Assembly (NCBI GenBank): GCA_045220475.1 | Contig: JBGUVW010000031.1 | Span: forward strand, 84,088 to 148,087 | Direction: 5' to 3' | Source: Bacteroidaceae bacterium | GTDB lineage: Bacteria > Bacteroidota > Bacteroidia > Bacteroidales > Bacteroidaceae | Length of the DNA: 64,000 nt | Part shown: positions 1 through 64,000 of the stretch, one piece after another | How the letters are laid out: each line of letters begins with the position of its first letter | How positions within the stretch are numbered: position 1 is the first letter of the stretch | Position numbers and translations under genes: made by a program | The notes under the pieces: model-generated | The model's database searches: none | What the model saw: the letters and a program-made list of their open reading frames with translations, nothing else | Told to the model about the DNA's origin: nothing

Positions 1-197
1 TGAATGCCGGCCTCAACAATCTTGGTGGGATTTATGGTATCCACATAGAAACGGTCCAGCTCGGCTACGATATCATGGAATATCTCCAGGTTCTTTGAAA
101 CCTCAAAATTGTGGTCATCGGTTTTCTGGGCAAAGCTGATGGCGGGAACAAGTCCCAGTATTGTGAAAAGGGTAACACTACCAAGAAATCTCTTCAT
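1..197 (-). CDS. S41-family C-terminal processing peptidase, N-terminal fragment (gene runs off the window edge)
   Basis: Hand translation of the minus strand from the ATG at 195-197 gives MKRFLGSVTLFTILGLVPAISFAQKTDDHNFEVSKNLEIFHDIVAELDRFYVDTINPTKIVEAGI. This is a signal peptide followed by a FEVSKNL...YVDT pattern I recall from Bacteroidales tail-specific proteases. It is absent from the ORF track because no stop lies in the window. Confidence 0.5.
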   Translation of the reverse strand, partial: MKRFLGSVTLFTILGLVPAISFAQKTDDHNFEVSKNLEIFHDIVAELDRFYVDTINPTKIVEAGI

Positions 198-321
198 ATC
201 AATTGAATTCAATAGTCTGATTCATTTCCGCGAAGATATACATTTTTGGCAATCCAGCCGAATTTTTAGCTTTCTGACAGATTTTTTTGCCCGCAGATGT
301 TGGATATTCCAAAAAAGGCGG

Positions 322-329
322 TAAATTTG
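322..329 (+). promoter_or_regulatory. Bacteroidota -7 box TAAATTTG upstream of tRNA-Asn
   Basis: Exact match to the TAnnTTTG consensus, 43 nt upstream of the tRNA 5' end. Confidence 0.45.
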
Positions 330-371
330 CACCGCGTTTGAGAGCAGAACGCTCCAAACAGCGTCAAAAAT

Positions 372-448
372 GCTTCTTTAGCTCAGTTGGTTAGAGCATC
401 TGACTGTTAATCAGGGGGTCCTAGGTTCAAGTCCTAGAAGGAGCGCCA
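372..448 (+). tRNA. tRNA-Asn (anticodon GTT), CCA encoded
   Basis: Cloverleaf folded by hand. Acceptor is gcttctt/aaggagc, anticodon loop is ctGTTaa, T arm is ctagg-ttcaagt-cctag, discriminator is g, then cca. Confidence 0.93.
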
Positions 449-449
449 G

Positions 450-482
450 ATGAGTCCGAGTAAATCGGACTCATGTTTTTTT
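450..482 (+). terminator. Intrinsic terminator after tRNA-Asn
   Basis: Stem atgagtccg/cggactcat (450-458 with 466-474) followed by a run of 7 T (476-482). Confidence 0.8.
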
Positions 483-508
483 ATGCTTAGGACTTGACCT
501 AGTCCCGA

Positions 509-574
509 GGTCCTAGGTTTTTCGGACTCTACGAGTCCTCAACAAGCTTCGCAGTCAAGTCCTAGAAGGAGCGC
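509..574 (+). repeat. Pseudo-tRNA fragment: duplicated 3' part of tRNA-Asn split by a 35-nt insert
   Basis: 509-519 (ggtcctaggtt) equals tRNA positions 417-427. 555-574 (tcaagtcctagaaggagcgc) equals 427-446 exactly (20 nt). Confidence 0.85.
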
Positions 575-609
575 AAAAATGAGTTCGGTTTTACCGGACT
601 CTTTTTTTT
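575..609. terminator. Bidirectional terminator (second copy of the tRNA-Asn terminator module)
   Basis: A-run 575-579, stem gagttcgg/ccggactc (581-588 with 594-601), then a run of 8 T (602-609). It faces the 3' end of the convergent nhaC-like gene. Confidence 0.7.
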
Positions 610-629
610 GCGCTCCTTCTAGGACTTGA
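610..629 (-). repeat. Inverted copy of the tRNA-Asn 3' end 20-mer
   Basis: gcgctccttctaggacttga is the exact reverse complement of 427-446 and 555-574. Confidence 0.9.
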
Positions 630-639
630 GCCTATCGAG

Positions 640-1917
640 TCATTTACGGCGGAACAGGATGGAGAGAGTCACGCAGATGCCGGCTGCAAACGGATAATAC
701 AGATAAGGTATTATCTGCGTGGCGGCAAGACCGGTCAGGCCAGCAGCCATGAGCAACTGAGCTCCGTAAGGGATGATACCCTGGACAAAGCAGCTGAATA
801 TATCCATCAGGCTGGCGGCACGGCGTTTGGGAATACCGTACTTACCGGATATGTCATTCACTATGCCACCTACCGTAATGATTGCAATAGTATTGTTTGC
901 AGTACACAGGTTTGACAGGCCGGTAAGCAGTCCGATACCTAACTCTGCTCCCCTGCGGCCGCGCACATGACGCACAATTCCGTTCATGATATATTCCAGT
1001 CCGCCGTTATGGCGAATCAGCCCCAGCATTCCGCCAGCCATCAGGGTTACGATTATGAGGTCACCCATTCCGGCAATTCCGCTGCCGATGGCCCCAAGCA
1101 GAGAATACCAGTCCAGACATCCTGTGCAGAAACCTATGATTGCGTTCAGTACAATACCCATGAACAGGACCATGGTCACATCAAGCCCTATAAGGGAGAG
1201 CAGTATGACTGCTATATACGGAATCAGTTTGAGCCACTCGATGGCACCGGTATCAGGTTCAACGTTCAGGTGCAGTCCCTGATAGATATAGATACCCGCA
1301 ACAACCAGCACCGCAGGCAGAACAATGATGAAGTTTGCCTTGAACTTATCCTTCATGGCACATCCTACTGCACGGGTGGCTGCTATGGTGGTATCGGATA
1401 TGAATGACAGGTTATCGCCAAAGAAAGAACCGCCCACGATCAGAGCAGCCATCATGGCCTGGCTCATTCCGGTCTCCGCAGCTATACCGTTGGCAATCGG
1501 GACAAGCGCCACGATAGTGCCCACACTTGTACCTATGGCAAGTGACACGAAACAGCTTGTCAGGAACAATCCTGCCAGCAGAGCCTTGACCGGCACTATA
1601 CTGAGCGTGAAATTGACCGTAGCCTCTATCGATCCAATCTCCTTGGCCGATCCGGCAAACGCACCCGCCAACATGAAAATCCACACCATGAGCATTATGT
1701 TCCAATGGCCGGCACTCTCAGAGAAAATGTTGACTCTATCTATCAGCTTTCCGCGTGTGATGGCCACGGCATAGACCGATGCCAGCAAGAACGCCGCCGA
1801 TACAGGGACTTTGTAAAAATCACCTGCCAGCAGCGATGAAACCAGATAAACTACCAGAAAAACCACCAGGGGGCTCAAGGCCAGAAACCCCGGCATCTTA
1901 CTATCTTCTTTGCTCAT
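640..1917 (-). CDS. Na+/H+ antiporter, NhaC family
   Basis: 425-aa polytopic membrane ORF that resembles the NhaC family over its full length (recognised from memory). Its ATG overlaps the manC stop (TGATG). Confidence 0.8.
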   Translation of the reverse strand: MSKEDSKMPGFLALSPLVVFLVVYLVSSLLAGDFYKVPVSAAFLLASVYAVAITRGKLIDRVNIFSESAGHWNIMLMVWIFMLAGAFAGSAKEIGSIEATVNFTLSIVPVKALLAGLFLTSCFVSLAIGTSVGTIVALVPIANGIAAETGMSQAMMAALIVGGSFFGDNLSFISDTTIAATRAVGCAMKDKFKANFIIVLPAVLVVAGIYIYQGLHLNVEPDTGAIEWLKLIPYIAVILLSLIGLDVTMVLFMGIVLNAIIGFCTGCLDWYSLLGAIGSGIAGMGDLIIVTLMAGGMLGLIRHNGGLEYIMNGIVRHVRGRRGAELGIGLLTGLSNLCTANNTIAIITVGGIVNDISGKYGIPKRRAASLMDIFSCFVQGIIPYGAQLLMAAGLTGLAATQIIPYLYYPFAAGICVTLSILFRRK

Positions 1918-3005
1918 CAGGAGTATTTTTCACCATACTTGAGCATGGCGTCATTTATGTAGCGCTTAAAGTCCGTCTCATTATTGCGACGGCATATGAC
2001 CAGCACATCATCGGTATCAACCACAAGGAAATCACTCAGGTCATCAATAACCACAAGCTTCTTCTCCTTGTTGCACAGGAACATGCTGTTATGGCAGTCA
2101 TAAACCTGATAGTTGTACATACCCAACACATTGCCCTGGTCATCCTTGGCGCAGTAATCATAAAGCAGGTCCCAGCTCTCTATATCGTTCCAGCTGAAAT
2201 CACCTATGGTCATGCAAACCTTATCGGTCTTTTCCAGGATACCGTAGTCTATTGATATGCGCGGGAACGCCTCATAGACCGAGTAGAGCAGGCTGCGGCG
2301 CTCGTCACGGTTGTGCTTGGTATCATAAATGCGGTTAAACTGCGATATCATATCCGGCAGATAGGTCTTGGCTATCTCAATGTAGGTGTTGACGTTCCAC
2401 ATAAGGATACCGGAGTTCCAGTAGAACTCACCGCTGTCCACGAACACCTTGGCAAAAGACTCCTCGGGTTTCTCGGTGAATGTGCGAACGCTGTATATGC
2501 CATCGGCCTTAGGTTCATCAATCTGGATATATCCGAATCTGGTCTCAGGGCGGGTTGGCTTGATACCAACTGTGAGTATGAAGTTGTTTTCACTTACAAA
2601 TGCCATTCCCTTTTCTATGACCTCTATGTATGGAGCCTCATCCTTTATTACAAGGTCCGACGGAACCACCAGGATATTTGCATTTGGATTGATGTCACGG
2701 ATATGGTATGCCGCAAGCGTGATGCTGGGTGCCGTACCTTTCATAACCGGCTCACGCAACACCTGCAGCGGATTCAGGTCCGGCAGCTGATTGCATACAT
2801 CCTCATAGAAATCCAGATTTGTTGAAACTATAATGTTCTCCTCAGGGAAAATGCTTCTCATTCTCTCAACAGTCTCCTTAAGGAGAGTACGTCCGTTATT
2901 ATTGAAATCAAGGAACTGCTTGGGCATGCCCTTACGGCTCAAGGGCCACAGTCTGGTGCCGAAACCACCTGCCAGCACAACGCAGAAATTGTCTGATCCT
3001 AACAT
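1917..3005 (-). CDS. manC: Mannose-1-phosphate guanylyltransferase
   Basis: The N-terminus VVLAGGFGTRLWPLSRKGMPKQFL is the nucleotidyltransferase glycine loop typical of ManC. The length of 362 aa fits. Confidence 0.85.
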   Translation of the reverse strand: MLGSDNFCVVLAGGFGTRLWPLSRKGMPKQFLDFNNNGRTLLKETVERMRSIFPEENIIVSTNLDFYEDVCNQLPDLNPLQVLREPVMKGTAPSITLAAYHIRDINPNANILVVPSDLVIKDEAPYIEVIEKGMAFVSENNFILTVGIKPTRPETRFGYIQIDEPKADGIYSVRTFTEKPEESFAKVFVDSGEFYWNSGILMWNVNTYIEIAKTYLPDMISQFNRIYDTKHNRDERRSLLYSVYEAFPRISIDYGILEKTDKVCMTIGDFSWNDIESWDLLYDYCAKDDQGNVLGMYNYQVYDCHNSMFLCNKEKKLVVIDDLSDFLVVDTDDVLVICRRNNETDFKRYINDAMLKYGEKYS

Positions 3006-3183
3006 AGTATCTATATTGGTGTTGGTAATGAACTGTCATTAAAAGATAGTCTGCTACGAAGTTATATCATATTTCCATTAAAACAAGCAATCACGGCACA
3101 AAATGGAGGCATTCTAAAAAATTCGGCAGTCTATCTGTAAGTTTCATCAATTTGTTGTACCTTCGCGGCGGTTTCAGTACCAA

Positions 3184-3265
3184 GCCCAGATGGCGGAATC
3201 GGTAGACGCGCTGGTCTCAAACACCAGTGGGGCAACCCGTGCCGGTTCGACCCCGGCTCTGGGTA
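3184..3265 (+). tRNA. tRNA-Leu (anticodon CAA), type II with long variable arm
   Basis: Acceptor is gcccaga/tctgggt (G1-U72 wobble), anticodon loop is ctCAAac, variable arm is tggggcaacccgt, and T arm is gccgg-ttcgacc-ccggc. Confidence 0.92.
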
Positions 3266-3267
3266 CA
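3254..3267 (+). repeat. attL-like core: 3' end of tRNA-Leu (cggctctgggtaca)
   Basis: The identical 14-mer recurs at 4509-4522. With the next 7 nt, 19 of 21 positions match. Confidence 0.8.
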
Positions 3268-3310
3268 AGAAACCCTTGTAGAAGTTATCTGCAAGGGTTT
3301 CTTCTTTTCC
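3268..3310 (+). terminator. Intrinsic terminator after tRNA-Leu
   Basis: 11-bp stem agaaacccttg/caagggtttct (3268-3278 with 3292-3302) followed by a T-rich tail. Confidence 0.75.
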
Positions 3311-3323
3311 ATCACTCAAATTT

Positions 3324-3340
3324 GGTCACCTTTTGGTCAC
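3324..3340 (+). repeat. Two GGTCAC iterons, 11-nt phasing (left arm)
   Basis: ggtcac at 3324-3329 and 3335-3340, within tttGGTCACcttttGGTCACtttttt. Confidence 0.6.
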
Positions 3341-3524
3341 TTTTTTCAATTGTTTGTTGTTTCAATTTGCATTTTGCAATGTTGACTACCTCGTAAAATG
3401 GATTCGCAGATTGTTACCCTAAATGCCTTATCTTTCCATAATGAGTGCAAGACGTAAAGAATGCTTTGTTTAGAGCACTCACAAAGCAAGGGTGTGGAAA
3501 CCAAAGTTGGAATCAGCGCCGTCA

Positions 3525-4259
3525 CTAATCCTTTAGACAACCAATAGAAAGGACATATACCCCATCCTTTCTTCGGTATGCGTATTTGCCAACGCCAATA
3601 ATTACTGCCATGAATGATGGGGCCGGCATTTTATCCATATCAATATTGTTGGCTAGTTCTATCATGCTGGCTGCTCCTTCGTTGATTTTATCTTCACCAC
3701 CAAGTTTTACTTCAAGGAGTGCATAACTACCATTACGCCGATGAAGCACTGTATCGCATTCCAGTCCGTTGCTATCCCTATAATGATAGAGTTCACCATC
3801 CAAAGCTTCCGCATACACACGAAGGTCACGGACGGCCATATCTTCAAAGAACAAACCAAATGACTGCAAATCGTTGATAAGGTCTTTGGGGCCAAGTCCT
3901 AATGCGGCTGTACCGATGCTGGGGTCAACGAAATGCCTGGTGTCACTCGTCCTGATTGCGGCTTTACTTCGTATGTTTGGATTCCATGCAGCAAGGTCCT
4001 CGATGACGAATAGTTTTTTCAAAGCCTTGATATAATCTGCAACAGTGTCTTCATCTAATGTGCTAGCATCGTTGGAGAGCATATCCTTGCGGATGGTGGA
4101 GTATGATGCCTGTTGAGATATGTTTCTGGCGTACGATCGTAGAAGCAGTCTTGCCCGTTCAGAGTTTCTTTTCACTTTGTCAACACGCTGAATATCATGC
4201 TTTATGACGTATGGAACAAAGGTGGAGTTTTTGTTTGACCCAGCCAAATTATTTGACAA
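3525..4259 (-). pseudogene. 5'-truncated AAA-ATPase/DUF4143 family gene (C-terminal about 240 aa only)
   Basis: The translation carries the C-terminal region typical of ATP-binding DUF4143 proteins (...LLRSYARNISQQAS..., DTRHFVDPSIGTAAL, FEDMAVRDLRVYAE, LYHYRDSNGLECDTVL, LLEVKLGG). There is no P-loop N-terminal half. Only about 250 nt of non-coding DNA lies upstream before the att-like repeat. Confidence 0.65.
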
Positions 4260-4355
4260 CTTTTCGGTGATTTGTGACTAAATTATTCGGTTATTTGTGG
4301 CGCTTTTATTCGGCGAATTGGAGAGTAATCTTTCTCAAAAACATCTCTTTTAGTT

Positions 4356-4391
4356 GGTCACTTTTCCTTAATTCGGTCACTTATCGGTCAC
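4356..4391 (+). repeat. Three GGTCAC iterons (right arm)
   Basis: ggtcac at 4356-4361, 4375-4380 and 4386-4391. The last two are spaced 11 nt apart, as in the left arm. All are in the same orientation as the left-arm copies. Confidence 0.6.
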
Positions 4392-4508
4392 CTTTTTCGT
4401 GTGCATTTGTGAATACACCTACCAATCCGTTAATCTTTTGATAGCGAATTTGTTCAATTTAATCAAAGAATACACGACAGCCACTCGTTATCAACGATTA
4501 TCTCGCTA

Positions 4509-4522
4509 CGGCTCTGGGTACA
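4509..4522 (+). repeat. attR-like core: displaced copy of the tRNA-Leu 3' end
   Basis: cggctctgggtaca is identical to 3254-3267. Confidence 0.8.
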
Positions 4523-4539
4523 GGGAACCATCCCTAATG

Positions 4540-5532
4540 TTACCTTCTTTGGCGGGCAAAGATGTTGGCAAGGATGGTGCCGCTGATGCTGTGCCAGGCG
4601 CAGGATATGGCGCAGGGTACTACAGCCATGGGGTTGGTGGCTACAAAGAACGTCATTGCCAGGTTGGTTCCCAGGCCGGCGTTCTGCATGCCGACCTCGA
4701 TTGAGAGGGTGCGTTTCTTTGCCGTATTGAACTTGAACAGTTTGCCTACCGAGTAGCCCAGCACATAACCTATGGTGTTGTGGCAGAATACCATTCCGAA
4801 AGTGAGCAGGAACAGAACCAGACCGTTCTCCACCAGCGGATCATGAACCGTGGTGATGACACCGCCCACGATGCAGGCCAGACATATGACCGATACACCC
4901 GGCATGCAACCCTGAATCCTGCGGAACACCTCCTTGTGTCCCAGCCAGACGTTCAGGAAAAAACCTATCGCTATTGGAATGATAGTCACGATGAGTATCT
5001 GACGGAACATACCCCATGCATCCACATCCACCCTCTCGCCCGCAAGCATGAGCACAAGCAGCGGCGTGAGCACGGGAGCCAGCAGGGTCGATACGCAGGT
5101 CATACCCACGGAGTATGCGACATCGGCCTTACACAGGAAAGACATTATGTTGCTCGATACGCCTCCAGGACAGCAGCCCACCAGTATGATGCCGATGGCC
5201 ATAGCGGTGCTGTACGGCGCAAAGGCGGGCACTTGGCTGAAAAGCCATGAGAGCGAGAACGCAACCAGAGGCATGATGGTGAACTGAGCCACCGCACCTA
5301 TCAGTATATCCAACGGACGCTTGGCCAGAAGTTTGAAATCATCGGGCGTAAGCGTGAGTCCCATGGTGAGCATGATAATACCCAGAATTATGGTCTGCAT
5401 ATTACCTTTTACCCAGACAAAAAGCCCCGGGAAAAAGAACGTCACCACAGCCGTCAGAATGATGAACAGGCTGGCCTTGTCACTTAAGATATCACTCAGT
5501 CTTTTAAGCATAAATGGTGTTTTAATATCCAA
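4540..5532 (-). CDS. Bile acid:sodium symporter (BASS) family transporter
   Basis: 330-aa polytopic ORF. The N-terminal region ...FFFPGLFVWVKGNMQTIILGIIMLTMGLTLTPDDFKLLAKRP... is typical of the BASS/SBF family. Confidence 0.85.
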   Translation of the reverse strand: MDIKTPFMLKRLSDILSDKASLFIILTAVVTFFFPGLFVWVKGNMQTIILGIIMLTMGLTLTPDDFKLLAKRPLDILIGAVAQFTIMPLVAFSLSWLFSQVPAFAPYSTAMAIGIILVGCCPGGVSSNIMSFLCKADVAYSVGMTCVSTLLAPVLTPLLVLMLAGERVDVDAWGMFRQILIVTIIPIAIGFFLNVWLGHKEVFRRIQGCMPGVSVICLACIVGGVITTVHDPLVENGLVLFLLTFGMVFCHNTIGYVLGYSVGKLFKFNTAKKRTLSIEVGMQNAGLGTNLAMTFFVATNPMAVVPCAISCAWHSISGTILANIFARQRR

Positions 5533-6163
5533 GGTTCTCGCCCACTAGTACCACGGTGTGACGGCCTTTTGGTGAGTTACGCAAGAAATGTACGTAGTTG
5601 CAGATTGATTCCGGTGAGTTGCAGTTATGACATACTCCGTCTATCTGGCATGGGGTTTTGATGTCAAAGCGGGCGGCATTGGTGGGTGACGCGGTGCTTC
5701 GAGCCCTTGCCAGAGCGGCCTCTACATTCTGGGCGACCTTGTTAAGGCCTATAACGAAAATGACCTTCTTGGGGCCCCAGGTGATAGCGGCCACGCGATT
5801 GCCGTTACCGTCAATATTCACTATGACGCCATCCTCAGAGATGGCATTCGCGCTGGACAGATATACATCGGCCGAGAATGCCTTTAGATACATCTCCTGT
5901 TTCTCTTCAGGTGTCTTAACCAGGTCACGGTCCAGTACCTGAAGCGTGCCGCGGCTCCTCAAGAAATCGGGAATCCCAAGGTCACGGACGGTCATAGTTC
6001 CGCCCCATGTCACACTGCTTCCATCCTCAATGAGTTCAGAAACCTTCTTCACTGCCTCCTGGGCTGTTGCACAATAGAAACCCTCTATGTGACGTCGCTT
6101 CAAATTCTTGATGATGGTCTGAGCCACCCGCTCATTCCTTTGCTCCTGTGGTGTCATAATCAT
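5522..6163 (-). CDS. LUD-domain (lactate utilisation LutC/YkgG-like, DUF162) protein
   Basis: 213 aa that resemble LUD-domain proteins, with a C-terminal Cys cluster (CQIDGVCHNCNSPESIC). It overlaps the downstream BASS start by 11 nt. Confidence 0.65.
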   Translation of the reverse strand: MIMTPQEQRNERVAQTIIKNLKRRHIEGFYCATAQEAVKKVSELIEDGSSVTWGGTMTVRDLGIPDFLRSRGTLQVLDRDLVKTPEEKQEMYLKAFSADVYLSSANAISEDGVIVNIDGNGNRVAAITWGPKKVIFVIGLNKVAQNVEAALARARSTASPTNAARFDIKTPCQIDGVCHNCNSPESICNYVHFLRNSPKGRHTVVLVGENLGY

Positions 6164-6204
6164 TAATTTGTTTCCGCGAATATACTCATTTCAACCGATA
6201 CTAG

Positions 6205-6331
6205 GAGCCAAAGGGGACGGTTCTGTTTGGCCCCCCATTTTCAGATATTAAAAAGCAGTGAAGATGTTAGCCTTCACTGCTTCTTTTTAGTTCTCTGCAA
6301 AGGGGCCAAACAGAACCGTCCCCTTTGGCTC
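6205..6331. repeat. MITE/REP-like element: perfect 30-bp terminal inverted repeats around a terminator hairpin
   Basis: 6205-6234 (gagccaaaggggacggttctgtttggcccc) is the exact reverse complement of 6302-6331. The centre holds the hairpin gcagtgaag/cttcactgc (6255-6280), flanked by an A-run and a T-run. Confidence 0.85.
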
Positions 6332-6333
6332 AA

Positions 6334-7089
6334 TCAGATTTCTGACCACCACCAATTCTGGGGTTTCTTGTCAATTCTTAGCAGCAGATACTCTTTGTAG
6401 GGATCGCCAAGCAGAGATGCATATTTCTTGGCAAGACTCTTTATGTCGGCAAGTTTGGAGTTGATCTTTTCAACATCCTTGTATGCGATGGCATTGTATA
6501 AATCCTGTCCTATTGCAACCAATGCGCCGTTATTGCCTCCTCTGGGCGACCAGCATTTTGCCCCATACTGTCTGTTAAAGAAACGGAAGGTCGTTCCATC
6601 CAAACCGGCAACCGAAAAATCGGCTCCCTCACCTGTCTTTAATATGTCAAGCTTCTGCTGCACCGATTCCTTTGAAGGCAGGTTTGTGGCCGAATATACC
6701 GCTGCATCAATAAGAGTACGCATCTGATAAGCCAGTTCCTCATCTATTTCAAGGACATGAGGCTCCTGCTGATTCTGAATCTTAAGCTCAAGACGGCACT
6801 TTTTTGAATCGGAGTTGCAGACACACTGAATCTCATAACTCTCTGAGAAAGACGGCTCAACTTTTGTGCTCCAGCAAACAATGTCATTGGATCTTGGGGT
6901 ATTCATCAGAGCATTCAACTGATTCATGAAATCCGGATCGTTCAGATTTCCTACCGCTTTCAAAGTGAACTGAGGTAGAGGTTTGTCACAAGGTTTTAAA
7001 TAATCTTCTGTCCCCTGTGCCACTGCCGGCATTGCAAACGCAAACATGAGGCTGAATGCAGCCATTTTAAAATTCTTACTCATAATCAT
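6334..7089 (-). CDS. Hypothetical secreted protein
   Basis: It has a signal peptide (MAAFSLMFAFAMPAVAQG) and I recognise no family. Its start overlaps the upstream stop (ATGA). Confidence 0.6.
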   Translation of the reverse strand: MIMSKNFKMAAFSLMFAFAMPAVAQGTEDYLKPCDKPLPQFTLKAVGNLNDPDFMNQLNALMNTPRSNDIVCWSTKVEPSFSESYEIQCVCNSDSKKCRLELKIQNQQEPHVLEIDEELAYQMRTLIDAAVYSATNLPSKESVQQKLDILKTGEGADFSVAGLDGTTFRFFNRQYGAKCWSPRGGNNGALVAIGQDLYNAIAYKDVEKINSKLADIKSLAKKYASLLGDPYKEYLLLRIDKKPQNWWWSEI

Positions 7090-7790
7090 TTAATTTTTTC
7101 AAGTCCAAGAGTGTATTTAGAAATATCAATGGGAGTGCTGAAAGTGTTATAACCTTCCATAGAAACCCTAAGCGTATTGCCGGGCTTTACTATTGTAAGT
7201 TTGAATTCACCATTCACTGTTTCTGTGCCGGCCACCACCTTGCCGTCCGCGTCTATCTCATCGACCGATATACCACCGGCATTGACCCAGTTGCCCAATA
7301 ATACGCGGCCTGTAATCACATCGCCGGGCTTAAGGGTGCAGGCAGCCTTTTTAAGCCTGATCTGATATGTTCTGCGGTCAAAGGGCAGTGTCTGGGTCTC
7401 ATAACCCTCGGCCTCAAACGATATCTTATTATTGGTATCTCCGACTTGAAGCATATCAAAGAACCCGTCATCAGATGCGTACCACTTCATCACGGCCCGG
7501 CCCACTATGTCACGCTCACATGCCTTGACATCCCTGAATTTTATGGGATTACCCTCACTGTCCAGGATAAAACCGTTCACTCTGCCTCCTTTAACAGGGG
7601 CTTCTTCTATAGGCTTGCGCCTATCTTCATTCATCTGCTTCATCAGATTCTGCAGGCCTCCCGCCTCAGAACTCAAGCGCTCAATCTGTTCCACAAAATT
7701 TCCCTGATCCTGATTAAGATCCTGCGCATTCAGTGACGTCAGGGAAAAACAGATTGCTGTAAGGCTTAAAACAAAGAGTTTCCTGTTCAT
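7086..7790 (-). CDS. Hypothetical secreted protein with carboxypeptidase-regulatory-like beta-sandwich segments
   Basis: Start is moved to M36 (ATG at 7788-7790) because MNRKLFVLSLTAICFSLTSLNAQD is a signal peptide. Segments GRVNGFILDSEGNPI and ITGRVL...VNGEFKLTI resemble CarboxypepD_reg folds. Confidence 0.55.
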   Translation of the reverse strand: MNRKLFVLSLTAICFSLTSLNAQDLNQDQGNFVEQIERLSSEAGGLQNLMKQMNEDRRKPIEEAPVKGGRVNGFILDSEGNPIKFRDVKACERDIVGRAVMKWYASDDGFFDMLQVGDTNNKISFEAEGYETQTLPFDRRTYQIRLKKAACTLKPGDVITGRVLLGNWVNAGGISVDEIDADGKVVAGTETVNGEFKLTIVKPGNTLRVSMEGYNTFSTPIDISKYTLGLEKIK

Positions 7791-7864
7791 ATTATCATTA
7801 ATTGGTTGTCTGAAATCAAAACGTTTAAATACAGAAAATGCGTCTCCTGTTTTTAAATTTGTGA

Positions 7865-7872
7865 CAAAAGTA
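7865..7872 (-). promoter_or_regulatory. -7 box TACTTTTG for the 7790-6334 gene pair
   Basis: The plus strand reads caaaagta, an exact TAnnTTTG on the minus strand, 75 nt upstream of the ATG at 7790. Confidence 0.4.
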
Positions 7873-7933
7873 TATGAGCGACTATCATAAGGCAAGTTTA
7901 GGGCGCTGCAATTCTGTTGCTTTTAAACCGGCA

Positions 7934-7965
7934 ACAAAAAAAGGAGGCCTTAGTGACCTCCTTTT
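7934..7965 (-). terminator. Intrinsic terminator of the RND efflux operon
   Basis: Stem aaggagg/cctcctt (7941-7947 with 7957-7963). On the minus strand it is followed by a T-run (plus-strand A-run 7936-7942). Confidence 0.7.
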
Positions 7966-7991
7966 CATATTATTACACTATAAAATCATCT

Positions 7992-10900
7992 TTATGGTTC
8001 TTTACCCAGAGCCGGCAGCTTACTCTTTCCTACCGGGAAGAATACCGGCATCACAAAGACAATGGCCAGAACAGAGAACAGCATGCCACTCATTACGCCA
8101 ATGGCAAAACTGAACCAGAACTGGCTGTCACGACCGTCAAACAGGAACGGGATCAGGCCAAGTACCGTACTCAGGATTGTAAGCATGGTGGGTATGATCT
8201 TACGGTTGAAAGCCTTGATATAGGTCTTTAGGTTCTGCTTTCCGGTTGTTCCCGCTATGGTGTTGTACTCTGATGTCAGGTAGATTCCGGCATTTACGGT
8301 GATACCGCAAAGCATAATCATGGCTGCAAATCCACCCTGGTCAAAACCTACATGTATAAGCGGATAGGCCAGGAACATGCCGATAAAACTTACCGGAATC
8401 AGGATTACTATAACCAATGGCGATCGGAATGACTCAAACAGTATGGCACATATCATGAATATGACAAGTATAACCACAAAGATGAGCACCGTACGCTGTT
8501 TCTGCTGGCTCCAGTATACATAATTTGAATCACCGCCGGCATGGAATCCCATAGGCAGAGTCTCATTGAGTCTTTTTATCAGTTTGTTGGCCATACGGCT
8601 ACGCAGATCCCATGAGCCTATGAACTCATATCCCACATTTATCACGTACTCCTGGTTGTTACGCTCAATATCAAGACCGGTACGGCGCTTGGTTATGGAG
8701 CCCACATCATTCAGGCGGGTGTTGATGCTATCCACAAGAACCATGTCATTGCGTATATGCCATAGGTCATAATAGTCTCTCTCTCCCGATACCAGACGGA
8801 TTGCGGTCTCCTTATGCCCGTCATAGACACTAGCTGAGTAAGAGTTGTAAAGCTGGTCGCTCAGAAATGAGAAATACTGGTTTAGGTTAGTTCCCGTACG
8901 GATAATCTTCTCCTCATCAAAATCCAGATAGAACTCATTCCTTACAAAAGAGCTGTATCCGCTTGAGAATCCGGCCTGTCCGTTTACACGGCGATTTGCC
9001 TTAAGAGTGTCTATCAGATCCTCGGCATATCTGTACAGCAGATCATAATTGTAACCGTACAGGCTGATAGTGTTACTCCAATAGGTCCTGTAAACGCTGT
9101 TATACAGAGGGTCGTCATTCTCTCCCAATGACGGTATGTACCAGGTGGCACCTCCGTAACGGGTTGCCTTGGACCACATCTGCTGCTTGAGTATAAACGG
9201 GAAACGGCTCTTCTGATACTCATCCTTGAAATGGATCTCTATCTGGCCCTGAGTTCCGTTAAGATAGGTGGTAAAGTCCTTAATCTCATCAAACTGCTGC
9301 AGCCAGTTTTCCATCTCCTTTACAATCTCATTGAGCTGCTGTACAGTCTGTCCCTCATCCATATTGGCAGTGATGCTGAGCACCACCTCGCGGTCCTCCT
9401 CCTGGCGTCCGAATGACATGCGACCGCCTGAATGTTTCTGGAACAGGTTAAAGGCTCCGCCCAGAGGATATTCAAACCAGGCCTTGTTACGCTGATACCA
9501 CTTGCCTCCTATGGTCTTGTTGTACAATCCCACCAGTCCGCCTTTGGTATTGTTTCCATCCTCATCATACTCCTTATGCTTGACCTGTGACGGCAGCAAC
9601 TGTACGGGTATTCCAAACAGCAGCAACAATCCTACTATATAAACCCATCGGTGTGATCGGCCCCATGTCACAATACGTTCATACTGGGCAGTACGTCTAA
9701 CCAGACGGCGCATACGTTTCATGGAGTTCTGTACCACGCCCTTGCTCTTGAGAGGCATATACTCAAGCAGTGCCGGAACGAACAGGAACGCAATAATCAT
9801 TGACAGGGTCAGGTTTATCACGATAACCCAGATAAAGTTGGTAAGTGAGTTGCGTGACTCCTCGGGCAGGAAGAATATGAGCATCAGAGCCGCGATGGTG
9901 GTAAACAATGCGCCCGATATGGAGAACATGACCTTACGGTCACCATAATAGGTATAGTGGTCCGCTATCACTATGGCCGTATCGATTATTATACCCAGTG
10001 AAACCGTGATACCGGCCATAGAGTAGAGTTCAATCGATACCCCGAATAGTTTGTAGAATGCTATCGCGCTCAGGATATTTACCGTAATGGTGAGTCCTAT
10101 CACAAGCAGGTAACGGAAACTGCGGCTTACCAACAGCACAAACATCAGCAGTATGGCAAGTGACATCACGGCACGGAAGAATATCTTCTCAATCTCATTG
10201 CTCAGATTCTCTGACCCGTCATACTCAAGTTTGACGGCAAAGTTCTCGGGCATTGAGGCCTTGAGTTCCTCCATTTTCTGCTTTGCGGCAGCTGCCACCG
10301 TTACTATGTTGATATCCTCCTGGCCCATTATGGTAAGGCCAATCATGTTAAGGCCATTGATACGCCTATAGTAACTTGGTATACGCTCCTGATATGAGAT
10401 GGTTGCAAAATCACCTACATAATAGAGGCGGTCACCCACCTTGGTTACCGGGATGCTCTCTATGTCGTTCCTTGCATCCATGGTCCTAAGGCGCACAAGC
10501 ATCAGGTTGTCATCAACTACCTCAGTTCCCACAATCTCATTGCTGCGTCTGAAATATCGGCTTATTGCATTACTCAAGACGCTGGGGGTGAGTCCGGCAG
10601 CACGCAGTGAGTTGGGATCAAAGGTAAGCACCCATTCAAAAGGCTCTGCACCTGATGGCTCTACTCCGTCCACTCCCTCAATACGTGACAGAGGTGTGAC
10701 AAGATGATCCTGGACATACCTTACAATCTCCGTTGCAGGCATATCGGCATTGATGGAGTAAGAAAGAAGTGTCTTCTTGCCACGTCCGCCACCACCCGAT
10801 GAGCCACTCACCCGATAATGTGCGTCCTGAGGCAAGCGGGAGCGGATCTGGCGCAGACGTGTGGAGACATCAAATCTGGTGGTCTCCATATCCGTACCCT

Positions 10901-11186
10901 TCTTGAAAGTAAGATTGATGTAACCTCCATTCTGTCTGGACGTAGCTCTGATACTGCTCACGCCGGCAACGGTATTGAGTGCGCCCTCTATGACCGATGT
11001 GATCTCACTCTCAATCACACGGGCAGAGCCTTTGCCGCCAAAATCGACGCTCAGTCCCAGATTCTCGGTCTTGGGCTCATACTGTACGTTCAGCAGCGGG
11101 ATGCAGGCCGCACCCACCAACATGAGCACAATCATTATAAGGATTATGGAAAAAGCATGGCTCTTTCCTTTCTGCTTATCACTCAT
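7992..11186 (-). CDS. RND efflux permease (AcrB/MdtC-like), second of a tandem pair
   Basis: 1064 aa with the typical RND layout of N-terminal TM, large periplasmic loops and two 6-TM bundles. ATGA overlap with the upstream RND gene. Confidence 0.9.
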   Translation of the reverse strand: MSDKQKGKSHAFSIILIMIVLMLVGAACIPLLNVQYEPKTENLGLSVDFGGKGSARVIESEITSVIEGALNTVAGVSSIRATSRQNGGYINLTFKKGTDMETTRFDVSTRLRQIRSRLPQDAHYRVSGSSGGGGRGKKTLLSYSINADMPATEIVRYVQDHLVTPLSRIEGVDGVEPSGAEPFEWVLTFDPNSLRAAGLTPSVLSNAISRYFRRSNEIVGTEVVDDNLMLVRLRTMDARNDIESIPVTKVGDRLYYVGDFATISYQERIPSYYRRINGLNMIGLTIMGQEDINIVTVAAAAKQKMEELKASMPENFAVKLEYDGSENLSNEIEKIFFRAVMSLAILLMFVLLVSRSFRYLLVIGLTITVNILSAIAFYKLFGVSIELYSMAGITVSLGIIIDTAIVIADHYTYYGDRKVMFSISGALFTTIAALMLIFFLPEESRNSLTNFIWVIVINLTLSMIIAFLFVPALLEYMPLKSKGVVQNSMKRMRRLVRRTAQYERIVTWGRSHRWVYIVGLLLLFGIPVQLLPSQVKHKEYDEDGNNTKGGLVGLYNKTIGGKWYQRNKAWFEYPLGGAFNLFQKHSGGRMSFGRQEEDREVVLSITANMDEGQTVQQLNEIVKEMENWLQQFDEIKDFTTYLNGTQGQIEIHFKDEYQKSRFPFILKQQMWSKATRYGGATWYIPSLGENDDPLYNSVYRTYWSNTISLYGYNYDLLYRYAEDLIDTLKANRRVNGQAGFSSGYSSFVRNEFYLDFDEEKIIRTGTNLNQYFSFLSDQLYNSYSASVYDGHKETAIRLVSGERDYYDLWHIRNDMVLVDSINTRLNDVGSITKRRTGLDIERNNQEYVINVGYEFIGSWDLRSRMANKLIKRLNETLPMGFHAGGDSNYVYWSQQKQRTVLIFVVILVIFMICAILFESFRSPLVIVILIPVSFIGMFLAYPLIHVGFDQGGFAAMIMLCGITVNAGIYLTSEYNTIAGTTGKQNLKTYIKAFNRKIIPTMLTILSTVLGLIPFLFDGRDSQFWFSFAIGVMSGMLFSVLAIVFVMPVFFPVGKSKLPALGKEP

Positions 11187-14100
11187 CTTTCTGTGTGCTT
11201 ATAGATTACGTAATAAGCCAGGGGTACAAAGAACACGCTCACAAACGTACCTGCAATCATGCCGCTTATGAGAGCCAGAGACAGAGGATACTGCAGGTCA
11301 CTACCCATATCGCCACGCACCAGGAACGGAGCGATGGCAAGGATAGTGGTGAGAGATGTCATTACTATAGCCTTAAGACGGCGGCTGCCGGCTTCAAGAA
11401 TAGCGTGTTTAAGCCCCATACCGCTCTCGCGCAGACGGTTTATGGTATCCACCTTAAGTATGGAGTCATTGATAACGATACCGCACATAACCACCATACC
11501 GATCATGGACATAAGGTTCAGAGTCTCACCAAAGATCCACAGTACACCAAGCACCGCAAAGATGTCTATGATAAGCTCACTCAGAATAATGAATGGCTGT
11601 ATCAGACTCTCAAACTGAGCCGACAGGATAAAGAACAGCAGCAGGATTGATATGACAAGCACTCCGCACAGCTCCTTTATCATCTCGCGGTTGGTAAAAT
11701 ATGTACCTGAGAAACTAACGTCAAACTTCTCATCGGCACGAACCACTTTCTGGATGGCATCCATGGCACGGCGTGCCTCCTTACCCTTAACATTGAGAAC
11801 CAACGGATAGAACTCACGGTCCACGCCCGATGTAATTGACTTGAGGTCACGGTTACGTGTCTCCTTGAGCAGGATCTCAAGCGGAACGCGTCCGCCACGG
11901 GTATCCAGATACTGGTTCTGGATAAGGTCACGTGCCTCCTTCTCGCCCACACCAATAACCACAGGCATGGAGATATCGCCCTTGGATATACGCAGAACGG
12001 AACTTGAATTCATTGATTTCTGCAGATAGCTGAGCAGCGTATTGAAATCCACCTCATAGAGGGCCAGACGCTCCGGATCTGCAACAAGCTCAATATACTC
12101 ATTCCACTCGGCCGGCTGAATCTCAATGTCGGGCAGTTCAGTACGTATGGAGCCAAGCAGGGATGTAAGCTGGTCAGGATCAGGGGTACTACCATTGGTA
12201 CGTTTAATACGTGCCACCAACGGCGGTTCATGATCTGAGAACAGCATATCAAAGATATTTCCCGATGCCTGACTGCTGTGAACGGCATCAGGCCAGGTCT
12301 TATGGATATACTCCGCTACCTGCTCCTCTATCTTATCAATGTCATGTGTTGATCCGGCCTTGATATAGATTATAGCCTCTGACAGTGTCAGCTCACGAGT
12401 GTGTGACAGGGCAAACTGCTGTGCACCGGTCATGCAGGTGTACTGCTCAACCATATCCGGGAACTGAGCCACGATCTGCTCACAACGACTGTTGTTCTCC
12501 TCAATCGATATGCGCTGGTTCCATTCAATGTTTACAAGAGTGTCACTGTGTGAAAGAACAGGCAGTTTCTGCTTGTCAAGCTTGATGAACAACACGCCTA
12601 TCAGCAATACGGCGGCACCGAATATGCCCCACATCACACCCCTGCGGCGGAAGAACCAACTCAGTATGCGGTCATAACCACCGGTCATGTTACCCACGCT
12701 TATCTTGCTTATGAACTTGTTGGGGGTAAAACAGGGCTGGTTCTTATAGAAACGGTAATAGAATACCGGAATGACCATTACGGAAACTATGAGTGCCGAT
12801 ATAAGAGTGATGGTAACTGCCATTGCCTCATCATAGAACAGGGCACCGGCAATTCCGCTCATGAATATAAGAGGAATGAATATGGCACATGTGGTGAGCA
12901 CGGAGCTCAACATAGGTGTGAACACCTCCTGGGTTCCGTAAACACAGGCATCCTGCAAGGGTTCTCCCTTCATCCAGCGTTGCGTGATGTTATCAATCGT
13001 GATGATGGAGTTATCCACCATCATACCCAAGCCCAATACCAGACCGGACAGAGAAATGATGTTGATTGATATCTTGAGCACGTAGAAGAACAGGAATGAC
13101 AATATCAGTGCCGTAGGAATGGTAATGACCACCAGCAGCGGACTGCGTACATCCTGCATAAAGAAGAATATTATGATACAGGCAAACAGGGCACCATACA
13201 GAAGGTTACGTACCATGTTGTTGATGGAGTAATCAAGCAACTCCGTCTGGTCACGTGTAATGGTGAACTCCATATCGGGATAATCCTTGTCAAAGGCATC
13301 CATCAGTTTCTGGATACCCTCACGCAGATTGGCCATTCGGGCATCGGTACGTTTGATTACAGCCAGTGTCACGCACTGTGAGCCGTCACTGGTAACCTCA
13401 CCCTTCTTACGCTGCTGCTCCTCACGTACCTCGGCCAGATCCTTGATCTGATAGGTGCGGCCGCCCAGTTTGAGCCATACGTTCTCAACATCCTCACGTG
13501 TAACCACGCTGGACTCAAAACGCACGTCAAAACGGTACTCACCGTCACGGATGGACAGGCTACCCAGGTTAACGTTGGCGCTTTGGATGGCATTGCTCAG
13601 TTGCTGCTCATTGGTACCTAAGGCACGCAGTTTCTCCATATCAGGTATGACAAGCAACTGCGGGTACACCTGTCCCGATACATCCACCATTGCCACCTCA
13701 GGAATCTGCTCCAGACGGCGTACAATGACCTGACGTACAAAATCGCTCATCTCCATGAAACGGTTATCACTGGTGTTGAGCCCCTTCTTGATGGAGACAT
13801 TTATAAAGAATGCCGGGATATCCGTAGCACTGGCACGTGCTATCATCGGGCGCTCCTCACCCTGAGGCCATCCTGCACGGTCCACGCGCTCATTGACATC
13901 TATAAAGATGTAATCGGCGTCTGCTCCGTACTCAAATGTCATCTGAATAAGGCCGCTGCCGTCACGGGCAGTACAGGTAATATCCTGCAGATGCGGGACC
14001 TGCACCAGCTCACTGCGCAACCTCTCCAACAGGATGTCGTTCAGCTCTCGCGCACTGCGGTCAGGCGATGTAACCTGAACCGTAATCTGCGGTATATTGA

Positions 14101-14212
14101 TATCGGGAACAAGTGATACCGGCAGTTTACGTATGGCCGCAATACCCAGGACCATAACTGCTATCAGCACCATGGTCACCGCTATGGGGCGGTTGGTCAA
14201 TCCTTTGAACAT
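11183..14212 (-). CDS. RND efflux permease (AcrB/MdtB-like), first of a tandem pair
   Basis: 1009 aa. The N-terminus MFKGLTNRPIAVTMVLIAVMVLGIAAIRKLPVSLVPDINIPQITVQ is typical of the HAE1 family. Confidence 0.92.
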   Translation of the reverse strand: MFKGLTNRPIAVTMVLIAVMVLGIAAIRKLPVSLVPDINIPQITVQVTSPDRSARELNDILLERLRSELVQVPHLQDITCTARDGSGLIQMTFEYGADADYIFIDVNERVDRAGWPQGEERPMIARASATDIPAFFINVSIKKGLNTSDNRFMEMSDFVRQVIVRRLEQIPEVAMVDVSGQVYPQLLVIPDMEKLRALGTNEQQLSNAIQSANVNLGSLSIRDGEYRFDVRFESSVVTREDVENVWLKLGGRTYQIKDLAEVREEQQRKKGEVTSDGSQCVTLAVIKRTDARMANLREGIQKLMDAFDKDYPDMEFTITRDQTELLDYSINNMVRNLLYGALFACIIIFFFMQDVRSPLLVVITIPTALILSFLFFYVLKISINIISLSGLVLGLGMMVDNSIITIDNITQRWMKGEPLQDACVYGTQEVFTPMLSSVLTTCAIFIPLIFMSGIAGALFYDEAMAVTITLISALIVSVMVIPVFYYRFYKNQPCFTPNKFISKISVGNMTGGYDRILSWFFRRRGVMWGIFGAAVLLIGVLFIKLDKQKLPVLSHSDTLVNIEWNQRISIEENNSRCEQIVAQFPDMVEQYTCMTGAQQFALSHTRELTLSEAIIYIKAGSTHDIDKIEEQVAEYIHKTWPDAVHSSQASGNIFDMLFSDHEPPLVARIKRTNGSTPDPDQLTSLLGSIRTELPDIEIQPAEWNEYIELVADPERLALYEVDFNTLLSYLQKSMNSSSVLRISKGDISMPVVIGVGEKEARDLIQNQYLDTRGGRVPLEILLKETRNRDLKSITSGVDREFYPLVLNVKGKEARRAMDAIQKVVRADEKFDVSFSGTYFTNREMIKELCGVLVISILLLFFILSAQFESLIQPFIILSELIIDIFAVLGVLWIFGETLNLMSMIGMVVMCGIVINDSILKVDTINRLRESGMGLKHAILEAGSRRLKAIVMTSLTTILAIAPFLVRGDMGSDLQYPLSLALISGMIAGTFVSVFFVPLAYYVIYKHTER

Positions 14213-14213
14213 A

Positions 14214-15308
14214 TCATTCCAGAACTACCGGAGCCTCATCGCCAAGATTAAGGTTTCCGCTGGTAATAATAAGGTCACCTAACTCAAGATCGGCTCCACG
14301 GTCCTTATTGGCCTCAACCACATGCTCCGTGGTGTTTGACATGAGCACATTCACATATGTCCACAGGCTCTTTCCGTCCTTGTATCGGAACAGCACATCC
14401 ATGTTGTCACGTATAACCACTGCGCTTTTGGGAACCACCAGCTGGTCTGGGATGCTGTTCTCAACAGTAATGCGCACGTTCATTCCGTCCATCAGGTCAT
14501 CTGATCCCGGAACCTGTGCAGTAACGGCAATCTGACCGTTCTGGTCAACAGTGGGGTTGATGGATATGATTGAACCCTTAAGCTCCACATCATTATCCAC
14601 AAACGGGGATACCAGCACCTGCTGGCCCACACGGATAAACTTATACTCTGTCTCCAGCACGCTGAAACGTACCAGATAACGGCTGTCATCAATCAGAGTG
14701 CACAACTGGCCGCTCTGCTCATGAACACGACCCTTAAGGCTGGCCACCTTTCCGCTGAAAGGAGCCCTAAGGTCACACTGCTCATATGTCCTCTCTGCGT
14801 TGGCAAGTGATATCTGAGCGTCTATGAAACCGCAATTGATATATATCACACGCTTCTGGTCTGCCGGAATCTTGGCAGTATCAGAGAGTGAATAACCGTA
14901 ATCCAGCAGCTTATCGGCCAGACTCATCTCGGCCTTGTCATATGACAGACGGGCCTGCTCCAGCTGACGGCGGGGCTGCTCCTTATCAAGTGATGCCAGG
15001 ATCTGTCCCTTCTGCACCTTCTGTCCGTCACGAACACCAATCTCAGCCACAGTACCCTGGGTTGCAAACTGAATGGTAACCTTACTCTGAGCCTCAAGCT
15101 TACCGTTGCAAACCAACTGCTTGTTAAAGGCCTTACGCTCCAGAGGTACCACGGTCACAACATTCTTCTCGGCATTGTAAGTACCGCGGGCCATCTCAGT
15201 ATCATCAGTATTCTCATTCTTCTCTTTCTTACCCTTGCAGCTGTTCATTCCATATGCAAGTGCTGCAAACAATACTATTGACGCAATCTTTAAAATATGC
15301 TTTTTCAT
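14214..15308 (-). CDS. RND periplasmic adaptor (membrane fusion) lipoprotein
   Basis: Start is set at M26 (ATG 15306-15308), giving MKKHILKIASIVLFAALAYGMNSC with a lipobox. It shows HlyD/MFP-type barrel-sandwich sequence. The longer track ORF would overlap the TolC gene. Confidence 0.85.
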   Translation of the reverse strand: MKKHILKIASIVLFAALAYGMNSCKGKKEKNENTDDTEMARGTYNAEKNVVTVVPLERKAFNKQLVCNGKLEAQSKVTIQFATQGTVAEIGVRDGQKVQKGQILASLDKEQPRRQLEQARLSYDKAEMSLADKLLDYGYSLSDTAKIPADQKRVIYINCGFIDAQISLANAERTYEQCDLRAPFSGKVASLKGRVHEQSGQLCTLIDDSRYLVRFSVLETEYKFIRVGQQVLVSPFVDNDVELKGSIISINPTVDQNGQIAVTAQVPGSDDLMDGMNVRITVENSIPDQLVVPKSAVVIRDNMDVLFRYKDGKSLWTYVNVLMSNTTEHVVEANKDRGADLELGDLIITSGNLNLGDEAPVVLE

Positions 15309-15327
15309 ACTCGTATAATTTCTATTC

Positions 15328-16839
15328 TTACTTGATAAGGTTGTCAAACTCAACACTAATGTCCTTGCCCGATTCCGGGTCATACAACGTAGTGCGTCTT
15401 ATGGCAAAATAATAGTTCCAGAAATTGCCAACACTGGAGACATAGTTGCTCAAGGCATCGTCACGTTTCTCCTTAAGCTGATCCAGCTGGGTCATGGTCA
15501 TTGAACTGCTGCTGAAATTCTTGAGCGCAAGCTCATAGCTCTCCTCAGCCAGGTCAGCTGCACGCTTTGAGATCTCACACTGACTGCGCTGATTGTTGAA
15601 CTGCATGACCTGGGTGAACAGGTCCTGACGGTAATCAATCATATTCTGCTCCAGACGGTTACGTGTGGTTTGGGCTCGAGCCTCGGCCATACGTACACGT
15701 CCGCGTGCCAGGCCCCAATCCAGAATGGGGATGTTGAGCTGAACATTAATAACCTCCTGGTCTTTAAGCTCAATGAACGTATCCCTGAATTTCTCCGATG
15801 AGCCCGACATACCGAATCTGGCGTTCAGTCTGGCAGACAGGCCCCTCTCCGACTTGGCCCTTGCGATACTGGACTCGGCCTCAATATACTCTATTTCCTG
15901 ACCCAGCTGGAATGATGAGTTGTGCAGAGCCCTGTCCAACATATCATCATAATCCAGAGTCACATCAGGAATATCATAGTCAATCTTAAGGTTCAGTTCC
16001 GTATCCTCCTTATAACCAATGTAAGAGCACAGACGGTTCAGTGACGAACGCAGACTGACCGACAAGGAACTCAGTTTCAAAGAGTCATTAAGCATTGTCA
16101 CCTCAATCTGCATAAGCTGGTCACGAGTTATGGTACCCATCTCAAAACGTGTCTGACCGGCCGCGAACAGGCGTTTACTCTCCTCAAAACTCTTCAGGGC
16201 ACGTTCATATTGCTCCTTTTCACGCACGTAACCCCAGAAATAAGAGACGGCAGTCTGGTTAACCTGCTCCATACTCTCAATGTATTGGCGTTTTGCCACC
16301 TCATACTGCTTGGGCTGTGTCTTTTTCTCCCACTTGAACTGGTTGTATCCCCACAGACTCTGGGCATAACTCAGATAAATGGGCTGTGCATAATAGGATG
16401 TAAGACGTGACGGGCTGTACTGATCCAGTCTCTGCATATCGGTAGACAGAGTAATCTGACCACCTGTAAGCGGAATGTTCTGACTGAAATTCAGCGTAGC
16501 GGTGTTTGTCATATTGTAACTGGTCCTGTAAGCTACAGCACCCGTACTGAAATCCTGCAGCTTATCAAGCGAACGTCTAAAATCGCCCAAAGTGGCACTA
16601 AGGCTCAATGAAGGCAACAGCTGCGCCTTATAAGAGCGGTAATTCCAGTACGACGCCACAAAATTGTTACGGTTACTCATTGAAGAGATTGAGTTCTCCT
16701 GAGCCAGTTGAATCACTTCCTGCATTGTAAGTGTTCTGGGACCGATAATCTGTCCTCCACACAAGGAATGCGCCAACAGCGCCGGCAGCAGGAGCAAAAC
16801 TCTTAGAAAAGGTCTTTTCATAAAGTTGATTGCAAACAA
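15328..16839 (-). CDS. TolC-family outer membrane efflux protein
   Basis: 503 aa with a signal peptide. LTMQEVIQLAQENS near the N-terminus and two OEP repeats are typical of TolC-like proteins. Confidence 0.85.
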   Translation of the reverse strand: MFAINFMKRPFLRVLLLLPALLAHSLCGGQIIGPRTLTMQEVIQLAQENSISSMSNRNNFVASYWNYRSYKAQLLPSLSLSATLGDFRRSLDKLQDFSTGAVAYRTSYNMTNTATLNFSQNIPLTGGQITLSTDMQRLDQYSPSRLTSYYAQPIYLSYAQSLWGYNQFKWEKKTQPKQYEVAKRQYIESMEQVNQTAVSYFWGYVREKEQYERALKSFEESKRLFAAGQTRFEMGTITRDQLMQIEVTMLNDSLKLSSLSVSLRSSLNRLCSYIGYKEDTELNLKIDYDIPDVTLDYDDMLDRALHNSSFQLGQEIEYIEAESSIARAKSERGLSARLNARFGMSGSSEKFRDTFIELKDQEVINVQLNIPILDWGLARGRVRMAEARAQTTRNRLEQNMIDYRQDLFTQVMQFNNQRSQCEISKRAADLAEESYELALKNFSSSSMTMTQLDQLKEKRDDALSNYVSSVGNFWNYYFAIRRTTLYDPESGKDISVEFDNLIK

Positions 16840-16867
16840 TAAATACTATTAATAATCAGGTTTCCGG

Positions 16868-16875
16868 CAAAGGTA
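16868..16875 (-). promoter_or_regulatory. -7 box TACCTTTG for the efflux operon
   Basis: The plus strand reads caaaggta, 29 nt upstream of the ATG at 16839. Confidence 0.4.
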
Positions 16876-16943
16876 AACAATCTTTTGGCCCACCCATACC
16901 TATGTTATAGTTTTTTTATTTTTTAATAAACACGGTATTGCTA

Positions 16944-16951
16944 TATCTTTG
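16944..16951 (+). promoter_or_regulatory. -7 box TATCTTTG for the GNAT gene
   Basis: Exact consensus, 19 nt upstream of the ATG at 16970. It lies inside the TTG-started track ORF, so that start is rejected. Confidence 0.45.
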
Positions 16952-16969
16952 TACCACGTGATCAAGGAT

Positions 16970-17518
16970 ATGGATTCAGTCATTACACTAAGAAAAGCCA
17001 CCCAGGCCGATTCACGTTTCATTGCCGAGAACGTGCTCCGTGCGCTGCATATTGAGGAGACTGATCCCCGCCACATAGACCATCTGGCCACCATAAGCAG
17101 CCGTGAAGACACCTTGTACAGCTGGCGGAACTCCACGATTGCACTCTATGACGGTCAACCCGCCGGCCTGATGGTAGCCTATGACGGTGCCCGATACCGC
17201 CGTATGCGTGACATAACATTCCCCATGATCCGCATGTACGTAGGTGATGACTACAACCAGATGGATGACGAGGCCCGTCCCGGCGAGTTTTACCTTGACT
17301 CCCTGGCCGTACTCCCCCAGTTCCGCCGCAAAGGCGTAGCCACTGCCCTGATCAAAGAGATGTTCCGCCTGCAAAACGCCGCAGGAATACCCCTAGCCAC
17401 CATTGCCGTTGATCCGGAGAATGATGAAGCCTACCGCCTATACAGTGCGAACGGATTCCGTCACGACGGCTTCATCTCTGTATTCGGAACCACCTACCAC
17501 CGTTTGGTCTGCCCATAA
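16970..17518 (+). CDS. GNAT-family N-acetyltransferase
   Basis: It carries an acetyl-CoA binding motif region (LAVLPQFRRKGVATALI). Start is taken at the first ATG downstream of the promoter box. Confidence 0.8.
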   Translation: MDSVITLRKATQADSRFIAENVLRALHIEETDPRHIDHLATISSREDTLYSWRNSTIALYDGQPAGLMVAYDGARYRRMRDITFPMIRMYVGDDYNQMDDEARPGEFYLDSLAVLPQFRRKGVATALIKEMFRLQNAAGIPLATIAVDPENDEAYRLYSANGFRHDGFISVFGTTYHRLVCP

Positions 17519-18300
17519 CCATTAAGGACCTTCCGTCCCCCCACAATCCCTATTATAAACTCCTCGGGAATGAATCCCCAGAAACGGGAGTCATAGGAGT
17601 TCATGGAATTATCACCTAAAGCAAAATAATAATCCCCCTTAAAGGAATACTCCTCCAGATCATCACTCATTACATCGCCCGTCTCATACTCAATAACCTG
17701 ACGGTACAACTCACGGGTAAAACCATCCAGAGATACTTTCATTCCCTTTGCAGGAACAACCAAAGGACCCCAATTCTTTATGTTCCACTTATGAGCGGAT
17801 AATGGAATAACATCATAATTGTCATTCCAGATAAACACGCTGTCAAACATCCAGCGTAATCTCTCCTGCTCTTCTACTACTCCAATAGGCCTCAACACCT
17901 TGTCATTCCAACAATGCCCATCCACCGCTCCTATCCTATCTCCGGGACATCCCAGTACACGTTTACAGTATACCTCGGTATTATTAAGTTCAATTGTATG
18001 ACTCCATTTTTTTATAGGCGTATTAAACAGGATAACATCTCCCGGTAATAACTCCCTTAAACCAGGAATACGACAGACGTATTTTTTCTCATTAATCATT
18101 ATCCTAGGCCCAAACAGCATTTTGTCTACTTGAACTCTTTGACCCGGCTCTATGGTGGGATACATTGAGGGTGTCACCACTCTATAGGAATCCATTACCA
18201 GTATTTTTATCAGAACAACAGCCAAACATAAAGCAAACAGATAAGGAGTTACTACAGACTTAATGCTGCTATTCTTTGATTCTGTTCTTTTATTCTCCAT
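17494..18300 (-). CDS. Signal peptidase I (S26 family), last gene of the island operon
   Basis: N-terminal TM, Ser box VVTPSMYPTI, Lys box YCKRVLGCPGD, and GDNSMNSYDSRFWGFIP box. It overlaps the upstream gene by 11 nt and the convergent GNAT gene by 25 nt. Confidence 0.85.
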   Translation of the reverse strand: MENKRTESKNSSIKSVVTPYLFALCLAVVLIKILVMDSYRVVTPSMYPTIEPGQRVQVDKMLFGPRIMINEKKYVCRIPGLRELLPGDVILFNTPIKKWSHTIELNNTEVYCKRVLGCPGDRIGAVDGHCWNDKVLRPIGVVEEQERLRWMFDSVFIWNDNYDVIPLSAHKWNIKNWGPLVVPAKGMKVSLDGFTRELYRQVIEYETGDVMSDDLEEYSFKGDYYFALGDNSMNSYDSRFWGFIPEEFIIGIVGGRKVLNGYGQTKRW

Positions 18301-19921
18301 TTGCCAACATTTTTATACGGTTGTGATATTCTTTTGCGGTATTTGACTGAATTTTAGGAGTGAACTTATCTGAAAATACAGCAATTGCATCCAGTTTTTC
18401 CATATCGCCTGTATAATGATACAGTTCAGCCAGGTCCATTAATGGCGTTATCCTATGAGGTGTCAGCAGGAAAGATTTAATGTATGAAGTCTCAGCTTCA
18501 CTATAATGCTTATGCCTAAAATGATTATGCCCAATTTCACGCCATAAGGAGGGATTGTTATAACGGCTTATTCCCAACCGTAAGATAGAATCAGATTTTT
18601 CATAATGCCCTGTCTTACTTAAGGACACGCCATAAGCATAAATCAAATCTCCGCTCGATAAATCCTTGTCAAACCGGTCGTCACAAAGATTGCATACTGT
18701 CTGGAACTCCCCTTTGTTGAAAAAGAATAATGCATCTGATTCTCCATTCCTAAGTTCCCTAGATCGCTCTATTTGAGGCAACTCAAGAAACAGCATAATT
18801 CCAAATATAGCTATTTCACAATAAGTTAACAGTAAAGGAGCAAAGGAGTATTTGGTATCAGAGAAAGAGTTATCCAGACTACTTGCAGCTCCAAGAAACA
18901 TAGACAAAGACAAGCAATAATCAGAATAACAATGAGGATATGAGAATAGCGATATAAGGAATAGGGATAATAGACCATACCCCAATGGATTCTTATCTTT
19001 AATTAATAGCCATATTGCTCTTAGGATAATATAGAGTGATAACAACATCGCTAAGAAACCATGTTCCACTCCTATCCGCAGAAATTCATTGAACGCAGTC
19101 AATAGAGAACATGCATACCGGGCATCTTTAAAGTCGCCATTAAGTATAGAATCAATATCTACATCATATGAGTTATTACTGAAATACCTGATCTGTTCGT
19201 CTCCAAAGACAGTTGAAAAACTCTCTATTCCAGACCCCAGTACACCATTATGAGGCATTGCCCTAAATGCAATCTTTGCCATATAAAACCGTCCGTCTGC
19301 AGACGGTTTCTTTACGTAATAAAGAATCGCGAACAGGGAAACCAGAATAACAGCTATTGTAACAATATGTTTCTTGACAAACTCCGAATATTTTGGACTC
19401 AAACAGAAATAACAAAAGACCGGAATAATTAGTGCCAACAAAGCCAGACGGCTTTTTGTGAAACCAACTAATACAATGATCAAGCCAATCAACAATAAAG
19501 AAGGTATCTTTAGCCATACTTTGCATCCGTTAAGTACAATTACTGCCAACACGCTGCATGAAATGGAAAGAAAACATCCATAAAGATTAGTATTCGACAT
19601 TGAACCAACCGGATATTCAGCTCCATGATACAACTGTAAGATACCCATGTAAGACTCTTTTAATGTTATAAGCAAGAGTATGGATAAACATATCAGATAT
19701 GCCGTTCCTTTATAATAATGGAAAAGCAATCGCGAAACTGAATAATAAAATAGTATCAAGACACTGTTCCTCAGTTTGATATCTGAGGCACATTCTGCCA
19801 ATGAGGTATATCCACCAAGTATATATTGACCTGCAATCAGCAAAAATGCAAACAATAATATGGCGATATCCAACGAGCAGATTTTATGTATCTTCTTTAC
19901 TCGCGTCACTAATTCACTCAT
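18290..19921 (-). CDS. Polytopic membrane protein, O-antigen-ligase-like (Wzy_C) domain fused to C-terminal TPR repeats
   Basis: There are many hydrophobic segments over about 400 aa, then a soluble tail with TPR-like repeats (YAYGVSLSKTGHYEKSDSILRLG, HFRHKHYSEAETSYIKSFLLTP, LAELYHYTGDMEKL). Start is chosen at the ATG at 19919-19921 (ATGAGTGA overlap). The track ORF begins at a TTG at 19954. Confidence 0.6.
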   Translation of the reverse strand: MSELVTRVKKIHKICSLDIAILLFAFLLIAGQYILGGYTSLAECASDIKLRNSVLILFYYSVSRLLFHYYKGTAYLICLSILLLITLKESYMGILQLYHGAEYPVGSMSNTNLYGCFLSISCSVLAVIVLNGCKVWLKIPSLLLIGLIIVLVGFTKSRLALLALIIPVFCYFCLSPKYSEFVKKHIVTIAVILVSLFAILYYVKKPSADGRFYMAKIAFRAMPHNGVLGSGIESFSTVFGDEQIRYFSNNSYDVDIDSILNGDFKDARYACSLLTAFNEFLRIGVEHGFLAMLLSLYIILRAIWLLIKDKNPLGYGLLSLFLISLFSYPHCYSDYCLSLSMFLGAASSLDNSFSDTKYSFAPLLLTYCEIAIFGIMLFLELPQIERSRELRNGESDALFFFNKGEFQTVCNLCDDRFDKDLSSGDLIYAYGVSLSKTGHYEKSDSILRLGISRYNNPSLWREIGHNHFRHKHYSEAETSYIKSFLLTPHRITPLMDLAELYHYTGDMEKLDAIAVFSDKFTPKIQSNTAKEYHNRIKMLANGE

Positions 19922-20489
19922 AATACCAACCTGAATCATTATACATTTGGGCAAGGTAATCCAGACAGTCTTTCAACTTGCGTGTATCAGACTCTCTATT
20001 TTCCAGTCGATAATACTTTGATACCATACCATCTTTTGCGACCAATAGCAATCGTTGGTTACGGTTTAGAACTGCAGACATCTTGTACCTGAAATCAACC
20101 AATACGTCAAAAGGATAATCCTGAAACTTTATATCATTAACTATCAGGCCAATGTCATCCTTTGGAGATATAATCACCTTAAAATCACATCTATCGCCCA
20201 TTATCTCCCTGCAAACATCATAAAAGGATTCAAAGCCAAGCAGATGTTCCATTTCACATGCCGCACATTTTGATGAATCTATCCACAAAATGATGGAATA
20301 ATCATGTAACAAAGTATCTATTAGTACCATATCAACACGATTTCCCTTTACAAGCAGTAAACTGTCACATTCAATTTGTCTCCCAATTATATCATCATTT
20401 CTGATTATTCCGGAACTGAAAAAACATAACGACAACACCAGAATAATCAGACTGGACGATAACCATTTTTTTACAGATTCCTTACTCAT
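19914..20489 (-). CDS. Membrane-anchored thioredoxin-like protein with CAAC motif
   Basis: N-terminal TM (WLSSSLIILVLSLCFF). LWIDSSKCAACE resembles the W-x-x-x-C-x-x-C active-site region of TlpA-type proteins, with 2 extra residues. Its ATG directly abuts the upstream stop. Confidence 0.5.
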   Translation of the reverse strand: MSKESVKKWLSSSLIILVLSLCFFSSGIIRNDDIIGRQIECDSLLLVKGNRVDMVLIDTLLHDYSIILWIDSSKCAACEMEHLLGFESFYDVCREIMGDRCDFKVIISPKDDIGLIVNDIKFQDYPFDVLVDFRYKMSAVLNRNQRLLLVAKDGMVSKYYRLENRESDTRKLKDCLDYLAQMYNDSGWYYE

Positions 20490-21713
20490 TTACAACAGCT
20501 CCATCTTAATAAAGATTGTTTCTCCCTCAGAAAGGTTCTGTTCTTCAACATATCTCTTCAATTGCTTATAGAGAGACCTGATTTTTTCATCATGAAGGGA
20601 TTCGGTTTTTGAAAGAATGTAGTATAAACTATAAGAAACACGACCATATATAATATTGTCATACTCACATAACCTTGTAAAGGAGAACCATATATATTTC
20701 CATATATCCAATGTTGTCAATTCCGGAACCAGAGAATCTTCAAAGAAACTGTCAGGACGCAAAATAATACCACAAGAGTTTTGCGTCTTGTCATACAACA
20801 TGGAATGATATTTATTGTTGATAAAAAAATTGGCTACAATATATTTGTCCGTTTCAAATAAGCCGGATATAGAGTTAAGGAAATCCCCATTAAATACCAT
20901 AAGATCTTTACCCGGAAGCATCAGTTCAGCCCCAGTAATTCCATCAAAGATGTCTTTTGTCATCTCCTTATCTGCCTTAAACCTGTAAGTTGATTCAACC
21001 CCGTTCTTGGTCAAAGAAAAAATATTGTAATCATAATTCAACATGAATCGGAGTGTATCATGATAAATATATGATAATTCCGTATACCCTTCAGTTCCAT
21101 TAAATGCTATCAAGTAAGGCGGCATAGTCAGATAACTGTCATATCTGGAAGCATCTTTATTATAGGTTATGCAGTAATGATTATTTTTTTCATTCTCTCC
21201 AAAAACGGTGAGGCCCAAATAAGAATCTGAGTTCTTATACAGATAACTCCCTTTTATTTCGGTCTTATTATCATAACCCATGAATTCTCCCATATCTGTA
21301 TAACGCAACAGTCGGCCCAATACAAGATCATAAAGCATCAGTGTATCATTCATCATAAACATGTTACCCACATTCAGCACTTCACCTCTCCCCCTTCCGG
21401 TAAGTGGTTTTGAGAACTTAAGATTGCCAGACTTGTCATAACCCAAGAAAAAATAGGTCCTATCTGAAAGGAAATAATAACCATTATCAGAAACGGCCAT
21501 TTTAGGACAATCCAGATGAACCCAATTATCACCAACCTTCAAGTTCAATACACTGATATCCGCAATTCTGTCAATGATATCAAAACGGTTCGTTTTATTA
21601 TCCAGATCAATATAATGTTTGGTAGGATAATTAAATAAATCTTCACCGCTGTTCTTATCAGAACATGAAATCAAAGAAACCAACAATAAACACAAACAAA
21701 TAATCTTTTTCAT
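20490..21713 (-). CDS. Lipoprotein, 6-bladed beta-propeller-like (BF3164-like Bacteroidales family)
   Basis: Signal peptide with lipobox LISC. The sequence is Tyr/Asn/Phe-rich, repetitive and beta-type. Its overall resemblance to the Bacteroidales 6-bladed beta-propeller family is judged from memory only. Confidence 0.55.
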   Translation of the reverse strand: MKKIICLCLLLVSLISCSDKNSGEDLFNYPTKHYIDLDNKTNRFDIIDRIADISVLNLKVGDNWVHLDCPKMAVSDNGYYFLSDRTYFFLGYDKSGNLKFSKPLTGRGRGEVLNVGNMFMMNDTLMLYDLVLGRLLRYTDMGEFMGYDNKTEIKGSYLYKNSDSYLGLTVFGENEKNNHYCITYNKDASRYDSYLTMPPYLIAFNGTEGYTELSYIYHDTLRFMLNYDYNIFSLTKNGVESTYRFKADKEMTKDIFDGITGAELMLPGKDLMVFNGDFLNSISGLFETDKYIVANFFINNKYHSMLYDKTQNSCGIILRPDSFFEDSLVPELTTLDIWKYIWFSFTRLCEYDNIIYGRVSYSLYYILSKTESLHDEKIRSLYKQLKRYVEEQNLSEGETIFIKMELL

Positions 21714-21731
21714 AATCTTTATCTATTTAAT

Positions 21732-21753
21732 ATTTGGGGCCGAAGCCCCAAAT
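21732..21753 (-). other. Intra-operon stem-loop with cUUCGg tetraloop
   Basis: The minus-strand RNA is AUUUGGGGC-UUCG-GCCCCAAAU, a 9-bp stem with no U-tract after it. It lies between the second small-protein gene and the propeller gene. Confidence 0.7.
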
Positions 21754-21758
21754 AAGAA

Positions 21759-22127
21759 TTAATACTCCATTAGTTCTGGTATGATATTATCGAGTTTAGT
21801 ACCATCTGGCAGCCAAACCCCAACATATTGAGTTTCACACAAAGAGTAATCTTGTGATCCACACCACCTTTCTTCAATTCTTCCATCATCTATTGACAGA
21901 TCTATGTTATAGATATTGAAAAACTCTAAAGGAGTTAGGCGCCTACGTCTTAGGGTCGTATTAAAAATAAATGATACTTCTGTACCATTTTCCATTCTCC
22001 ATCCCCATTCGGGAGGTTCAGCATATGCAATTTTTGTATCAAATGACAGAGCACTTATAACATTCTCTGATTGACACAACAAAAACAATAAGCTGATAGC
22101 GATAATATAAACTCTGTATTTCTTCAT
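21759..22127 (-). CDS. Small secreted protein B (122 aa), paralog of 22160-22570
   Basis: N-terminal hydrophobic segment, then ENVISALSFDTKIAYAEPPEW, ENGTE, and WCGSQDYSLCETQY. It aligns end to end with protein A. Confidence 0.65.
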   Translation of the reverse strand: MKKYRVYIIAISLLFLLCQSENVISALSFDTKIAYAEPPEWGWRMENGTEVSFIFNTTLRRRRLTPLEFFNIYNIDLSIDDGRIEERWCGSQDYSLCETQYVGVWLPDGTKLDNIIPELMEY

Positions 22128-22159
22128 GTTAAGATAGTATTATATGTTTAATACTCAAA

Positions 22160-22570
22160 TCAAAAAGGACTGCTTAACATTGGAACCCATTGTTTTGAAC
22201 CTGGTAGTATTAGAAAAACATTTCCATTGTAAGACATCGGACACATATCATCATCGCTTTTTGTACAATATGTGAGAGCTATCCTGCAATCAGACAGCGC
22301 TTTATGATACGCTCCGGCCCTAGCCTCAAGCATTTTAACTGTAACTCCCAGAGTACCACCCCATTCGCTTGCTGTATTATATACAATATCTGGTCTGGAA
22401 TTAAGCAATACTACTCTTTCGGTTCCATTCGCATCAGGAAGAAGTACCCACTCTGGATCTGCATAAGCAATCTTTGTGTCAAAAAACAATGCATTCCTTA
22501 CACGATCAATAGAAAGCACAGATAAAGCTGCTGTCATTATGGCTAGCAGTACATAATGTTTTGTTTTCAT
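22160..22570 (-). CDS. Small secreted protein A (136 aa), paralog of 21759-22127
   Basis: Start is moved to M33 (ATG 22568-22570), where MKTKHYVLLAIMTAALSVLS forms a signal sequence aligned to protein B. It then reads DRVRNALFFDTKIAYADPEW, ANGTE, and YCTKSDDDMCPMSY. Confidence 0.65.
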   Translation of the reverse strand: MKTKHYVLLAIMTAALSVLSIDRVRNALFFDTKIAYADPEWVLLPDANGTERVVLLNSRPDIVYNTASEWGGTLGVTVKMLEARAGAYHKALSDCRIALTYCTKSDDDMCPMSYNGNVFLILPGSKQWVPMLSSPF

Positions 22571-22751
22571 TTCAATTATTTTTAAAGTTAAACTCATTGT
22601 ACTATTAAGCTTTGATTCCACAATACATGATAGTTGTTTGTAGGGCGTAAAAGCCTTTATACACAATCTCTCATTTATGGAAAAGGTCTAAAACCATATT
22701 TCTTTATCATCCAATTTGCTTAAGACTAGATGAATAATTCTTTAAATCCAC

Positions 22752-22759
22752 TATCTTTG
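22752..22759 (+). promoter_or_regulatory. Orphan -7 box TATCTTTG pointing away from the island operon
   Basis: Exact consensus, but no annotated plus-strand gene follows. A 31-codon ORF (22784-22879) and a hairpin lie downstream. Confidence 0.35.
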
Positions 22760-23033
22760 CGGCGTTCAGGTTTAGGTTAAACTATGGACCTGGATTGGGA
22801 AGGGATATTGACAGCGAACTTTGCAAGGGTGGCACTGTCTTATCCCTTCTCTCTTTCCAGATCTGTTATTGCTCTCTAGTTTTCTATCACATAATTCAAT
22901 TCTTTAGTCAACAATCGTGATAAATCCGCCATGGGCAGCTACCATGCACCCTTGGAGCCTATGCACGGAGCCGCCCCGGCAGATAAAGCTATTGTTGAGT
23001 TACATTAATATTATCTAATACCATAATCATTCA

Positions 23034-25010
23034 TTACCACCATTCTATGTTTCCGTCTTGATCCAGCAGGAACGGACGCTCATCATTTCCTCTGGTATAG
23101 TTACGTAGCCAGAGAAGTGTATTGATGGGAACATTGTCATAATGCAGAGTGTTGTCATCGGCCACTTTACGGCCTATTGAGAACCAGTCTAGTCCGTCAA
23201 AGTACAGCAGTTCATACTGGTTGCCGGGACATATGTCATTGTCATCACTACGGGGGACAATCCTTACGAATGATACATTGCCAGGAGTTCCCAAATCCAG
23301 CCCCACCCAGTTTCCATCTGGTTGGTTCACCTCAAAATTGCTGAGCAGGTCTCCGTCATATGCCCGGTCTATTGCATCCTGGCCCGCCTCGGGGACTGCA
23401 ATTCCACGGCCTTTTACCGGATTACCCAAGCTATCCATAAACAGGACCTCGGCAACACTACCCCATGAGCCGTCGGGCGAGAGATAACGCCAGTAACGGT
23501 AAGGGGCACGGGCACAAACCGGAATCTTGTCAGGAATTATTGTACTCTCTATTGTGTAAAGTGTTACTGAATCACTGAAATCAGGACGTGTTGCGCACTG
23601 TATCTTGCCTCCAAGTATACGCCGACGCATATCTACCACATTATAAGACTCAAAGTACTTGCGACGAATATCAATGCTGCGCACGCCGTCACCTCCTTCG
23701 CTATGGATATAACGTACTCTACCGTCTTTTTCCAGGATAAACGGTTCACTTGCCGGAGCAAGGGCAGAACCGTTATAATAGAGCGCTATGTAAAGAACGT
23801 TTCTACCCATGTTCCTGAAACAGGCCTTATCATGCTTAACCTCTCCATAATCCAGGACACGCCATGATGGACCACCGGAATTTACAAACACTGCTATGTA
23901 GGCATATTTATCATCAATCCTTATATCACTCAATAACTGAACCTCTATGTCCGATGTCCGTACGTAATGGTCCGTCACATCCTGCTGGCACAGATCAAAC
24001 TGATGGACATATTTGGCCGTATTACGGTATCTTACAATGTCACGGTTAATGGAAAATGTACTGCGCCAAACTTTGGGAATACGTTCATAGGGATAGAATG
24101 GCATGCCAGCCGCTACGATAAGGGAATTGATAGTTGGAGTCTCCTTGCCCTGGTCTGAAAGGAACGTGAACCAACTGTGTCCTTCACTGTTACGTCCCCA
24201 TACTGGAACACGGTCCACAACCGACGGCAGTCCCAGGCTACGGAAAACGGCAGTTCCCATAGTTACATAATCATAACAGCTGCCAAATGTCATATGGGCC
24301 CATGTCTGGGCATTTCTTAAAGGTATACCGCTGCGTTCCTCCCATAATACACGCGGCGGATTCTTGGTATGAATCTCATTACGGACTATATCTATTGCAC
24401 CATATATGGAGAGACGGCGGTCATCATCTGACGGAACGGAACTGATACTGTCCGAGAAACGTGCCGAAAGGGTATCACGCCATGAATCCAGCAACTGATA
24501 ATCTATGACTTTGTATGGCAATATCCAATCCCTGAACTCATCAAATGTGAGATGCTGAGCCCACGGACGGGTACGCCACTCATGGAATGCCTTGTCAATA
24601 TTTTCAATCAGATAATCAGATGTTACCAGCTTTATGTCAGATTCTACGGATCTTGAAAGAGTATAATTGAGCGCATCACTGATGGAGCGTAAGGTATCAC
24701 GCTGCCACTCGGGGGTACCGCCTGATTGCTGAATCTTAAGAGCTGCGTTATAATAGAAATCAACTGTTGCCGTATCAGAGTATGAGAAGTGTCCCGGCAT
24801 GTTGATGATAAGATACTTGGCAGCAGCTAACTTGGACGGATCCTTGTCCTCGTGCCTATAATGGTCAAGGACCCGTTCAAGTTGCGGCCGGTTCTCGCCG
24901 GCAACTTTAAGGGCATAACGCAGATACCTCTGTTCATTACTGCAACTGCTTAAAACTGCCAGGAGAACACATGAGACCGAAGCCCCAATAAATCCAAAGA
25001 TGTTTTTCAT
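23034..25010 (-). CDS. Transglutaminase-like lipoprotein with C-terminal F5/8 type C (discoidin) domain
   Basis: Lipobox LSSC. Core motifs are FGSCYDY...FRSLGLPSVVDRV...GHSWF (Cys and His of the transglutaminase core). The C-terminus YWRYLSPDGSWGSVAEV...WVGLDLG...FVRIVPR is discoidin-like. Confidence 0.8.
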   Translation of the reverse strand: MKNIFGFIGASVSCVLLAVLSSCSNEQRYLRYALKVAGENRPQLERVLDHYRHEDKDPSKLAAAKYLIINMPGHFSYSDTATVDFYYNAALKIQQSGGTPEWQRDTLRSISDALNYTLSRSVESDIKLVTSDYLIENIDKAFHEWRTRPWAQHLTFDEFRDWILPYKVIDYQLLDSWRDTLSARFSDSISSVPSDDDRRLSIYGAIDIVRNEIHTKNPPRVLWEERSGIPLRNAQTWAHMTFGSCYDYVTMGTAVFRSLGLPSVVDRVPVWGRNSEGHSWFTFLSDQGKETPTINSLIVAAGMPFYPYERIPKVWRSTFSINRDIVRYRNTAKYVHQFDLCQQDVTDHYVRTSDIEVQLLSDIRIDDKYAYIAVFVNSGGPSWRVLDYGEVKHDKACFRNMGRNVLYIALYYNGSALAPASEPFILEKDGRVRYIHSEGGDGVRSIDIRRKYFESYNVVDMRRRILGGKIQCATRPDFSDSVTLYTIESTIIPDKIPVCARAPYRYWRYLSPDGSWGSVAEVLFMDSLGNPVKGRGIAVPEAGQDAIDRAYDGDLLSNFEVNQPDGNWVGLDLGTPGNVSFVRIVPRSDDNDICPGNQYELLYFDGLDWFSIGRKVADDNTLHYDNVPINTLLWLRNYTRGNDERPFLLDQDGNIEWW

Positions 25011-25017
25011 GATTGAT

Positions 25018-26403
25018 TCAGATTGGTTTATTACACCATTTATTCAAATATGGAGAGAAAACCGTATCAGCAGATACGTATTGGGTGGTTCCATCCTTCT
25101 TTAATATAAAGGGATCTGATATCGGTACGAGAGCAACACCGTCATAACCCAGAACTATGTACATGACTTCACGGCCCATGTTCTCAAAAACGGCCCTACG
25201 ACCCTTTAGTTTGCAGAAATCTACAATTTTCCAACCGTCCGGCTCAGGACCCGCACTGGGTGCGATATGGTCCTGAGTTGAACGAATGGCCGAAGCGATA
25301 TAGACGTATCGGTCCTTAAGTTTGCTCCGGTTGTGTTTTTCAATAGTTACAGAGACATGTGATGAAAGAAAGTATTTGTCTGTGACGTCCTTTACGGTAA
25401 TATCAAAGGGATATACGTACTTTGCGTTCTGTATATAATCAAGTCTGCGTTCATCTATTGCATATGTCTGTCTGAATACCTTGGGCCCACGTTCATACGG
25501 AAAGAAGGACCAGCCTATCTGGGTGGCAAGATCCCACTCTGAGGTAACCTCCTTACCGCGGTCCGACAAAATCACGAACCAACGGGTTGCTGCCTCATCC
25601 CTTGCTCCTACAGGAGTTTCATCAAGAACCACCGGAACTCCCATACTGCGGAATGACAAAGCAGCCAGCAGCGCATAATCAGGAATATGTCCGAATGTCT
25701 GACGGTGCAGAAGTGAAGCGCTGAGCAACGGCAATCCACTTTCCGTATAGAGGCCGTGACGGTTTATCTTGGTTAGAACCTCATTGCGGATCATATCGGC
25801 CACACCTGTGGTGGTATTGTACTCCACATCATTCTTTACGGGATTACGCATGCCGTCACCAAAGTACAGTGATAAGGTGTCACGCCAATAATCCAATTCC
25901 TGCAGATCTACCGCCTTATATGGCAACAGCCATTCCAGATACTCATTGAAAGTGAGCTGGCTTGCCCATGGACAGTTTTTCCACTGGTCATAAGAGAGGT
26001 CTATATTATGTATAAGATAATCCTTTGATATTACTCTTGTATCAGGGACGGTACGCTCAGGTAAATGAGAATACAACCTTTTGGTCACCATGAGCAGTGA
26101 GTCGCGCTGTGACTCAGGTGTAAGGGTGTCATTACTCAGAATGCGCTGAGCATAGTCATAATACAGGTAAATGGAATCACCCAAGTAAGAATAGTGCGCG
26201 GACATATTCTTAATAAGGAACAGGGCTGCTTCAAATTTCTCGGGAACAGGATCCTGGGTACTGTAGTGATTTAAGACAGCCTCTATGGTCGGCCGGTTTT
26301 CACCGGCCGACCCGAGCGCTGTTTCCAGCTGAGTGTTTTTACTCTGACAGGAAAAGGCTGCAAACAAGGCCATCATAGCGATGATGGAGTCTCTTAACAA
26401 CAT
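25018..26403 (-). CDS. Transglutaminase-like lipoprotein paralog lacking catalytic Cys and His
   Basis: It aligns with the downstream paralog, for example AGENRPTIEAVLNHY against AGENRPQLERVLDHY. The core reads FGHIPDY...ATRWF in place of FGSCYDY...GHSWF, and there is no discoidin domain. Confidence 0.7.
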   Translation of the reverse strand: MLLRDSIIAMMALFAAFSCQSKNTQLETALGSAGENRPTIEAVLNHYSTQDPVPEKFEAALFLIKNMSAHYSYLGDSIYLYYDYAQRILSNDTLTPESQRDSLLMVTKRLYSHLPERTVPDTRVISKDYLIHNIDLSYDQWKNCPWASQLTFNEYLEWLLPYKAVDLQELDYWRDTLSLYFGDGMRNPVKNDVEYNTTTGVADMIRNEVLTKINRHGLYTESGLPLLSASLLHRQTFGHIPDYALLAALSFRSMGVPVVLDETPVGARDEAATRWFVILSDRGKEVTSEWDLATQIGWSFFPYERGPKVFRQTYAIDERRLDYIQNAKYVYPFDITVKDVTDKYFLSSHVSVTIEKHNRSKLKDRYVYIASAIRSTQDHIAPSAGPEPDGWKIVDFCKLKGRRAVFENMGREVMYIVLGYDGVALVPISDPFILKKDGTTQYVSADTVFSPYLNKWCNKPI

Positions 26404-26606
26404 TTATTCAAACAAATAAAGTTCAAAATAGACAAAAAAAGAGCTACATTTTCAATGCCTAATTCCGGGATTAAAAATGTAACTCAGCAATCTATCGAGG
26501 GCAAATATAAGACATGGTTTTATTGCGTGCAACACTTTTACAGGAAAATTTTTCAAAAATTTCAATAATGGGCCAAAATAAGGCCTTCAGTTTGAAACTA
26601 ACTCCC

Positions 26607-26614
26607 TATATTTG
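26607..26614 (+). promoter_or_regulatory. -7 box TATATTTG for the TlpA-flippase operon
   Basis: Exact consensus, 27 nt upstream of the ATG at 26641. Confidence 0.45.
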
Positions 26615-26640
26615 GGCTAGGAATTACTTAAAACAACGAT

Positions 26641-27702
26641 ATGAAGAAAGCATCCCTGTTATTACTCCTGTCTATGGTATTGTGCAACTGCACTGGTCAG
26701 AAAACAGCCTATCTGCTGCATGGATCCATACAGGAAAAGGATATAGACAAGCTGTATCTGATAAGCTCCGGTCAAGTGATTGATTCGGCAGAGGTAAGTG
26801 ATAAAGGAGAGTTCTCATTCAAGGGTGAAATCATACTGCCCAAGCTTGCAAATATTGCCAATACGCGCAACCTACGTGTGGCATCACTCAACTGCACGGT
26901 AATTCTTGAACCGGGTGATCTCACTATGGTTCCTCTGGGCTTTTATGATGAATATAAGGTGACAGGCTCCAGGACTAATGACCTGTTCAACACCTTTGTA
27001 CAAAAGTCTATTGAGCTTACACAGTATTATGAGGCTCATGAGGGCCAGGACGGCATTATTGAGGAGGTTCAGCAGAAATGGAAGACATTCCTGGTGGATG
27101 GCGCAAAAAAGAACAGCGGTAACCTGTTTGGCCTGATATGCCTCCGTGAGGTTGCCGATGACCTGGAACCGCAAGAGGTAAGGAACATACTTGACTCATT
27201 CAAGGCTCGTATGCAGGAGACTGATCTGTGGAAAGCTCTTAATGAACGCAATGTAAAACTGATGGGCACGGCACCCGGAAGCCCATATACAGAATTCAGC
27301 CAGACCGATATCCACGGCAACGTCATATCATCAAAGGATGTGCTGGCGGCTCCGGGAGTAAAATATGTGCTGATAGATTTCTGGGCATCATGGTGCGGAC
27401 CGTGCATGCGTGAGGTTCCGTACCTTAAAGAGACCTACAGCAAATATTTTGAAAAAGGATTCCAGATCCTGGGAGTATCACTTGACCGCTCAAAAGACGC
27501 CTGGCTCAAGGCCATCACAGACAACCAGATGAACTGGGTACATGTAAGTGACCTGAAATACTGGGACAATGAGGTGTCAAGAGAATACGGTATAACCTCA
27601 ATTCCTGCCAATTTCCTGGTAGACGCAAGCACCGGCATGATTATAGCTACCAATCTGAGAGGAGACGATCTGGAGAGGAAGATATCAGAACTACTTAAGT
27701 AA
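26641..27702 (+). CDS. TlpA-family thiol:disulfide oxidoreductase lipoprotein (DUF4369 N-domain + thioredoxin fold)
   Basis: Lipobox-like LCNC. The active site is IDFWASWCGPCMREVP. Confidence 0.9.
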   Translation: MKKASLLLLLSMVLCNCTGQKTAYLLHGSIQEKDIDKLYLISSGQVIDSAEVSDKGEFSFKGEIILPKLANIANTRNLRVASLNCTVILEPGDLTMVPLGFYDEYKVTGSRTNDLFNTFVQKSIELTQYYEAHEGQDGIIEEVQQKWKTFLVDGAKKNSGNLFGLICLREVADDLEPQEVRNILDSFKARMQETDLWKALNERNVKLMGTAPGSPYTEFSQTDIHGNVISSKDVLAAPGVKYVLIDFWASWCGPCMREVPYLKETYSKYFEKGFQILGVSLDRSKDAWLKAITDNQMNWVHVSDLKYWDNEVSREYGITSIPANFLVDASTGMIIATNLRGDDLERKISELLK

Positions 27703-27710
27703 ATTAGGCA

Positions 27711-29219
27711 ATGGCAAGCAGCAAGATGGCATCATTGGCCAAGGATACGGCCATTTACGGAATAAGCAGCATTGTAGGCAGGTTCATAAACTATCTGCTT
27801 ACACCACTATACACTAATATCCTTGAGGCTCAGGATGCACAGTATGGAGCTATCACCAAGATGTATGCCTATACTGCCCTGTGTCTGGTGCTGCTTACAT
27901 TCGGAATGGAGACCACAATGTTCAGGTTCGCCAATAAAGAGGGGCAGAAACCGGAACGGGTCTATTCTACCGCTCTCATATCGGTAGGTATCCTTTCTGC
28001 GCTGTTTGCTGCCTTGTGCATAACATTCAGGTATGAGATATGTGCTTTCCTGCAGTATCCTGATCACCCAGAGTATGTGACGGCCCTGTCACTCGTAGTG
28101 GCTATTGACTCTTTTCAGGCTATCGTATTCTCATATCTGAGATTCCTTAAGAGGCCCATTAAGTTTGCCGCGCTCAAGCTTACCAACATCGGCCTTACAA
28201 TTGCCCTCAACCTGATAATAGTGTTGTGGTTCTCATCGGTTTACCAGAATCATCCCAGACTGCTTGGATGGTACAGCATGGATAACGTAATCAGATACGT
28301 ATTCTACATCAATCTGTTCTGCTCGGCCAGCATTACCTTAGGTTTGTTGCCCGAGATTAAGCAGATTAGGAACGGATTTGACACAAAGCTGTTCAAACAG
28401 ATGCTGTCCTACACCTGGCCTATCCTGATTCTGGGTCTGGCCGGTATCCTAAACCAGGTGGCCGATAAGATATGCTTTACCAAGATCATCACGGGCGAGG
28501 AAGGTGAAAGGCTGTTGGGCATTTACGGAAGCGCCGTCAAGGTTGCCATGATAATGTCCATGCTCACACAGGCATTCCGTTACGCCTATGAGCCTATGGT
28601 GTTCAGCACCGCCGCCAAGGACAAGACAGGCCAGAACAAGATTTATGCCGATGCCATGAAGTATTTCATAATATTCTCACTGCTGGCATTCCTGTTTGTC
28701 ATGTTCTACCTGGATTACTTCAAGTTTATAATAGGAAGGACCTATTGGGAAGGCCTTAAGGTTGTGCCCATAGTCATGATGGCCGAGATATTCATGGGTA
28801 TATATTTCAACCTCTCTTTCTGGTACAAACTGATTGACCAGACCTGGTGGGGTGCCATATTCTCATTCGTAGGCTGCGCCGTGCTGCTGGCAATTAACTT
28901 CATCTATGTGCCGCAATACGGATATATGGCCTGCGCCTGGGGAGGATTTGCCGGTTACGCCACATGCATGATCCTGTCCTACTTCATCGGCCAGAAAAAG
29001 AGTCCCATAAACTATCCGCTTAAGGAGATTGCCGTTTACGTGCTGCTGGCTGCCGCACTCTACGTGGCTTACCTTTACGTGGATAAGAAAGAACTGTCCG
29101 GTTGGATTACATTCATAATCAACACAGTCCTTCTCTGCATCTACCTGGCCTACCTAATAAAGAAAGACCTGCCATTGGCAAGTCTTCCTGTAGTCGGTAA
29201 ATATTTCAAAAAGAATTAA
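27711..29219 (+). CDS. Polysaccharide/oligosaccharide flippase-like membrane protein (MOP/Wzx superfamily)
   Basis: 502 aa with about 14 hydrophobic segments. The N-terminus KDTAIYGISSIVGRFINYLLTPLYT is typical of polysaccharide biosynthesis proteins. Confidence 0.7.
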   Translation: MASSKMASLAKDTAIYGISSIVGRFINYLLTPLYTNILEAQDAQYGAITKMYAYTALCLVLLTFGMETTMFRFANKEGQKPERVYSTALISVGILSALFAALCITFRYEICAFLQYPDHPEYVTALSLVVAIDSFQAIVFSYLRFLKRPIKFAALKLTNIGLTIALNLIIVLWFSSVYQNHPRLLGWYSMDNVIRYVFYINLFCSASITLGLLPEIKQIRNGFDTKLFKQMLSYTWPILILGLAGILNQVADKICFTKIITGEEGERLLGIYGSAVKVAMIMSMLTQAFRYAYEPMVFSTAAKDKTGQNKIYADAMKYFIIFSLLAFLFVMFYLDYFKFIIGRTYWEGLKVVPIVMMAEIFMGIYFNLSFWYKLIDQTWWGAIFSFVGCAVLLAINFIYVPQYGYMACAWGGFAGYATCMILSYFIGQKKSPINYPLKEIAVYVLLAAALYVAYLYVDKKELSGWITFIINTVLLCIYLAYLIKKDLPLASLPVVGKYFKKN

Positions 29220-29605
29220 AGAGCCGCGCGGATATCGGCTGCAATCTTTTCAAATTCCTCCTGTGTGAGTTTGAGTTTAGGATTGCTGAACAGCATGTCC
29301 TTCTCACTCTGCATGGGGATGAGGTGGATGTGTGCGTGAGGCACCTCCAAACCAAGTACGGCCTCACCTACCTTGATACAGTTGAACACCTTCTTCTGCG
29401 CTGCGGCAATCTTCTTGGCAAAGAGCTGCAGGTCACAGAGCTCCTGGTCAGTCAGGTCAAACAGATAGTCAACCTCACGCTTGGGTATGCAGAGCACATG
29501 TCCCTTAACCAGAGGATTTATATCCAGGAAAGCAAAGCAATTCTCAGTCTCTGCAATCTTGTAGCAGGGAATCTCACCTGCAATGATACGGCTGAAGATT
29601 GTCAT
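29216..29605 (-). CDS. HIT-family (histidine triad) protein
   Basis: It carries the HAHIHLIP histidine triad and is 129 aa. Confidence 0.9.
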   Translation of the reverse strand: MTIFSRIIAGEIPCYKIAETENCFAFLDINPLVKGHVLCIPKREVDYLFDLTDQELCDLQLFAKKIAAAQKKVFNCIKVGEAVLGLEVPHAHIHLIPMQSEKDMLFSNPKLKLTQEEFEKIAADIRAAL

Positions 29606-29607
29606 GA

Positions 29608-30072
29608 TCAGAGTGAAATTTCAAGGATCTCAAAACCAATCTTTCCGCTGGGGATAGTAATCTCAACGGTCTCACCTACCTTATGACCCAGAAGGCCCTT
29701 GGCAATAGGTGTGCTGCTTGATATCTTGCCGCTCTTAAGGTCTGCCTCGCTCTCGGGAACGATAGAGTAAACCATAGTGGCATTATTCTTGGTATTGCGC
29801 AGCTTTACCTTGGTAAGTATCTGAACGGTTGATGTATCTATCTTGGACTCATCAATGATCTTAGCATCTGCAATCTGTGCCTTAAGCTGAGCTATCTTAG
29901 CCTCAAGCATACCCTGAGCCTCTTTTGCGGCATCATACTCTGCATTCTCGCTAAGGTCACCCTTATCACGTGCCTCGGCAATCTGCTGAATGATCTCCGG
30001 ACGGCGTACACCCTCCAGATACTGTAACTCGGCTACCAGTTTCTTGTAGCCCTCCTCTGACATATAAGCCAT
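29608..30072 (-). CDS. greA: Transcription elongation factor GreA
   Basis: It shows an N-terminal coiled coil (...GDLSENAEYDAAKEAQ...) and a C-terminal FKBP-like domain. Length is 154 aa. Confidence 0.95.
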   Translation of the reverse strand: MAYMSEEGYKKLVAELQYLEGVRRPEIIQQIAEARDKGDLSENAEYDAAKEAQGMLEAKIAQLKAQIADAKIIDESKIDTSTVQILTKVKLRNTKNNATMVYSIVPESEADLKSGKISSSTPIAKGLLGHKVGETVEITIPSGKIGFEILEISL

Positions 30073-30182
30073 AATATCAGTAATTTGTAAGTTCTACATT
30101 CTAGTCTTGAAATGAGTAAAAAAGAATTCCAACAAACCGTTCTAGGTGTTGGAACTCATTATTCCCATATTTGTCTCTTTTG

Positions 30183-30190
30183 CAAAGATA
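30183..30190 (-). promoter_or_regulatory. -7 box TATCTTTG for greA-HIT
   Basis: The plus strand reads caaagata, about 110 nt upstream of the greA ATG. Confidence 0.35.
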
Positions 30191-30237
30191 GGCTTATTTT
30201 TATACTATCCCAACAAAAAGGAGATTTTTTGGTCCTA

Positions 30238-31413
30238 TTACCTTAAAAGCTCAGCAATCTTACTGTCCAGTTGGTCCGATTCATCGGGACGGTCCACGAT
30301 ATTGCCCTCACGGTCAATCAGGAACGCTGCCGGAATCTGTTCTACATTATATAATTTAAGATATGTTGAGCCCAGACTGGCCTCATCATAGACAGATATC
30401 CACGGAAGGTTGGGAGCTGTATTAAGCCAGAAACTCTCATCACTGTCTACTGATACCTGATAAATGGTGAATCCCTGGTCTGCATATTTGTTATACAGGC
30501 CTTTGAGCATCAAGTTGTAGTTGGGTGAGTAGTTTGTCTTGTAAGCTGTGAAGTCCAGCAGTACCACCTTACCCTTAAGGTCTGTCAGCTTATGCATCTG
30601 GCCTTCATAGTCAGGCAACTCAATCTCAATGATTCCGGTCTCCTCAATAAGGTCACCGAACTTGCGTACAATCTGCTCAACCACACTCCCGTCATTGTTT
30701 GACGGAGCAGTCATGGTCATACCCTTAAGCGCCACATTATGCAGATGTGCGGTGCGTGTGGCATCGGGATAGAGCATATCCATCTGTGTTGCCACGGCAG
30801 CAAAACACTTGGCATCCTGACGGTCAGACTGCGGATTGAACAGCATCTGTCCGTTTATACTCAGGAACAACGCATAATAAGCGGCGGCCGATGACGGATC
30901 AGGCAGTATGTATCCGGTTGTGATCTCAGACTTGAAGACATCTATCCTCTCCTTCATCCTCTGCTGCAAGGGAGCCTTGTCCGGGCTGCGGTAGGCCGAT
31001 GCCATACTCCTCAGGTCTCTAAGAAGACTAGCCTGCTTGGAGGCCATCTCCATAAGCAGGGCAGAGTTCTCCGATCCATGAACAGCATAGGATATATGCA
31101 TCAGAGGCAGATTGGCGACGATGCTTACGGTCTCAGTTGAATCAATTGCCAGATTTATAGCCCTGCCGTCCACGCGTAGACGGTAGAAATCAAAGCAATC
31201 CTTTGTGGCCGGCTGTGAGAAACAGAAAGTGCCTACTGAATCCAGCCTGACAGAATCAACGGTCTCAATCCTGTCATGACCCATATGATCCAGATAGAGC
31301 ATCTGACCATCGGCCTCAGCTATCTGCCCATTTAAAGTAAACCTGTCAACTGTGGGTTGACAGGCTACTGTTAAAAGGGTAAGAACAAGTAATACTAAGT
31401 TACTTCTCTTCAT
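30238..31413 (-). CDS. DUF4369/thioredoxin-fold lipoprotein lacking the CxxC motif
   Basis: Start is at M52 (ATG 31411-31413), giving [32 protein letters not shown] aligns with IDFWASWCGPCMRE of the TlpA at 26641, so CGPC is replaced by TNYS. The longer track ORF is an antisense read-through of the pnp tail. Confidence 0.75.
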
Positions 31414-33688
31414 TGTTGTTATTCTCTGCCTGGTTGTTCTCATCCTGACGGCGGTCATGATGGAAACGCGGGCCACGGTCCTGACGGGGACCACGATCCT
31501 GACGCTCACCACGATCCTGACGGGGCTGGCGTGCGGGACGCTCCTCATAACCCTCGGGCTTCTCAATCAGGGCACGGCGTGACAGTTTGAACTTACCGGT
31601 CTTGGGATCGATGTCAATCAGCTTAACCTGAATCTTGTCACCCTCCTTGATACCGGTCTCCTCAATGGTCTCGTAGCGCTTCCAGTCAATCTCACTGATG
31701 TGGAGCAGACCGTCCTTGCCGGGCAGGAACTCTACGAACAGACCGTAAGGCATTACTGAACGTACGGTACCGTCATATGTCTCACCTACCTCAGGAATTG
31801 CTACGATAGCACGAATCTTAGCCAGAGCAGCCTCGATGCTGTCGCGGTTGGATGCGGCAACCTCAATCTTGCCTACGCCGTCAACCTCATCAATGCTGAT
31901 GCTTGCACCGGTCTCCTCCTGCATGCCCTGGATGATCTTTCCGCCCGGGCCAATGACTGCGCCGATGAACTCCTTAGGAATGGTAAGGGTCTCGATGCGG
32001 GGAGCATGGGGCTTGAGATCTGCACGAGGCTCAGGAATGGTCTCGGTGATCTTGCTCAGGATATACTCACGTCCGGCCTTGGCCTGAGCCAGAGCCTTCT
32101 CAAGAATCTCATATGACAGACCGTCACACTTGATATCCATCTGTGTAGCGGTAAGTCCCTTTACGGTACCGGTGGTCTTGAAGTCCATATCGCCCAAGTG
32201 ATCCTCATCACCAAGGATATCACTCAGTACAGCGTACTTGTCCTCGCCCGGGTTCTTGATAAGACCCATTGCGATACCTGATACAGGATTCTTGATCTTA
32301 ACACCGGCATCCATCAGAGCAAGTGTACCTGCGCACACGGTAGCCATTGATGAAGAACCGTTAGACTCAAGAATATCTGATACTACGCGAACGCAGTAGG
32401 GATAATCCTCAGGGATCTGACCCTTAAGGGCACGCCATGCCAGATGTCCGTGACCAATCTCACGACGACCCAGGCTGCGCTGAGCCTTAGCCTCACCTGT
32501 GCAGAAGGGCGGGAAGTTGTAGTGGAGCAGGAAACGCTCATCGTGCTGATCCAGCACATCGTCTACCATCTTCTCATCATCCTTGGTACCCAGAGTAACT
32601 GAGCAGAGAGCCTGTGTCTCACCACGGGTGAATATTGATGATCCGTGAGGTCCGGGCAGGTAACCAACCTCGCACCAGATAGGACGGATATCGGTTGTCT
32701 TACGGCCATCAAGACGCTTGCCCTCATCGAGCACGCAACGACGCATTGCATCGCGCTCAACATCGTGATAGTAACGGTCAATAAGAGCATCCTTCTCAGC
32801 CAGCTCATCCTCACTCATTTCAGGATGTGCTGCATGATACTGCTCCTTGAACTCATCACGTACAGCCTCAAAGTTGGCCTCACGTGAATGCTTATCGGTA
32901 TTGCCCTCAGCTGCCAGGTTGTAAGACTTCTGGTAGCAGGCATCCTTTACAGCCTGACGCAGATCCTCGTCGTTAACCTCGTGGCAGTACTCGCGCTTAA
33001 CGGTCTTGCCTACCTCCTCGGTCAGCTCCATCTGGATCTTGCAGTGCTTCTTGATCTCATCGTGAGCGGCCTTCATGGCACCAAGCAGGTCAGCCTCGCT
33101 TACCTCCTTCATCTCACCCTCAACCATCATGATGTTGTCATAGGTTGCGGCAACCATAACATCCATGTCAGCCTGCTCAAGCTGCTTGAATGTAGGATCG
33201 ATTACGTACTCTCCGTTTATGCGGGCTACGCGAACCTCGGATATCGGACCCTGGAAAGGTATGTCCGATACAGCCAGGGCAGCTGATGCAGCCAGACCAG
33301 CCAGAGCATCAGGCATCTGCTCGCCGTCTGCGGAGAACAGTATGATGTTTACAAAAACTTCAGCATGGTAGTTGTCCGGAAACAAAGGACGCAATGCGCG
33401 GTCAACAAGACGGCATGTAAGAATCTCATAATCTGAGGGACGACCCTCACGTTTGGTAAAACCGCCGGGATAACGTCCGATTGACGCATACTTTTCTCTG
33501 TACTCTACCTGCAGCGGCATGAAATCAGTTCCGGGAACTGCATCTTTAGCGGCACATACAGTGGCCAGGAGCATAGTTTTGCCACATGTCAGCATCACGG
33601 CTCCATCGGCTTGCTTGGCCAGTTTCCCGGTCTCCAGTTTGATGGTTCTTCCATCAGGGAGCTGGAACTCTTTTGTTACAATTTTCAT
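31400..33688 (-). CDS. pnp: Polyribonucleotide nucleotidyltransferase (PNPase) with Arg/Gln/Asp-rich C-terminal tail
   Basis: Full-length match to the PNPase architecture (two RNase PH domains, KH, S1). The tail is [47 protein letters not shown]. Confidence 0.97.
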
Positions 33689-33743
33689 CTTTAAAATATT
33701 AAAACATCTAATAAAAATATTCCTCTTTCAGAGTAAATTGCGG

Positions 33744-33751
33744 CAAAATTA
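33744..33751 (-). promoter_or_regulatory. -7 box TAATTTTG for pnp
   Basis: The plus strand reads caaaatta, 56 nt upstream of the ATG at 33688. Confidence 0.4.
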
Positions 33752-33832
33752 GCGAATAGCATTGATACCGCCAAATATTTAACGTATCAGTCCGGCAGCC
33801 AAAGTAAATTTGTAACGTTCGTTTTAAATGCA

Positions 33833-33840
33833 TATCTTTG
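33833..33840 (+). promoter_or_regulatory. -7 box TATCTTTG for the SIS-kinase-sulfatase operon
   Basis: Exact consensus. It lies inside the track ORF start (33828), which argues for a downstream start codon. Confidence 0.45.
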
Positions 33841-33863
33841 CGAGTTCACAAAAGATTCATTGG

Positions 33864-34472
33864 ATGACAGCAATGATTGAATCAATAAAAGACATCGTTA
33901 CAAGGGAGGCTGAGGCCATAATGAACATCCCCATAGGCGATGAATACGAGAAGGCTGTGGACCTGATTGTTCATCACGTTCACGAACTTAAAGGAAAGTT
34001 GATTACAAGCGGCATGGGTAAGGCCGGCCAGATAGCCATGAATATGGCAACCACCTTCAGTTCCACCGGAACCCCTTCCATATTCCTGCACCCCAGTGAG
34101 GCTCAGCATGGAGACCTGGGTATTCTGCAGAAAAATGACCTGTTCCTGCTGGTCTCAAACTCCGGCAAGACACGTGAGGTTCTGGAGCTTATGGACCTGA
34201 GTCTTACACTTGACCCCACGCTCAAATTCATTGTACTTACCGGCAACACTCAGAGCCCTCTGGCCCGTCAGGCCAACGTGGTACTCTCCACCGGAAAACC
34301 CGATGAGGTTTGCGCCTTAGGTCTGGCTCCCACCACAAGCACCACTGTCATGAACGTGATTGGTGACGCTCTGGTAGTTGAGACAATGAAAAAGATTGGA
34401 TTCACCGTAGAAGATTACAATAAACGCCATCACGGAGGATATCTTGGAATGCGTTCCAAAAAACTGTTATGA
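33864..34472 (+). CDS. SIS-domain sugar-phosphate isomerase (KpsF/GutQ-like, without CBS pair)
   Basis: It carries SIS motifs (ITSGMGKAGQIA, LLVSNSGKTREV). The start is uncertain: ATG at 33864 or 33873, both downstream of the promoter box. Confidence 0.75.
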   Translation: MTAMIESIKDIVTREAEAIMNIPIGDEYEKAVDLIVHHVHELKGKLITSGMGKAGQIAMNMATTFSSTGTPSIFLHPSEAQHGDLGILQKNDLFLLVSNSGKTREVLELMDLSLTLDPTLKFIVLTGNTQSPLARQANVVLSTGKPDEVCALGLAPTTSTTVMNVIGDALVVETMKKIGFTVEDYNKRHHGGYLGMRSKKLL

Positions 34473-35401
34473 GGAAAATATTCGGTATAGGCGAGACCAT
34501 TTATGACATTCTTTTCAAAGGGGGCAAACCTGTAGCCGCAGTTCCGGGAGGATCCGTATTCAACGGACTCATTTCCCTGGGACGCACCGGTATGGATTGC
34601 ACCTTTGTCACTGAGATAGGATCTGACCTGGTAGGTCAGCACATTCTGGGATTCATGCAGGAGAACGGAATCAACACAGATTACGTTTCATGCTACCAAG
34701 GTAAAAAAACCGCCATTTCACTGGCATATCTGGACGAGAACAATGATGCCAAGTACAGTTTCTACAAGGACTATCCCAACAACCGTCTGGATTTTGAGAT
34801 GCCATTCATAGAAGAGAATGACATCATGGCTTTCGGAGCCTATTTTTCACTTAATCCGGTACTTCGTGATAAAGTGAAACCGTTCCTGCAGTACGCCAAG
34901 GATCAGGGGGCCATACTCTATTATGACCTCAATTTCCGTGACAACCACGCTCATGAGGTAGAGAGCCTGAGGGATACTTTCCGTGAGAACTTTGCCCTTA
35001 CCGATATAGTACGCGGAAGCCATGAGGATTTCATCAACCTGTTTGGCCATGACAACTGCCGCAAAATATATGATGAGGAGACCTCAAAGTATTGTCCGCG
35101 CCTTATCTGCACACGCGGAAAAGACGGCGTACAGGTGATAGACCACGGTCAGGAGTACTATTTCAGTGCACGTCCCATAATACCGGTAAGCACCATCGGC
35201 GCAGGCGACAACTTCAACGCCGGAATGATCTACGGATTCATCCGTGAAGGCATAGACCGGAACAGTCTGGACCATATGACAGAGGAGAAATGGAGCCATC
35301 TGATTGGGTACGGAATTGAATTCGGAACCGATGCATGCATGAGCACATCTAATTACGTAAGCAAGGAGTTCGCTGAGCGCTTCCGCATAGAAAAACAGTG
35401 A
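34469..35401 (+). CDS. PfkB-family carbohydrate kinase (fructokinase-like)
   Basis: N-terminal GGSVFN and C-terminal TIGAGDNFNAG motifs. ATGA overlap with the upstream gene. Confidence 0.85.
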   Translation: MRKIFGIGETIYDILFKGGKPVAAVPGGSVFNGLISLGRTGMDCTFVTEIGSDLVGQHILGFMQENGINTDYVSCYQGKKTAISLAYLDENNDAKYSFYKDYPNNRLDFEMPFIEENDIMAFGAYFSLNPVLRDKVKPFLQYAKDQGAILYYDLNFRDNHAHEVESLRDTFRENFALTDIVRGSHEDFINLFGHDNCRKIYDEETSKYCPRLICTRGKDGVQVIDHGQEYYFSARPIIPVSTIGAGDNFNAGMIYGFIREGIDRNSLDHMTEEKWSHLIGYGIEFGTDACMSTSNYVSKEFAERFRIEKQ

Positions 35402-35405
35402 TGAA

Positions 35406-37367
35406 ATGAGTAAAAAAGACAATGTCCTGCTCAAGACTCCGTTCATGACGGTTGTTCTGAATCTTCTTGTAATATACATCTCATTCATGCTGTGCCGTGT
35501 AGTTTTCATGTGGTACAACTGGAATGTATTTGATGGCAACCTGGACAAGGATATCATATTGAAGATGCTTCGCGGAGCGCTCCTGTTTGATACAGCCGGC
35601 ATAATGTATCTGACCGCCCCGTACATGTTGCTGACCATGTTCCCATTCCATTTCAAGGAGAACAGGACATACTATACCATTGTCAAGGTCATACTCATTA
35701 TCCTGGTATCGGCCGGCATAGCCGCCAACCTGATTGATACCGTATATTTCCCCTTTACAGGATGCCGCAGCACCCTTAACGTACTGGCCGAATTCAAGAA
35801 TGAGAGCGGTGGTCAGATGCGCTCCATAGTGATGAATGCAGTCATGGAGAACTGGTATCTGGTACTGCTGTTCATTGTGATGGTATGGCTTCTGTGCATA
35901 ACCATAAGGATTCCCGTTGCGGTACAGTACAAGAGGCTTTCAGTTTACTATATCGTCAAGACCGCACTTCTGATGGTCTGCATGTTTGCAAGCGTGGTAG
36001 GCATAAGAGGAGGCATTTCCACAAGCATCAGGCCCATAACCATGAGTAACGCGTATCAATACGCTGACCGTCCGGCCGATGCTGCAGCAGTGCTCAACAC
36101 CCCGTTCTGTGTTATCCGCACAGCAGGAAGAGTCAAGATTGAGGTTCCCCAGTACTTTAGCCAGGAGGAGCTTGAAGAGATATACTCGCCGGTAATAATG
36201 CCTGATTCCACCGCTGTTTTTACCCCCAAGAATGTGGTCATATTCATACTTGAGAGTTTTGGCGGTGAATACGTAGGTTTCATGAACAAGGGTCTTGAGG
36301 GCACACATGACTGCACTCCGTTCCTGGATTCACTCATGAGCAAAAGCCTCACCTTTGAGTACTCATTTGCCAACGGCCGCAAGAGCATAGACGCATCACC
36401 CTCCGTCCTGTCGGGCATACCCATGCTTAAGGACAACTTTGTGCTTACCACCACCATGATGTCAAAGGAGGTAAGCGGTCTGGCCGAGGAACTGGACCGT
36501 AAGGGTTACTACTCGGCATATTTCCACGGAGCCGACAACCAGTCCATGGGATTCCAGTCCTACTCACGTGCCATAGGTTACAAGGACTATTTTGGAATGG
36601 ATGAATTTGATGCAGACCCCAGATTTGGCGGTCACAGCATGTTTGACGGTGTCTGGGCTATTTGGGATGAGGAGTTCCTGCAGTTCATGTGCGCCAAGAT
36701 AAACACCTTCAAGGAGCCGTTCGTTTCGACCGTTTTCACCGCCACATCGCACCACCCGTTCAACATTCCGGACCGCTACAAGGACATCTATCCCGAGGAG
36801 CCCAACCTGGATATGTACCGCTGCATCCGCTACTCGGACAACGCCCTGCGCCTGTTCTTTGAGAAGGCCAGCAAGGAGCCTTGGTTCAATAACACGCTGT
36901 TTGTTCTTACAGCTGATCACACCAACCAGTCCGAGCACCCAGCATACCAGTCCGAATACGGAAAGTTCCGCATACCCATCATATTCTACGATCCGTCAGG
37001 AGACATCGCAGGACACCGTGACGCAATAGCCCAGCAGTCAGATATTCTCCCCACAATTATGGGATATCTGGGATATGACAAGCCTTTTATCAGTTTCGGA
37101 CAGAACCTGTTTGCCACTCCCGATGAGGAGACATGGGCAGCCAACTACCAGAACGGCATGTACATGTACTACAAGGGAGACTGGATGATCAAGTTTGACG
37201 GTGAGCAGCAGACCGGACTCTATGCCTTCCGTAAGGATGCAGCCCTTAAGGAAAACCTGAAGGGAACCAGACCTGACGTGGAAGAGGAGATGATAAAAGA
37301 ACTCAAGGCACTGATTCAACAGTACCTTGAGCACATGACAACCAAAGAATTGGTTATTCCGGAATAA
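35406..37367 (+). CDS. LTA-synthase/sulfatase-family membrane protein (phosphoglycerol or phosphoethanolamine transferase-like)
   Basis: About 5 N-terminal TM segments plus an alkaline-phosphatase-superfamily domain (VVIFILESFG, TADHT). Confidence 0.75.
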   Translation: MSKKDNVLLKTPFMTVVLNLLVIYISFMLCRVVFMWYNWNVFDGNLDKDIILKMLRGALLFDTAGIMYLTAPYMLLTMFPFHFKENRTYYTIVKVILIILVSAGIAANLIDTVYFPFTGCRSTLNVLAEFKNESGGQMRSIVMNAVMENWYLVLLFIVMVWLLCITIRIPVAVQYKRLSVYYIVKTALLMVCMFASVVGIRGGISTSIRPITMSNAYQYADRPADAAAVLNTPFCVIRTAGRVKIEVPQYFSQEELEEIYSPVIMPDSTAVFTPKNVVIFILESFGGEYVGFMNKGLEGTHDCTPFLDSLMSKSLTFEYSFANGRKSIDASPSVLSGIPMLKDNFVLTTTMMSKEVSGLAEELDRKGYYSAYFHGADNQSMGFQSYSRAIGYKDYFGMDEFDADPRFGGHSMFDGVWAIWDEEFLQFMCAKINTFKEPFVSTVFTATSHHPFNIPDRYKDIYPEEPNLDMYRCIRYSDNALRLFFEKASKEPWFNNTLFVLTADHTNQSEHPAYQSEYGKFRIPIIFYDPSGDIAGHRDAIAQQSDILPTIMGYLGYDKPFISFGQNLFATPDEETWAANYQNGMYMYYKGDWMIKFDGEQQTGLYAFRKDAALKENLKGTRPDVEEEMIKELKALIQQYLEHMTTKELVIPE

Positions 37368-38552
37368 TCAATAAACCTTGACTTTCAGTTTGGCGTAAGC
37401 ACGCTCAACTTTCTCAAGTGCCTTCTCAACACTCTCGGCACGAGCCAGAATCACACCCATACGGCGGTGACCCTTTATAAACGGCTTACCAAAGAAACGT
37501 ACCTGAACATCGGGCTCAGCCAGAATCTCGTCTACGTTCTCAAACTCTATCATCGTGGTATCACCCTCAACAACTATAGCCTTTGAAGCGCTGGGGCCAA
37601 AGAAGTTGATCTTGGGGATAGGCAGACCCAGCACGGCACGTGCATGCAGCGCAAACTCTGACAGATCCTGTGATATCATTGTAACCATACCGGTATCGTG
37701 CGGACGGGGTGAAACCTCACTGAACAGCACGTTGTCACCGCATATGAACATCTCTACGCCGAAAATGCCGTAACCGCCCAATGCATCGGTGATTTTCTTT
37801 GCTATATCCTGAGCCTGGGCAAGAGCCTTGTCGCTCATGGGCTGTGCCTGCCATGACTCACGGTAGTCACCGTCAACCTGATGGTGACCTATAGGATTCA
37901 GGAATGTGGTACCGCCGCTATGACGTACAGTAAGCAGGGTGATCTCATAGTCAAATTTTACGAATCCCTCTACGATAACCTCACCGCCACCGGCACGACC
38001 GCCCTCCTGGGCAATCTTCCATGATGCATCGGCATCGGCAGGAGTCTTGCATACGCTCTGGCCGTGACCTGATGAGCTCATGATAGGCTTCACTACGCAA
38101 GGTGTGCCGATCTCCTTGATGGCGGCATCAAACTCCTCACGGGTAGCGGCAAAACGGTAATTGGATGTAGGCAAACCCAGTTTCTCATGAGCCAACTGGC
38201 GTATGCCCTTGCGGTTCATTGTGAGGAATGTTGCATTTGCTGTAGGAATTACGTTGTAGCCTTCTTTCTCCAACTCAACGAGAGTGGGAGTGGCAATAGC
38301 TTCAACCTCCGGGATAATCATATCCGGTTTCTCCTTCTCGATAATCTCACGCAGACGGGCACCGTCAAGCATTGAGAGTACATAACTGCGGTGAGCCACC
38401 TGCATGGCAGGGGCGTTCTCATACCTGTCAAGGGCAATGACCTCGACACCATAGCGCTGCAATTCAATTGCAACTTCTTTTCCCAGTTCACCTGAGCCGC
38501 ACAGAAGTGCCTTCTTGGCAACCTTTGTAAGCGGAGATCCAATCTTAACCAT
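37368..38552 (-). CDS. purT: Formate-dependent phosphoribosylglycinamide formyltransferase
   Basis: 394 aa with an ATP-grasp fold. The N-terminus [46 protein letters not shown] is typical of PurT. Confidence 0.92.
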
Positions 38553-38575
38553 ATTGTCGAATAAAGTAACTTATC

Positions 38576-40417
38576 TTACAACTGCTGCATGTCATGCAGT
38601 CTCTTATAGTAGCCGTTCAAAGCTATCAGCTCCTCATGTGTACCACGCTCCACGATCTTACCTTCATGGAGAACGCAGATTTCATCGGCATTCTTGATGG
38701 TTGACAGACGGTGTGCGATAGCAATTGTGGTACGGTCTTTCATAAGACGCTCAAGTGCCTCCTGAACCAGACGCTCGGACTCAGTGTCAAGGGCGCTGGT
38801 AGCCTCATCCAGAATCAGTATGGGCGGGTTCTTGAGAATGGCACGTGCTATGCTTATGCGCTGGCGCTGACCGCCGGACAACAGGCAACCGCGGTCACCT
38901 ATGTTGGTGTCATATCCGTTCTCCGTTTCCATGATGAAATCATGTGCATTGGCTATCTTGGCAGCCGCAATCACCTGCTCACGGGTAGCATCCTTGACGC
39001 CGAACGTGATGTTGTTGTAGAACGTGTCATTGAACAGGATGGCCTCCTGGTTTACGTTACCCATAAGGCTGCGGAGTGACTTGAGTGACACATCGCGGAT
39101 GTCCTTTCCATCGATGGTTATCGAGCCCTGGCATACGTCATAGAACCTGGGCAGAAGATCCACCATGGTAGACTTTCCCGAACCGGACTGACCCACCAGT
39201 GCAACGGTCTTTCCGTGGGGTATCGTAACGTTAATGTCATGCAGTACCTCATGTCCGTCCTCATAAGAGAATGAGACGCCGTTATACTTGATTTCATCCT
39301 TGAGTTCGGTGAGTTCAACCGGTTTCTCCGGATCAGTGATATTGTTCTCAGCCAGCAGAATCTTGTCTATACGCTCTACCGATGCAAGTCCCTTGGGAAT
39401 GGCATAACCGGCCTTTGAGAAATCCTTGATGGGGTTGATGACACTGTAAAGGATGGTCATGTACCAGATGAACGTGGACGCGTCAATGCTTGCATTACCG
39501 CCCAGGATGAGTGTACCTCCGAACCAGAGCACCAGAACTATCAGCGCGGTACCCATGAACTCACTTACCGGATGAGCCAGAGCCTGGCGCATATGAACGC
39601 GGTTGGATGCCTTACGCAGCTGCTCGCTGCTCTTGGTGAATCGGGCCGACATCTTACCCTCGGCCAGGAATGCCTTGATTACGCGCAATCCGCCAAGAGT
39701 CTCCTCCAGTTCTGACATGGTATCGCTCCAGTAAGACTGGGCCACGAGAGACTTTGCCTTGAGTTTACGGCCAATGGTACCCATCACCCAGATGATAAGC
39801 GGTCCTATCACGATGGTGAATATGGTCATCTGCCAGCTGATGGCAACCAGAGTTCCCAGATATACCAGAATCAGGATAGGATTCTTTATGAGCATATCCA
39901 GAGACTGGGCGATTGAGTTCTCAATCTCCGATACGTCACCACTCATGCGGGTAATGATATCACCCTTACGCTCCTTTGAGAAGAATCCCATGGGCAGGTT
40001 GAGTATCTTATTGTATATCTGCACCCTTATATCCTTGACGATACCGTTACGCAGGGGTACCATCACGGCCGATGAGCCAAAGTAGCAGGCAGTCTTGAAG
40101 AACGTCATCACTATCAGTACGATTCCCAGGATAAGCAGTGTGCGGGACTCGCCGTAGGCATCGACAAAATCCGACACCTTGCAGAAGAAATCATTCTTGA
40201 GGGCATTTACCACCTCCTTGCCTCCGTGGACATCGGACAGGGGAATGTATACGTAAGATTCAGTGTTTATCTTAAACAGGATTCTCAGTATGGGGACTAT
40301 CAGGGCAAAAGAGAATACATTGAGAATGGCTGAAAGCAGATTGTATGCCACACTGCCCACAAGATTGCGGCGATATGGACGCACAAAACGTCTCAGGAAA
40401 GCAAAAAGCTCTTTCAT
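38576..40417 (-). CDS. ABC transporter, fused permease/ATPase, MsbA-like lipid exporter
   Basis: Six-TM domain plus an NBD with Walker A GQSGSGKST, signature LSGGQRQR and Walker B ILILDEATS. Confidence 0.88.
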   Translation of the reverse strand: MKELFAFLRRFVRPYRRNLVGSVAYNLLSAILNVFSFALIVPILRILFKINTESYVYIPLSDVHGGKEVVNALKNDFFCKVSDFVDAYGESRTLLILGIVLIVMTFFKTACYFGSSAVMVPLRNGIVKDIRVQIYNKILNLPMGFFSKERKGDIITRMSGDVSEIENSIAQSLDMLIKNPILILVYLGTLVAISWQMTIFTIVIGPLIIWVMGTIGRKLKAKSLVAQSYWSDTMSELEETLGGLRVIKAFLAEGKMSARFTKSSEQLRKASNRVHMRQALAHPVSEFMGTALIVLVLWFGGTLILGGNASIDASTFIWYMTILYSVINPIKDFSKAGYAIPKGLASVERIDKILLAENNITDPEKPVELTELKDEIKYNGVSFSYEDGHEVLHDINVTIPHGKTVALVGQSGSGKSTMVDLLPRFYDVCQGSITIDGKDIRDVSLKSLRSLMGNVNQEAILFNDTFYNNITFGVKDATREQVIAAAKIANAHDFIMETENGYDTNIGDRGCLLSGGQRQRISIARAILKNPPILILDEATSALDTESERLVQEALERLMKDRTTIAIAHRLSTIKNADEICVLHEGKIVERGTHEELIALNGYYKRLHDMQQL

Positions 40418-40450
40418 TGAGTAATTTAATTGGTTTCAAACGCGAAGATA

Positions 40451-40458
40451 CAAATTTA
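40451..40458 (-). promoter_or_regulatory. -7 box TAAATTTG for msbA-like/purT
   Basis: The plus strand reads caaattta, 34 nt upstream of the ATG at 40417. Confidence 0.4.
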
Positions 40459-40494
40459 AACGGCTGAAAAATCGGGAAATGCGTTATAAATAGG

Positions 40495-40502
40495 TAACTT
40501 TG
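40495..40502 (+). promoter_or_regulatory. -7 box TAACTTTG for the 40530-43822 operon
   Basis: Exact consensus. It lies at the track ORF start, so the first ATG after it (40530) is preferred. Confidence 0.45.
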
Positions 40503-40529
40503 CCCAATCTGTTGATAAGTTTTCTGAAC

Positions 40530-41591
40530 ATGACCCGTCACATTAAACTGTTAGTATCGGCTGCAATGTCAATGCTATGCATTGGAGTCCACAGTCAGAC
40601 TCTCCACTACGACCTGGAGTTTGACGGTCTTTTTGACAACCGGGAATACAAGAACGGCATGCTCCCGCAGACCATCTACGGAATGCGTGTCACACCGCAG
40701 ATAGGCATCATAAAGGATCAGAATTCACTTATAGGCGGATTCTCCAAGATATGGGAATTCGGAGCCGATGACAGGATAGACCCCTCTGTCATCCTATACT
40801 ACAAGTATAAGGGCTTAAAATGGAATGCATTGTTCGGAAGCATTCCCCGCGACCAACTTCAGAGACAGCTGCCTGATGCACTTTTATATGATTCCATCGC
40901 GTTTTTTGAGCCGACCATAAGCGGTACGCTGTTCCAGCGTCACGGTAGATTCTGGCAGACAGAGCTGTACTGCAACTGGTTCAGCCGCCAGACAGAGACG
41001 CAACGTGAGGCTTTCCGCATTGTTTGGGACGGATACGCAGTCTATAATGATATCTGGGACGCAGATGATATCATGAACGGTTTCATTCACTCCGGATGGT
41101 TTGTAACCATGACCCATTGGGCCAAGCCAAAGGAGGCCGGGCACTATATTTATGACCAGTTCCAGTTCAACCCGTATATAGGTTTTGACCTGAGCAGGAT
41201 CATCAATCCGGAATTAAGGGTGATAGTGAACGGCGGACTGCTGTACTCCATGATAAGATGCCGCAAGGACGACGATTGGCACAAACCCATAGGATTCCTG
41301 GGGGATTTACAGATAGGCTGGAAAATGTTTGACATAAAAACCACTTTCTACAAGGGCGGCAACCAGCAGCCTTTCCTTAAGGACAGTGAAGCCGGACTGG
41401 CATTTCATCGCAGTGATCCTTTCTACAATGATACCAAGTACCTCAAGACCGAGTTCAAGGCACAACTCATAAACAACAGGAACGTACTGATGGGATTCAG
41501 CTGGAACCTGCATGTGTCATCTGACGGACAACTCCACAACCAGCAACTGATAACGTTAAAATACAGAATCGGCAAGTTCAAAAACCATTAA
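40530..41591 (+). CDS. Hypothetical secreted protein, possibly beta-barrel
   Basis: Signal peptide MTRHIKLLVSAAMSMLCIGVHSQ. It is rich in aromatic and alternating beta-like segments, and I recognise no family. Confidence 0.55.
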   Translation: MTRHIKLLVSAAMSMLCIGVHSQTLHYDLEFDGLFDNREYKNGMLPQTIYGMRVTPQIGIIKDQNSLIGGFSKIWEFGADDRIDPSVILYYKYKGLKWNALFGSIPRDQLQRQLPDALLYDSIAFFEPTISGTLFQRHGRFWQTELYCNWFSRQTETQREAFRIVWDGYAVYNDIWDADDIMNGFIHSGWFVTMTHWAKPKEAGHYIYDQFQFNPYIGFDLSRIINPELRVIVNGGLLYSMIRCRKDDDWHKPIGFLGDLQIGWKMFDIKTTFYKGGNQQPFLKDSEAGLAFHRSDPFYNDTKYLKTEFKAQLINNRNVLMGFSWNLHVSSDGQLHNQQLITLKYRIGKFKNH

Positions 41592-41600
41592 GGACTATCA

Positions 41601-42866
41601 ATGAAACGAAACCTGCTCATATCTGCCATACTTTTACTTACCATAACAGAAGCCAACGCCGGCATCAACCCGTTCAAGCCATATATGCCACTGACGGAGA
41701 TTGACTACGCACGCAACTGGTCTCTGGGGCATGATTCCACAAGCATAGCATATAAGCCGGAATCATTCACCCAACGCGCCCTGCTACCCATAGGACTGAT
41801 TTCCACCGGCCTGCTTTTGAATGACAACGATCTTGACAAACGCATCAAGAAGGAGGGAAAACTCTCATCTACACCGTTGGAATCAGCAGACTATCTGCAG
41901 TTCTCACCTGCCGGCATACTCTATATCCTAAAGATTGCAGGAGTACCCAGCCGCAGTGACTGGCCACGCATGTTAACGGCTCACGGAACAGCGGCTGTTC
42001 TACAGTTTGGCGTTACACAGTCCATCAAGAACCTTAATGACAGGGAGAGACCTGACGGACACGGTATCAACTCATTCCCATCGGGACATACGGCAACCGT
42101 ATTCATGTGCGCCCAGATGTTGCACAGGGAGTACGGCGAGACCTTAAGCCCCTGGATAAGCGTAGCCGGATACGGATTGGCCGCAACCACCGGCATTTTC
42201 CGTGTCATAGCCAACCGCCACTGGTGCTCCGATGTGATGGCAGGAGCCGCCATAGGTATACTGTCAACAGAAGTTGCTTATGAACTTACAGACATACTGT
42301 TTGGAGATCATGGGCTTAAGAGACCTGTCGTAGTTGCGGATATTGATGAAACACCGTGCTGGAAATTCGGTCTCTATTCAGATTACAGTTTGTCATCCAG
42401 CATCTTTACATCCGGTGGATACGGCAATCCCGATGCACGTCCCGCCTGCTCCATAGGTATTGACGCATCATGGATGCCCTGGTACATAGGACCTGTAATC
42501 CGAGCCGGTCTCACCCAGATGAAATGGACCGGAACAGATGACCTTTATCTGCCTGCAAACGGCAGTGTAACCGATGTGTACACCTTTGGTGCCGGTCTTG
42601 ATATGGATATTCCGCTCATGAACAGGCTTAGCATAAACGGGCAGGCCATTGCCGGTTACTCGCCCAGAGCCAACAGCTACAGCTTCAAGTATCAGGATCA
42701 GCCGTTGGAATGGGATATTCCCGCCGCACTGCACTGCTATGCCAACTTAGGTATGACCGTAAGGACATCATCGTTCTCAAGCGTATCGGTACATGGCGGT
42801 CTGGATTATTATGATAAAGTCTGGCGCTCTTACGTAGTTGGAGCACAATTCAATTTCACGTTTTGA
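41601..42866 (+). CDS. PAP2-family phosphatase with about 190-aa beta-rich C-terminal extension
   Basis: All three PAP2 motifs are present: KNLNDRERPDG, SFPSGHTA and FRVIANRHWCSDVMAG. The C-terminus ends in ...YVVGAQFNFTF. Confidence 0.85.
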   Translation: MKRNLLISAILLLTITEANAGINPFKPYMPLTEIDYARNWSLGHDSTSIAYKPESFTQRALLPIGLISTGLLLNDNDLDKRIKKEGKLSSTPLESADYLQFSPAGILYILKIAGVPSRSDWPRMLTAHGTAAVLQFGVTQSIKNLNDRERPDGHGINSFPSGHTATVFMCAQMLHREYGETLSPWISVAGYGLAATTGIFRVIANRHWCSDVMAGAAIGILSTEVAYELTDILFGDHGLKRPVVVADIDETPCWKFGLYSDYSLSSSIFTSGGYGNPDARPACSIGIDASWMPWYIGPVIRAGLTQMKWTGTDDLYLPANGSVTDVYTFGAGLDMDIPLMNRLSINGQAIAGYSPRANSYSFKYQDQPLEWDIPAALHCYANLGMTVRTSSFSSVSVHGGLDYYDKVWRSYVVGAQFNFTF

Positions 42867-43822
42867 TTATGGCTAAGTTTCTTTCATCAGTTCTGTATGG
42901 TATAATCTGGGTGTTATCACTGCTCCCGATGCCCATACTCTATCTGTTCTCGGACATCATGTGGCTGGTAATGTTCATATGCCCGCCCCTGCGTTACAGG
43001 AAGAAGGTTGTCCAGAAGAACCTGGCCATGGCATTCCCGGACAAGGACCGCAAATGGCTGCGCCGTACCGAGCGCCGTTTCTACTATCAGTTTGCATGCC
43101 AGATAATGGAGAGCCTCAAGACCGCATCGGTGGGTGAGCGTTGGATAAAACGCCACATGGAGATTACCGGATGTGACAAAATCGTAGAGGAGGCACGGAA
43201 AGGCCGCTCCGGATTCGGATATCTGGGACACGTAGGCAACTGGGAGTGGATACCTTCCATGATGCTCTATTTCAAAGGTGTGAACGATTTTATCGGTGGA
43301 CAGGTCTACCATAGGCTCGAGAACGCCACTATGGACCTTTTCATGCTCAAGCTGCGCAGCAAGTTCGGAACTGAGAACATACCCATGGAACAGGTGATGC
43401 GCCGTCTCGTGCAGTGCCGTAACAACGGGCAGGCATTCTTTATAGGAATGATAGCCGACCAGGTTCCGCTATACGTGAACATCCACTACTGGACACAGTT
43501 CATGAACCAGGAAACCCCCGTATTCACCGGGACGGAGCGCATATCCAGAAAGCTTGACGCACAGGTGTGGTATATGAACATAACCCGCAAGCGCCGCGGC
43601 TATTACCGCTGTGAGATAACCCTGATGTTTGACCACACCAATGACCTACCCGAGAATGCCGTAACGGAGAAATACATGCGCCTGCTTGAGGACAACATCA
43701 ACAACTGTCCGGAACTCTGGTTGTGGACACATAACCGATGGAAACGAACCAGGGAGGGTTATCAGAACTGGCTGGCCAAGCACAAGACCGCCGCAGAAAG
43801 GATAAGCAGACAGGCTGAATGA
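42863..43822 (+). CDS. Lysophospholipid/lipid A late acyltransferase (LpxL/HtrB family)
   Basis: N-terminal TM and an HVGNWE catalytic box (YLGHVGNWEW). ATGA-type overlap with the PAP2 gene. Confidence 0.8.
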   Translation: MIMAKFLSSVLYGIIWVLSLLPMPILYLFSDIMWLVMFICPPLRYRKKVVQKNLAMAFPDKDRKWLRRTERRFYYQFACQIMESLKTASVGERWIKRHMEITGCDKIVEEARKGRSGFGYLGHVGNWEWIPSMMLYFKGVNDFIGGQVYHRLENATMDLFMLKLRSKFGTENIPMEQVMRRLVQCRNNGQAFFIGMIADQVPLYVNIHYWTQFMNQETPVFTGTERISRKLDAQVWYMNITRKRRGYYRCEITLMFDHTNDLPENAVTEKYMRLLEDNINNCPELWLWTHNRWKRTREGYQNWLAKHKTAAERISRQAE

Positions 43823-45670
43823 TCAACGGCTGCCCAGGTCATCATGCAGAGTCTGCACAATGGCCTTTCCACGGTTAAGACGCACATCAAATCCATGTGA
43901 ATCATTTATAAGGCATGCCGATGCATCGTCATCATAAAGCGTCACGCCCGTGCTGTCCATAAAGCAGAATCCGTTATTGTAAGTGTAGAATGAGAACGGG
44001 TATGAGTAGGAGCATGACAACACGTTCCTGCTGAACAGGAAATCACTGTGATCAATACCCAACTGCCCCAGTATGGTAGCAGCCATATCGGATTGGCCGA
44101 TGAAACGGTCAATTATCCTGGGCTCCCGGACAGCACCGCCCACCCACAGGACAGGTATATGATGTACATGAGGGTCACTTGAGAGACCTGACTTTGTATA
44201 CCTGAATCCGTGGTCCGGGAGTATCATCACAAGCAGGTTATCCCAGACAGGACTCTGCTTAAGTCCATCCACGAAAGCTCCCAGGCAACTGTCTGTGTAT
44301 GCAAACGCATTATCCACCTTGTCCTCAAGTCGGTTATACGGAACTTCAAACGGTTCATGACTGCTCAGGCTCAGGAATCCGGAAAACCACAGGGAGTCCT
44401 TACGGCTCTTCACTTCCTCAAGAAGACGGCTGAAAGTGATGTCATCATTCACGCCCCATGCATTCGTATGGCGCTCAGCAATTGAGAAATCGGCATCCGA
44501 TACCACATTACGGAAACCTGTTCCGTAAAGCCAGCTCTTCATATTGGTGAAGTTGATGTCACCGCCGTACATGAAATAGGTCTCATAACCCTCATCAAGC
44601 AGTTTGCCGGGTAATGAAGGCAGGGCCGCACTCTTGGACGGCAGTTTCATTATTGATGTCTTGGGTAATCCCGGATGACCGTTCATGACACATACCAGAC
44701 CCCTGTCGGTACGGAAACTGCCTGCATAGCAGTTGCTGAAAAATACCCCCTCCTTTATAAGGCTGTCCAATCGGGGTGAGACATCCGGCTTGCCGCTCAT
44801 GGCATTCACAAAGTCACCTCCGAACCCCTCAAGCACTATCACCAGAATATTGGGGCGGTCTGTATTGAGAAGACTCTCGGTACATGAGTCAGAAGTGGTG
44901 TAAAGCCCGTCAAAATATGCACTGCGGTTATCCTCATCAAGGTAATCATACCAACTGGAATAATCGGACGTCTTGCTCATGGAACTGAGCATGCTGAATG
45001 ACGGATTCACCGCACTGTGATTAAGGAACTGGTCAGAACTGAAATAGGCGTGTCCTACATTCATCGTGGATTCGCTTACTCCGCCGCGAATGGCAAGGAA
45101 CAGGGGAGCAAACAGAATCAGCAGGAAAAGCGATACTGGGACACGCATCAGGACCTTGTTGAAAGGAACCTTGACCGGTCTTACGGCGCTCATGAGAATC
45201 CTGTATATGAGCCATGCAAAAAGCAGGATCACAAGTACGCCCACAACCACCATCAGCACGGACACGCTGGCCATTGCCTCCTTGGGAGTCTTAAGGTAGA
45301 ACAGGACTGATGCATCCAGCTTGAATCCCCAGAACGGATAAAGTGCGGTATCACCCACAAATATCACCGACAGCAGCAAAGCCACCAGCAGGTCATAGAC
45401 CTGTATGAATCTCTTGACAGGAAATGACTGCAGCCATACGCCCACCAGCAATATCAGGACGGGAAACAGAGTGAGATATGCAGCTACAGAAAGATCTATG
45501 GGAAGGCCGTGCCACACAACCAGCATCCAGTCCTTTATACCATAACTGTGCTGGGAACTGCCCGCATAAAGCATGAACAGAGGTTTCTCAATCACAAATA
45601 TGAGTACCAGACTCACATAATGGCATAACAGCATGCCTACCCTTCCTCTCTCTCTTACAGCTCCTCCCAT
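43823..45670 (-). CDS. LTA-synthase/sulfatase-family membrane protein (paralog class of 35406-37367)
   Basis: N-terminal TM bundle plus a sulfatase-like domain (ILVIVLEGFGG, ILPDHG). The start is ambiguous: 45670 or M13 at 45634. Confidence 0.75.
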   Translation of the reverse strand: MGGAVRERGRVGMLLCHYVSLVLIFVIEKPLFMLYAGSSQHSYGIKDWMLVVWHGLPIDLSVAAYLTLFPVLILLVGVWLQSFPVKRFIQVYDLLVALLLSVIFVGDTALYPFWGFKLDASVLFYLKTPKEAMASVSVLMVVVGVLVILLFAWLIYRILMSAVRPVKVPFNKVLMRVPVSLFLLILFAPLFLAIRGGVSESTMNVGHAYFSSDQFLNHSAVNPSFSMLSSMSKTSDYSSWYDYLDEDNRSAYFDGLYTTSDSCTESLLNTDRPNILVIVLEGFGGDFVNAMSGKPDVSPRLDSLIKEGVFFSNCYAGSFRTDRGLVCVMNGHPGLPKTSIMKLPSKSAALPSLPGKLLDEGYETYFMYGGDINFTNMKSWLYGTGFRNVVSDADFSIAERHTNAWGVNDDITFSRLLEEVKSRKDSLWFSGFLSLSSHEPFEVPYNRLEDKVDNAFAYTDSCLGAFVDGLKQSPVWDNLLVMILPDHGFRYTKSGLSSDPHVHHIPVLWVGGAVREPRIIDRFIGQSDMAATILGQLGIDHSDFLFSRNVLSCSYSYPFSFYTYNNGFCFMDSTGVTLYDDDASACLINDSHGFDVRLNRGKAIVQTLHDDLGSR

Positions 45671-45680
45671 TTCCGTATTT

Positions 45681-46313
45681 TTATTTTCGGCCGAAATCAG
45701 CGGGAATCTCGCCCCACTTCTTAGTATCCCATTTGATTATCCTGTTGCGGAAACTGTTCTCCCTGAGCCAGCGCTCCGCACTCTCTATTCGTTCAAAAAC
45801 AGCCTCGGTCTCAGGTGTACGTTCCAGTTTGGTACGGCACTGTTTTTTCTGCACCCACTCTATCGCGTTACGCGAGTCACTGTAGAGCGGCCAGTCCAGC
45901 CCACGGCTCTTGTAGAGAGCCAATGCATGTACGATAGCCAGGAATTCACCGATGTTGTTCGTACCCAGAACGGGGCCGAAATGGAACTTCTCCTCCATAT
46001 CACCCAGATAGACTCCGCGGTACTCCATCTGTCCCGGATTGCCGCTGCAGGCAGCATCAACAGCCAGGGCCTGACGGATAACTTCCGGTGGAATGGGCTT
46101 TTCCTTTTTCTTGCGGCCTCCCTTATGGTCAGGAGTCTTCTTCTCTATGAAGTTCTCGGGTGGCAGGTTAATGGCTTCCTCGGCCTCCTGACGGGTATCA
46201 AAGCTTTTGTATACGGCACCTTTCCAGCCTTCTACCTGCTGTTTGCAGGCCTCCCAGGAATCATACACCCCGGGATTCACCCCAATCCAAACAACGTAAA
46301 ACTTCTGTGCCAT
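45681..46313 (-). CDS. rnhA: Ribonuclease HI with N-terminal hybrid-binding (caulimovirus VI-like) domain
   Basis: The N-terminus FYVVWIGVNPGVYDSWEACKQQVEGWKGAVYKSFDTRQEAEEA is the RNase H1 N-domain. The C-terminal RNase H fold includes DAACSGNPG. Confidence 0.88.
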   Translation of the reverse strand: MAQKFYVVWIGVNPGVYDSWEACKQQVEGWKGAVYKSFDTRQEAEEAINLPPENFIEKKTPDHKGGRKKKEKPIPPEVIRQALAVDAACSGNPGQMEYRGVYLGDMEEKFHFGPVLGTNNIGEFLAIVHALALYKSRGLDWPLYSDSRNAIEWVQKKQCRTKLERTPETEAVFERIESAERWLRENSFRNRIIKWDTKKWGEIPADFGRK

Positions 46314-46348
46314 ATCGCAAATTATATCAAATCTTGCTATCGCTGCCG

Positions 46349-46398
46349 GGGGACGGTTCTATCTGTGTCCTCCCGAGGGCACAGATAGAACCGTCCCC
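46349..46398. repeat. 50-nt near-perfect palindrome sharing the GGGGACGGTTCT core with the 6205-6331 element
   Basis: 23-bp stem (one G-U pair) with a 4-nt loop. The arm ggggacggttctatctgtg compares with ggggacggttctgtttgg at 6213-6230. Confidence 0.8.
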
Positions 46399-46435
46399 AA
46401 TCAGCACTCGCAAAGTGTATCAAGGCTTCAAGGCC

Positions 46436-48265
46436 CTACATCCTCTCCGGAACCTCAATACCCAGCAGACCCATTCCCAGCTTGATGATCTTACCGACAT
46501 TCTGAGCCAGAACCAGACGGAACATCTTAAGCTCACGGCTGGGCTCATGCATGATGCTGAAATCATGATAGAACTGGTTGAACTCCTTGGCCAGGTCATA
46601 GCAGTAGTTTGCTATTACAGACGGGTTGTAATCATCGGCCGCCTGTGCAACCACATCCTGGAATCCGTTAAGCATCTGGATAAGACCTATCTCCTTCTCG
46701 GATATCTGCGCGTTATCGGCAGCATAGAGTTTGCTGCCCAGCTTGATACCCTCATCGGCAGCCTTACGCATGATTGAGCGGATACGGGCGTATGTATACT
46801 GGATAAACGGACCGGTATTTCCGTTGAAATCGATAGATTCCTTAGGATTGAATGTCATGTTCTTGCGGGCATCGACCTTAAGTATGAAATACTTGAGGGC
46901 ACCCATACCAACAATACGCATAATCTCATCCTGCTCCTCCTTGGTCAGGCCGTCAAGTTTACCCAGATCGGCCGATGTGGCACGTGCAGTTTCAATCATC
47001 TCATCCATCAGGTCATCGGCATCAACAACCGTTCCCTCACGGCTCTTCATCTTACCCTCGGGCAACTCAACCATTCCGTATGAGAAGTGCACCAGGTCCT
47101 TACCCCACTTGAATCCCAGACGGTCAAGCAGTATGGAGAGTACCTGGAAGTGGTAGTTCTGCTCGTTTCCAACCACGTAAATCATGCGGTCAATAGGGAA
47201 ATCCTTGAAACGGAGCTGAGCAGTACCTATATCCTGAGTCATATAGACCGATGTACCGTCACTGCGCAGCAGCAGTTTCTGGTCAAGGCCGTTCTCTGCC
47301 AGGTCTGCCCATACGGAACCGTCCTCCTTGCGGAAGAACAGGCCCTTCTCCAGACCCTCCATAACGGTTTTCTTACCCTCCAGGTAGGTCTGTGACTCGT
47401 AGTATATCTTGTCAAAGCTAACGCCAAGGCGGCGGTAGGTCTCATCAAATCCGGCATATACCCAGCTGTTCATACGCTCCCACAGGGCACGAACCTCGGG
47501 GTCTCCGGCCTCCCACTTTACCAGCATGGCGTGAGCCTCCTGCATCAGGGGTGACTCCTTTTCGGCCTTGGCCTTTGCCTCCTCCTGAGCCTTCTCATCC
47601 AGATCGGCAAAGTTGGCGGGCAGCAGGCTCTTGACCTCGGCACGGAAATGCTTGTCAAACTCTACGTAGTAGTCACCGATCAGGTGATCGCCCTTTTTAC
47701 CGGTGGATTCCGGAGTAGCACCGTTACCCCACTTAAGCCAAGCAAGCATAGACTTGCAGATGTGGATACCGCGGTCGTTAACTATATTGGTCTTTACAAC
47801 CTTGTAGCCATTGGCTGCCATCACGTTTGACAGTGCACCGCCCAGCAGGTTGTTACGTACATGTCCCAGATGGAGAGGTTTATTGGTATTGGGGCTTGAG
47901 TACTCAATCATGACCAGCGGAGAGTTATCTGTAGCCTTACGCAGACCGAAAGTCTCATTGGCGTTGATATCATTGAGCATATCCATCCAAGCCGATGTGG
48001 AGATTACCAGATTCAGGAATCCCTTGATAACATTGTAAGAGCTTATCTCGTCAACATGCTCCCTGAGCCAGATTCCTATCTCACCGGCGGTCTGCTCAGG
48101 ACCCTTGCGTGACATCTTGAGATACGGGAACACCACGATGGTAAGGTGGCCCTCAAACTCCTTCTTAGTTTTCTGCACCTGGACCGATGAAGCCTCGATC
48201 TCCTGGCCGTAAAGTGCCTTGATGGCCTGTACGGTCTTTTCAGCAACCAAATTCTCTATTTTCAT
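46436..48265 (-). CDS. argS: Arginine--tRNA ligase
   Basis: 609 aa. It has a class I HIGH-like SPNTNKPLHLGHVRN motif and the C-terminal DALR anticodon-binding domain. Confidence 0.97.
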   Translation of the reverse strand: MKIENLVAEKTVQAIKALYGQEIEASSVQVQKTKKEFEGHLTIVVFPYLKMSRKGPEQTAGEIGIWLREHVDEISSYNVIKGFLNLVISTSAWMDMLNDINANETFGLRKATDNSPLVMIEYSSPNTNKPLHLGHVRNNLLGGALSNVMAANGYKVVKTNIVNDRGIHICKSMLAWLKWGNGATPESTGKKGDHLIGDYYVEFDKHFRAEVKSLLPANFADLDEKAQEEAKAKAEKESPLMQEAHAMLVKWEAGDPEVRALWERMNSWVYAGFDETYRRLGVSFDKIYYESQTYLEGKKTVMEGLEKGLFFRKEDGSVWADLAENGLDQKLLLRSDGTSVYMTQDIGTAQLRFKDFPIDRMIYVVGNEQNYHFQVLSILLDRLGFKWGKDLVHFSYGMVELPEGKMKSREGTVVDADDLMDEMIETARATSADLGKLDGLTKEEQDEIMRIVGMGALKYFILKVDARKNMTFNPKESIDFNGNTGPFIQYTYARIRSIMRKAADEGIKLGSKLYAADNAQISEKEIGLIQMLNGFQDVVAQAADDYNPSVIANYCYDLAKEFNQFYHDFSIMHEPSRELKMFRLVLAQNVGKIIKLGMGLLGIEVPERM

Positions 48266-48284
48266 ATTATCATATTATGGACCG

Positions 48285-48292
48285 CAAAGTTA
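48285..48292 (-). promoter_or_regulatory. -7 box TAACTTTG for argS
   Basis: The plus strand reads caaagtta, 20 nt upstream of the ATG at 48265. Confidence 0.4.
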
Positions 48293-48305
48293 CTGAAAAA
48301 ATGGC

Positions 48306-48313
48306 TATTTTTG
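48306..48313 (+). promoter_or_regulatory. -7 box TATTTTTG for the rhomboid operon
   Basis: Exact consensus, 19 nt upstream of the ATG at 48332. Confidence 0.4.
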
Positions 48314-48331
48314 CAGCCCACTACATAGATT

Positions 48332-49021
48332 ATGAATAAACTACCACCTATAACAAAAAATCTGCTCATCATCAACGTATTGTGTTGGATGGGAACCATG
48401 GCTTTGGCCAAGTACGGAATAGACCTGCACAAGCTGTTCGGACTGCATTTCTTCCTTGCGCCGAGTTTCAAGATATGGCAATTGATAACATACATGTTCC
48501 TGCATGAAGGATTCCAGCATCTCTTCTTCAACATGTTTGCGGTCTGGATGTTCGGCCGTATCATGGAGATGCAGTGGGGTTCAAAACGATTCCTCTGGTT
48601 CTACCTCATTTGCGGTATCGGAGCCGGACTCACCCAGGAGCTGCTCCAGTTTGCAGAGTATCAGATAACCCTGGCCAGTTTAGGTGATGACCTCACACCC
48701 GAGCTCATTCAAAGGCTCAGATTATACATGAACGCATTCCTTACCGTGGGTGCATCGGGAGCCGTTTACGGAATACTTCTGGGTTACGGAATGACATTCC
48801 CCAACAACCAGCTGTTCATCATACCCATCCCGTTCCCCATCAAGGCCAAGTGGCTTGTTGTAGGTTACATTGTTCTGGAGCTTGCACTCGGACTGCGCAA
48901 CAGCACATCTGATAATGTGGCCCATTTTGCCCATCTGGGCGGCATGCTGGCCGGATTCCTTTTGATACTCTACTGGAAACACAAGGAGCGTAAGAACAAT
49001 CATATCAATTTCACCTGGTAA
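48332..49021 (+). CDS. Rhomboid-family intramembrane serine protease
   Basis: It carries HEGFQHLFFNM, GASGAVYG (catalytic Ser) and AHLGG (catalytic His). Confidence 0.88.
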   Translation: MNKLPPITKNLLIINVLCWMGTMALAKYGIDLHKLFGLHFFLAPSFKIWQLITYMFLHEGFQHLFFNMFAVWMFGRIMEMQWGSKRFLWFYLICGIGAGLTQELLQFAEYQITLASLGDDLTPELIQRLRLYMNAFLTVGASGAVYGILLGYGMTFPNNQLFIIPIPFPIKAKWLVVGYIVLELALGLRNSTSDNVAHFAHLGGMLAGFLLILYWKHKERKNNHINFTW

Positions 49022-49734
49022 TGAATCTGCTTAGGGAACTTAAAATCAAATACCTCACAGGAGATATACTTACACGACTGCTGATCATAAACTGCGGAGT
49101 GTTTGTAATCCTGCTTTTAATGGACATCACATTCACACTTTTCTCTTTTGGCGAGGACAAGTTCGCATTCATTGTATGCAACTATCCGTGGAGTCCGTAT
49201 CTGATTGCCAAAAGACCCTGGTGTCTGGTTACATCACTCTTTGCCAGCGGCGGTCTGTGGAACCTGCTCTTCAACATGGTCATGCTCTACTGGCTTGGCG
49301 GGGTGTTCCTAAGATTCTACACATCAAATAACCTGCGCGGCCTTTACATAATGGGCGGAATAGCAGGAATGCTCCTTTTCACCGCGGTATTCATGCTCTT
49401 TCCGTCACTGCAGCTCAAGGACTGGACCCAGAACATGCCTCTTTGTTCGGCCTGTATCCTGGCGTTCTGCACCGCGCTTGCACTGCGTGCTCCCAACTGG
49501 ACAGAACCCATTCCGCTTGTAGGTCCCATCAAGGTAAAGTACATAGTAATCACGCTTGCAGCCGTTGACGTAGCCCTCATACCTCATGTAAACCCCGCCT
49601 ATGACGCCGCCCATCTGGGTGCAGCCGCTATAGGTTGGCTGTTCTACTACATGCTGCGTAAGGGTAAGGACATAACAGCTCCTGTCACCGCCGTGGCTGT
49701 ACTGATTGACAGAATTTTCAGCAAAAAGAGATGA
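49021..49734 (+). CDS. Divergent rhomboid-like membrane protein
   Basis: Polytopic, with NLLFNM and AAHLGAAAIG motifs. The Ser box is unclear (GGIAGM or LCSAC). Its start overlaps the upstream stop. Confidence 0.6.
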   Translation: MNLLRELKIKYLTGDILTRLLIINCGVFVILLLMDITFTLFSFGEDKFAFIVCNYPWSPYLIAKRPWCLVTSLFASGGLWNLLFNMVMLYWLGGVFLRFYTSNNLRGLYIMGGIAGMLLFTAVFMLFPSLQLKDWTQNMPLCSACILAFCTALALRAPNWTEPIPLVGPIKVKYIVITLAAVDVALIPHVNPAYDAAHLGAAAIGWLFYYMLRKGKDITAPVTAVAVLIDRIFSKKR

Positions 49735-50810
49735 AAATCCTGGGTAAACTGCTGGCATATCCGCTCATGGCAGTCAATATCGTGGCCGCCCTGCTTCTCA
49801 TATTCAGTTGCTACGGATCACTGGCAGCACCCATCGGCAAGTGGCCGTTTGCGTCACTGTCCGGCCTGGCGTTTCCGTTCCTGTACCTGCTCAACCTGCT
49901 TTTCCTTCTGTTCTGGCTCATCACCTGGAAAAAGGGGGCACTTATCCCGCTGGCAACCATAATAATCTCACTTGCTCCCACACTCAAGTACTTTCCGCTG
50001 CACTTTCTTGCCCCCAGTCAGGCAACTGAGCCCTATCTTACGGTTGTAACCTATAACACTGAGGCGTTTGGAATAAACGTCAACAATGACGGTTCTGTTA
50101 CCAATCCCCTTCTCAATTACACCATGGACCTTGATGCCGATATCATCCTGTTCCAGGAGGCATTTCCGGATATGATGGAGAAGATATTGAAAAGCCGTGA
50201 CATCAAGAGCCGATATCCTTACATCACCAAGTCATCGGGATCCACGGGGGAATCCTGCATGTCAAAATATCCCATAGTCCATACAGAGAACATCAGTTTT
50301 GAAGGTACAAGCAACAGCTGCCAGCACGTAAGGGTTCTTATAGGAAAGGACACTTTGGCCGTCTACAACTGCCATCTACAGTCCAATCAATTGGGAGGAT
50401 CAGAGATATCAGAATACCAGAGTTTCATTATGCACCCCACGGACAGCACCCACTACGGCACTTCCAAGAAGGTTCTTAAGAAACTGCTTGAGTCCACATC
50501 CATGAGAGCTGCCCAGGCCCGCATCATCGCAGACCGCGCCCGTACTGAAACTGCAAAATATGTAATTGTTTGCGGTGATTTCAATGACACCCCGTTGTCA
50601 TATGCCCACAGTGTCTTTAACCGTTTCATGTATGACGCATATGCCAAATCCGGCGTTGGAATGGGCATAACCTACCACGAACACAATCTCTATTACCGCA
50701 TAGACCACATCCTCTGCAGCCGTAACATCACACCCCTGCACACCCGTGTAGACCGCACCCAAAAGGACAGCGACCACTATCCCGTCATCAGCAAAGTCCG
50801 ATTGGAATAG
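49731..50810 (+). CDS. Endonuclease/exonuclease/phosphatase (EEP) family protein with N-terminal TM segments
   Basis: It has C-terminal DHILCS and SDHYPV motifs typical of the EEP fold. ATGA overlap with the upstream gene. Confidence 0.8.
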   Translation: MKILGKLLAYPLMAVNIVAALLLIFSCYGSLAAPIGKWPFASLSGLAFPFLYLLNLLFLLFWLITWKKGALIPLATIIISLAPTLKYFPLHFLAPSQATEPYLTVVTYNTEAFGINVNNDGSVTNPLLNYTMDLDADIILFQEAFPDMMEKILKSRDIKSRYPYITKSSGSTGESCMSKYPIVHTENISFEGTSNSCQHVRVLIGKDTLAVYNCHLQSNQLGGSEISEYQSFIMHPTDSTHYGTSKKVLKKLLESTSMRAAQARIIADRARTETAKYVIVCGDFNDTPLSYAHSVFNRFMYDAYAKSGVGMGITYHEHNLYYRIDHILCSRNITPLHTRVDRTQKDSDHYPVISKVRLE

Positions 50811-50814
50811 AAAC

Positions 50815-54048
<3,234 letters not shown>

Positions 54049-54092
54049 TTACGCACATACGCGCACAAAAATAATATTAACATAAAAACAGT

Positions 54093-57086
54093 ATGCAAAA
54101 CAAAGGATTCGTAAAGATTTTTGCGATAGCACTGACACTGGTTTGTCTGTTCTATCTCTCCTTTACCTTCAAGACACGCAGCATTGAGAAACATGCTGCA
54201 CAGAGCCAGGATGAGCAGGCCTATCTGGACTCTGTGATGAACAAAAAGGTCTGGCTTGGTATTTATTCATACAGAGAGTGCCGTGAAATGCAGATCGGCC
54301 TTGGACTGGACCTCAAGGGCGGTATGAACGTCATCATGGAGGTTTCAATCCCCGACGTAGTCAAAGCTCTGGCAAACAACACTCAGGACCGCATGTTCAA
54401 CGAGGTTCTGAATGCAGCCAAGAAGCGCTCAGTAAGCAGCCAGGAGAACTTCGTGGACATTTTTGCTCAGGAGTTTGCCAAGACCGCAGGTGCCGATGCA
54501 AAACTGAGTTCATTCTTCACAACTTCAAATCTTAAGGAGCAGATAAACTCTCAGACTCCCAACGAGCAGGTAATTGAAGTACTCAAGAATGAGGTTGCAA
54601 GCGCTGTAAGCAACTCATTCCTGGTATTGCGTGCCCGTATTGACCGTTTCGGTGTGGCTCAGCCCAACATCCAGGAGCTGGCCGGCAAGCAGGGACGTAT
54701 CATGGTTGAGCTTCCCGGCGTAAAGGAGCCCGAGCGTGTTCGTAAGCTCCTCCAGGGTTCAGCTAACCTTGAGTTCTGGGAGACATATAAACTGTCTGAG
54801 GTTTCAGACATCCTTACACGTGTAGACAGCCGTCTGGCTCTCAAATATGCCGATGAGAATCCTGAGGAGGTTAAGGCCGATGAGGCTCCCGCACAGGAGA
54901 CAGCTCAGGCTGAGGAGACAGAACTGGACGGACTTATTGAGGCCGATGCCGATGACAACAACCAGCTGAGTGCTGCAGAGCGTGAGCAGATTCTTAAGAA
55001 CCATCCTCTGCTGGGCCGTCTCACCTCAACATGGTGCGAGTGGGCTGCCGGTATCGCTCACTATTCAGATACCGCCGAGATCAACCGCATGCTGAACAGC
55101 GCCGAGGCTAAGGCTATCATACCGCGTGACCTCAAGTTCCTGTGGGGTGTAAAGCCTGTTTCTGAGTCAAACAGCCAGTACTTTGAGCTTTACCTCATCA
55201 AGAGCGACAACAAGAACGGTCAGTGTGACCTGGCCGGTGACGTAATCACCGAGGCTAAGGCAGACTTCGCTCAGATGAGCGGACGTCCTATCGTAAGCAT
55301 GGCCATGAACTCTGAGGGCGCTCGCCGTTGGGCTACACTCACCAAGCAGAATGTAGACCGTGGTATCGCCATCGTTCTTGACGGTTATGTATACAGTGCT
55401 CCCACCGTTAACGGAGAGATTCCCAACGGACGTTCAGAGATCTCAGGTAACTTTACCGTTGAGGATACTCAGGACCTTGCCAACGTTCTTAAATCCGGTA
55501 AGATGCCCGCTCCCGCCAAGATCGTACAGGAGGACATCGTTGGTCCTTCACTGGGTCAGGAGTCAATCCAGAAGGGATTCACATCATTCATCATAGCATT
55601 CATCATCCTGATGATCTATATGTGCGTCATCTACGGATTCATTCCGGGTATGATTGCCAATGGAGCACTGCTGCTCAACTTCTTCTTCACTCTGGGTATC
55701 CTTACCTCATTCCAGGCTGCCCTGACAATGTCAGGTATCGCCGGTATCGTACTTACCCTGGGTATGGCGGTTGATGCCAATGTGCTTATCTACGAGCGCA
55801 CCAAGGAGGAACTCAAGGGTGGCAAGAGCGTTCAGTCAGCTCTCACAGACGGTTACAAGAACGCCTTCTCAGCTATCTTTGACTCTAACTTCACATCAAT
55901 CATCACCGGTATCATCCTGTTCAACTTCGGTACAGGTCCTATCCGCGGATTCGCCACCACACTTATCATCGGTATCATCTGCTCATTCTTTACCGCAGTA
56001 TTCCTGACACGTATCGTATATGAGCACTTCCTTGGTAAGGGTAAGCTGCAGAACCTCACATTCACCACTACTGTATCCAAGAACATGATGCAGAACACTG
56101 CTGTCAAGTTCATGGAGAACGCCAAGAAGTCATTCTCAGTATTCGGTATTGCCGCTATCATCTGCATCGCCTTCCTGGCTGTACGCGGACTGAGCAAGAG
56201 TATTGACTTTACAGGTGGCCGTAACTTCGTGGTTCAGTTTGAGAATCCCGTTGAGCCCGAGGAGGTTCGCGCTATCCTTCAGGATGTAATTACTGAGGAC
56301 AACGTCCAGGCTATCGCTCTGGGTACCGATCACAAGACAATCCGTATCTCTACCAACTATCGTATAGATGAGGATTCTGAGAATATTGACTCAGAGATTG
56401 AGGAGTTCCTCTTCACATCACTCAAGAAAGCCGGCAAGCTCAGCTCAGACCTGACACTGGCTAGATTCATCGATCGTGAGAACCGCGACGGCGGCTCAAT
56501 CATCAGTTCACAGAAGGTTGGTCCTTCAATTGCCGAGGATATCACACGCGGTGCTATCATCTCAGTGATCCTGGCTCTGATTGCCATCTTCCTGTACATC
56601 CTGATCCGTTTCCGCAACGTAGCTTACTCAGTAGGTGCTATATTCGCCCTCTGCTTTGATACCCTTATAATAATAGGTATGTATTCAATCTGCTGGGGCT
56701 GGATGCCGTTCTCACTTGAGATTGACCAGACATTCATCGGTGCCGTACTTACCGCTATCGGTTACTCAATCAACGATAAGGTGGTTATTTTTGACCGTAT
56801 CCGTGAGTTCACCGGTCTCTATCCCAAGCGTAACCGCAAGCAGTTGTTTGACGATGCCCTGAACACCACACTGGCTCGTACCATCAACACATCAGTAAGT
56901 ACATTGATCGTGCTGTTGGCTATCTTCTTCCTGGGTGGTGACAGCATCCGCAGCTTTGCATTCGCAATGATCCTGGGTGTTGTATTCGGCACTTGCTCAT
57001 CACTGTTCGTTGCCGCTCCTACCGCTTACGTGGTTATGAAGAAAACCAAGAAAGAGAAGGAGGAGATTGCAGCAGCCAAGGAATAA
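54093..57086 (+). CDS. secDF: Protein translocase subunit SecDF (fused)
   Basis: 997 aa. A SecD-like periplasmic domain and 6-TM bundle are followed by a second SecF-like 6-TM bundle. Confidence 0.95.
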   Translation: MQNKGFVKIFAIALTLVCLFYLSFTFKTRSIEKHAAQSQDEQAYLDSVMNKKVWLGIYSYRECREMQIGLGLDLKGGMNVIMEVSIPDVVKALANNTQDRMFNEVLNAAKKRSVSSQENFVDIFAQEFAKTAGADAKLSSFFTTSNLKEQINSQTPNEQVIEVLKNEVASAVSNSFLVLRARIDRFGVAQPNIQELAGKQGRIMVELPGVKEPERVRKLLQGSANLEFWETYKLSEVSDILTRVDSRLALKYADENPEEVKADEAPAQETAQAEETELDGLIEADADDNNQLSAAEREQILKNHPLLGRLTSTWCEWAAGIAHYSDTAEINRMLNSAEAKAIIPRDLKFLWGVKPVSESNSQYFELYLIKSDNKNGQCDLAGDVITEAKADFAQMSGRPIVSMAMNSEGARRWATLTKQNVDRGIAIVLDGYVYSAPTVNGEIPNGRSEISGNFTVEDTQDLANVLKSGKMPAPAKIVQEDIVGPSLGQESIQKGFTSFIIAFIILMIYMCVIYGFIPGMIANGALLLNFFFTLGILTSFQAALTMSGIAGIVLTLGMAVDANVLIYERTKEELKGGKSVQSALTDGYKNAFSAIFDSNFTSIITGIILFNFGTGPIRGFATTLIIGIICSFFTAVFLTRIVYEHFLGKGKLQNLTFTTTVSKNMMQNTAVKFMENAKKSFSVFGIAAIICIAFLAVRGLSKSIDFTGGRNFVVQFENPVEPEEVRAILQDVITEDNVQAIALGTDHKTIRISTNYRIDEDSENIDSEIEEFLFTSLKKAGKLSSDLTLARFIDRENRDGGSIISSQKVGPSIAEDITRGAIISVILALIAIFLYILIRFRNVAYSVGAIFALCFDTLIIIGMYSICWGWMPFSLEIDQTFIGAVLTAIGYSINDKVVIFDRIREFTGLYPKRNRKQLFDDALNTTLARTINTSVSTLIVLLAIFFLGGDSIRSFAFAMILGVVFGTCSSLFVAAPTAYVVMKKTKKEKEEIAAAKE

Positions 57087-57106
57087 GGCGCCAATTGACA
57101 ATTAAA

Positions 57107-57147
57107 TGGCCGGGGCCCTCATTTTGAGGAGCCCCGGTCATTTTTTT
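57107..57147 (+). terminator. Intrinsic terminator after secDF
   Basis: GC-rich stem (ccgggg...ccccgg with inner cctca/tgagg) followed by a run of 8 T. Confidence 0.8.
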
Positions 57148-57208
57148 TATGAAAGATTATTTACATGTTAACTAAATTACGATATTTGTAACAACCAATA
57201 ATTAATTA

Positions 57209-58441
57209 ATGCAAATGAGAACGAGACTTATTTCAGTAGTCATGTCGGCATTGTTTGTCATGCCGGTTGCAGCCCAAAAGGTCAACACTGATTCCATCAA
57301 GGCTGAGATGGATAAGATTGAAATTACCAATCAGGGTATGAAACAGGTAATTGAGAACTATAAGAAAGGTGTTATTAAGGGAGACCTTGAATCCATGAAC
57401 CTTCTGGGAATGGAATGCATGACTGGCCAGTATGTAAAGAGCAATCCTGAGATGGGACTGAATCTTCTTGACGCAGCCGCCAAGCAGAATTATGTAGAAG
57501 CCCAGTACAATCTGTCAAGCTACTATTACATGTTCTGGCTGAGCCAGCCCAAGACCACCGCATATTTTACAACAGCATCAAAGTGGCTTAAGAAGGCTGT
57601 AAAGGCCGGTGATAACCGCTCCATCATCCTGCTGGCCCGTTTTTATAATGATTACGGAATCTACAAGAAAGATCCCTCATACGTAGAAGGCGGCATCAAG
57701 ATTCTTGAGGGATACCCCAAGATTGATGAGGTCAACAATAAGGATGAGAATGTCCTGAATGCACAGGCTTGTCTGGGAACTCTCTGCCTTGGCAAGTGGC
57801 GTATGGACAATGATACCGTAGCACTGTGCGGAGCCAAGAAATGGTATCAGATACTGCTTAAGTCAGAAATGCAGTTCCCCAATTATTCACAATACATTGA
57901 CTCTCTGCAGAAAGTCCTGAACATGGGTGTCCCCACCAGAATTGACCCCATGCCTACAGCACAGCAGATTGAGGACTCCAAGAAACCTGCCACAGGTGGC
58001 AGAGGCGGATTCCCCGGTGGAGGCGGATTCCCCGGTGGAGGAGCTCCCGGCGGTTTCCCTGGTGGTGCTCCCGGTGGTGCCCCTGGCGGTGCCCCTCAGG
58101 GCCCGGCTGCCCCAACAGCCACATTCCTTGGAGGTCCTGCCCAGATGCAGCAGTTCATCAGATCCAACACCTTATATCCTGACAACCTCAAGAGCCAGAA
58201 GATAAACGGCCAGGTAGGTGTGGAATTCACTGTTGATACAGACGGATCCATCCAGAATCCCCATATAGTAAGAGAGGGACAGGTTCCGTTCATGAACCAG
58301 GAGGCTCTTAGAGTAGTGATGATCATGCCTGACTTTATCCCGGCTACACAGGAGGACGGTACTCCCGTCAAGGCTACACAGACCGTAAACGTAAGCTTTG
58401 GTGCCGGCGGCAGAGGCGGTATGGGAGGATTCGGATTCTAA
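57209..58441 (+). CDS. Secreted Sel1-like repeat protein with Gly/Pro-rich linker and TonB C-terminal domain
   Basis: Signal peptide. Sel1-like repeats include GDLESMNLLGMECMTGQYV and AAKQNYVEAQYNLSSYY. The linker is GGRGGFPGGGGFPGGGAPGGFPGGAPGGAPGGAP. The TonB_C-like end is INGQVGVEFTVDTDGSIQNPHIV. Confidence 0.7.
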   Translation: MQMRTRLISVVMSALFVMPVAAQKVNTDSIKAEMDKIEITNQGMKQVIENYKKGVIKGDLESMNLLGMECMTGQYVKSNPEMGLNLLDAAAKQNYVEAQYNLSSYYYMFWLSQPKTTAYFTTASKWLKKAVKAGDNRSIILLARFYNDYGIYKKDPSYVEGGIKILEGYPKIDEVNNKDENVLNAQACLGTLCLGKWRMDNDTVALCGAKKWYQILLKSEMQFPNYSQYIDSLQKVLNMGVPTRIDPMPTAQQIEDSKKPATGGRGGFPGGGGFPGGGAPGGFPGGAPGGAPGGAPQGPAAPTATFLGGPAQMQQFIRSNTLYPDNLKSQKINGQVGVEFTVDTDGSIQNPHIVREGQVPFMNQEALRVVMIMPDFIPATQEDGTPVKATQTVNVSFGAGGRGGMGGFGF

Positions 58442-58464
58442 AATCCCCGTACATATAAGATAAG

Positions 58465-58501
58465 GAGAAAGCCTGGTTTTTATCAGGCTTTCTCTTTTTT
58501 T
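58465..58501 (+). terminator. Intrinsic terminator
   Basis: 11-bp stem gagaaagcctg/caggctttctc followed by a run of 7 T. Confidence 0.85.
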
Positions 58502-58608
58502 GCATAAATCAGTCTGAAATATTTTGCATATATACGGTATAATCAAAGAAATAATACAAAATGTCTGCTAAATAGCTTTAAAACTGAATAATTTATGGAA
58601 TAATCTTG

Positions 58609-58616
58609 TAATTTTG
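58609..58616 (+). promoter_or_regulatory. -7 box TAATTTTG for korAB
   Basis: Exact consensus, 45 nt upstream of the ATG at 58661. Confidence 0.45.
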
Positions 58617-58660
58617 CGCCGTTTTAGTATGCAGAATCAATAAACACTATACAAAAAGAT

Positions 58661-60496
58661 ATGACAGTAAAAGAATTGGATCAGGTAGTTGTCCGTTTCT
58701 CAGGTGACTCCGGCGACGGAATGCAGCTGGCCGGCAACATCTTCTCCACTGTTTCGGCTACAGTCGGAAACAGTATCAGTACTTTCCCGGATTATCCGGC
58801 CGATATCCGCGCCCCGCAAGGTTCACTCACAGGCGTATCGGGATTCCAGGTACACATTGGTGCAGGTAAGGTTTACACTCCCGGTGATCAGTGCGACGTA
58901 TTGGTTGCCATGAATGCTGCGGCTCTCAAGACCCAGCTCAAGTATGCCAAGCCCAACGCCACAATAATCATAGATACAGACGCTTTCAAGAAGGCTGACC
59001 TTGAGAAAGCCGCTTTCCAGACTGAGGATCCCCTGGCAGAGCTGGGCGTTGATCCGGACCGCGTAATCGCATGCCCCCTTACCCAGATGGTAAAGGATGC
59101 ACTTGCAGACAGCGGTATGGAGGCCAAGGCCGTTCTCAAATGCCGTAATATGTTTGCCCTGGGTCTTGTTTGCTGGCTCTTCAGCCGTGACCTGGAGATT
59201 GCATTCAACTACCTGCGTGACAAGTTCGCCAAGAAGCCTGAACTGGCCGAGGCCAACATCAAGGTTATCCAGGCAGGTTATGACTACGGTCACAACACTC
59301 ACAGCAGCGCAGCAAACGTATATCGCATAGAGTCTAAGGAGAAAGAGCCTGGCCGTTACATGGATATCACCGGTAACAAGGCTACAGCATACGGTTTCAT
59401 CGCCGCTGCCGAGAAGGCCGGTCTTAAGCTCTACTTAGGTTCATATCCTATCACCCCTGCTACCGATGTTCTGCATGAGCTCTCCAAGCACAAGTCACTG
59501 GGTGTTACCACCGTTCAGTGCGAGGATGAGATTGCAGGCTGCTCATCGGCCGTAGGCGCATCATTCGCAGGCGCACTGGCAGTAACTTCAACATCAGGTC
59601 CCGGTATCTGCCTTAAGTCAGAGGCCATGAACCTGGCTGTCATCATGGAACTGCCGCTGGTTGTTCTGGACGTTCAGCGCGGCGGTCCTGCCACAGGACT
59701 TCCCACCAAGTCAGAGCAGACAGACCTGCTGCAGGTCCTCTTTGGACGTAACGGTGAGAGCCCCATGCCGGTAATTGCAGCCACATCACCTGTTGACTGC
59801 TTCGATGCCGCTTATCAGGCCAGTAAGATGGCTCTGGAGCACATGACTCCGGTTGTTCTGCTTACCGATGCATTCGTAGCCAACGGTTCAGCAGCATTCA
59901 AGCTGCCTAACCTGGCCGATTATCCCGCCATCAATCCTCCTTATGTTCCTGAGGAACTCAAGGGCACATGGACTCCTTATATGCGCGCTGAGAACGGAAC
60001 CCGTTACTGGGCTGTTCCCGGTCGTGAGGGATTCACCCACATCCTGGGTGGTCTGGAGAAAGACAGCCAGACCGGCGCTATCAGCACCAATCCTGAGAAC
60101 CATGACCTGATGACACGTCTTCGTCAGCAGAAGATTGACAACATCCAGGTTCCTGATCTGGAGGTTATTGGTGATATTGATGACGCTGACCTGCTGATTG
60201 TAGGATTCGGCGGAACTTACGGACACCTGCGTGCCGCTATGGATGAGCTCCGCGCTCAGGGCAAGAAGGTTGCTCACGCACACTTCAAGTTCATCAACCC
60301 GCTGCCTAAGAACGCCGCTCAGGTACTCAAGAAGTATAAGAAGGTGGTTGTTGCCGAGCAGAACATGGGTCAGCTTGCCGCATTCCTGCGCATGAAAGTT
60401 GACGGATTTGTTCCTTATCAGTTCAACCAGGTTAAAGGCCAGCCGTTCGTTGTGAACGAGCTCGTGAATGCTTTCAACGAAATCCTTAACAAGTAA
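58661..60496 (+). CDS. korA: 2-oxoglutarate (2-oxoacid):ferredoxin oxidoreductase, alpha subunit (fused gamma/alpha type)
   Basis: 611 aa. The N-terminus RFSGDSGDGMQLAG and the following domains are typical of KorA. Confidence 0.9.
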   Translation: MTVKELDQVVVRFSGDSGDGMQLAGNIFSTVSATVGNSISTFPDYPADIRAPQGSLTGVSGFQVHIGAGKVYTPGDQCDVLVAMNAAALKTQLKYAKPNATIIIDTDAFKKADLEKAAFQTEDPLAELGVDPDRVIACPLTQMVKDALADSGMEAKAVLKCRNMFALGLVCWLFSRDLEIAFNYLRDKFAKKPELAEANIKVIQAGYDYGHNTHSSAANVYRIESKEKEPGRYMDITGNKATAYGFIAAAEKAGLKLYLGSYPITPATDVLHELSKHKSLGVTTVQCEDEIAGCSSAVGASFAGALAVTSTSGPGICLKSEAMNLAVIMELPLVVLDVQRGGPATGLPTKSEQTDLLQVLFGRNGESPMPVIAATSPVDCFDAAYQASKMALEHMTPVVLLTDAFVANGSAAFKLPNLADYPAINPPYVPEELKGTWTPYMRAENGTRYWAVPGREGFTHILGGLEKDSQTGAISTNPENHDLMTRLRQQKIDNIQVPDLEVIGDIDDADLLIVGFGGTYGHLRAAMDELRAQGKKVAHAHFKFINPLPKNAAQVLKKYKKVVVAEQNMGQLAAFLRMKVDGFVPYQFNQVKGQPFVVNELVNAFNEILNK

Positions 60497-60508
60497 ACAC
60501 ACAGCACT

Positions 60509-61513
60509 ATGGAATATACAGCACAAGATTTCAAGAAGGGACAGCCCCGTTGGTGCCCCGGATGCGGTGACCACTTCTTTCTGGCTTCACTGCACAAGGC
60601 TATGGCCGAAATCGGAGTAGCTCCATACAATACCGCAGTCATCTCTGGTATCGGCTGCTCAAGCCGTCTGCCTCACTACATGGCTACATACGGTATGAAC
60701 ACCATACACGGACGTGCCGCTGCAATCGCTACCGGTTGTAAGGTTGCCAACCCTGACCTGACCGTATGGCAGATATCAGGTGACGGTGACGGTTTGGCTA
60801 TCGGTGGTAACCACTTCATCCATGCCAACCGCCGTAACATCAACCTGAACATGATCCTGCTGAACAACCGTATCTACGGTCTTACCAAGGGTCAGTACTC
60901 ACCTACCTCACCCCGTGGCTTTGTAAGTAAGTCAAGCCCCTACGGAACTGTTGAGGATCCTTTCCGTCCCGCAGAGCTCTGCTTTGGTGCACGCGGTCAC
61001 TTCTTTGCCCGCGCCGTTGCCACCGATGCTCCCGGCACAGTGGATATCCTCAAGGCCGCATACAACCACAAGGGCGCATCTGTATGTGAGATCCTGCAGA
61101 ACTGCGTTATCTTCAACAACGGTACTCACGATGCAGTTTACAACAAGGAGGGCCGTGCCAAGAACGCCATCTACGTAAAGCATGGTGAGCCCCTGGTATT
61201 CGGTGAGAACAATGAGTTCGGCATCATGCAGGAGGGATTCGGTCTCAAGGTCGTAAAGATCGGCGAGAACGGCATCACTCTGAAGGATATCCTTGTACAC
61301 GATGCACACTGCCAGGACAACACCCTGCAGCTCAAGCTTGCCCTGATGGGTGACGGTGACGGATTCCCCGTAGCTCTGGGCGTTATCCGCGACGTTGAGG
61401 CTCCCACCTATGACGACGCTGTTACAGCTCAGATTGAGGAGGTCAAGGCCGCCAAGAAGTATCACAACTTTGCCGAGCTCCTTGAAACCAACGACATCTG
61501 GGAAGTAAAATAA
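60509..61513 (+). CDS. korB: 2-oxoglutarate:ferredoxin oxidoreductase, beta subunit (TPP-binding)
   Basis: It carries PRWCPGCGDH and the TPP motif GDGDGLAIGGNH. Confidence 0.92.
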   Translation: MEYTAQDFKKGQPRWCPGCGDHFFLASLHKAMAEIGVAPYNTAVISGIGCSSRLPHYMATYGMNTIHGRAAAIATGCKVANPDLTVWQISGDGDGLAIGGNHFIHANRRNINLNMILLNNRIYGLTKGQYSPTSPRGFVSKSSPYGTVEDPFRPAELCFGARGHFFARAVATDAPGTVDILKAAYNHKGASVCEILQNCVIFNNGTHDAVYNKEGRAKNAIYVKHGEPLVFGENNEFGIMQEGFGLKVVKIGENGITLKDILVHDAHCQDNTLQLKLALMGDGDGFPVALGVIRDVEAPTYDDAVTAQIEEVKAAKKYHNFAELLETNDIWEVK

Positions 61514-61535
61514 AACAGAAAAACATACCCCAAAT

Positions 61536-61569
61536 AAAAGGATGGTCCACGACCATCCTTTTATTTTTT
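61536..61569 (+). terminator. Intrinsic terminator after korB
   Basis: 12-bp stem aaaaggatggtc/gaccatcctttt with a 3-nt loop, followed by a T-rich tail. Confidence 0.85.
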
Positions 61570-61698
61570 CCCAACCCCAACCTACAACGCACTTACGCAG
61601 GTTCAAACGTATTGGTGCGAGCGAATGCTTGGAGCGAGAACGCGGACCCGGAGGGCCGCCAAGCGAAATGAAATGGAGCGCATTTGCGTTAGCAAATT

Positions 61699-61748
61699 AA
61701 AAAAAGGTCCAGGTACAGCAAAGGCGGTCATCGAGACCGCCTTTGTTG
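61699..61748 (-). terminator. Intrinsic terminator after tRNA-Arg
   Basis: Stem aaaggcggtc/gaccgccttt (extendable with ggtaca/tgtacc). On the minus strand it is followed by a run of 7 T. Confidence 0.7.
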
Positions 61749-61820
61749 TACCTCCGCTGGGAATCGAACCCAAATTTAAAGTTTAGGAAACTTCCGTTCT
61801 ATCCATTGAACTACAGAGGC
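61749..61820 (-). tRNA. tRNA-Arg (anticodon CCT)
   Basis: The minus strand reads gcctctgtagttcaatggatagaacggaagtttCCTaaactttaaatttgggttcgattcccagcggaggta. The cloverleaf folds with two G-U pairs in the acceptor stem and a TTCGATT T-loop. CCA is not encoded. Confidence 0.85.
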
Positions 61821-61867
61821 AGACAGGTTTTTCACCTATTCGGCCGCGAAGATAGTGCTTTTTTGCG

Positions 61868-61875
61868 TAAGTTTG
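61868..61875 (+). promoter_or_regulatory. -7 box TAAGTTTG for the GH127 gene
   Basis: Exact consensus, 24 nt upstream of the ATG at 61899. Confidence 0.45.
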
Positions 61876-61898
61876 CAACAATGACAACTAAATAGAGT

Positions 61899-63890
61899 AT
61901 GAGAACTATCCGTAAAATCACTATTCCGTTAGCTATTATAGCTTCTGTTTTGTGCTTTACCGCCGCCAAGGAGAATAAACCGAGTTATCCCATAGGCAAC
62001 GTACCATTTACATCGGTCAAGGTTGCACCCGAGACATTCTGGGGCGACCGCATCCGTCAGAGCCGCGAGGTTACAATTCCGCTTGCATTCAGCAAATGTG
62101 AGGAGACAGACCGATACACCAACTTTGAGCATGCCGCCGCCAAGATGGCCGAGACAGCACGCGGTGACAACAGCAGCAACTACCGCCCCACGCAGTTCCC
62201 GTTTGATGATACCGATGTCTATAAGACCATTGAGGGTGCCAGCTATCTGCTCCAGACCTATCCCGACAAGAAACTGGAGGCTTACATAGACAGCGTACTT
62301 GATATAGTGGCAGCAGCCCAGGAGCCCGACGGCTACCTCTATACCGCCCGTACCATGAACCCCGCCCATCCGCATGACTGGTCAGGACCCACCCGCTGGA
62401 GTGCCGAGGAGAGCGGCAGCCATGAGCTCTACAACCTGGGGCACATGGTAGAGGGCGCCATAGCCCACTATCAGGCCACCGGCAGCCGCAAGTTCCTTGA
62501 CATAGCCATCCGCTACGCAGACTGCGTATGCCGCGAGATAGGTTATGGAGAGGGTCAGAAGGTGATAGTTCCCGGACATCAGATTGCAGAGATGGCACTG
62601 GCCAAACTCTATCTGGTAACAGGCAACAAGAAATACCTTGATGAGGCCAAGCTGTTCCTTGACAACAAGGGCAAGACCGCCCGTAAGGACACATATGATC
62701 AGTCACACAAACCCGTCATAGAGCAGGATGAGGCCGTAGGTCATGCCGTACGAGCCGGTTACATGTACTCCGGTATGGCCGATGTGGCCGCCCTTACAGG
62801 CGATAAGTCATACATAGATGCCATAGACCGCATCTGGGACAACATGGTAGGCAAGAAGATGTACCTGACAGGTGGTATCGGCTCAACAGGAGGCATAGAG
62901 GGGTTCACCCAGAACTATGACCTGCCCAACATGAACGGCTACTGCGAGACCTGCGCCGCCATAGCCAATGTCTATACCAACTACCGTCTGTTCCTGCTGC
63001 ACGGCGATGCCAAGTACATGGATGTGCTGGAGCGTGCCCTCTACAACGGAGTGATTAGCGGTGTGAGCCTGGACGGAGGCGGATTCTTCTATCCCAACCC
63101 GCTTGAGAGCCACGGACAGCATCAGCGTCAGGCCTGGTTCGGATGCGCCTGTTGCCCCAGCAATATCTGCAGGTTCATACCCTCAGTACCGGGTTATGTA
63201 TATGCAGTTAAAGACAACAAAGTATATGTAAACCTCTTTATGTCAAATGCCTTGAATACCAAGGTAGCCGGCAAGAACCTCCAACTTACCCAATCCACAT
63301 CATATCCTTGGGACGGAGACATTGATATTGTCATTGACAAGACCCCCGGAGAGTTCTGCCTTAATATCCGAATCCCGGGCTGGGTACGCAACCAGGTAGT
63401 ACCCACCGATCTATACCGATATACCGACGGAAAGACTCCCGGTTACACCGTAAAGGTCAATGGTCAGACGGTATCGGCATCACTTACAGACGGTTATTTT
63501 GGCATACAGCGCAAATGGAAAAAGGGTGATAAGGTAAGTATCCACTTTGACATGGAGCCCAGGATAGTTGCAGCACACCGTCAGGTCGTTGAGGATCGCG
63601 GCAAGATTGCCGTGGAACGCGGACCTCTGGTCTATTGCGCCGAATGGGCCGATAATGACTTCAACGTCTTGAGCACCCAGCTTCCGGTAAATGCCCAATT
63701 CCAGGTTATACCCACCCAAATGACCGTAGAGGGACGTGACTACCCCATGACAGCTCTTGAAACTACGGCAACAGACAACTATACCGGTAACCCGGCTCAC
63801 ACCCGCCAGGTTAATCTGCGTCTTATCCCCTACTACGCATGGGCACACCGCGGAAACGGAAACATGGAGGTGTGGATGATGCGTAAATAA
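61899..63890 (+). CDS. Glycoside hydrolase family 127 (beta-L-arabinofuranosidase-like, DUF1680)
   Basis: 663 aa with a signal peptide. The Cys-rich motif FGCACCPSNICRF and ETCA are characteristic of GH127. Confidence 0.9.
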   Translation: MRTIRKITIPLAIIASVLCFTAAKENKPSYPIGNVPFTSVKVAPETFWGDRIRQSREVTIPLAFSKCEETDRYTNFEHAAAKMAETARGDNSSNYRPTQFPFDDTDVYKTIEGASYLLQTYPDKKLEAYIDSVLDIVAAAQEPDGYLYTARTMNPAHPHDWSGPTRWSAEESGSHELYNLGHMVEGAIAHYQATGSRKFLDIAIRYADCVCREIGYGEGQKVIVPGHQIAEMALAKLYLVTGNKKYLDEAKLFLDNKGKTARKDTYDQSHKPVIEQDEAVGHAVRAGYMYSGMADVAALTGDKSYIDAIDRIWDNMVGKKMYLTGGIGSTGGIEGFTQNYDLPNMNGYCETCAAIANVYTNYRLFLLHGDAKYMDVLERALYNGVISGVSLDGGGFFYPNPLESHGQHQRQAWFGCACCPSNICRFIPSVPGYVYAVKDNKVYVNLFMSNALNTKVAGKNLQLTQSTSYPWDGDIDIVIDKTPGEFCLNIRIPGWVRNQVVPTDLYRYTDGKTPGYTVKVNGQTVSASLTDGYFGIQRKWKKGDKVSIHFDMEPRIVAAHRQVVEDRGKIAVERGPLVYCAEWADNDFNVLSTQLPVNAQFQVIPTQMTVEGRDYPMTALETTATDNYTGNPAHTRQVNLRLIPYYAWAHRGNGNMEVWMMRK

Positions 63891-63906
63891 CAGACAGAAG
63901 GGCTAT

Positions 63907-64000
63907 ATGAACAGATTATTGAGCACACTCATCATCGCAACGGTTCCACTGACCGTTACGCCACAACAGGTAAGCCTGCAAACAGCCATGGAGACTGCCG
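63907..64000 (+). CDS. Partial ORF, start of a secreted protein (possibly TolC-like)
   Basis: ATG at 63907 gives MNRLLSTLIIATVPLTVTPQQVSLQTAMETA. The VSLQTAMETA segment resembles TolC-family N-termini. It is truncated by the window edge. Confidence 0.3.
   Translation, partial: MNRLLSTLIIATVPLTVTPQQVSLQTAMETA

Follow-up and report, generated by a model that had tools for sequence, protein, structure and literature searches.

A six-gene operon in the window (the whole 64,000-nucleotide stretch of Bacteroidaceae DNA analyzed here) is real, is kept by gut and rumen Bacteroidales, and was previously unstudied. Judging from sequence, it may encode two fast-evolving small secreted proteins, A and B, together with four periplasm-facing maturation factors, a description to which we give slightly less than even confidence. 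The best reading of the whole is a dedicated pathway that would tether, oxidize, cleave and hand over hypervariable secreted proteins.

Operon organization and conservation of the gene set

The six ORFs are co-directional on the minus strand, according to both the ORF listing and direct reading (Table 1). When re-read from the sequence, the ORFs, their coordinates and all five junctions agreed with a preliminary description of this DNA (5/5 match). The genes for small proteins A and B are separated by 32 nt and those for small B and the lipoprotein by 45 nt, while the TAA of the lipoprotein gene directly abuts the ATG of the CxxC gene (0 nt). The CxxC and Wzy_C genes overlap by 8 nt (ATGAGTGA), and the Wzy_C and S26 genes by 11 nt (ATGGAGAATAA). 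The ATG starts proposed earlier fit the N-termini of homologues, unlike the longer TTG ORFs of the ORF list. The block is AT-rich as described, with 36.8% GC in the operon versus 48.8% in the rest of the window. By hydropathy, all six products have an N-terminal hydrophobic segment or a polytopic topology.

Table 1. Protein-coding and RNA-level features of the operon region (window positions)
Feature	Position	Strand	Details
P-type (Ser/Lys) signal peptidase I paralogue (S26)	17494..18300	-	268 aa; PF10502
Polytopic Wzy_C-like protein with C-terminal TPR domain (~residues 400-540)	18290..19921	-	543 aa
N-terminally anchored thioredoxin-fold-like protein, LWIDSSKCAACE, CxxC at residues 75-78	19914..20489	-	191 aa
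DUF5128 6-bladed beta-propeller lipoprotein, lipobox LISC, Cys17	20490..21713	-	407 aa; PF17170
Stem-loop TTATTTGGGGCTTCGGCCCCAAATA in the 45-nt gap 3' of small B	21731..21755	-	fold, -16.2 kcal/mol
Small secreted protein B	21759..22127	-	122 aa; ORF and homologues
Small secreted protein A	22160..22570	-	136 aa; ORF and orthologue alignment
Conserved box GCAAAGATAG	22751..22760	-	~20 nt downstream of the leader hairpin
Structured leader hairpin, 93 nt	22779..22871	-	covariance model R1
GC-rich long hairpin, loop GGCTCCAAGG	22925..22983	-	fold, -38.5 kcal/mol

All eight sampled S26 relatives (48-62% identity) are located in the same type of operon and carry the same gene set. The genome locus L009 also contains the small gene(s), DUF5128, the CxxC protein, Wzy_C and S26. 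In a metagenome scan anchored on the Wzy_C/TPR protein, S26 was found in 25 of 29 evaluable loci, abutting the Wzy_C gene in 19 of them, and 19 of 26 loci had a detected propeller, with the same count for the CxxC protein. Two loci, L107 and L118, were missed by the HMMs and yet contain all six families in a different order. Identity to the window proteins is 42-62% for S26, 26-53% for Wzy_C, 20-59% for the propeller and 25-45% for the CxxC protein; the cargo is 28-41% identical or unrecognizable. Dozens of independent and strongly diverged loci carry this gene set, so the six-gene arrangement is far beyond chance. The co-occurrence anticipated from the single sequence was thus borne out, usually with translational overlap.

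The operon had also been called self-contained, which is too strong. The S26 gene is missing at four of the 29 loci (L097, L104, L116 and L119), and L104 additionally lacks the CxxC protein. At this locus, cargo and propeller persist as one-to-one cassettes that are duplicated in tandem and preceded by the same leader element, so both the peptidase and the oxidoreductase can be dispensed with or replaced. The housekeeping LepB could cut at A-x-A instead, which counts against the dedicated-pathway reading.

Small secreted proteins and their putative maturation factors

Small proteins A and B had been described as paralogs, and a pairwise comparison agrees (27% identity, E = 2e-8). The leader of small A (residues 1-37) consists of a TM helix followed by RVRNALFFDTKIAYA; the mature part is predicted to start with DPEW (coordinate 22459) and contains three conserved Cys residues. 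The leader of small B comprises residues 1-36 (SENVISALSFDTKIAYA), and its predicted mature part starts with EPPEW, contains W-C-x7-C-E and ends with PELMEY. Such C-terminal tails (PELMEY/PELMYY, NPF) are conserved in the cargo. In all type-1 and type-2 cargo, the conserved leader terminates in A-x-(A/S). This matches at sequence level the earlier proposal of a leader for cleavage by S26, with the site itself predicted. The A-x-A leader is a conserved common feature of the small proteins and is unusually long.

Conservation differs sharply between the two parts. Small B has 15 invariant residues among the 18 leader positions 19-36, versus 47 among the 86 mature positions. For small A and its counterpart in L095 (one sequence pair), dN/dS is 0.11 over the leader but 0.87 over the mature part. 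The machinery genes have values of 0.10-0.19 (one sequence pair). By sequence divergence, the small proteins are thus evolving much more rapidly than the machinery. Cargo genes also differ among loci in number (1 to 3) and type. Exhaustive searching of 1.84 billion representatives with HMMER retrieved only 3 true relatives of small B, and no Pfam or other profile family matched small A or small B. The AlphaFold2 model of small B (pLDDT 70.5) comprises a TM helix and a short helix, a disordered region around the predicted A-Y-A cleavage site, and an alpha/beta domain. A Foldseek search with this model against PDB and BFVD matched nothing, and the fold gives no functional clue. Membership of the NVEALA family, named previously as one to check, was not upheld: PF14055 did not match the window proteins, and their relatives reached only E ~0.1. 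The motif itself is present in distant alleles of the locus, in which N(V/I)EA(L/F)(T/S), with acidic residues after it, replaces the A-x-A end.

The S26 protein matches PF10502 (Peptidase_S26; E = 2e-24, above cut-off) and TIGR02227 (76 bits versus a cut-off of 47). It had been considered complete, and its catalytic boxes (S45, K113, G229-D230-N231 and D237-S238-R239) are indeed invariant in 14 of 14 aligned homologues. By sequence it belongs to a Bacteroidaceae-specific subfamily, one paralogue of which (46% identity) is solitary and adjoins purE.

Profile-HMM searches supported the earlier family assignments in part. Peptidase_S26 and DUF5128 exceeded their cut-offs, Wzy_C remained just under its cut-off, the TPR tail was weak in Pfam, and the CxxC and small proteins had no family. 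The lipoprotein scored 26.0 bits with PF17170 (DUF5128; cut-off 22.9), in line with its description as a 6-bladed propeller. Its invariants among 11 homologues are limited to Cys17 and the blade motif G(R/N)GxGE, and a conserved set of catalytic-looking residues was not found. For the CxxC protein, described as thioredoxin-like, all 9 homologues retain the CxxC motif at identities of only 11-40%. At other loci, proteins encoded at this operon position match thioredoxin-related models, in L132 over the Pfam cut-offs (Redoxin 28.2 bits, AhpC-TSA 27.2 bits) and in L118 with CGPC and a Redoxin E value of 6e-5. The window protein itself matched no family and no thioredoxin model directly in the Pfam and profile libraries. 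Its best PDB profile match is StoA (3erw, E = 0.13), in an alignment that pairs CxxC with CPPC and PFDVLVD with FPIVLD.

The polytopic protein matches Wzy_C with E = 4.5e-7 (30.2 bits, cut-off 31.7), and all nine homologues match the family, the best with 1.6e-9. Searched against the PDB, its TPR tail aligns with consensus TPR chains (E = 4e-7). Manual analysis of hydropathy and the positive-inside rule suggests 11 TM segments, an N-terminus inside and a periplasmic TPR domain. Conserved motifs are E..G.LQ, GS..NPN, SR.A, KKPSADGR, AFNE.L..GVE.G, FSYP and NRITPL..LA.LY. Most members of the Wzy_C family are glycan ligases and polymerases. However, the position of the catalytic His, in what we take to be the 'HN' motif of WaaL/PglL, aligns to F or Y in every homologue, no His is invariant anywhere in the protein, and no sequence match to a solved WaaL turned up. 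Glycan or lipid transfer, raised earlier as a possibility, is purely conjectural, and glycan transfer is unsupported. The data require no particular step of this protein, which counts against the dedicated-pathway reading.

RNA-level elements

The 93-nt leader hairpin is a previously undescribed structured element, for which an Rfam search returned no family. It is composed of an outer stem (GATYTGGA/TCCARRTC), a middle stem (GAAGGG/CCCTTC), a variable inner stem and an invariant apical loop, AC(C/T)CTTGCAAAGT, at 22818-22830. The window element scores 78.6 bits with covariance model R1. The 31 matches of this model fall in 30 operon loci, and every one of them is on the operon strand, 5' of the small genes. 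The 37 control loci, which have no Wzy_C homologue (the solo-S26 loci L008, L010 and L094 plus 34 further S26 loci from Bacteroidota; 1.32 Mb searched), gave no match. Both sides change in 23 of 25 pairs. Covariation was counted in 84 cells versus 34 +/- 5 in shuffles, pairing was 72% versus at most 48% with slid partners, and the raw MAFFT alignment exceeded 500 of 500 shuffles.

The GC-rich hairpin, located between the operon leader and the stop codon of an upstream gene for a 658-aa protein, may be the terminator of this gene or a part of the leader. Homologues with compensatory arm changes are present in L002, L004 and L009, and in L004 the upstream gene is divergent. In 9 loci the conserved box has an unvarying core, GCAAA(G/A). 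It is a candidate promoter on the opposite strand, because its reverse complement, TATCTTTGC, agrees with the Bacteroides -7 promoter consensus TAnnTTTG.

The stem-loop after small B recurs unchanged in L002, L088, L090 and L092, and unrelated, equally strong hairpins are found at the same position in L006, L089 and L091; in total, 8 of 10 loci have a hairpin 3' of the cargo genes. Lacking a T-run, it was not called in a consensus terminator scan. It is likely an attenuator or a transcript-stabilizing hairpin that divides the cargo from the machinery genes.

Related systems, alternative explanations and the proposed pathway

A literature search yielded no published description of the six-gene combination, as the preliminary description had supposed, and no published function for the window operon or for the NVEALA/propeller pairs of Bacteroides. 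These pairs (PF14055 with DUF5128 or TolB_like) resemble the operon in that a DUF5128 lipoprotein adjoins small signal-anchor proteins; B. thetaiotaomicron BT0662-BT0664 and BT0667 are annotated, uncharacterized genes of this kind. At 122-136 aa, the small proteins of the window are longer, with FDTKIAYA as an additional segment. In B. thetaiotaomicron, an O-antigen-ligase-family gene, a hypothetical gene, a 6-bladed propeller gene and lepB, which the gene list places in a span of six locus tags, are a candidate equivalent. In assT-dsbL-dsbI of uropathogenic E. coli, a dedicated thiol-disulfide oxidoreductase is likewise encoded beside a 6-bladed beta-propeller protein. There, however, the propeller is the substrate, whereas the sole invariant Cys of the window propeller is the lipid-attachment residue, the conserved Cys residues are in the small proteins, and a DsbB-like partner is absent.

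It is unlikely, in our view, that the operon is a bacteriocin-like toxin/immunity system, in which the small Cys proteins would be secreted antibacterial effectors, the co-varying propeller the producer's periplasmic immunity protein or receptor mimic, and the other three proteins maturation helpers. Conserved machinery with hypervariable cargo, high dN in the mature domain, the tandem cassettes of L104 and the AT-rich block would suit it, and small size and disulfide bonds are features of known Bacteroidales peptide toxins. Yet the chromosomal site is constant in many relatives rather than strain-specific or mobile, and genes for an export ATPase, an outer-membrane pore or a peptidase-containing ABC transporter are absent from the operon. 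Sequence and fold searches revealed no likeness to known toxins, and PADLOC and Pfam scans made no toxin-type assignment. Quite unlikely is a surface fiber or appendage with A and B as major and minor subunits, a signal peptidase dedicated to their polymerization or anchoring, and attachment to a glycolipid by the Wzy_C-like protein. Possible precedents by analogy are tapA-sipW-tasA, streptococcal SipA pili and TraF-TrbC, and most known dedicated S26-type enzymes act on fiber or pilus subunits. Two paralogous subunits, conserved C-terminal tails, mature parts diversifying like surface antigens and a cargo-hairpin-machinery order typical of pilin operons agree with such a fiber. In the Bacillus subtilis operon, two secreted matrix proteins, presumably required in excess over the enzyme, are encoded with their own type I signal peptidase. 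But SipW is of the ER/archaeal (Ser/His) type, while the window enzyme is P-type (Ser/Lys); thioredoxin-like, propeller and Wzy_C/TPR partners are missing from the tasA operon; and the host here is diderm. The predicted small B fold is unlike pilin or TasA, the variable cargo gene set and the loci without S26 do not fit a fiber, and usher, secretin, sortase and outer-membrane component are absent from the operon. TraF of IncP conjugative plasmids is an S26-family enzyme dedicated to one small exported protein, TrbC, and TraF models show weak similarity to the window S26 (E = 4e-5, far below cut-off); TraF, however, trims the pilin C-terminus and cyclizes it, and a conjugation context is absent here.

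Protein O-glycosylation is improbable. Here, the Wzy_C/TPR protein would be a PglL/PilO-type oligosaccharyltransferase whose TPR domain selects the small proteins, and an undecaprenyl-linked glycan would be added after leader removal. Besides the Wzy_C matches of all nine homologues, a membrane transferase with TPR follows the domain logic of the TMTC and OGT protein glycosyltransferases, and pilA-tfpO adjacency is a precedent. As in pilA-tfpO/pilO of Pseudomonas and PglL of Neisseria, a Wzy_C-family gene lies beside a gene for a small secreted protein that combines an N-terminal hydrophobic helix with a C-terminal disulfide loop. Against this stand the F or Y at the presumed His position, the lack of a WaaL match, and the absence of a glycosyltransferase from the operon. 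The Bacteroidetes sequon D-(S/T)-(A/I/L/V/M/T), read directly, is not conserved in the cargo. Unlike the pilin systems, the system described here has a TPR tail, a predicted periplasmic-side A-x-A cut by S26 instead of a prepilin peptidase, and no pilus assembly genes. A Wzx-like Polysacc_synt gene is divergently upstream in L004, L006, L090, L091 and L092, but this flippase neighbor looks like lineage synteny because it is absent from the window, L009, L088, L107 and L118. Very improbable is a role of the small proteins as signal-anchored subunits or regulators of a glycan- or LPS-modifying complex around the Wzy_C-like protein, with S26 as a second housekeeping peptidase. The functions of the Wzy_C family, the dispensability of S26 at some loci and the stand-alone paralogue beside purE are compatible with it. 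A conserved A-x-A precisely where the conserved leader stops, with acidic residues next, and the S26/Wzy_C gene overlap in 19 loci argue against it. So do the cargo-plus-propeller repeating unit of L104 and the extreme mature-domain divergence, which is unexpected in fixed complex subunits.

In the dedicated pathway that we favor, transcription would pass the leader with its conserved hairpin, and the strong stem-loop after small B would leave more cargo than machinery transcript. The N-terminal hydrophobic helix of each pre-protein would be inserted by Sec. The unusually long, conserved cleavage-proximal region of ~18 residues (in the window, an NVEALA-like helix and FDTKIAYA) would then serve as membrane tether and recognition tag, as its conservation suggests. 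The anchored CxxC protein may form or isomerize the conserved Cys pairs of the mature domain. Given its catalytic residues and the site, the dedicated Ser/Lys S26 would cleave after A-x-A, freeing an 86-99-aa domain with an acidic first residue. The DUF5128 propeller, which diverges in step with the cargo, may be the cargo-binding partner for onward delivery or retention. Most likely, the Wzy_C-like protein, whose conserved TPR domain is predicted to be periplasmic, would dock the leader or organize the complex; we give less weight to glycan transfer at this step. Once mature, the small proteins would probably function on the cell surface or extracellularly, under diversifying selection.

A conserved gene set at a hypervariable locus

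The six minus-strand genes were found where the preliminary description had placed them (see the table). The five junctions listed there were re-read on the reverse strand and agreed: spacers of 32 nt and 45 nt, an abutting TAA-ATG, and the overlaps ATGAGTGA and ATGGAGAATAA. The AT-richness noted earlier also holds, with 36.8% GC in the operon vs. 48.8% in the rest of the window. Hereafter, the small proteins A and B and their counterparts elsewhere are called cargo, and the other genes machinery.

Features of the operon and its surroundings in window coordinates, with occurrences in homologous loci (L-numbers) from other genomes and metagenomes
Feature	Position	Strand	Remark
Small A	22160-22570	minus	ORF
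Small B	21759-22127	minus	ORF
Propeller lipoprotein	20490-21713	minus	ORF
CxxC protein	19914-20489	minus	ORF
Polytopic Wzy_C/TPR protein	18290-19921	minus	ORF
S26 peptidase	17494-18300	minus	ORF
GNAT acetyltransferase gene	16949-17518	plus	convergent with the operon; overlaps the S26 stop region with its 3' end
Two paralogous lipoprotein genes, 658 and 461 aa	23034-25010 and 25018-26403	minus	upstream flank; no Pfam match
Three-gene RND efflux operon	11183-16839	minus	TolC-like outer membrane factor (503 aa), periplasmic adaptor (389 aa), pump (1009 aa)
tRNA genes (n = 3)	372-445, 3184-3265, 61749-61820	plus, plus, minus	Rfam scan
Post-cargo stem-loop	21731-21755	minus	follows the last small gene
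Leader element, 93 nt	22779-22871	minus	also L002 2906-2999, L004 3754-3846, L009 4537-4629, L104 9553-9648 and 11484-11579, and ~25 more loci
GC-rich 59-nt hairpin	22925-22983	minus	-38.5 kcal/mol, loop GGCTCCAAGG; closely follows the upstream gene

The context of eight S26 relatives (48-62% identity) was inspected. In all eight cases, S26 is the last gene of one shared arrangement: 1-3 small ORFs, a DUF5128 protein of ~390-406 aa, a ~170-220-aa protein, a Wzy_C-like protein of ~500-556 aa, and then S26. The arrangement recurs in a rumen Bacteroidales MAG (L009), and a contig scan with the generic S26 motif DSR[YF][WF]GF[IV]P had three close loci among the matches listed. As an independent anchor, we scanned metagenomes with the Wzy_C/TPR alignment (motif KKPSADGR) and scored the loci with HMMs made from the operon proteins. 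Of the 32 distinct strong loci obtained, 29 could be evaluated for S26, and 25 of these had it; in 19, it directly adjoined or overlapped the Wzy_C gene. The propeller was detected in 19/26 loci, as was the CxxC protein. In loci scored negative by these HMMs, the six families were still complete but arranged differently. L107 has the order CxxC protein, two small genes, propeller, Wzy_C, S26, and L118 the order Wzy_C, small gene, propeller, extra gene, CxxC protein (CGPC), S26. Co-occurrence of the six families across genomes, a question raised in the preliminary description, is thus found from both anchors.

The same description had called the pathway self-contained, which overstates the case. 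S26 is lost in L097, L116 has no S26 within 8 kb, and L104 contains only Wzy_C followed by two tandem small-gene and propeller cassettes, with neither S26 nor a CxxC gene. The tandem cassettes suggest cargo plus propeller as the minimal unit.

Several loci occupy the chromosomal site of the window, between the paralogous ~450/~660-aa lipoprotein genes and the GNAT/TolC-RND block. Since this site holds allelic versions of the gene set, we regard the window as one allele of a hypervariable locus. For the same reason, a mobile island of unrelated genes was ruled out as an explanation of the AT-rich block. The GNAT neighbor was seen again in L001-L003, L006, L007, L090, L092, and L097, and homologues of the 658/461-aa lipoprotein genes mark the site in L009, L104, L107, and L118. 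A transglutaminase-like label for these two genes was dropped because Pfam gave no support. The efflux operon downstream of the small-protein locus was called from its translations and from Pfam OEP matches on homologues in L001 and L088. In one lineage (L004 547-3120, L006 960-3565, L090 491-3068, L091 549-3141, L092 1-2980), divergent genes for a DUF4369-thioredoxin (TlpA-like) and a Polysacc_synt protein (Wzx-like flippase) precede the operon; they are absent beside the window operon and could represent synteny or an accessory module. A search with the PADLOC defence models was negative.

The machinery proteins

Profile searches of each protein, proposed in the preliminary description, had a mixed outcome: Peptidase_S26 and DUF5128 were recovered, but Wzy_C fell just under its cut-off, Pfam TPR models were weak, and the CxxC and small proteins were unmatched. 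The peptidase scored 86.9 bits against PF10502 (cut-off 22.9; E = 2e-24) and 76 bits against TIGR02227 (cut-off 47). Its catalytic set is complete, as had been claimed: S45 (SM.PT), K113 (CKR), G229-D230-N231, and D237-S238-R239 do not vary among 14 homologues. A single hydrophobic segment (residues 16-34) constitutes the N-terminal anchor. By these features, the enzyme classifies as a P-type Ser/Lys signal peptidase I (MEROPS S26A). A homology search retrieved more than 400 relatives. Among the stand-alone S26 genes adjoining purE are P0124, an S26 relative with ~46% identity to the operon peptidase, and the gene of L008. They suggest that the operon peptidase is a specialized offshoot of a Bacteroidaceae S26 paralogue, and the stand-alone gene is probably the ancestor of the operon copy. 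The stand-alone paralogue reads RLRQTPDS where the operon enzymes read LRWMFDS. In Bacteroidaceae MAGs, this purE-adjacent paralogue was located at L008 8914-9711 and L094 8001-8852.

The CxxC protein was more difficult to place. Across nine homologues with 11-40% identity, C75, C78, and Met1 are the only invariant residues, and a word-indexed search returned near-identical sequences only. The window protein matched no family in Pfam or NCBIfam, and hhalign of its family against the neighboring DUF4369-thioredoxin (TlpA-like) family was negative. The best PDB match of the family profile, a weak one (E = 0.13), was the thioredoxin-fold oxidoreductase StoA, with CxxC aligned on CPPC and PFDVLVD on FPIVLD. 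A single-sequence AlphaFold2 model had a pLDDT of 50 and was unusable. The same-slot protein of L132 was above the Pfam Redoxin and AhpC-TSA cut-offs, and that of L118 (CGPC) nearly reached the Redoxin cut-off (E = 6e-5). The CxxC is predicted to lie at the N-terminus of helix 1, after a hydrophobic strand. Thus, of the thioredoxin-like anchor proposed earlier, the invariant CxxC and the same-slot Redoxin matches stand, but the window protein itself is without a family match; judging from the sequences, it probably has a thioredoxin fold.

The lipoprotein with lipobox LISC is a propeller protein as described: it matched DUF5128 (PF17170) over residues 34-316 with 26.0 bits (cut-off 22.9). The lipidated Cys17 and the blade motif G(R/N)GxGE are the sole invariant features across 11 homologues. 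With only these kept, the protein resembles a scaffold for binding more than an enzyme. A PDB sequence search with the propeller returned nothing useful.

The Wzy_C/TPR protein scored 30.2 bits against Wzy_C (PF04932; cut-off 31.7), and all nine homologues matched this family at E <= 0.01 (best 1.6e-9). In the precomputed annotations of L004 and L088, the Wzy_C hits are unmarked. A manual topology built from hydropathy and the positive-inside rule would give 11 TM segments with the N-terminus inside and the TPR part outside; the conserved motifs cluster in segments that it places in the periplasm. The TPR tail claimed before is clear against solved consensus TPR proteins, whose chains match residues 400-512 at E = 3.9e-7; single Pfam TPR models were below cut-off here. 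The TPR motif NRITPL..LA.LY belongs to the best-conserved stretches of the protein, which suggests that the domain may bind a conserved ligand.

Small secreted proteins and RNA-level elements

Small A and small B are paralogues (27% identity, E = 2e-8), in agreement with the first reading, and share ALxFDTKIAYA(D/E)PEW and a C-terminal cysteine pair. A word-indexed search with small B returned near-identical sequences only, and its profile, run exhaustively with HMMER against 1.84 billion representatives, yielded three true relatives only. The cargo collected across loci falls into several mutually unalignable types, all of which have the same three-part plan: a basic N-terminus with a hydrophobic helix, ~18 conserved residues, and a small-x-small site followed by acidic residues. 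A-x-(A/S) is conserved where the leader ends; from this conservation, we infer cleavage of small A and small B by the operon S26.

The window-type tag is (V/F)(R/K)(N/D)A(L/F)xF(D/N)TxIAYA, and that of distant cargo types is N(V/I)EA(L/F)(T/S), i.e., the NVEALA motif. Members of the NVEALA family are short (68-85 aa) proteins that carry the motif and match the family profile. Pfam NVEALA (PF14055) did not match small A or small B at E <= 0.1, and distant cargo reached at best 12.8-12.9 bits (cut-off 27). The resemblance is therefore at motif level: ENVISALS in small B and NVEALT, NIEALS, or NVEAFT in relatives.

In small B, 15 of 18 positions before the cleavage site are invariant, vs. 47 of 86 in the mature part. 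An AlphaFold2 model from eight sequences (pLDDT 70.5) predicts a second, short helix besides the TM helix, with disorder in the A-Y-A region; the alpha/beta domain is compact. Foldseek searches of this model against PDB and BFVD returned nothing below E = 0.27, with all TM-scores <= 0.27. The mature part of small A contains three cysteines (C-x6-C-x7/8-C), kept in orthologues of L002, L090, and L097-L102; with an odd number, one thiol is left over that could form an intermolecular bond or carry a modification.

Identity to the window ranges over 42-62% for S26, 26-53% for Wzy_C, 20-59% for the propeller, and 25-45% for the CxxC protein; cargo is 28-41% identical or unrecognizable. Compared with the closest allele, L095, the machinery is 90-95% and the cargo 75-79% identical. 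For this one sequence pair, which makes the values indicative only and no test of positive selection, dN/dS was 0.10-0.19 in the machinery, 0.11 in the small A leader, and 0.87 in the mature part of small A. The mature part of small B (vs. L095 4134-4502) showed a dN of 0.22 and a dS of 0.77, the latter vs. 0.14-0.27 in flanking genes (3-5x). The raised dS suggests that the small B allele may have been exchanged by recombination in an otherwise closely related locus.

A nine-locus alignment revealed a conserved block 5' of small A, the leader element. It folds into a three-part hairpin in 9/9 loci with an invariant apical loop, AC(C/T)CTTGCAAAGT, and on the raw MAFFT alignment the structure beat 500 of 500 shuffles and all slid controls. 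Its covariance model (R1) gave 31 matches across 30 operon loci, with scores of 37-93 bits; without exception, these are on the strand of the operon and 150-300 nt upstream of the small-protein genes. Within 1.32 Mb searched, the model had no match in 37 control loci that have no Wzy_C homologue, namely the solo-S26 loci L008, L010, and L094 and 34 further S26 loci of Bacteroidota. Both partners vary in 23 of the 25 base pairs of the model-based alignment. Rfam 15 has no gathering-score family for the leader hairpin in the window, and the region 21600-23200 had nothing at E <= 1 except two chance hits. The reverse complement often folds more stably, and downstream of the hairpin is a box, GCAAAGATAG, which resembles a Bacteroides -7 element on the opposite strand. 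With good covariation support, the leader element is a candidate for a new cis-regulatory RNA or structured DNA motif. It occurs twice in L104, once per cassette. The tandem duplication there (9553-13213) follows the Wzy_C/TPR gene, and each copy combines the element with genes for a small protein of 95 aa (NIEALT) and a propeller lipoprotein of 364/365 aa.

Homologues of the 59-nt hairpin with compensatory arm changes are found in L002, L004, and L009, so this hairpin may be part of the operon leader and not a terminator only. The post-cargo hairpin has the same sequence in four other loci and is unrelated but similarly strong in three more (8/10 loci). As it has no T-run, we read it as an attenuator or stabilizer, which would uncouple the levels of cargo and machinery. 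A scan for sigma-70 promoters and terminators gave counts at shuffle level. In other loci, unrelated predicted ORFs share the peptide AIRTGQ...GPDPxGW (L002 2372-2767, L004 3427-3843, L006 3813-4133, L090 3298-3690, L100 4776-5072, L101 4929-5165, L114 5164-5700). At the DNA level, they correspond to a conserved hairpin, CCGTACCGGTCAGGACC...GGTCCTGATCCGGNCGG, further upstream of the leader element and absent from the window; these ORFs are probably non-coding.

A putative maturation pathway, its alternatives, and its meaning

From the conserved gene set, the catalytic residues, the invariant CxxC, the A-x-A leader, the rate gradient, and the RNA elements, we infer a dedicated maturation pathway, including each biochemical step, the step order, and the destination of the cargo. 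Sec would insert the small pre-proteins, which the long conserved leader would keep tethered. The anchored CxxC protein would form disulfides, the operon S26 would free the cargo by cutting at A-x-A, and the cargo would be handed to the co-diverging propeller lipoprotein. The likelier role of the Wzy_C/TPR protein would be that of a docking platform, the less likely one that of a transferase. Housekeeping LepB would prefer a site nearer the membrane than the 18-residue cleavage-proximal region gives; plausibly, a private peptidase is needed for this long region, with its site farther from the membrane.

A rival explanation is a PglL-like glycosylation module. The Wzy_C family matches point in this direction, as does the likeness to pilA-tfpO, in which the gene of a Wzy_C enzyme adjoins that of a small exported protein. 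As candidates for the conserved arginines of the periplasmic loop in WaaL/PglL, R158 and R211 are kept throughout the Wzy_C-like family. No histidine is invariant anywhere in it, and the segment that would correspond to the catalytic 'HN' motif of WaaL/PglL (aHN.yL) reads AFNE, AYNE, GFND, or AFCD. A PDB sequence search with the membrane domain gave no WaaL or PglL match. We consider it unlikely that the operon represents a new Bacteroidales sorting and maturation pathway in which an extended NVEALA-type leader directs hypervariable small proteins to a dedicated complex of signal peptidase, thioredoxin-like, propeller, and WaaL-like/TPR proteins, the WaaL-like part attaches the products of processing to LPS or to a lipid-linked glycan, by conjugation or as an anchor, and a new class of structured leader RNA controls all of it. 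If true, this would be a second surface-display route beside the type IX system.

The cargo could also be fibre subunits, subunits of a complex, or a toxin accompanied by immunity. The tapA-sipW-tasA and TraF-TrbC systems resemble the operon in having a private signal peptidase. However, SipW-TasA combines an ER/archaeal-type Ser/His peptidase with TasA/camelysin cargo, whereas the operon enzyme has Lys at the general-base position and its cargo resembles TasA neither in sequence nor in fold. The likeness is one of function only. The assT-dsbL-dsbI genes share a private disulfide system beside a propeller. None of the compared systems unites all operon parts. We see the operon as a variant of operons with a dedicated signal peptidase, with a real chance that it is further removed from them.

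The closest relatives are annotated, unstudied NVEALA and propeller gene pairs of Bacteroides. In a B. thetaiotaomicron transcriptome table, BT0662 is listed as O-antigen ligase family, BT0663 as hypothetical, BT0664 as 6-bladed propeller, and BT0667 as lepB. Judged from this gene list, BT0662-BT0667 are a probable equivalent of the operon. The preliminary description knew of no characterised function for the gene combination, and the literature searched (operon combination, NVEALA, DUF5128, BF3164, BT0661-0666, Bacteroidetes O-oligosaccharyltransferase, bacteroidetocin, and 6-bladed beta-propeller) likewise contained no description of the system and nothing on the function of NVEALA proteins or propeller lipoproteins.

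Bacteroidales dominate gut and rumen communities, and NVEALA small proteins and 6-bladed beta-propeller lipoproteins are annotated in many of their genomes. The locus links these orphan families to three enzymes of recognizable chemistry and to a dedicated cis element. An equivalent in the genetically tractable B. thetaiotaomicron would make the function directly testable. Few parts of the genome evolve faster than the cargo, yet its chromosomal site is fixed, a pattern expected of molecules that face competitors, phages, or the host.

Follow-up and report, generated by a model that had tools for sequence, protein, structure and literature searches.

Two small Bacteroidales proteins with a conserved leader ending in Ala-Tyr-Ala, encoded in a gene module that carries a type I signal peptidase

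Why should two small exported proteins keep an almost unchanging block of residues ending in Ala-Tyr-Ala (AYA) far behind their hydrophobic segment, and which enzyme would cut there? The question is raised by two neighboring genes, A and B, in a 64-kb stretch of Bacteroidaceae DNA (the window, i.e., the whole 64,000 nucleotides analyzed). Both were defined as open reading frames with their translations:

22160-22570, minus strand: gene A, A-type cargo precursor, 136 aa
21759-22127, minus strand: gene B, B-type cargo precursor, 122 aa

The start codon of A is ATG, and the protein begins MKTKHYV; alternative longer starts (145 or 168 aa) are not kept in distant orthologs. A and B are 27% identical overall (BLASTP E value of 2e-8), and among the 1,081 six-frame open reading frames of the window they match only each other (phmmer E value of ~1e-6), FDTKIAYA being confined to the same two. 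Judged from these searches, their likeness is beyond chance, and the sequence-only reading, in which A and B are paralogs with a common leader ending in AYA, was borne out with exact coordinates. That reading also had the two proteins diversifying after duplication, which does not hold; A-type and B-type are two ancient orthologous groups, both present in every locus of variant 1 (one of four cargo variants), and the order A-type then B-type is retained across all of these loci. Identities amount to 79 to 91% for A orthologs, 73 to 92% for B orthologs, and 22 to 39% for distant A-types. The family is small (11 cluster representatives in 1.84 billion proteins), its named sources are all ruminant foregut, and a Pfam scan of A, B, and 17 family members matched no family. 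Mature A would comprise ~99 residues with three cysteines (C95, C102, and C110) and a C terminus reading SSPF. Mature B would comprise ~86 residues with a W-C-x7-C motif and the conserved C terminus IPELMEY, P-E-x-M-x-Y being the B-type C terminus in all distant loci. Both mature proteins are acidic (pI 4.1 to 5.0).

The leaders occupy the following codons:

22460-22570, minus strand: leader of A, codons 1-37, with n-region MKTK, hydrophobic core Y6-I21, DRVRNALFFDTKI, and A35-Y36-A37
22020-22127, minus strand: leader of B, codons 1-36, ending in ENVISALSFDTKIAYA

They begin as Sec-type signals, with an n-region (MKTK or MKK) followed by a hydrophobic stretch, over which the Kyte-Doolittle 9-residue mean peaks at 2.5 to 3.2 (residues 5 to 20). 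Because this core ends near residue 20, AYA (residues 35 to 37) lies 14 to 17 residues past it, a departure from the usual short c-region of about 3 to 7 residues. The juxtamembrane segment between the hydrophobic core and AYA (DRVRNALFFDTKI in A) is conserved, and in 12 close A and B sequences L28, F30, D31, T32, K33, I34, A35, Y36, and A37 are invariant, so the claim of a conserved block that ends in Ala-X-Ala unusually far past the hydrophobic segment stands. Among 17 diverse members, A35 never varies, and conservation reaches 90% or more at D31, Y36, and A37. Both independent alignments have A35 invariant, with Tyr or Phe at –2 and Ala or Ser at –1, Ser being the only replacement of Ala there. 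The +1 residue is D, E, A, T, G, S, K, N, I, or R and never Pro in 57 distinct sequences. The family thus follows the signal peptidase I rule of small residues at –3 and –1 with no Pro at +1, and the candidate cut in A falls behind AYA, between RNALFFDTKIAYA and DPEWVL.

Constraint on the leader is much stronger than on the core. The last 11 leader residues are 89% identical between A and B versus 23% for the mature parts, and in A orthologs the pairwise identity is 95.6% in the leader and 73.9% in the mature part. The dN values of A are 0 to 0.036 in the leader versus 0.13 to 0.19 in the mature part; omega is 0 to 0.28 versus 0.43 to 1.07 for A and 0.08 to 0.23 versus 0.32 to 0.42 for B. Leader conservation in front of a variable core had been expected from the sequence alone, and the homolog alignments agree, with the leader and a Cys pair both conserved.

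Downstream of A and B lies a module of same-strand, tightly packed genes, in the order cargo A, cargo B, hairpin, DUF5128 propeller lipoprotein, CxxC protein, Wzy_C-like/TPR protein, and S26, the S26 gene being last:

21731-21754, minus strand: stem-loop UAUUUGGGGC-UUCG-GCCCCAAAUA, RNAfold –16.2 kcal/mol
20490-21713, minus strand: DUF5128 six-bladed beta-propeller lipoprotein, 407 aa, PF17170 at 26.0 bits versus a cut-off of 22.9
19914-20489, minus strand: 191-aa envelope CxxC protein with an invariant W-x-D-S-x-x-C-x-x-C-E motif
18290-19939, minus strand: polytopic Wzy_C-like membrane protein, 549 aa, with C-terminal TPR (about 411-534); Wzy_C at 29.3 bits, below the Pfam cut-off of 31.7
17494-18300, minus strand: type I signal peptidase (S26), 268 aa, Pfam PF10502 with an E value of 2e-24 and 86.9 bits

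The S26 gene, which shares 11 nt with the Wzy_C-like gene, is the only one of its kind within the 64-kb window; its product has one N-terminal transmembrane helix and scores 76 bits with TIGR02227 (cut-off, 47). It has Ser45 (SMYPT) as nucleophile and Lys113 (KR) as general base, followed by GDN...S-x-DSR, and S45-M-x-P-T, K113-R, G229-D-N, and S235-x-D-S-R are invariant in six diverse S26 orthologs; judged by these motifs, which amount to a Ser/Lys dyad with boxes B, D, and E, the enzyme is catalytically intact. A and B are the sole non-lipoprotein exported proteins of the module. The intact S26 of the operon, which the sequence-only reading had missed, is an obvious partner for the Ala-X-Ala site, and, because the module carries its own signal peptidase, the leader probably functions as a tag dedicated to processing. 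Of 46 cultured Prevotella genomes, 41 carry S26, 46 in all and thus about one on average (PMC9045265), which fits an add-on role for the module S26. The association holds from either end: each of the cargo-anchored loci L001 to L012 has an S26 gene 3.5 to 4.5 kb downstream in identical order, and a leader-bearing cargo gene is present in each S26-anchored metagenome locus whose upstream DNA reaches far enough.

The reading that we favor, to which we give about an even chance, is that A and B are cargo exported through Sec and cut free at AYA by the module S26, with the C-x7-C pair disulfide bonded. The Sec n-region and hydrophobic helix would insert the precursor, with its 36- to 37-residue presequence, into the inner membrane. 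A juxtamembrane segment of ~16 residues, S-phi-R-x-A-L-x-F-D-T-K-I, would then present the strict Ala-Tyr-Ala at a distance from the hydrophobic core that is presumably too great for routine processing, and the membrane-anchored module S26 would cut behind it. Cleavage would free acidic, beta-rich domains of ~86 to 99 residues into the periplasm, and the invariant Cys pair would subsequently be disulfide bonded around the variable loop, probably helped by the adjacent CxxC protein. Since A-type and B-type are always kept together, A and B most likely act as a pair. The hairpin, which begins 5 nt past the B stop and ahead of the propeller gene, probably makes mRNA of the cargo more abundant than mRNA of the processing genes. 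It is found at the same place in 13 of 13 variant-1 loci examined, and hairpins of distant loci have an extended stem (L008, –24.2) or a different loop (L010, –21.6). Because it has no U tract, it was not called a terminator in a consensus scan, which called no Rho-independent terminators.

The remaining partners are envelope proteins. The propeller gene is found in every module, its product here has the lipobox LISC|SDK, and the variant-2 ortholog matches DUF5128 at 132 bits (E value of 3e-38). The 191-aa CxxC protein is a candidate thiol-disulfide oxidoreductase by its invariant residues (C41, W69, D71, S72, C75, C78, E79, C93, and C175). It has no sequence match in Pfam or the PDB, and its CxxC motif aligns with that of the TlpA-like domain of the window at a weak hhalign E value of 0.12. 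A CxxC protein is found at the same position in variants 1 to 3, QCQDC being read in L024 only. In the Wzy_C-like protein, S163-R164, R217, N284, E292, and G294 are invariant; F283-N-E aligns, weakly, with H338-N-E of Escherichia coli WaaL (hhalign E value of 0.08), and Phe or Tyr replaces the His338 position in nine of nine module Wzy_C-like proteins. A PDB profile search for WaaL/OTase relatives gave TPR matches, as seen among PDB sequences in general for this protein, plus one marginal oligosaccharyltransferase (9rmk, E value of 0.018), a match that was gone once the TPR part had been removed.

Enzymes of the TfpO/PglS/TfpM type are encoded beside their pilin substrates, and here too a Wzy_C-type polytopic protein lies beside small exported proteins. 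All known members of these O-oligosaccharyltransferases (TfpO, PglS, and TfpM) carry the Wzy_C domain, and characterized Wzy_C enzymes need the His (PMC9829042). The module protein, in contrast, has a sub-cut-off domain, Phe/Tyr in place of His, and an appended TPR, and its gene is absent from several variant-2 modules, a Wzy_C-sized open reading frame being missing from L020, L021, L028, L034, and L045. The NGT sequon of A and B is not conserved either, other members reading DGS or GGE. Protein glycosylation by the Wzy_C-like protein was down-weighted on account of the sub-cut-off domain, the replaced catalytic His, and the sequon.

Searching outward from S26 yielded sister modules, whose ~186-aa cargo aligns with A/B in the leader only (residues 1-42 to 1-53; hhalign E value of 1.6e-5); the leader has been transferred between unrelated cores. 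Variant 2 has a hydrophobic stretch of about 20 residues and about 23 residues from the hydrophobic core to the site. Variant 3 combines an A/B-like core with a short conventional signal (...RKASA), in which A-S-A follows directly after the hydrophobic core. AYA is missing from the most divergent variant (L046); variant 4, which has no AYA, retains a K-x-LL-K juxtamembrane segment. The S26 tree follows the cargo variant.

The structure models bear on where the precursors would be cut. In AF2 models, which were built on 18 sequences only, A (pLDDT 79) consists of a helix (residues 2-29), a coil (29-38, pLDDT <50), and a folded beta-rich domain (41-132, pLDDT 85-92), and B (pLDDT 76.7) has the same architecture, with residues 28-36 at pLDDT <50. 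A flexible, conserved N-terminal peptide of this kind resembles a partner-binding strand, as would be expected if A and B had ordinary Sec signals: a housekeeping peptidase would cut near residue 17 to 20, ALxFDTKIAYA would stay on the mature N terminus, where it would act in docking or strand donation, or as a propeptide, toward the propeller, the TPR protein, or the assembly of subunits, and the module S26 would serve another substrate or role. Possible conventional sites do lie just past the hydrophobic core (VLS|I in A, CQS|E in B, and ISA|K in variant 2, the bar marking the cut), A-L-S17 and V-L-S20 of A and C-Q-S20 of B conforming to the –3/–1 rule at the usual distance, and variant 3 cores make do with a short plain signal. 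We nevertheless consider early cleavage unlikely. The sites near residue 20 vary across the family (F-Q-A in P0009; L008 B is without a small –1 residue), whereas A-(Y/F)-(A/S) is near-invariant and never followed by Pro; S26 belongs to every module, with A and B as the only candidates for a type I substrate there; and the leader moves between unrelated cores, as a processing tag would.

The single long helix predicted over residues 2-29 would also suit uncleaved signal anchors, A and B then being type II inner membrane proteins in which AYA is no cleavage site and the juxtamembrane segment makes contact with the Wzy_C-like/TPR protein or a peptidase-like partner. The variant-2 hydrophobic stretch is of transmembrane length, and the persistence of K-x-LL-K in variant 4, where AYA is lacking, points the same way. 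However, a small-aromatic-small triplet that allows only Ala-to-Ser exchange at –1 is a signal peptidase I signature, and the module S26 is no degenerate scaffold of the SipA kind, because every catalytic residue is kept; anchoring of this type seems very improbable.

Release of the cores at AYA, as we favor it, would set free domains with a Cys pair:

22241-22267, minus strand: C102-x7-C110 of A; invariant Cys on either side of a hypervariable 7-residue loop
21837-21863, minus strand: C89-x7-C97 of B; invariant alignment columns

The pair is invariant family-wide (17 diverse members), with a spacing of 7 and in some members 9, and the loop of A has 34% pairwise identity in orthologs that are otherwise 74% identical. 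In the A model, C102 and C110 fall in a confident predicted strand segment (96-111). A C-x7-C-x3-Y core had been proposed from the sequence alone; its Cys pair held, but its Tyr occurs only in close relatives, distant A-types reading CPLAMTG or CFLDDTG from the second Cys on. The LP-x-G-x-K tail proposed with it is not family-wide, and only the turn Gly (G116) is conserved. Foldseek found no fold relatives of either model in the PDB (best E values of about 0.1 to 3, TM of ≤0.31) and none of the A model in BFVD.

Such cores, evolving fast behind a conserved leader, could also belong to a two-component bacteriocin-like or effector toxin, with downstream genes for maturation, export, and self-protection. 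The hypervariable C-x7-C loop, an omega of mature A that reaches 1.07 in one pair, and four cargo variants at one largely syntenic site would fit a toxin, as would the thiol-oxidoreductase-like gene close by, which bacteroidetocin loci also have, and the OEP/HlyD/RND pump near the module in several loci. Class II bacteriocins and RiPPs (bacteroidetocins) share with A/B a transferable conserved leader before variable or unrelated cores and, in prediction, a disulfide-constrained variable loop. They differ in that the A/B leader has a Sec-type helix and Ala-X-Ala instead of Gly-Gly, that the putative processing enzyme is S26 rather than a C39/ABC exporter, and that the products are acidic folded domains of ~90 to 140 residues, ~90 to 100 for mature A and B, rather than peptides. 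Pfam and the neighboring genes gave no double-glycine leader, C39 peptidase, ABC exporter, or small immunity-type membrane protein, and Pfam scans of all neighboring genes showed no radical SAM or lanthionine enzymes. The RND/OEP pump, considered as the exporter, was rejected as a core part, since six loci lack it next to the module (L006, L008, L011, L019, L021, and L045). Overall omega is <1, and A, B, and the family members have no Pfam match to toxin families. We regard a toxin as quite unlikely. Of the earlier proposal of bacteriocin-like cargo with a recognition leader, the separable, constrained leader before fast-evolving, non-aligning cores survives, and the bacteriocin-like part is poorly supported. 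A role in anti-phage defense was also tried and dropped, none of the eight module proteins being matched by PADLOC. The fast-evolving cores and the four variants at a largely syntenic site suggest a role in surface or between-strain interactions.

Small Bacteroidales proteins of the NVEALA type likewise have a hydrophobic segment at the N terminus and, about 15 residues beyond it, a conserved motif that ends in small residues, and their genes often lie near DUF5128 propeller genes, as one adjoins A/B here. The members of the A/B family are longer (119 to 189 versus about 68 to 88 aa), and the resemblance to NVEALA seen in ENVISAL and DRVRNAL dissolves in the family consensus for the start of the juxtamembrane segment, S-(V/I/F)-R-x-A-L. 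An NVEALA HMM search matched 0 of 17 family members at an E value of ≤10, Pfam NVEALA (PF14055) matched neither A/B nor seven variant cargo proteins at ≤1, and a regular expression found no NVEALA-like motif in six frames of the window and 46 related loci; the link to NVEALA was rejected. A literature search on NVEALA and DUF5128 found no papers.

Dedicated pairs of signal peptidase and substrate are known from Gram-positive biofilm fibers and pili. The tapA-sipW-tasA operon of Bacillus subtilis likewise joins two long-signal exported proteins and a signal peptidase, and TasA and TapA are beta-rich extracellular substrates working together. SipW is an S26B enzyme of the ER/archaeal type, whereas the module S26 is of the bacterial Ser/Lys type (K113). 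In that one operon, SipW is dedicated to the processing of TasA, with a signal of 27 aa, and TapA, with one of 33 aa (PMC4551309). The A/B cargo differs in that it matches neither TasA (Peptidase_M73) nor any Pfam family and has no PDB fold match; the host is a diderm Bacteroidales, and the propeller, CxxC, and Wzy_C-like/TPR partners are without counterpart in Bacillus.

The gene module of A/B, which occurs in rumen Bacteroidales, is previously undescribed. The literature searched gave no description of a dedicated signal peptidase with its own substrates in Bacteroidota, nor of a conserved extended c-region traveling between unrelated cargo domains. A wider reading, possible but rather unlikely, is that the module represents a new N-terminal sorting or maturation pathway of Bacteroidota, in which a dedicated S26 would read a transferable "pro" segment of 15 to 25 residues. 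Unrelated cargo would be held at the inner membrane until oxidized and passed on by a fixed partner set, namely, the propeller lipoprotein, the CxxC protein, and the Wzy_C-like/TPR protein without the catalytic His; this might be an N-terminal counterpart of sortase/exosortase logic, for new-fold proteins that evolve fast and serve in rumen strain-level interactions. If the module enzyme cuts at AYA, the leader would serve as a sequence tag to find the cargo of a new rumen Bacteroidales export or maturation route, the cores would offer a new fold among small proteins, its hypervariable loop framed by a disulfide, and the large, uncharacterized DUF5128 propeller family would gain a functional context. 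If a housekeeping enzyme cuts earlier, A and B would simply be a lineage-restricted secreted pair with a conserved N-terminal motif.

On the chromosome, the site of the four cargo variants is largely syntenic; the flanks differ in L008, however, so the module moves as a unit. Upstream lies a facultative pair of genes:

23034-26403, minus strand: upstream lipoprotein pair, facultative; paralogous, transglutaminase-like
25018-26403, minus strand: 461-aa lipoprotein, transglutaminase-like, weak Pfam matches
23034-25010, minus strand: 658-aa lipoprotein, transglutaminase-like with CBM6-like and F5/8C-like parts, weak Pfam matches

The two lipoproteins are 40% identical, and a search of PDB sequences matched the CBM 2yb7 (E value of 4e-13). 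The pair accompanies variants 1, 2, and 4 in some loci and is reduced to a relic of ~50 aa in others. A conserved stretch of ~400 nt upstream of the cargo in many loci, considered as an RNA element, had no Rfam match and turned out to be a remnant of the 461-aa gene, which the window carries intact.

Two adjacent minus-strand genes, A and B, whose coordinates an earlier sequence-only reading had given exactly, head a module in which the four genes 3' of B lie on the same strand and abut or overlap one another.

22160-22570, minus strand: gene A (ORF), 136 aa from the ATG of MKTKHYV
21759-22127, minus strand: gene B (ORF), 122 aa
starting 5 nt past the B stop, minus strand: GC-rich stem-loop UAUUUGGGGC-UUCG-GCCCCAAAUA (folding energy, -16 kcal/mol)
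20490-21713, minus strand: DUF5128 six-bladed propeller lipoprotein
19914-20489, minus strand: 191-aa protein with an invariant W-x-D-S-x-x-C-x-x-C-E (alignment)
18290-19939, minus strand: Wzy_C-like polytopic protein with C-terminal TPR repeats
17494-18300, minus strand: S26 type I signal peptidase, 268 aa (NCBIfam signal peptidase I profile)

The proposed paralogy of A and B was confirmed by 27% identity (BLASTP E value of 2e-8), each being the other's sole match in a search of the window's 1081 six-frame ORFs, and the string FDTKIAYA is confined to the two. The six-gene order is common to all 12 loci found through A and B, including distant ones with other flanks (L008). The stem-loop keeps its position in 13 of 13 A/B-bearing loci examined, with loop changes and a stem extension in the most distant, and would have a transcript-level role. 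The peptidase, the sole S26 enzyme in the 64-kb window, scores 76 bits against a cut-off of 47, and its catalytic residues (nucleophile Ser45 in SMxPT, general base Lys113 in KR, and the GDN...S-x-DSR box) are kept in all orthologs.

The family is small. Word-indexed searching of 5.8 billion proteins brought up 6 clusters with A and 4 with B, throughout at 73-92% identity to the query; in 1.84 billion representatives searched exhaustively by HMM, 11 proteins reached E ≤ 1e-3, and 185,579 species-representative genomes yielded two loci only, one in a Bacteroidaceae MAG from sheep reticulum and the other in a RUG MAG from rumen. Every source carrying a name is from the ruminant foregut. Among 17 diverse members, A35, E51, and both Cys are invariant, with conservation of at least 90% at D31, Y36, A37, G49, and G116; the Cys pair noticed earlier thus holds family-wide, whereas neither the Tyr that follows the second Cys nor the LP-x-G-x-K tail does. 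Members fall into an A-type, usually with three Cys and a C terminus ...NPF, and a B-type with W-C-x7-C and a C terminus ...PE-x-M-x-Y. Because every A/B-bearing locus holds one of each in the same order, the duplication is old, with both copies retained. The suspected kinship with the NVEALA family was not borne out, as neither its HMM nor its motif was matched; a general likeness, in the hydrophobic N terminus, a motif of small residues further on, and a DUF5128 neighbor, may still be a lead.

With the S26 alignment as query, 34 metagenome loci were recovered, each with at least 50% identity, and the genes upstream of S26 define four variants of the cargo, the exported protein or proteins heading the module.

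Variant 1: the A and B pair, leader ending ...FDTKIAYA; includes the window
Variant 2: one ~186-aa protein with a 48-49-residue leader ending ...N[KH][IF]A[YF][AS]
Variant 3: one 127-129-aa protein with an A/B-like core (HMM E value, 1e-5) and a short conventional signal ending ...RKASA
Variant 4: two 177-185-aa proteins, neither with AYA; single locus, L046:4211-5345

Variant 2 cargo is followed by a strong DUF5128 gene (E value of 3e-38), a ~200-aa membrane-anchored protein (in L024 its CxxC motif reads QCQDC), in some cases the Wzy_C-like gene, and S26. In profile-profile comparison, variants 1 and 2 align at the leaders only (residues 1-42 with 1-53, E value of 1.6e-5, probability of 79%), so that leader and core are separable modules; since variants 2 and 3 group as clades in the S26 tree, the module evolves as a unit. 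Variant 3 cargo (L019:5213-5596, L025:5271-5660) has NGEE, WCG...C, and a GV[FY]VIS-DGR tail, and its module retains the propeller, CxxC, Wzy_C-like, and S26 genes. The variant 4 proteins carry C-x7-C-x7-C motifs, the leader of one is similar by eye to the variant 2 LFF...K-x-LL-K juxtamembrane segment, and the S26 of this locus is among the most divergent.

Leaders are conserved and cores variable, as the sequence-only reading had anticipated.

Pairwise identity of leader and mature parts
A orthologs: leader 95.6%, mature 73.9%
B orthologs: leader 87.5%, mature 71.4%
Variant 2: leader 63%, mature 33%
A versus B: leader 89% (last 11 residues), mature 23%

The seven residues between the A cysteines are just 34% identical among orthologs. 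Nei-Gojobori omega estimates from three orthologous genomes were 0-0.28 (leader) and 0.43-1.07 (mature) for A, 0.08-0.23 and 0.32-0.42 for B, about 0.2 for the propeller, CxxC, and Wzy_C-like genes, and 0.06-0.09 for a 658-aa neighbor; they indicate cores whose evolution is relaxed or in part diversifying and, because site counts are small, fall short of proof of positive selection. Such variability speaks for a two-component bacteriocin-like toxin, a reading that we still consider quite improbable, as the products are acidic (mature pI 4.1-5.0 at six loci) and folded, and the module and neighboring genes include no GG leader, C39/ABC exporter, or immunity gene.

AlphaFold2 models built on an 18-sequence alignment (pLDDT: A, 79; B, 76.7) have an N-terminal helix (residues 2-29 in A), a coil of pLDDT <50 spanning FDTKIAYA (residues 29-38 in A, 28-36 in B), and, from residue 41, a confidently modeled, beta-rich domain that includes one helix (block means of 85-92). 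As this low-confidence coil precedes the confident domain, the conserved motif is predicted to be a linker outside the fold. Foldseek found no fold match for either model in the PDB, or for A in BFVD.

On the simplest reading, A and B would be made as Sec-inserted precursors, and their conserved juxtamembrane segment would offer the membrane-anchored signal peptidase encoded in the module a strict Ala-aromatic-Ala/Ser site. The hydrophobic core of A ends near residue 20 and AYA occupies residues 35-37, so the site was rightly called unusually far downstream. In the alignments, position -1 changes only from Ala to Ser and -2 from Tyr to Phe, substitutions expected for signal peptidase I; Pro at +1 occurs in 0 of 57 distinct sequences, which were collected with a regular expression that itself specified -3 to -1; for these three positions the alignments are the unbiased evidence. 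Rule-obeying sites also exist near residue 20, where a housekeeping enzyme might cut and leave the conserved segment as a functional N-terminal peptide, but the candidate sites that directly follow the hydrophobic core lack conservation, and we regard this as unlikely; a role of the two proteins as uncleaved signal anchors seems very unlikely. Cleavage by the module S26 is thus supported by the fitting substitutions, by the unconserved early sites, and by A and B being the sole non-lipoprotein exported proteins of a module that always contains S26. A disulfide across the invariant Cys pair would then form with help from the CxxC protein, and A and B would act in partnership.

The closest working model is a dedicated signal peptidase with cognate substrates; the tapA-sipW-tasA operon combines two exported proteins (27- and 33-residue signals) with a dedicated peptidase (PMC4551309). 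The module differs in enzyme subtype, host envelope, partner genes, and cargo fold, and in a long conserved c-region common to unrelated cargo, and there is a real chance that the whole is a new pathway. Genomes of cultured Prevotella carry about one S26 on average (PMC9045265), which fits an add-on enzyme.

The Wzy_C-like domain scores below the Pfam cut-off. In a weak alignment (E value of 0.08), L-H338-N-E of WaaL pairs with A-F-N-E at residue 283; His338 is essential in Escherichia coli WaaL, and its position holds Phe or Tyr in 9 of 9 module proteins (Tyr in one variant). The Asn, Glu, and Gly beside residue 283 are invariant. Characterized Wzy_C enzymes require this His (PMC9829042). Because of the low score and the Phe/Tyr, a standard ligase or O-oligosaccharyltransferase is unlikely, and the protein may be related to O-antigen ligases but be non-catalytic or work by a different mechanism; speculatively, the conserved C-terminal tails might be ligands of its TPR domain.

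Beyond S26, a convergent GNAT acetyltransferase gene (16949-17518, plus strand) shares 25 nt with the 3' end of the peptidase gene, as also arranged in L001-L005, and a GNAT gene lies close by in L006, L011, and L019. An efflux operon follows (7992-16839, minus strand: OEP, 15328-16839; HlyD-type adaptor, 14214-15383; two consecutive AcrB-family genes, 11183-14212 and 7992-11186); it comes directly after S26 in L043 and L046, is nearby in L020, is absent beside the module in six other loci, and is not consistently linked to the module. In the window, the Rfam scan found three tRNA genes (372-445 and 3184-3265, plus; 61749-61820, minus) and no other family.

Upstream of A (23034-26403, minus strand) are two paralogous lipoproteins of 461 and 658 aa, 40% identical. 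The larger keeps transglutaminase-like Cys/His motifs (GSCYDY...GHSW, by eye) and has an extra CBM6-like segment (PDB 2yb7, E value of 4e-13) and an F5/8C-like part; the smaller has neither the Cys nor the His. The pair adjoins the module in some loci of variants 1, 2, and 4. Where the pair is missing, ~50 codons of the 461-aa gene (residues ~344-395) persist as a relic, at L011:5700-6250, with equivalents 5' of the cargo in L006, L007, L014, L016-L019, and L023-L025, and further in L031, L032, L035, and L038-L040. The surrounding 380-550 nt are 68-76% identical between loci with proteins just 50-60% identical, more conserved than expected of a dead pseudogene; the stretch had no Rfam match and may hold the cargo promoter or an unrecognized element. 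Divergent from the module lie a DUF4369/TlpA-like thioredoxin lipoprotein gene (26641-27702, plus strand) and a Polysacc_synt_3 flippase-like gene (27711-29219, plus strand); since both also flank it in L001-L003, L006, L007, and L011, most carriers share a syntenic chromosomal site.
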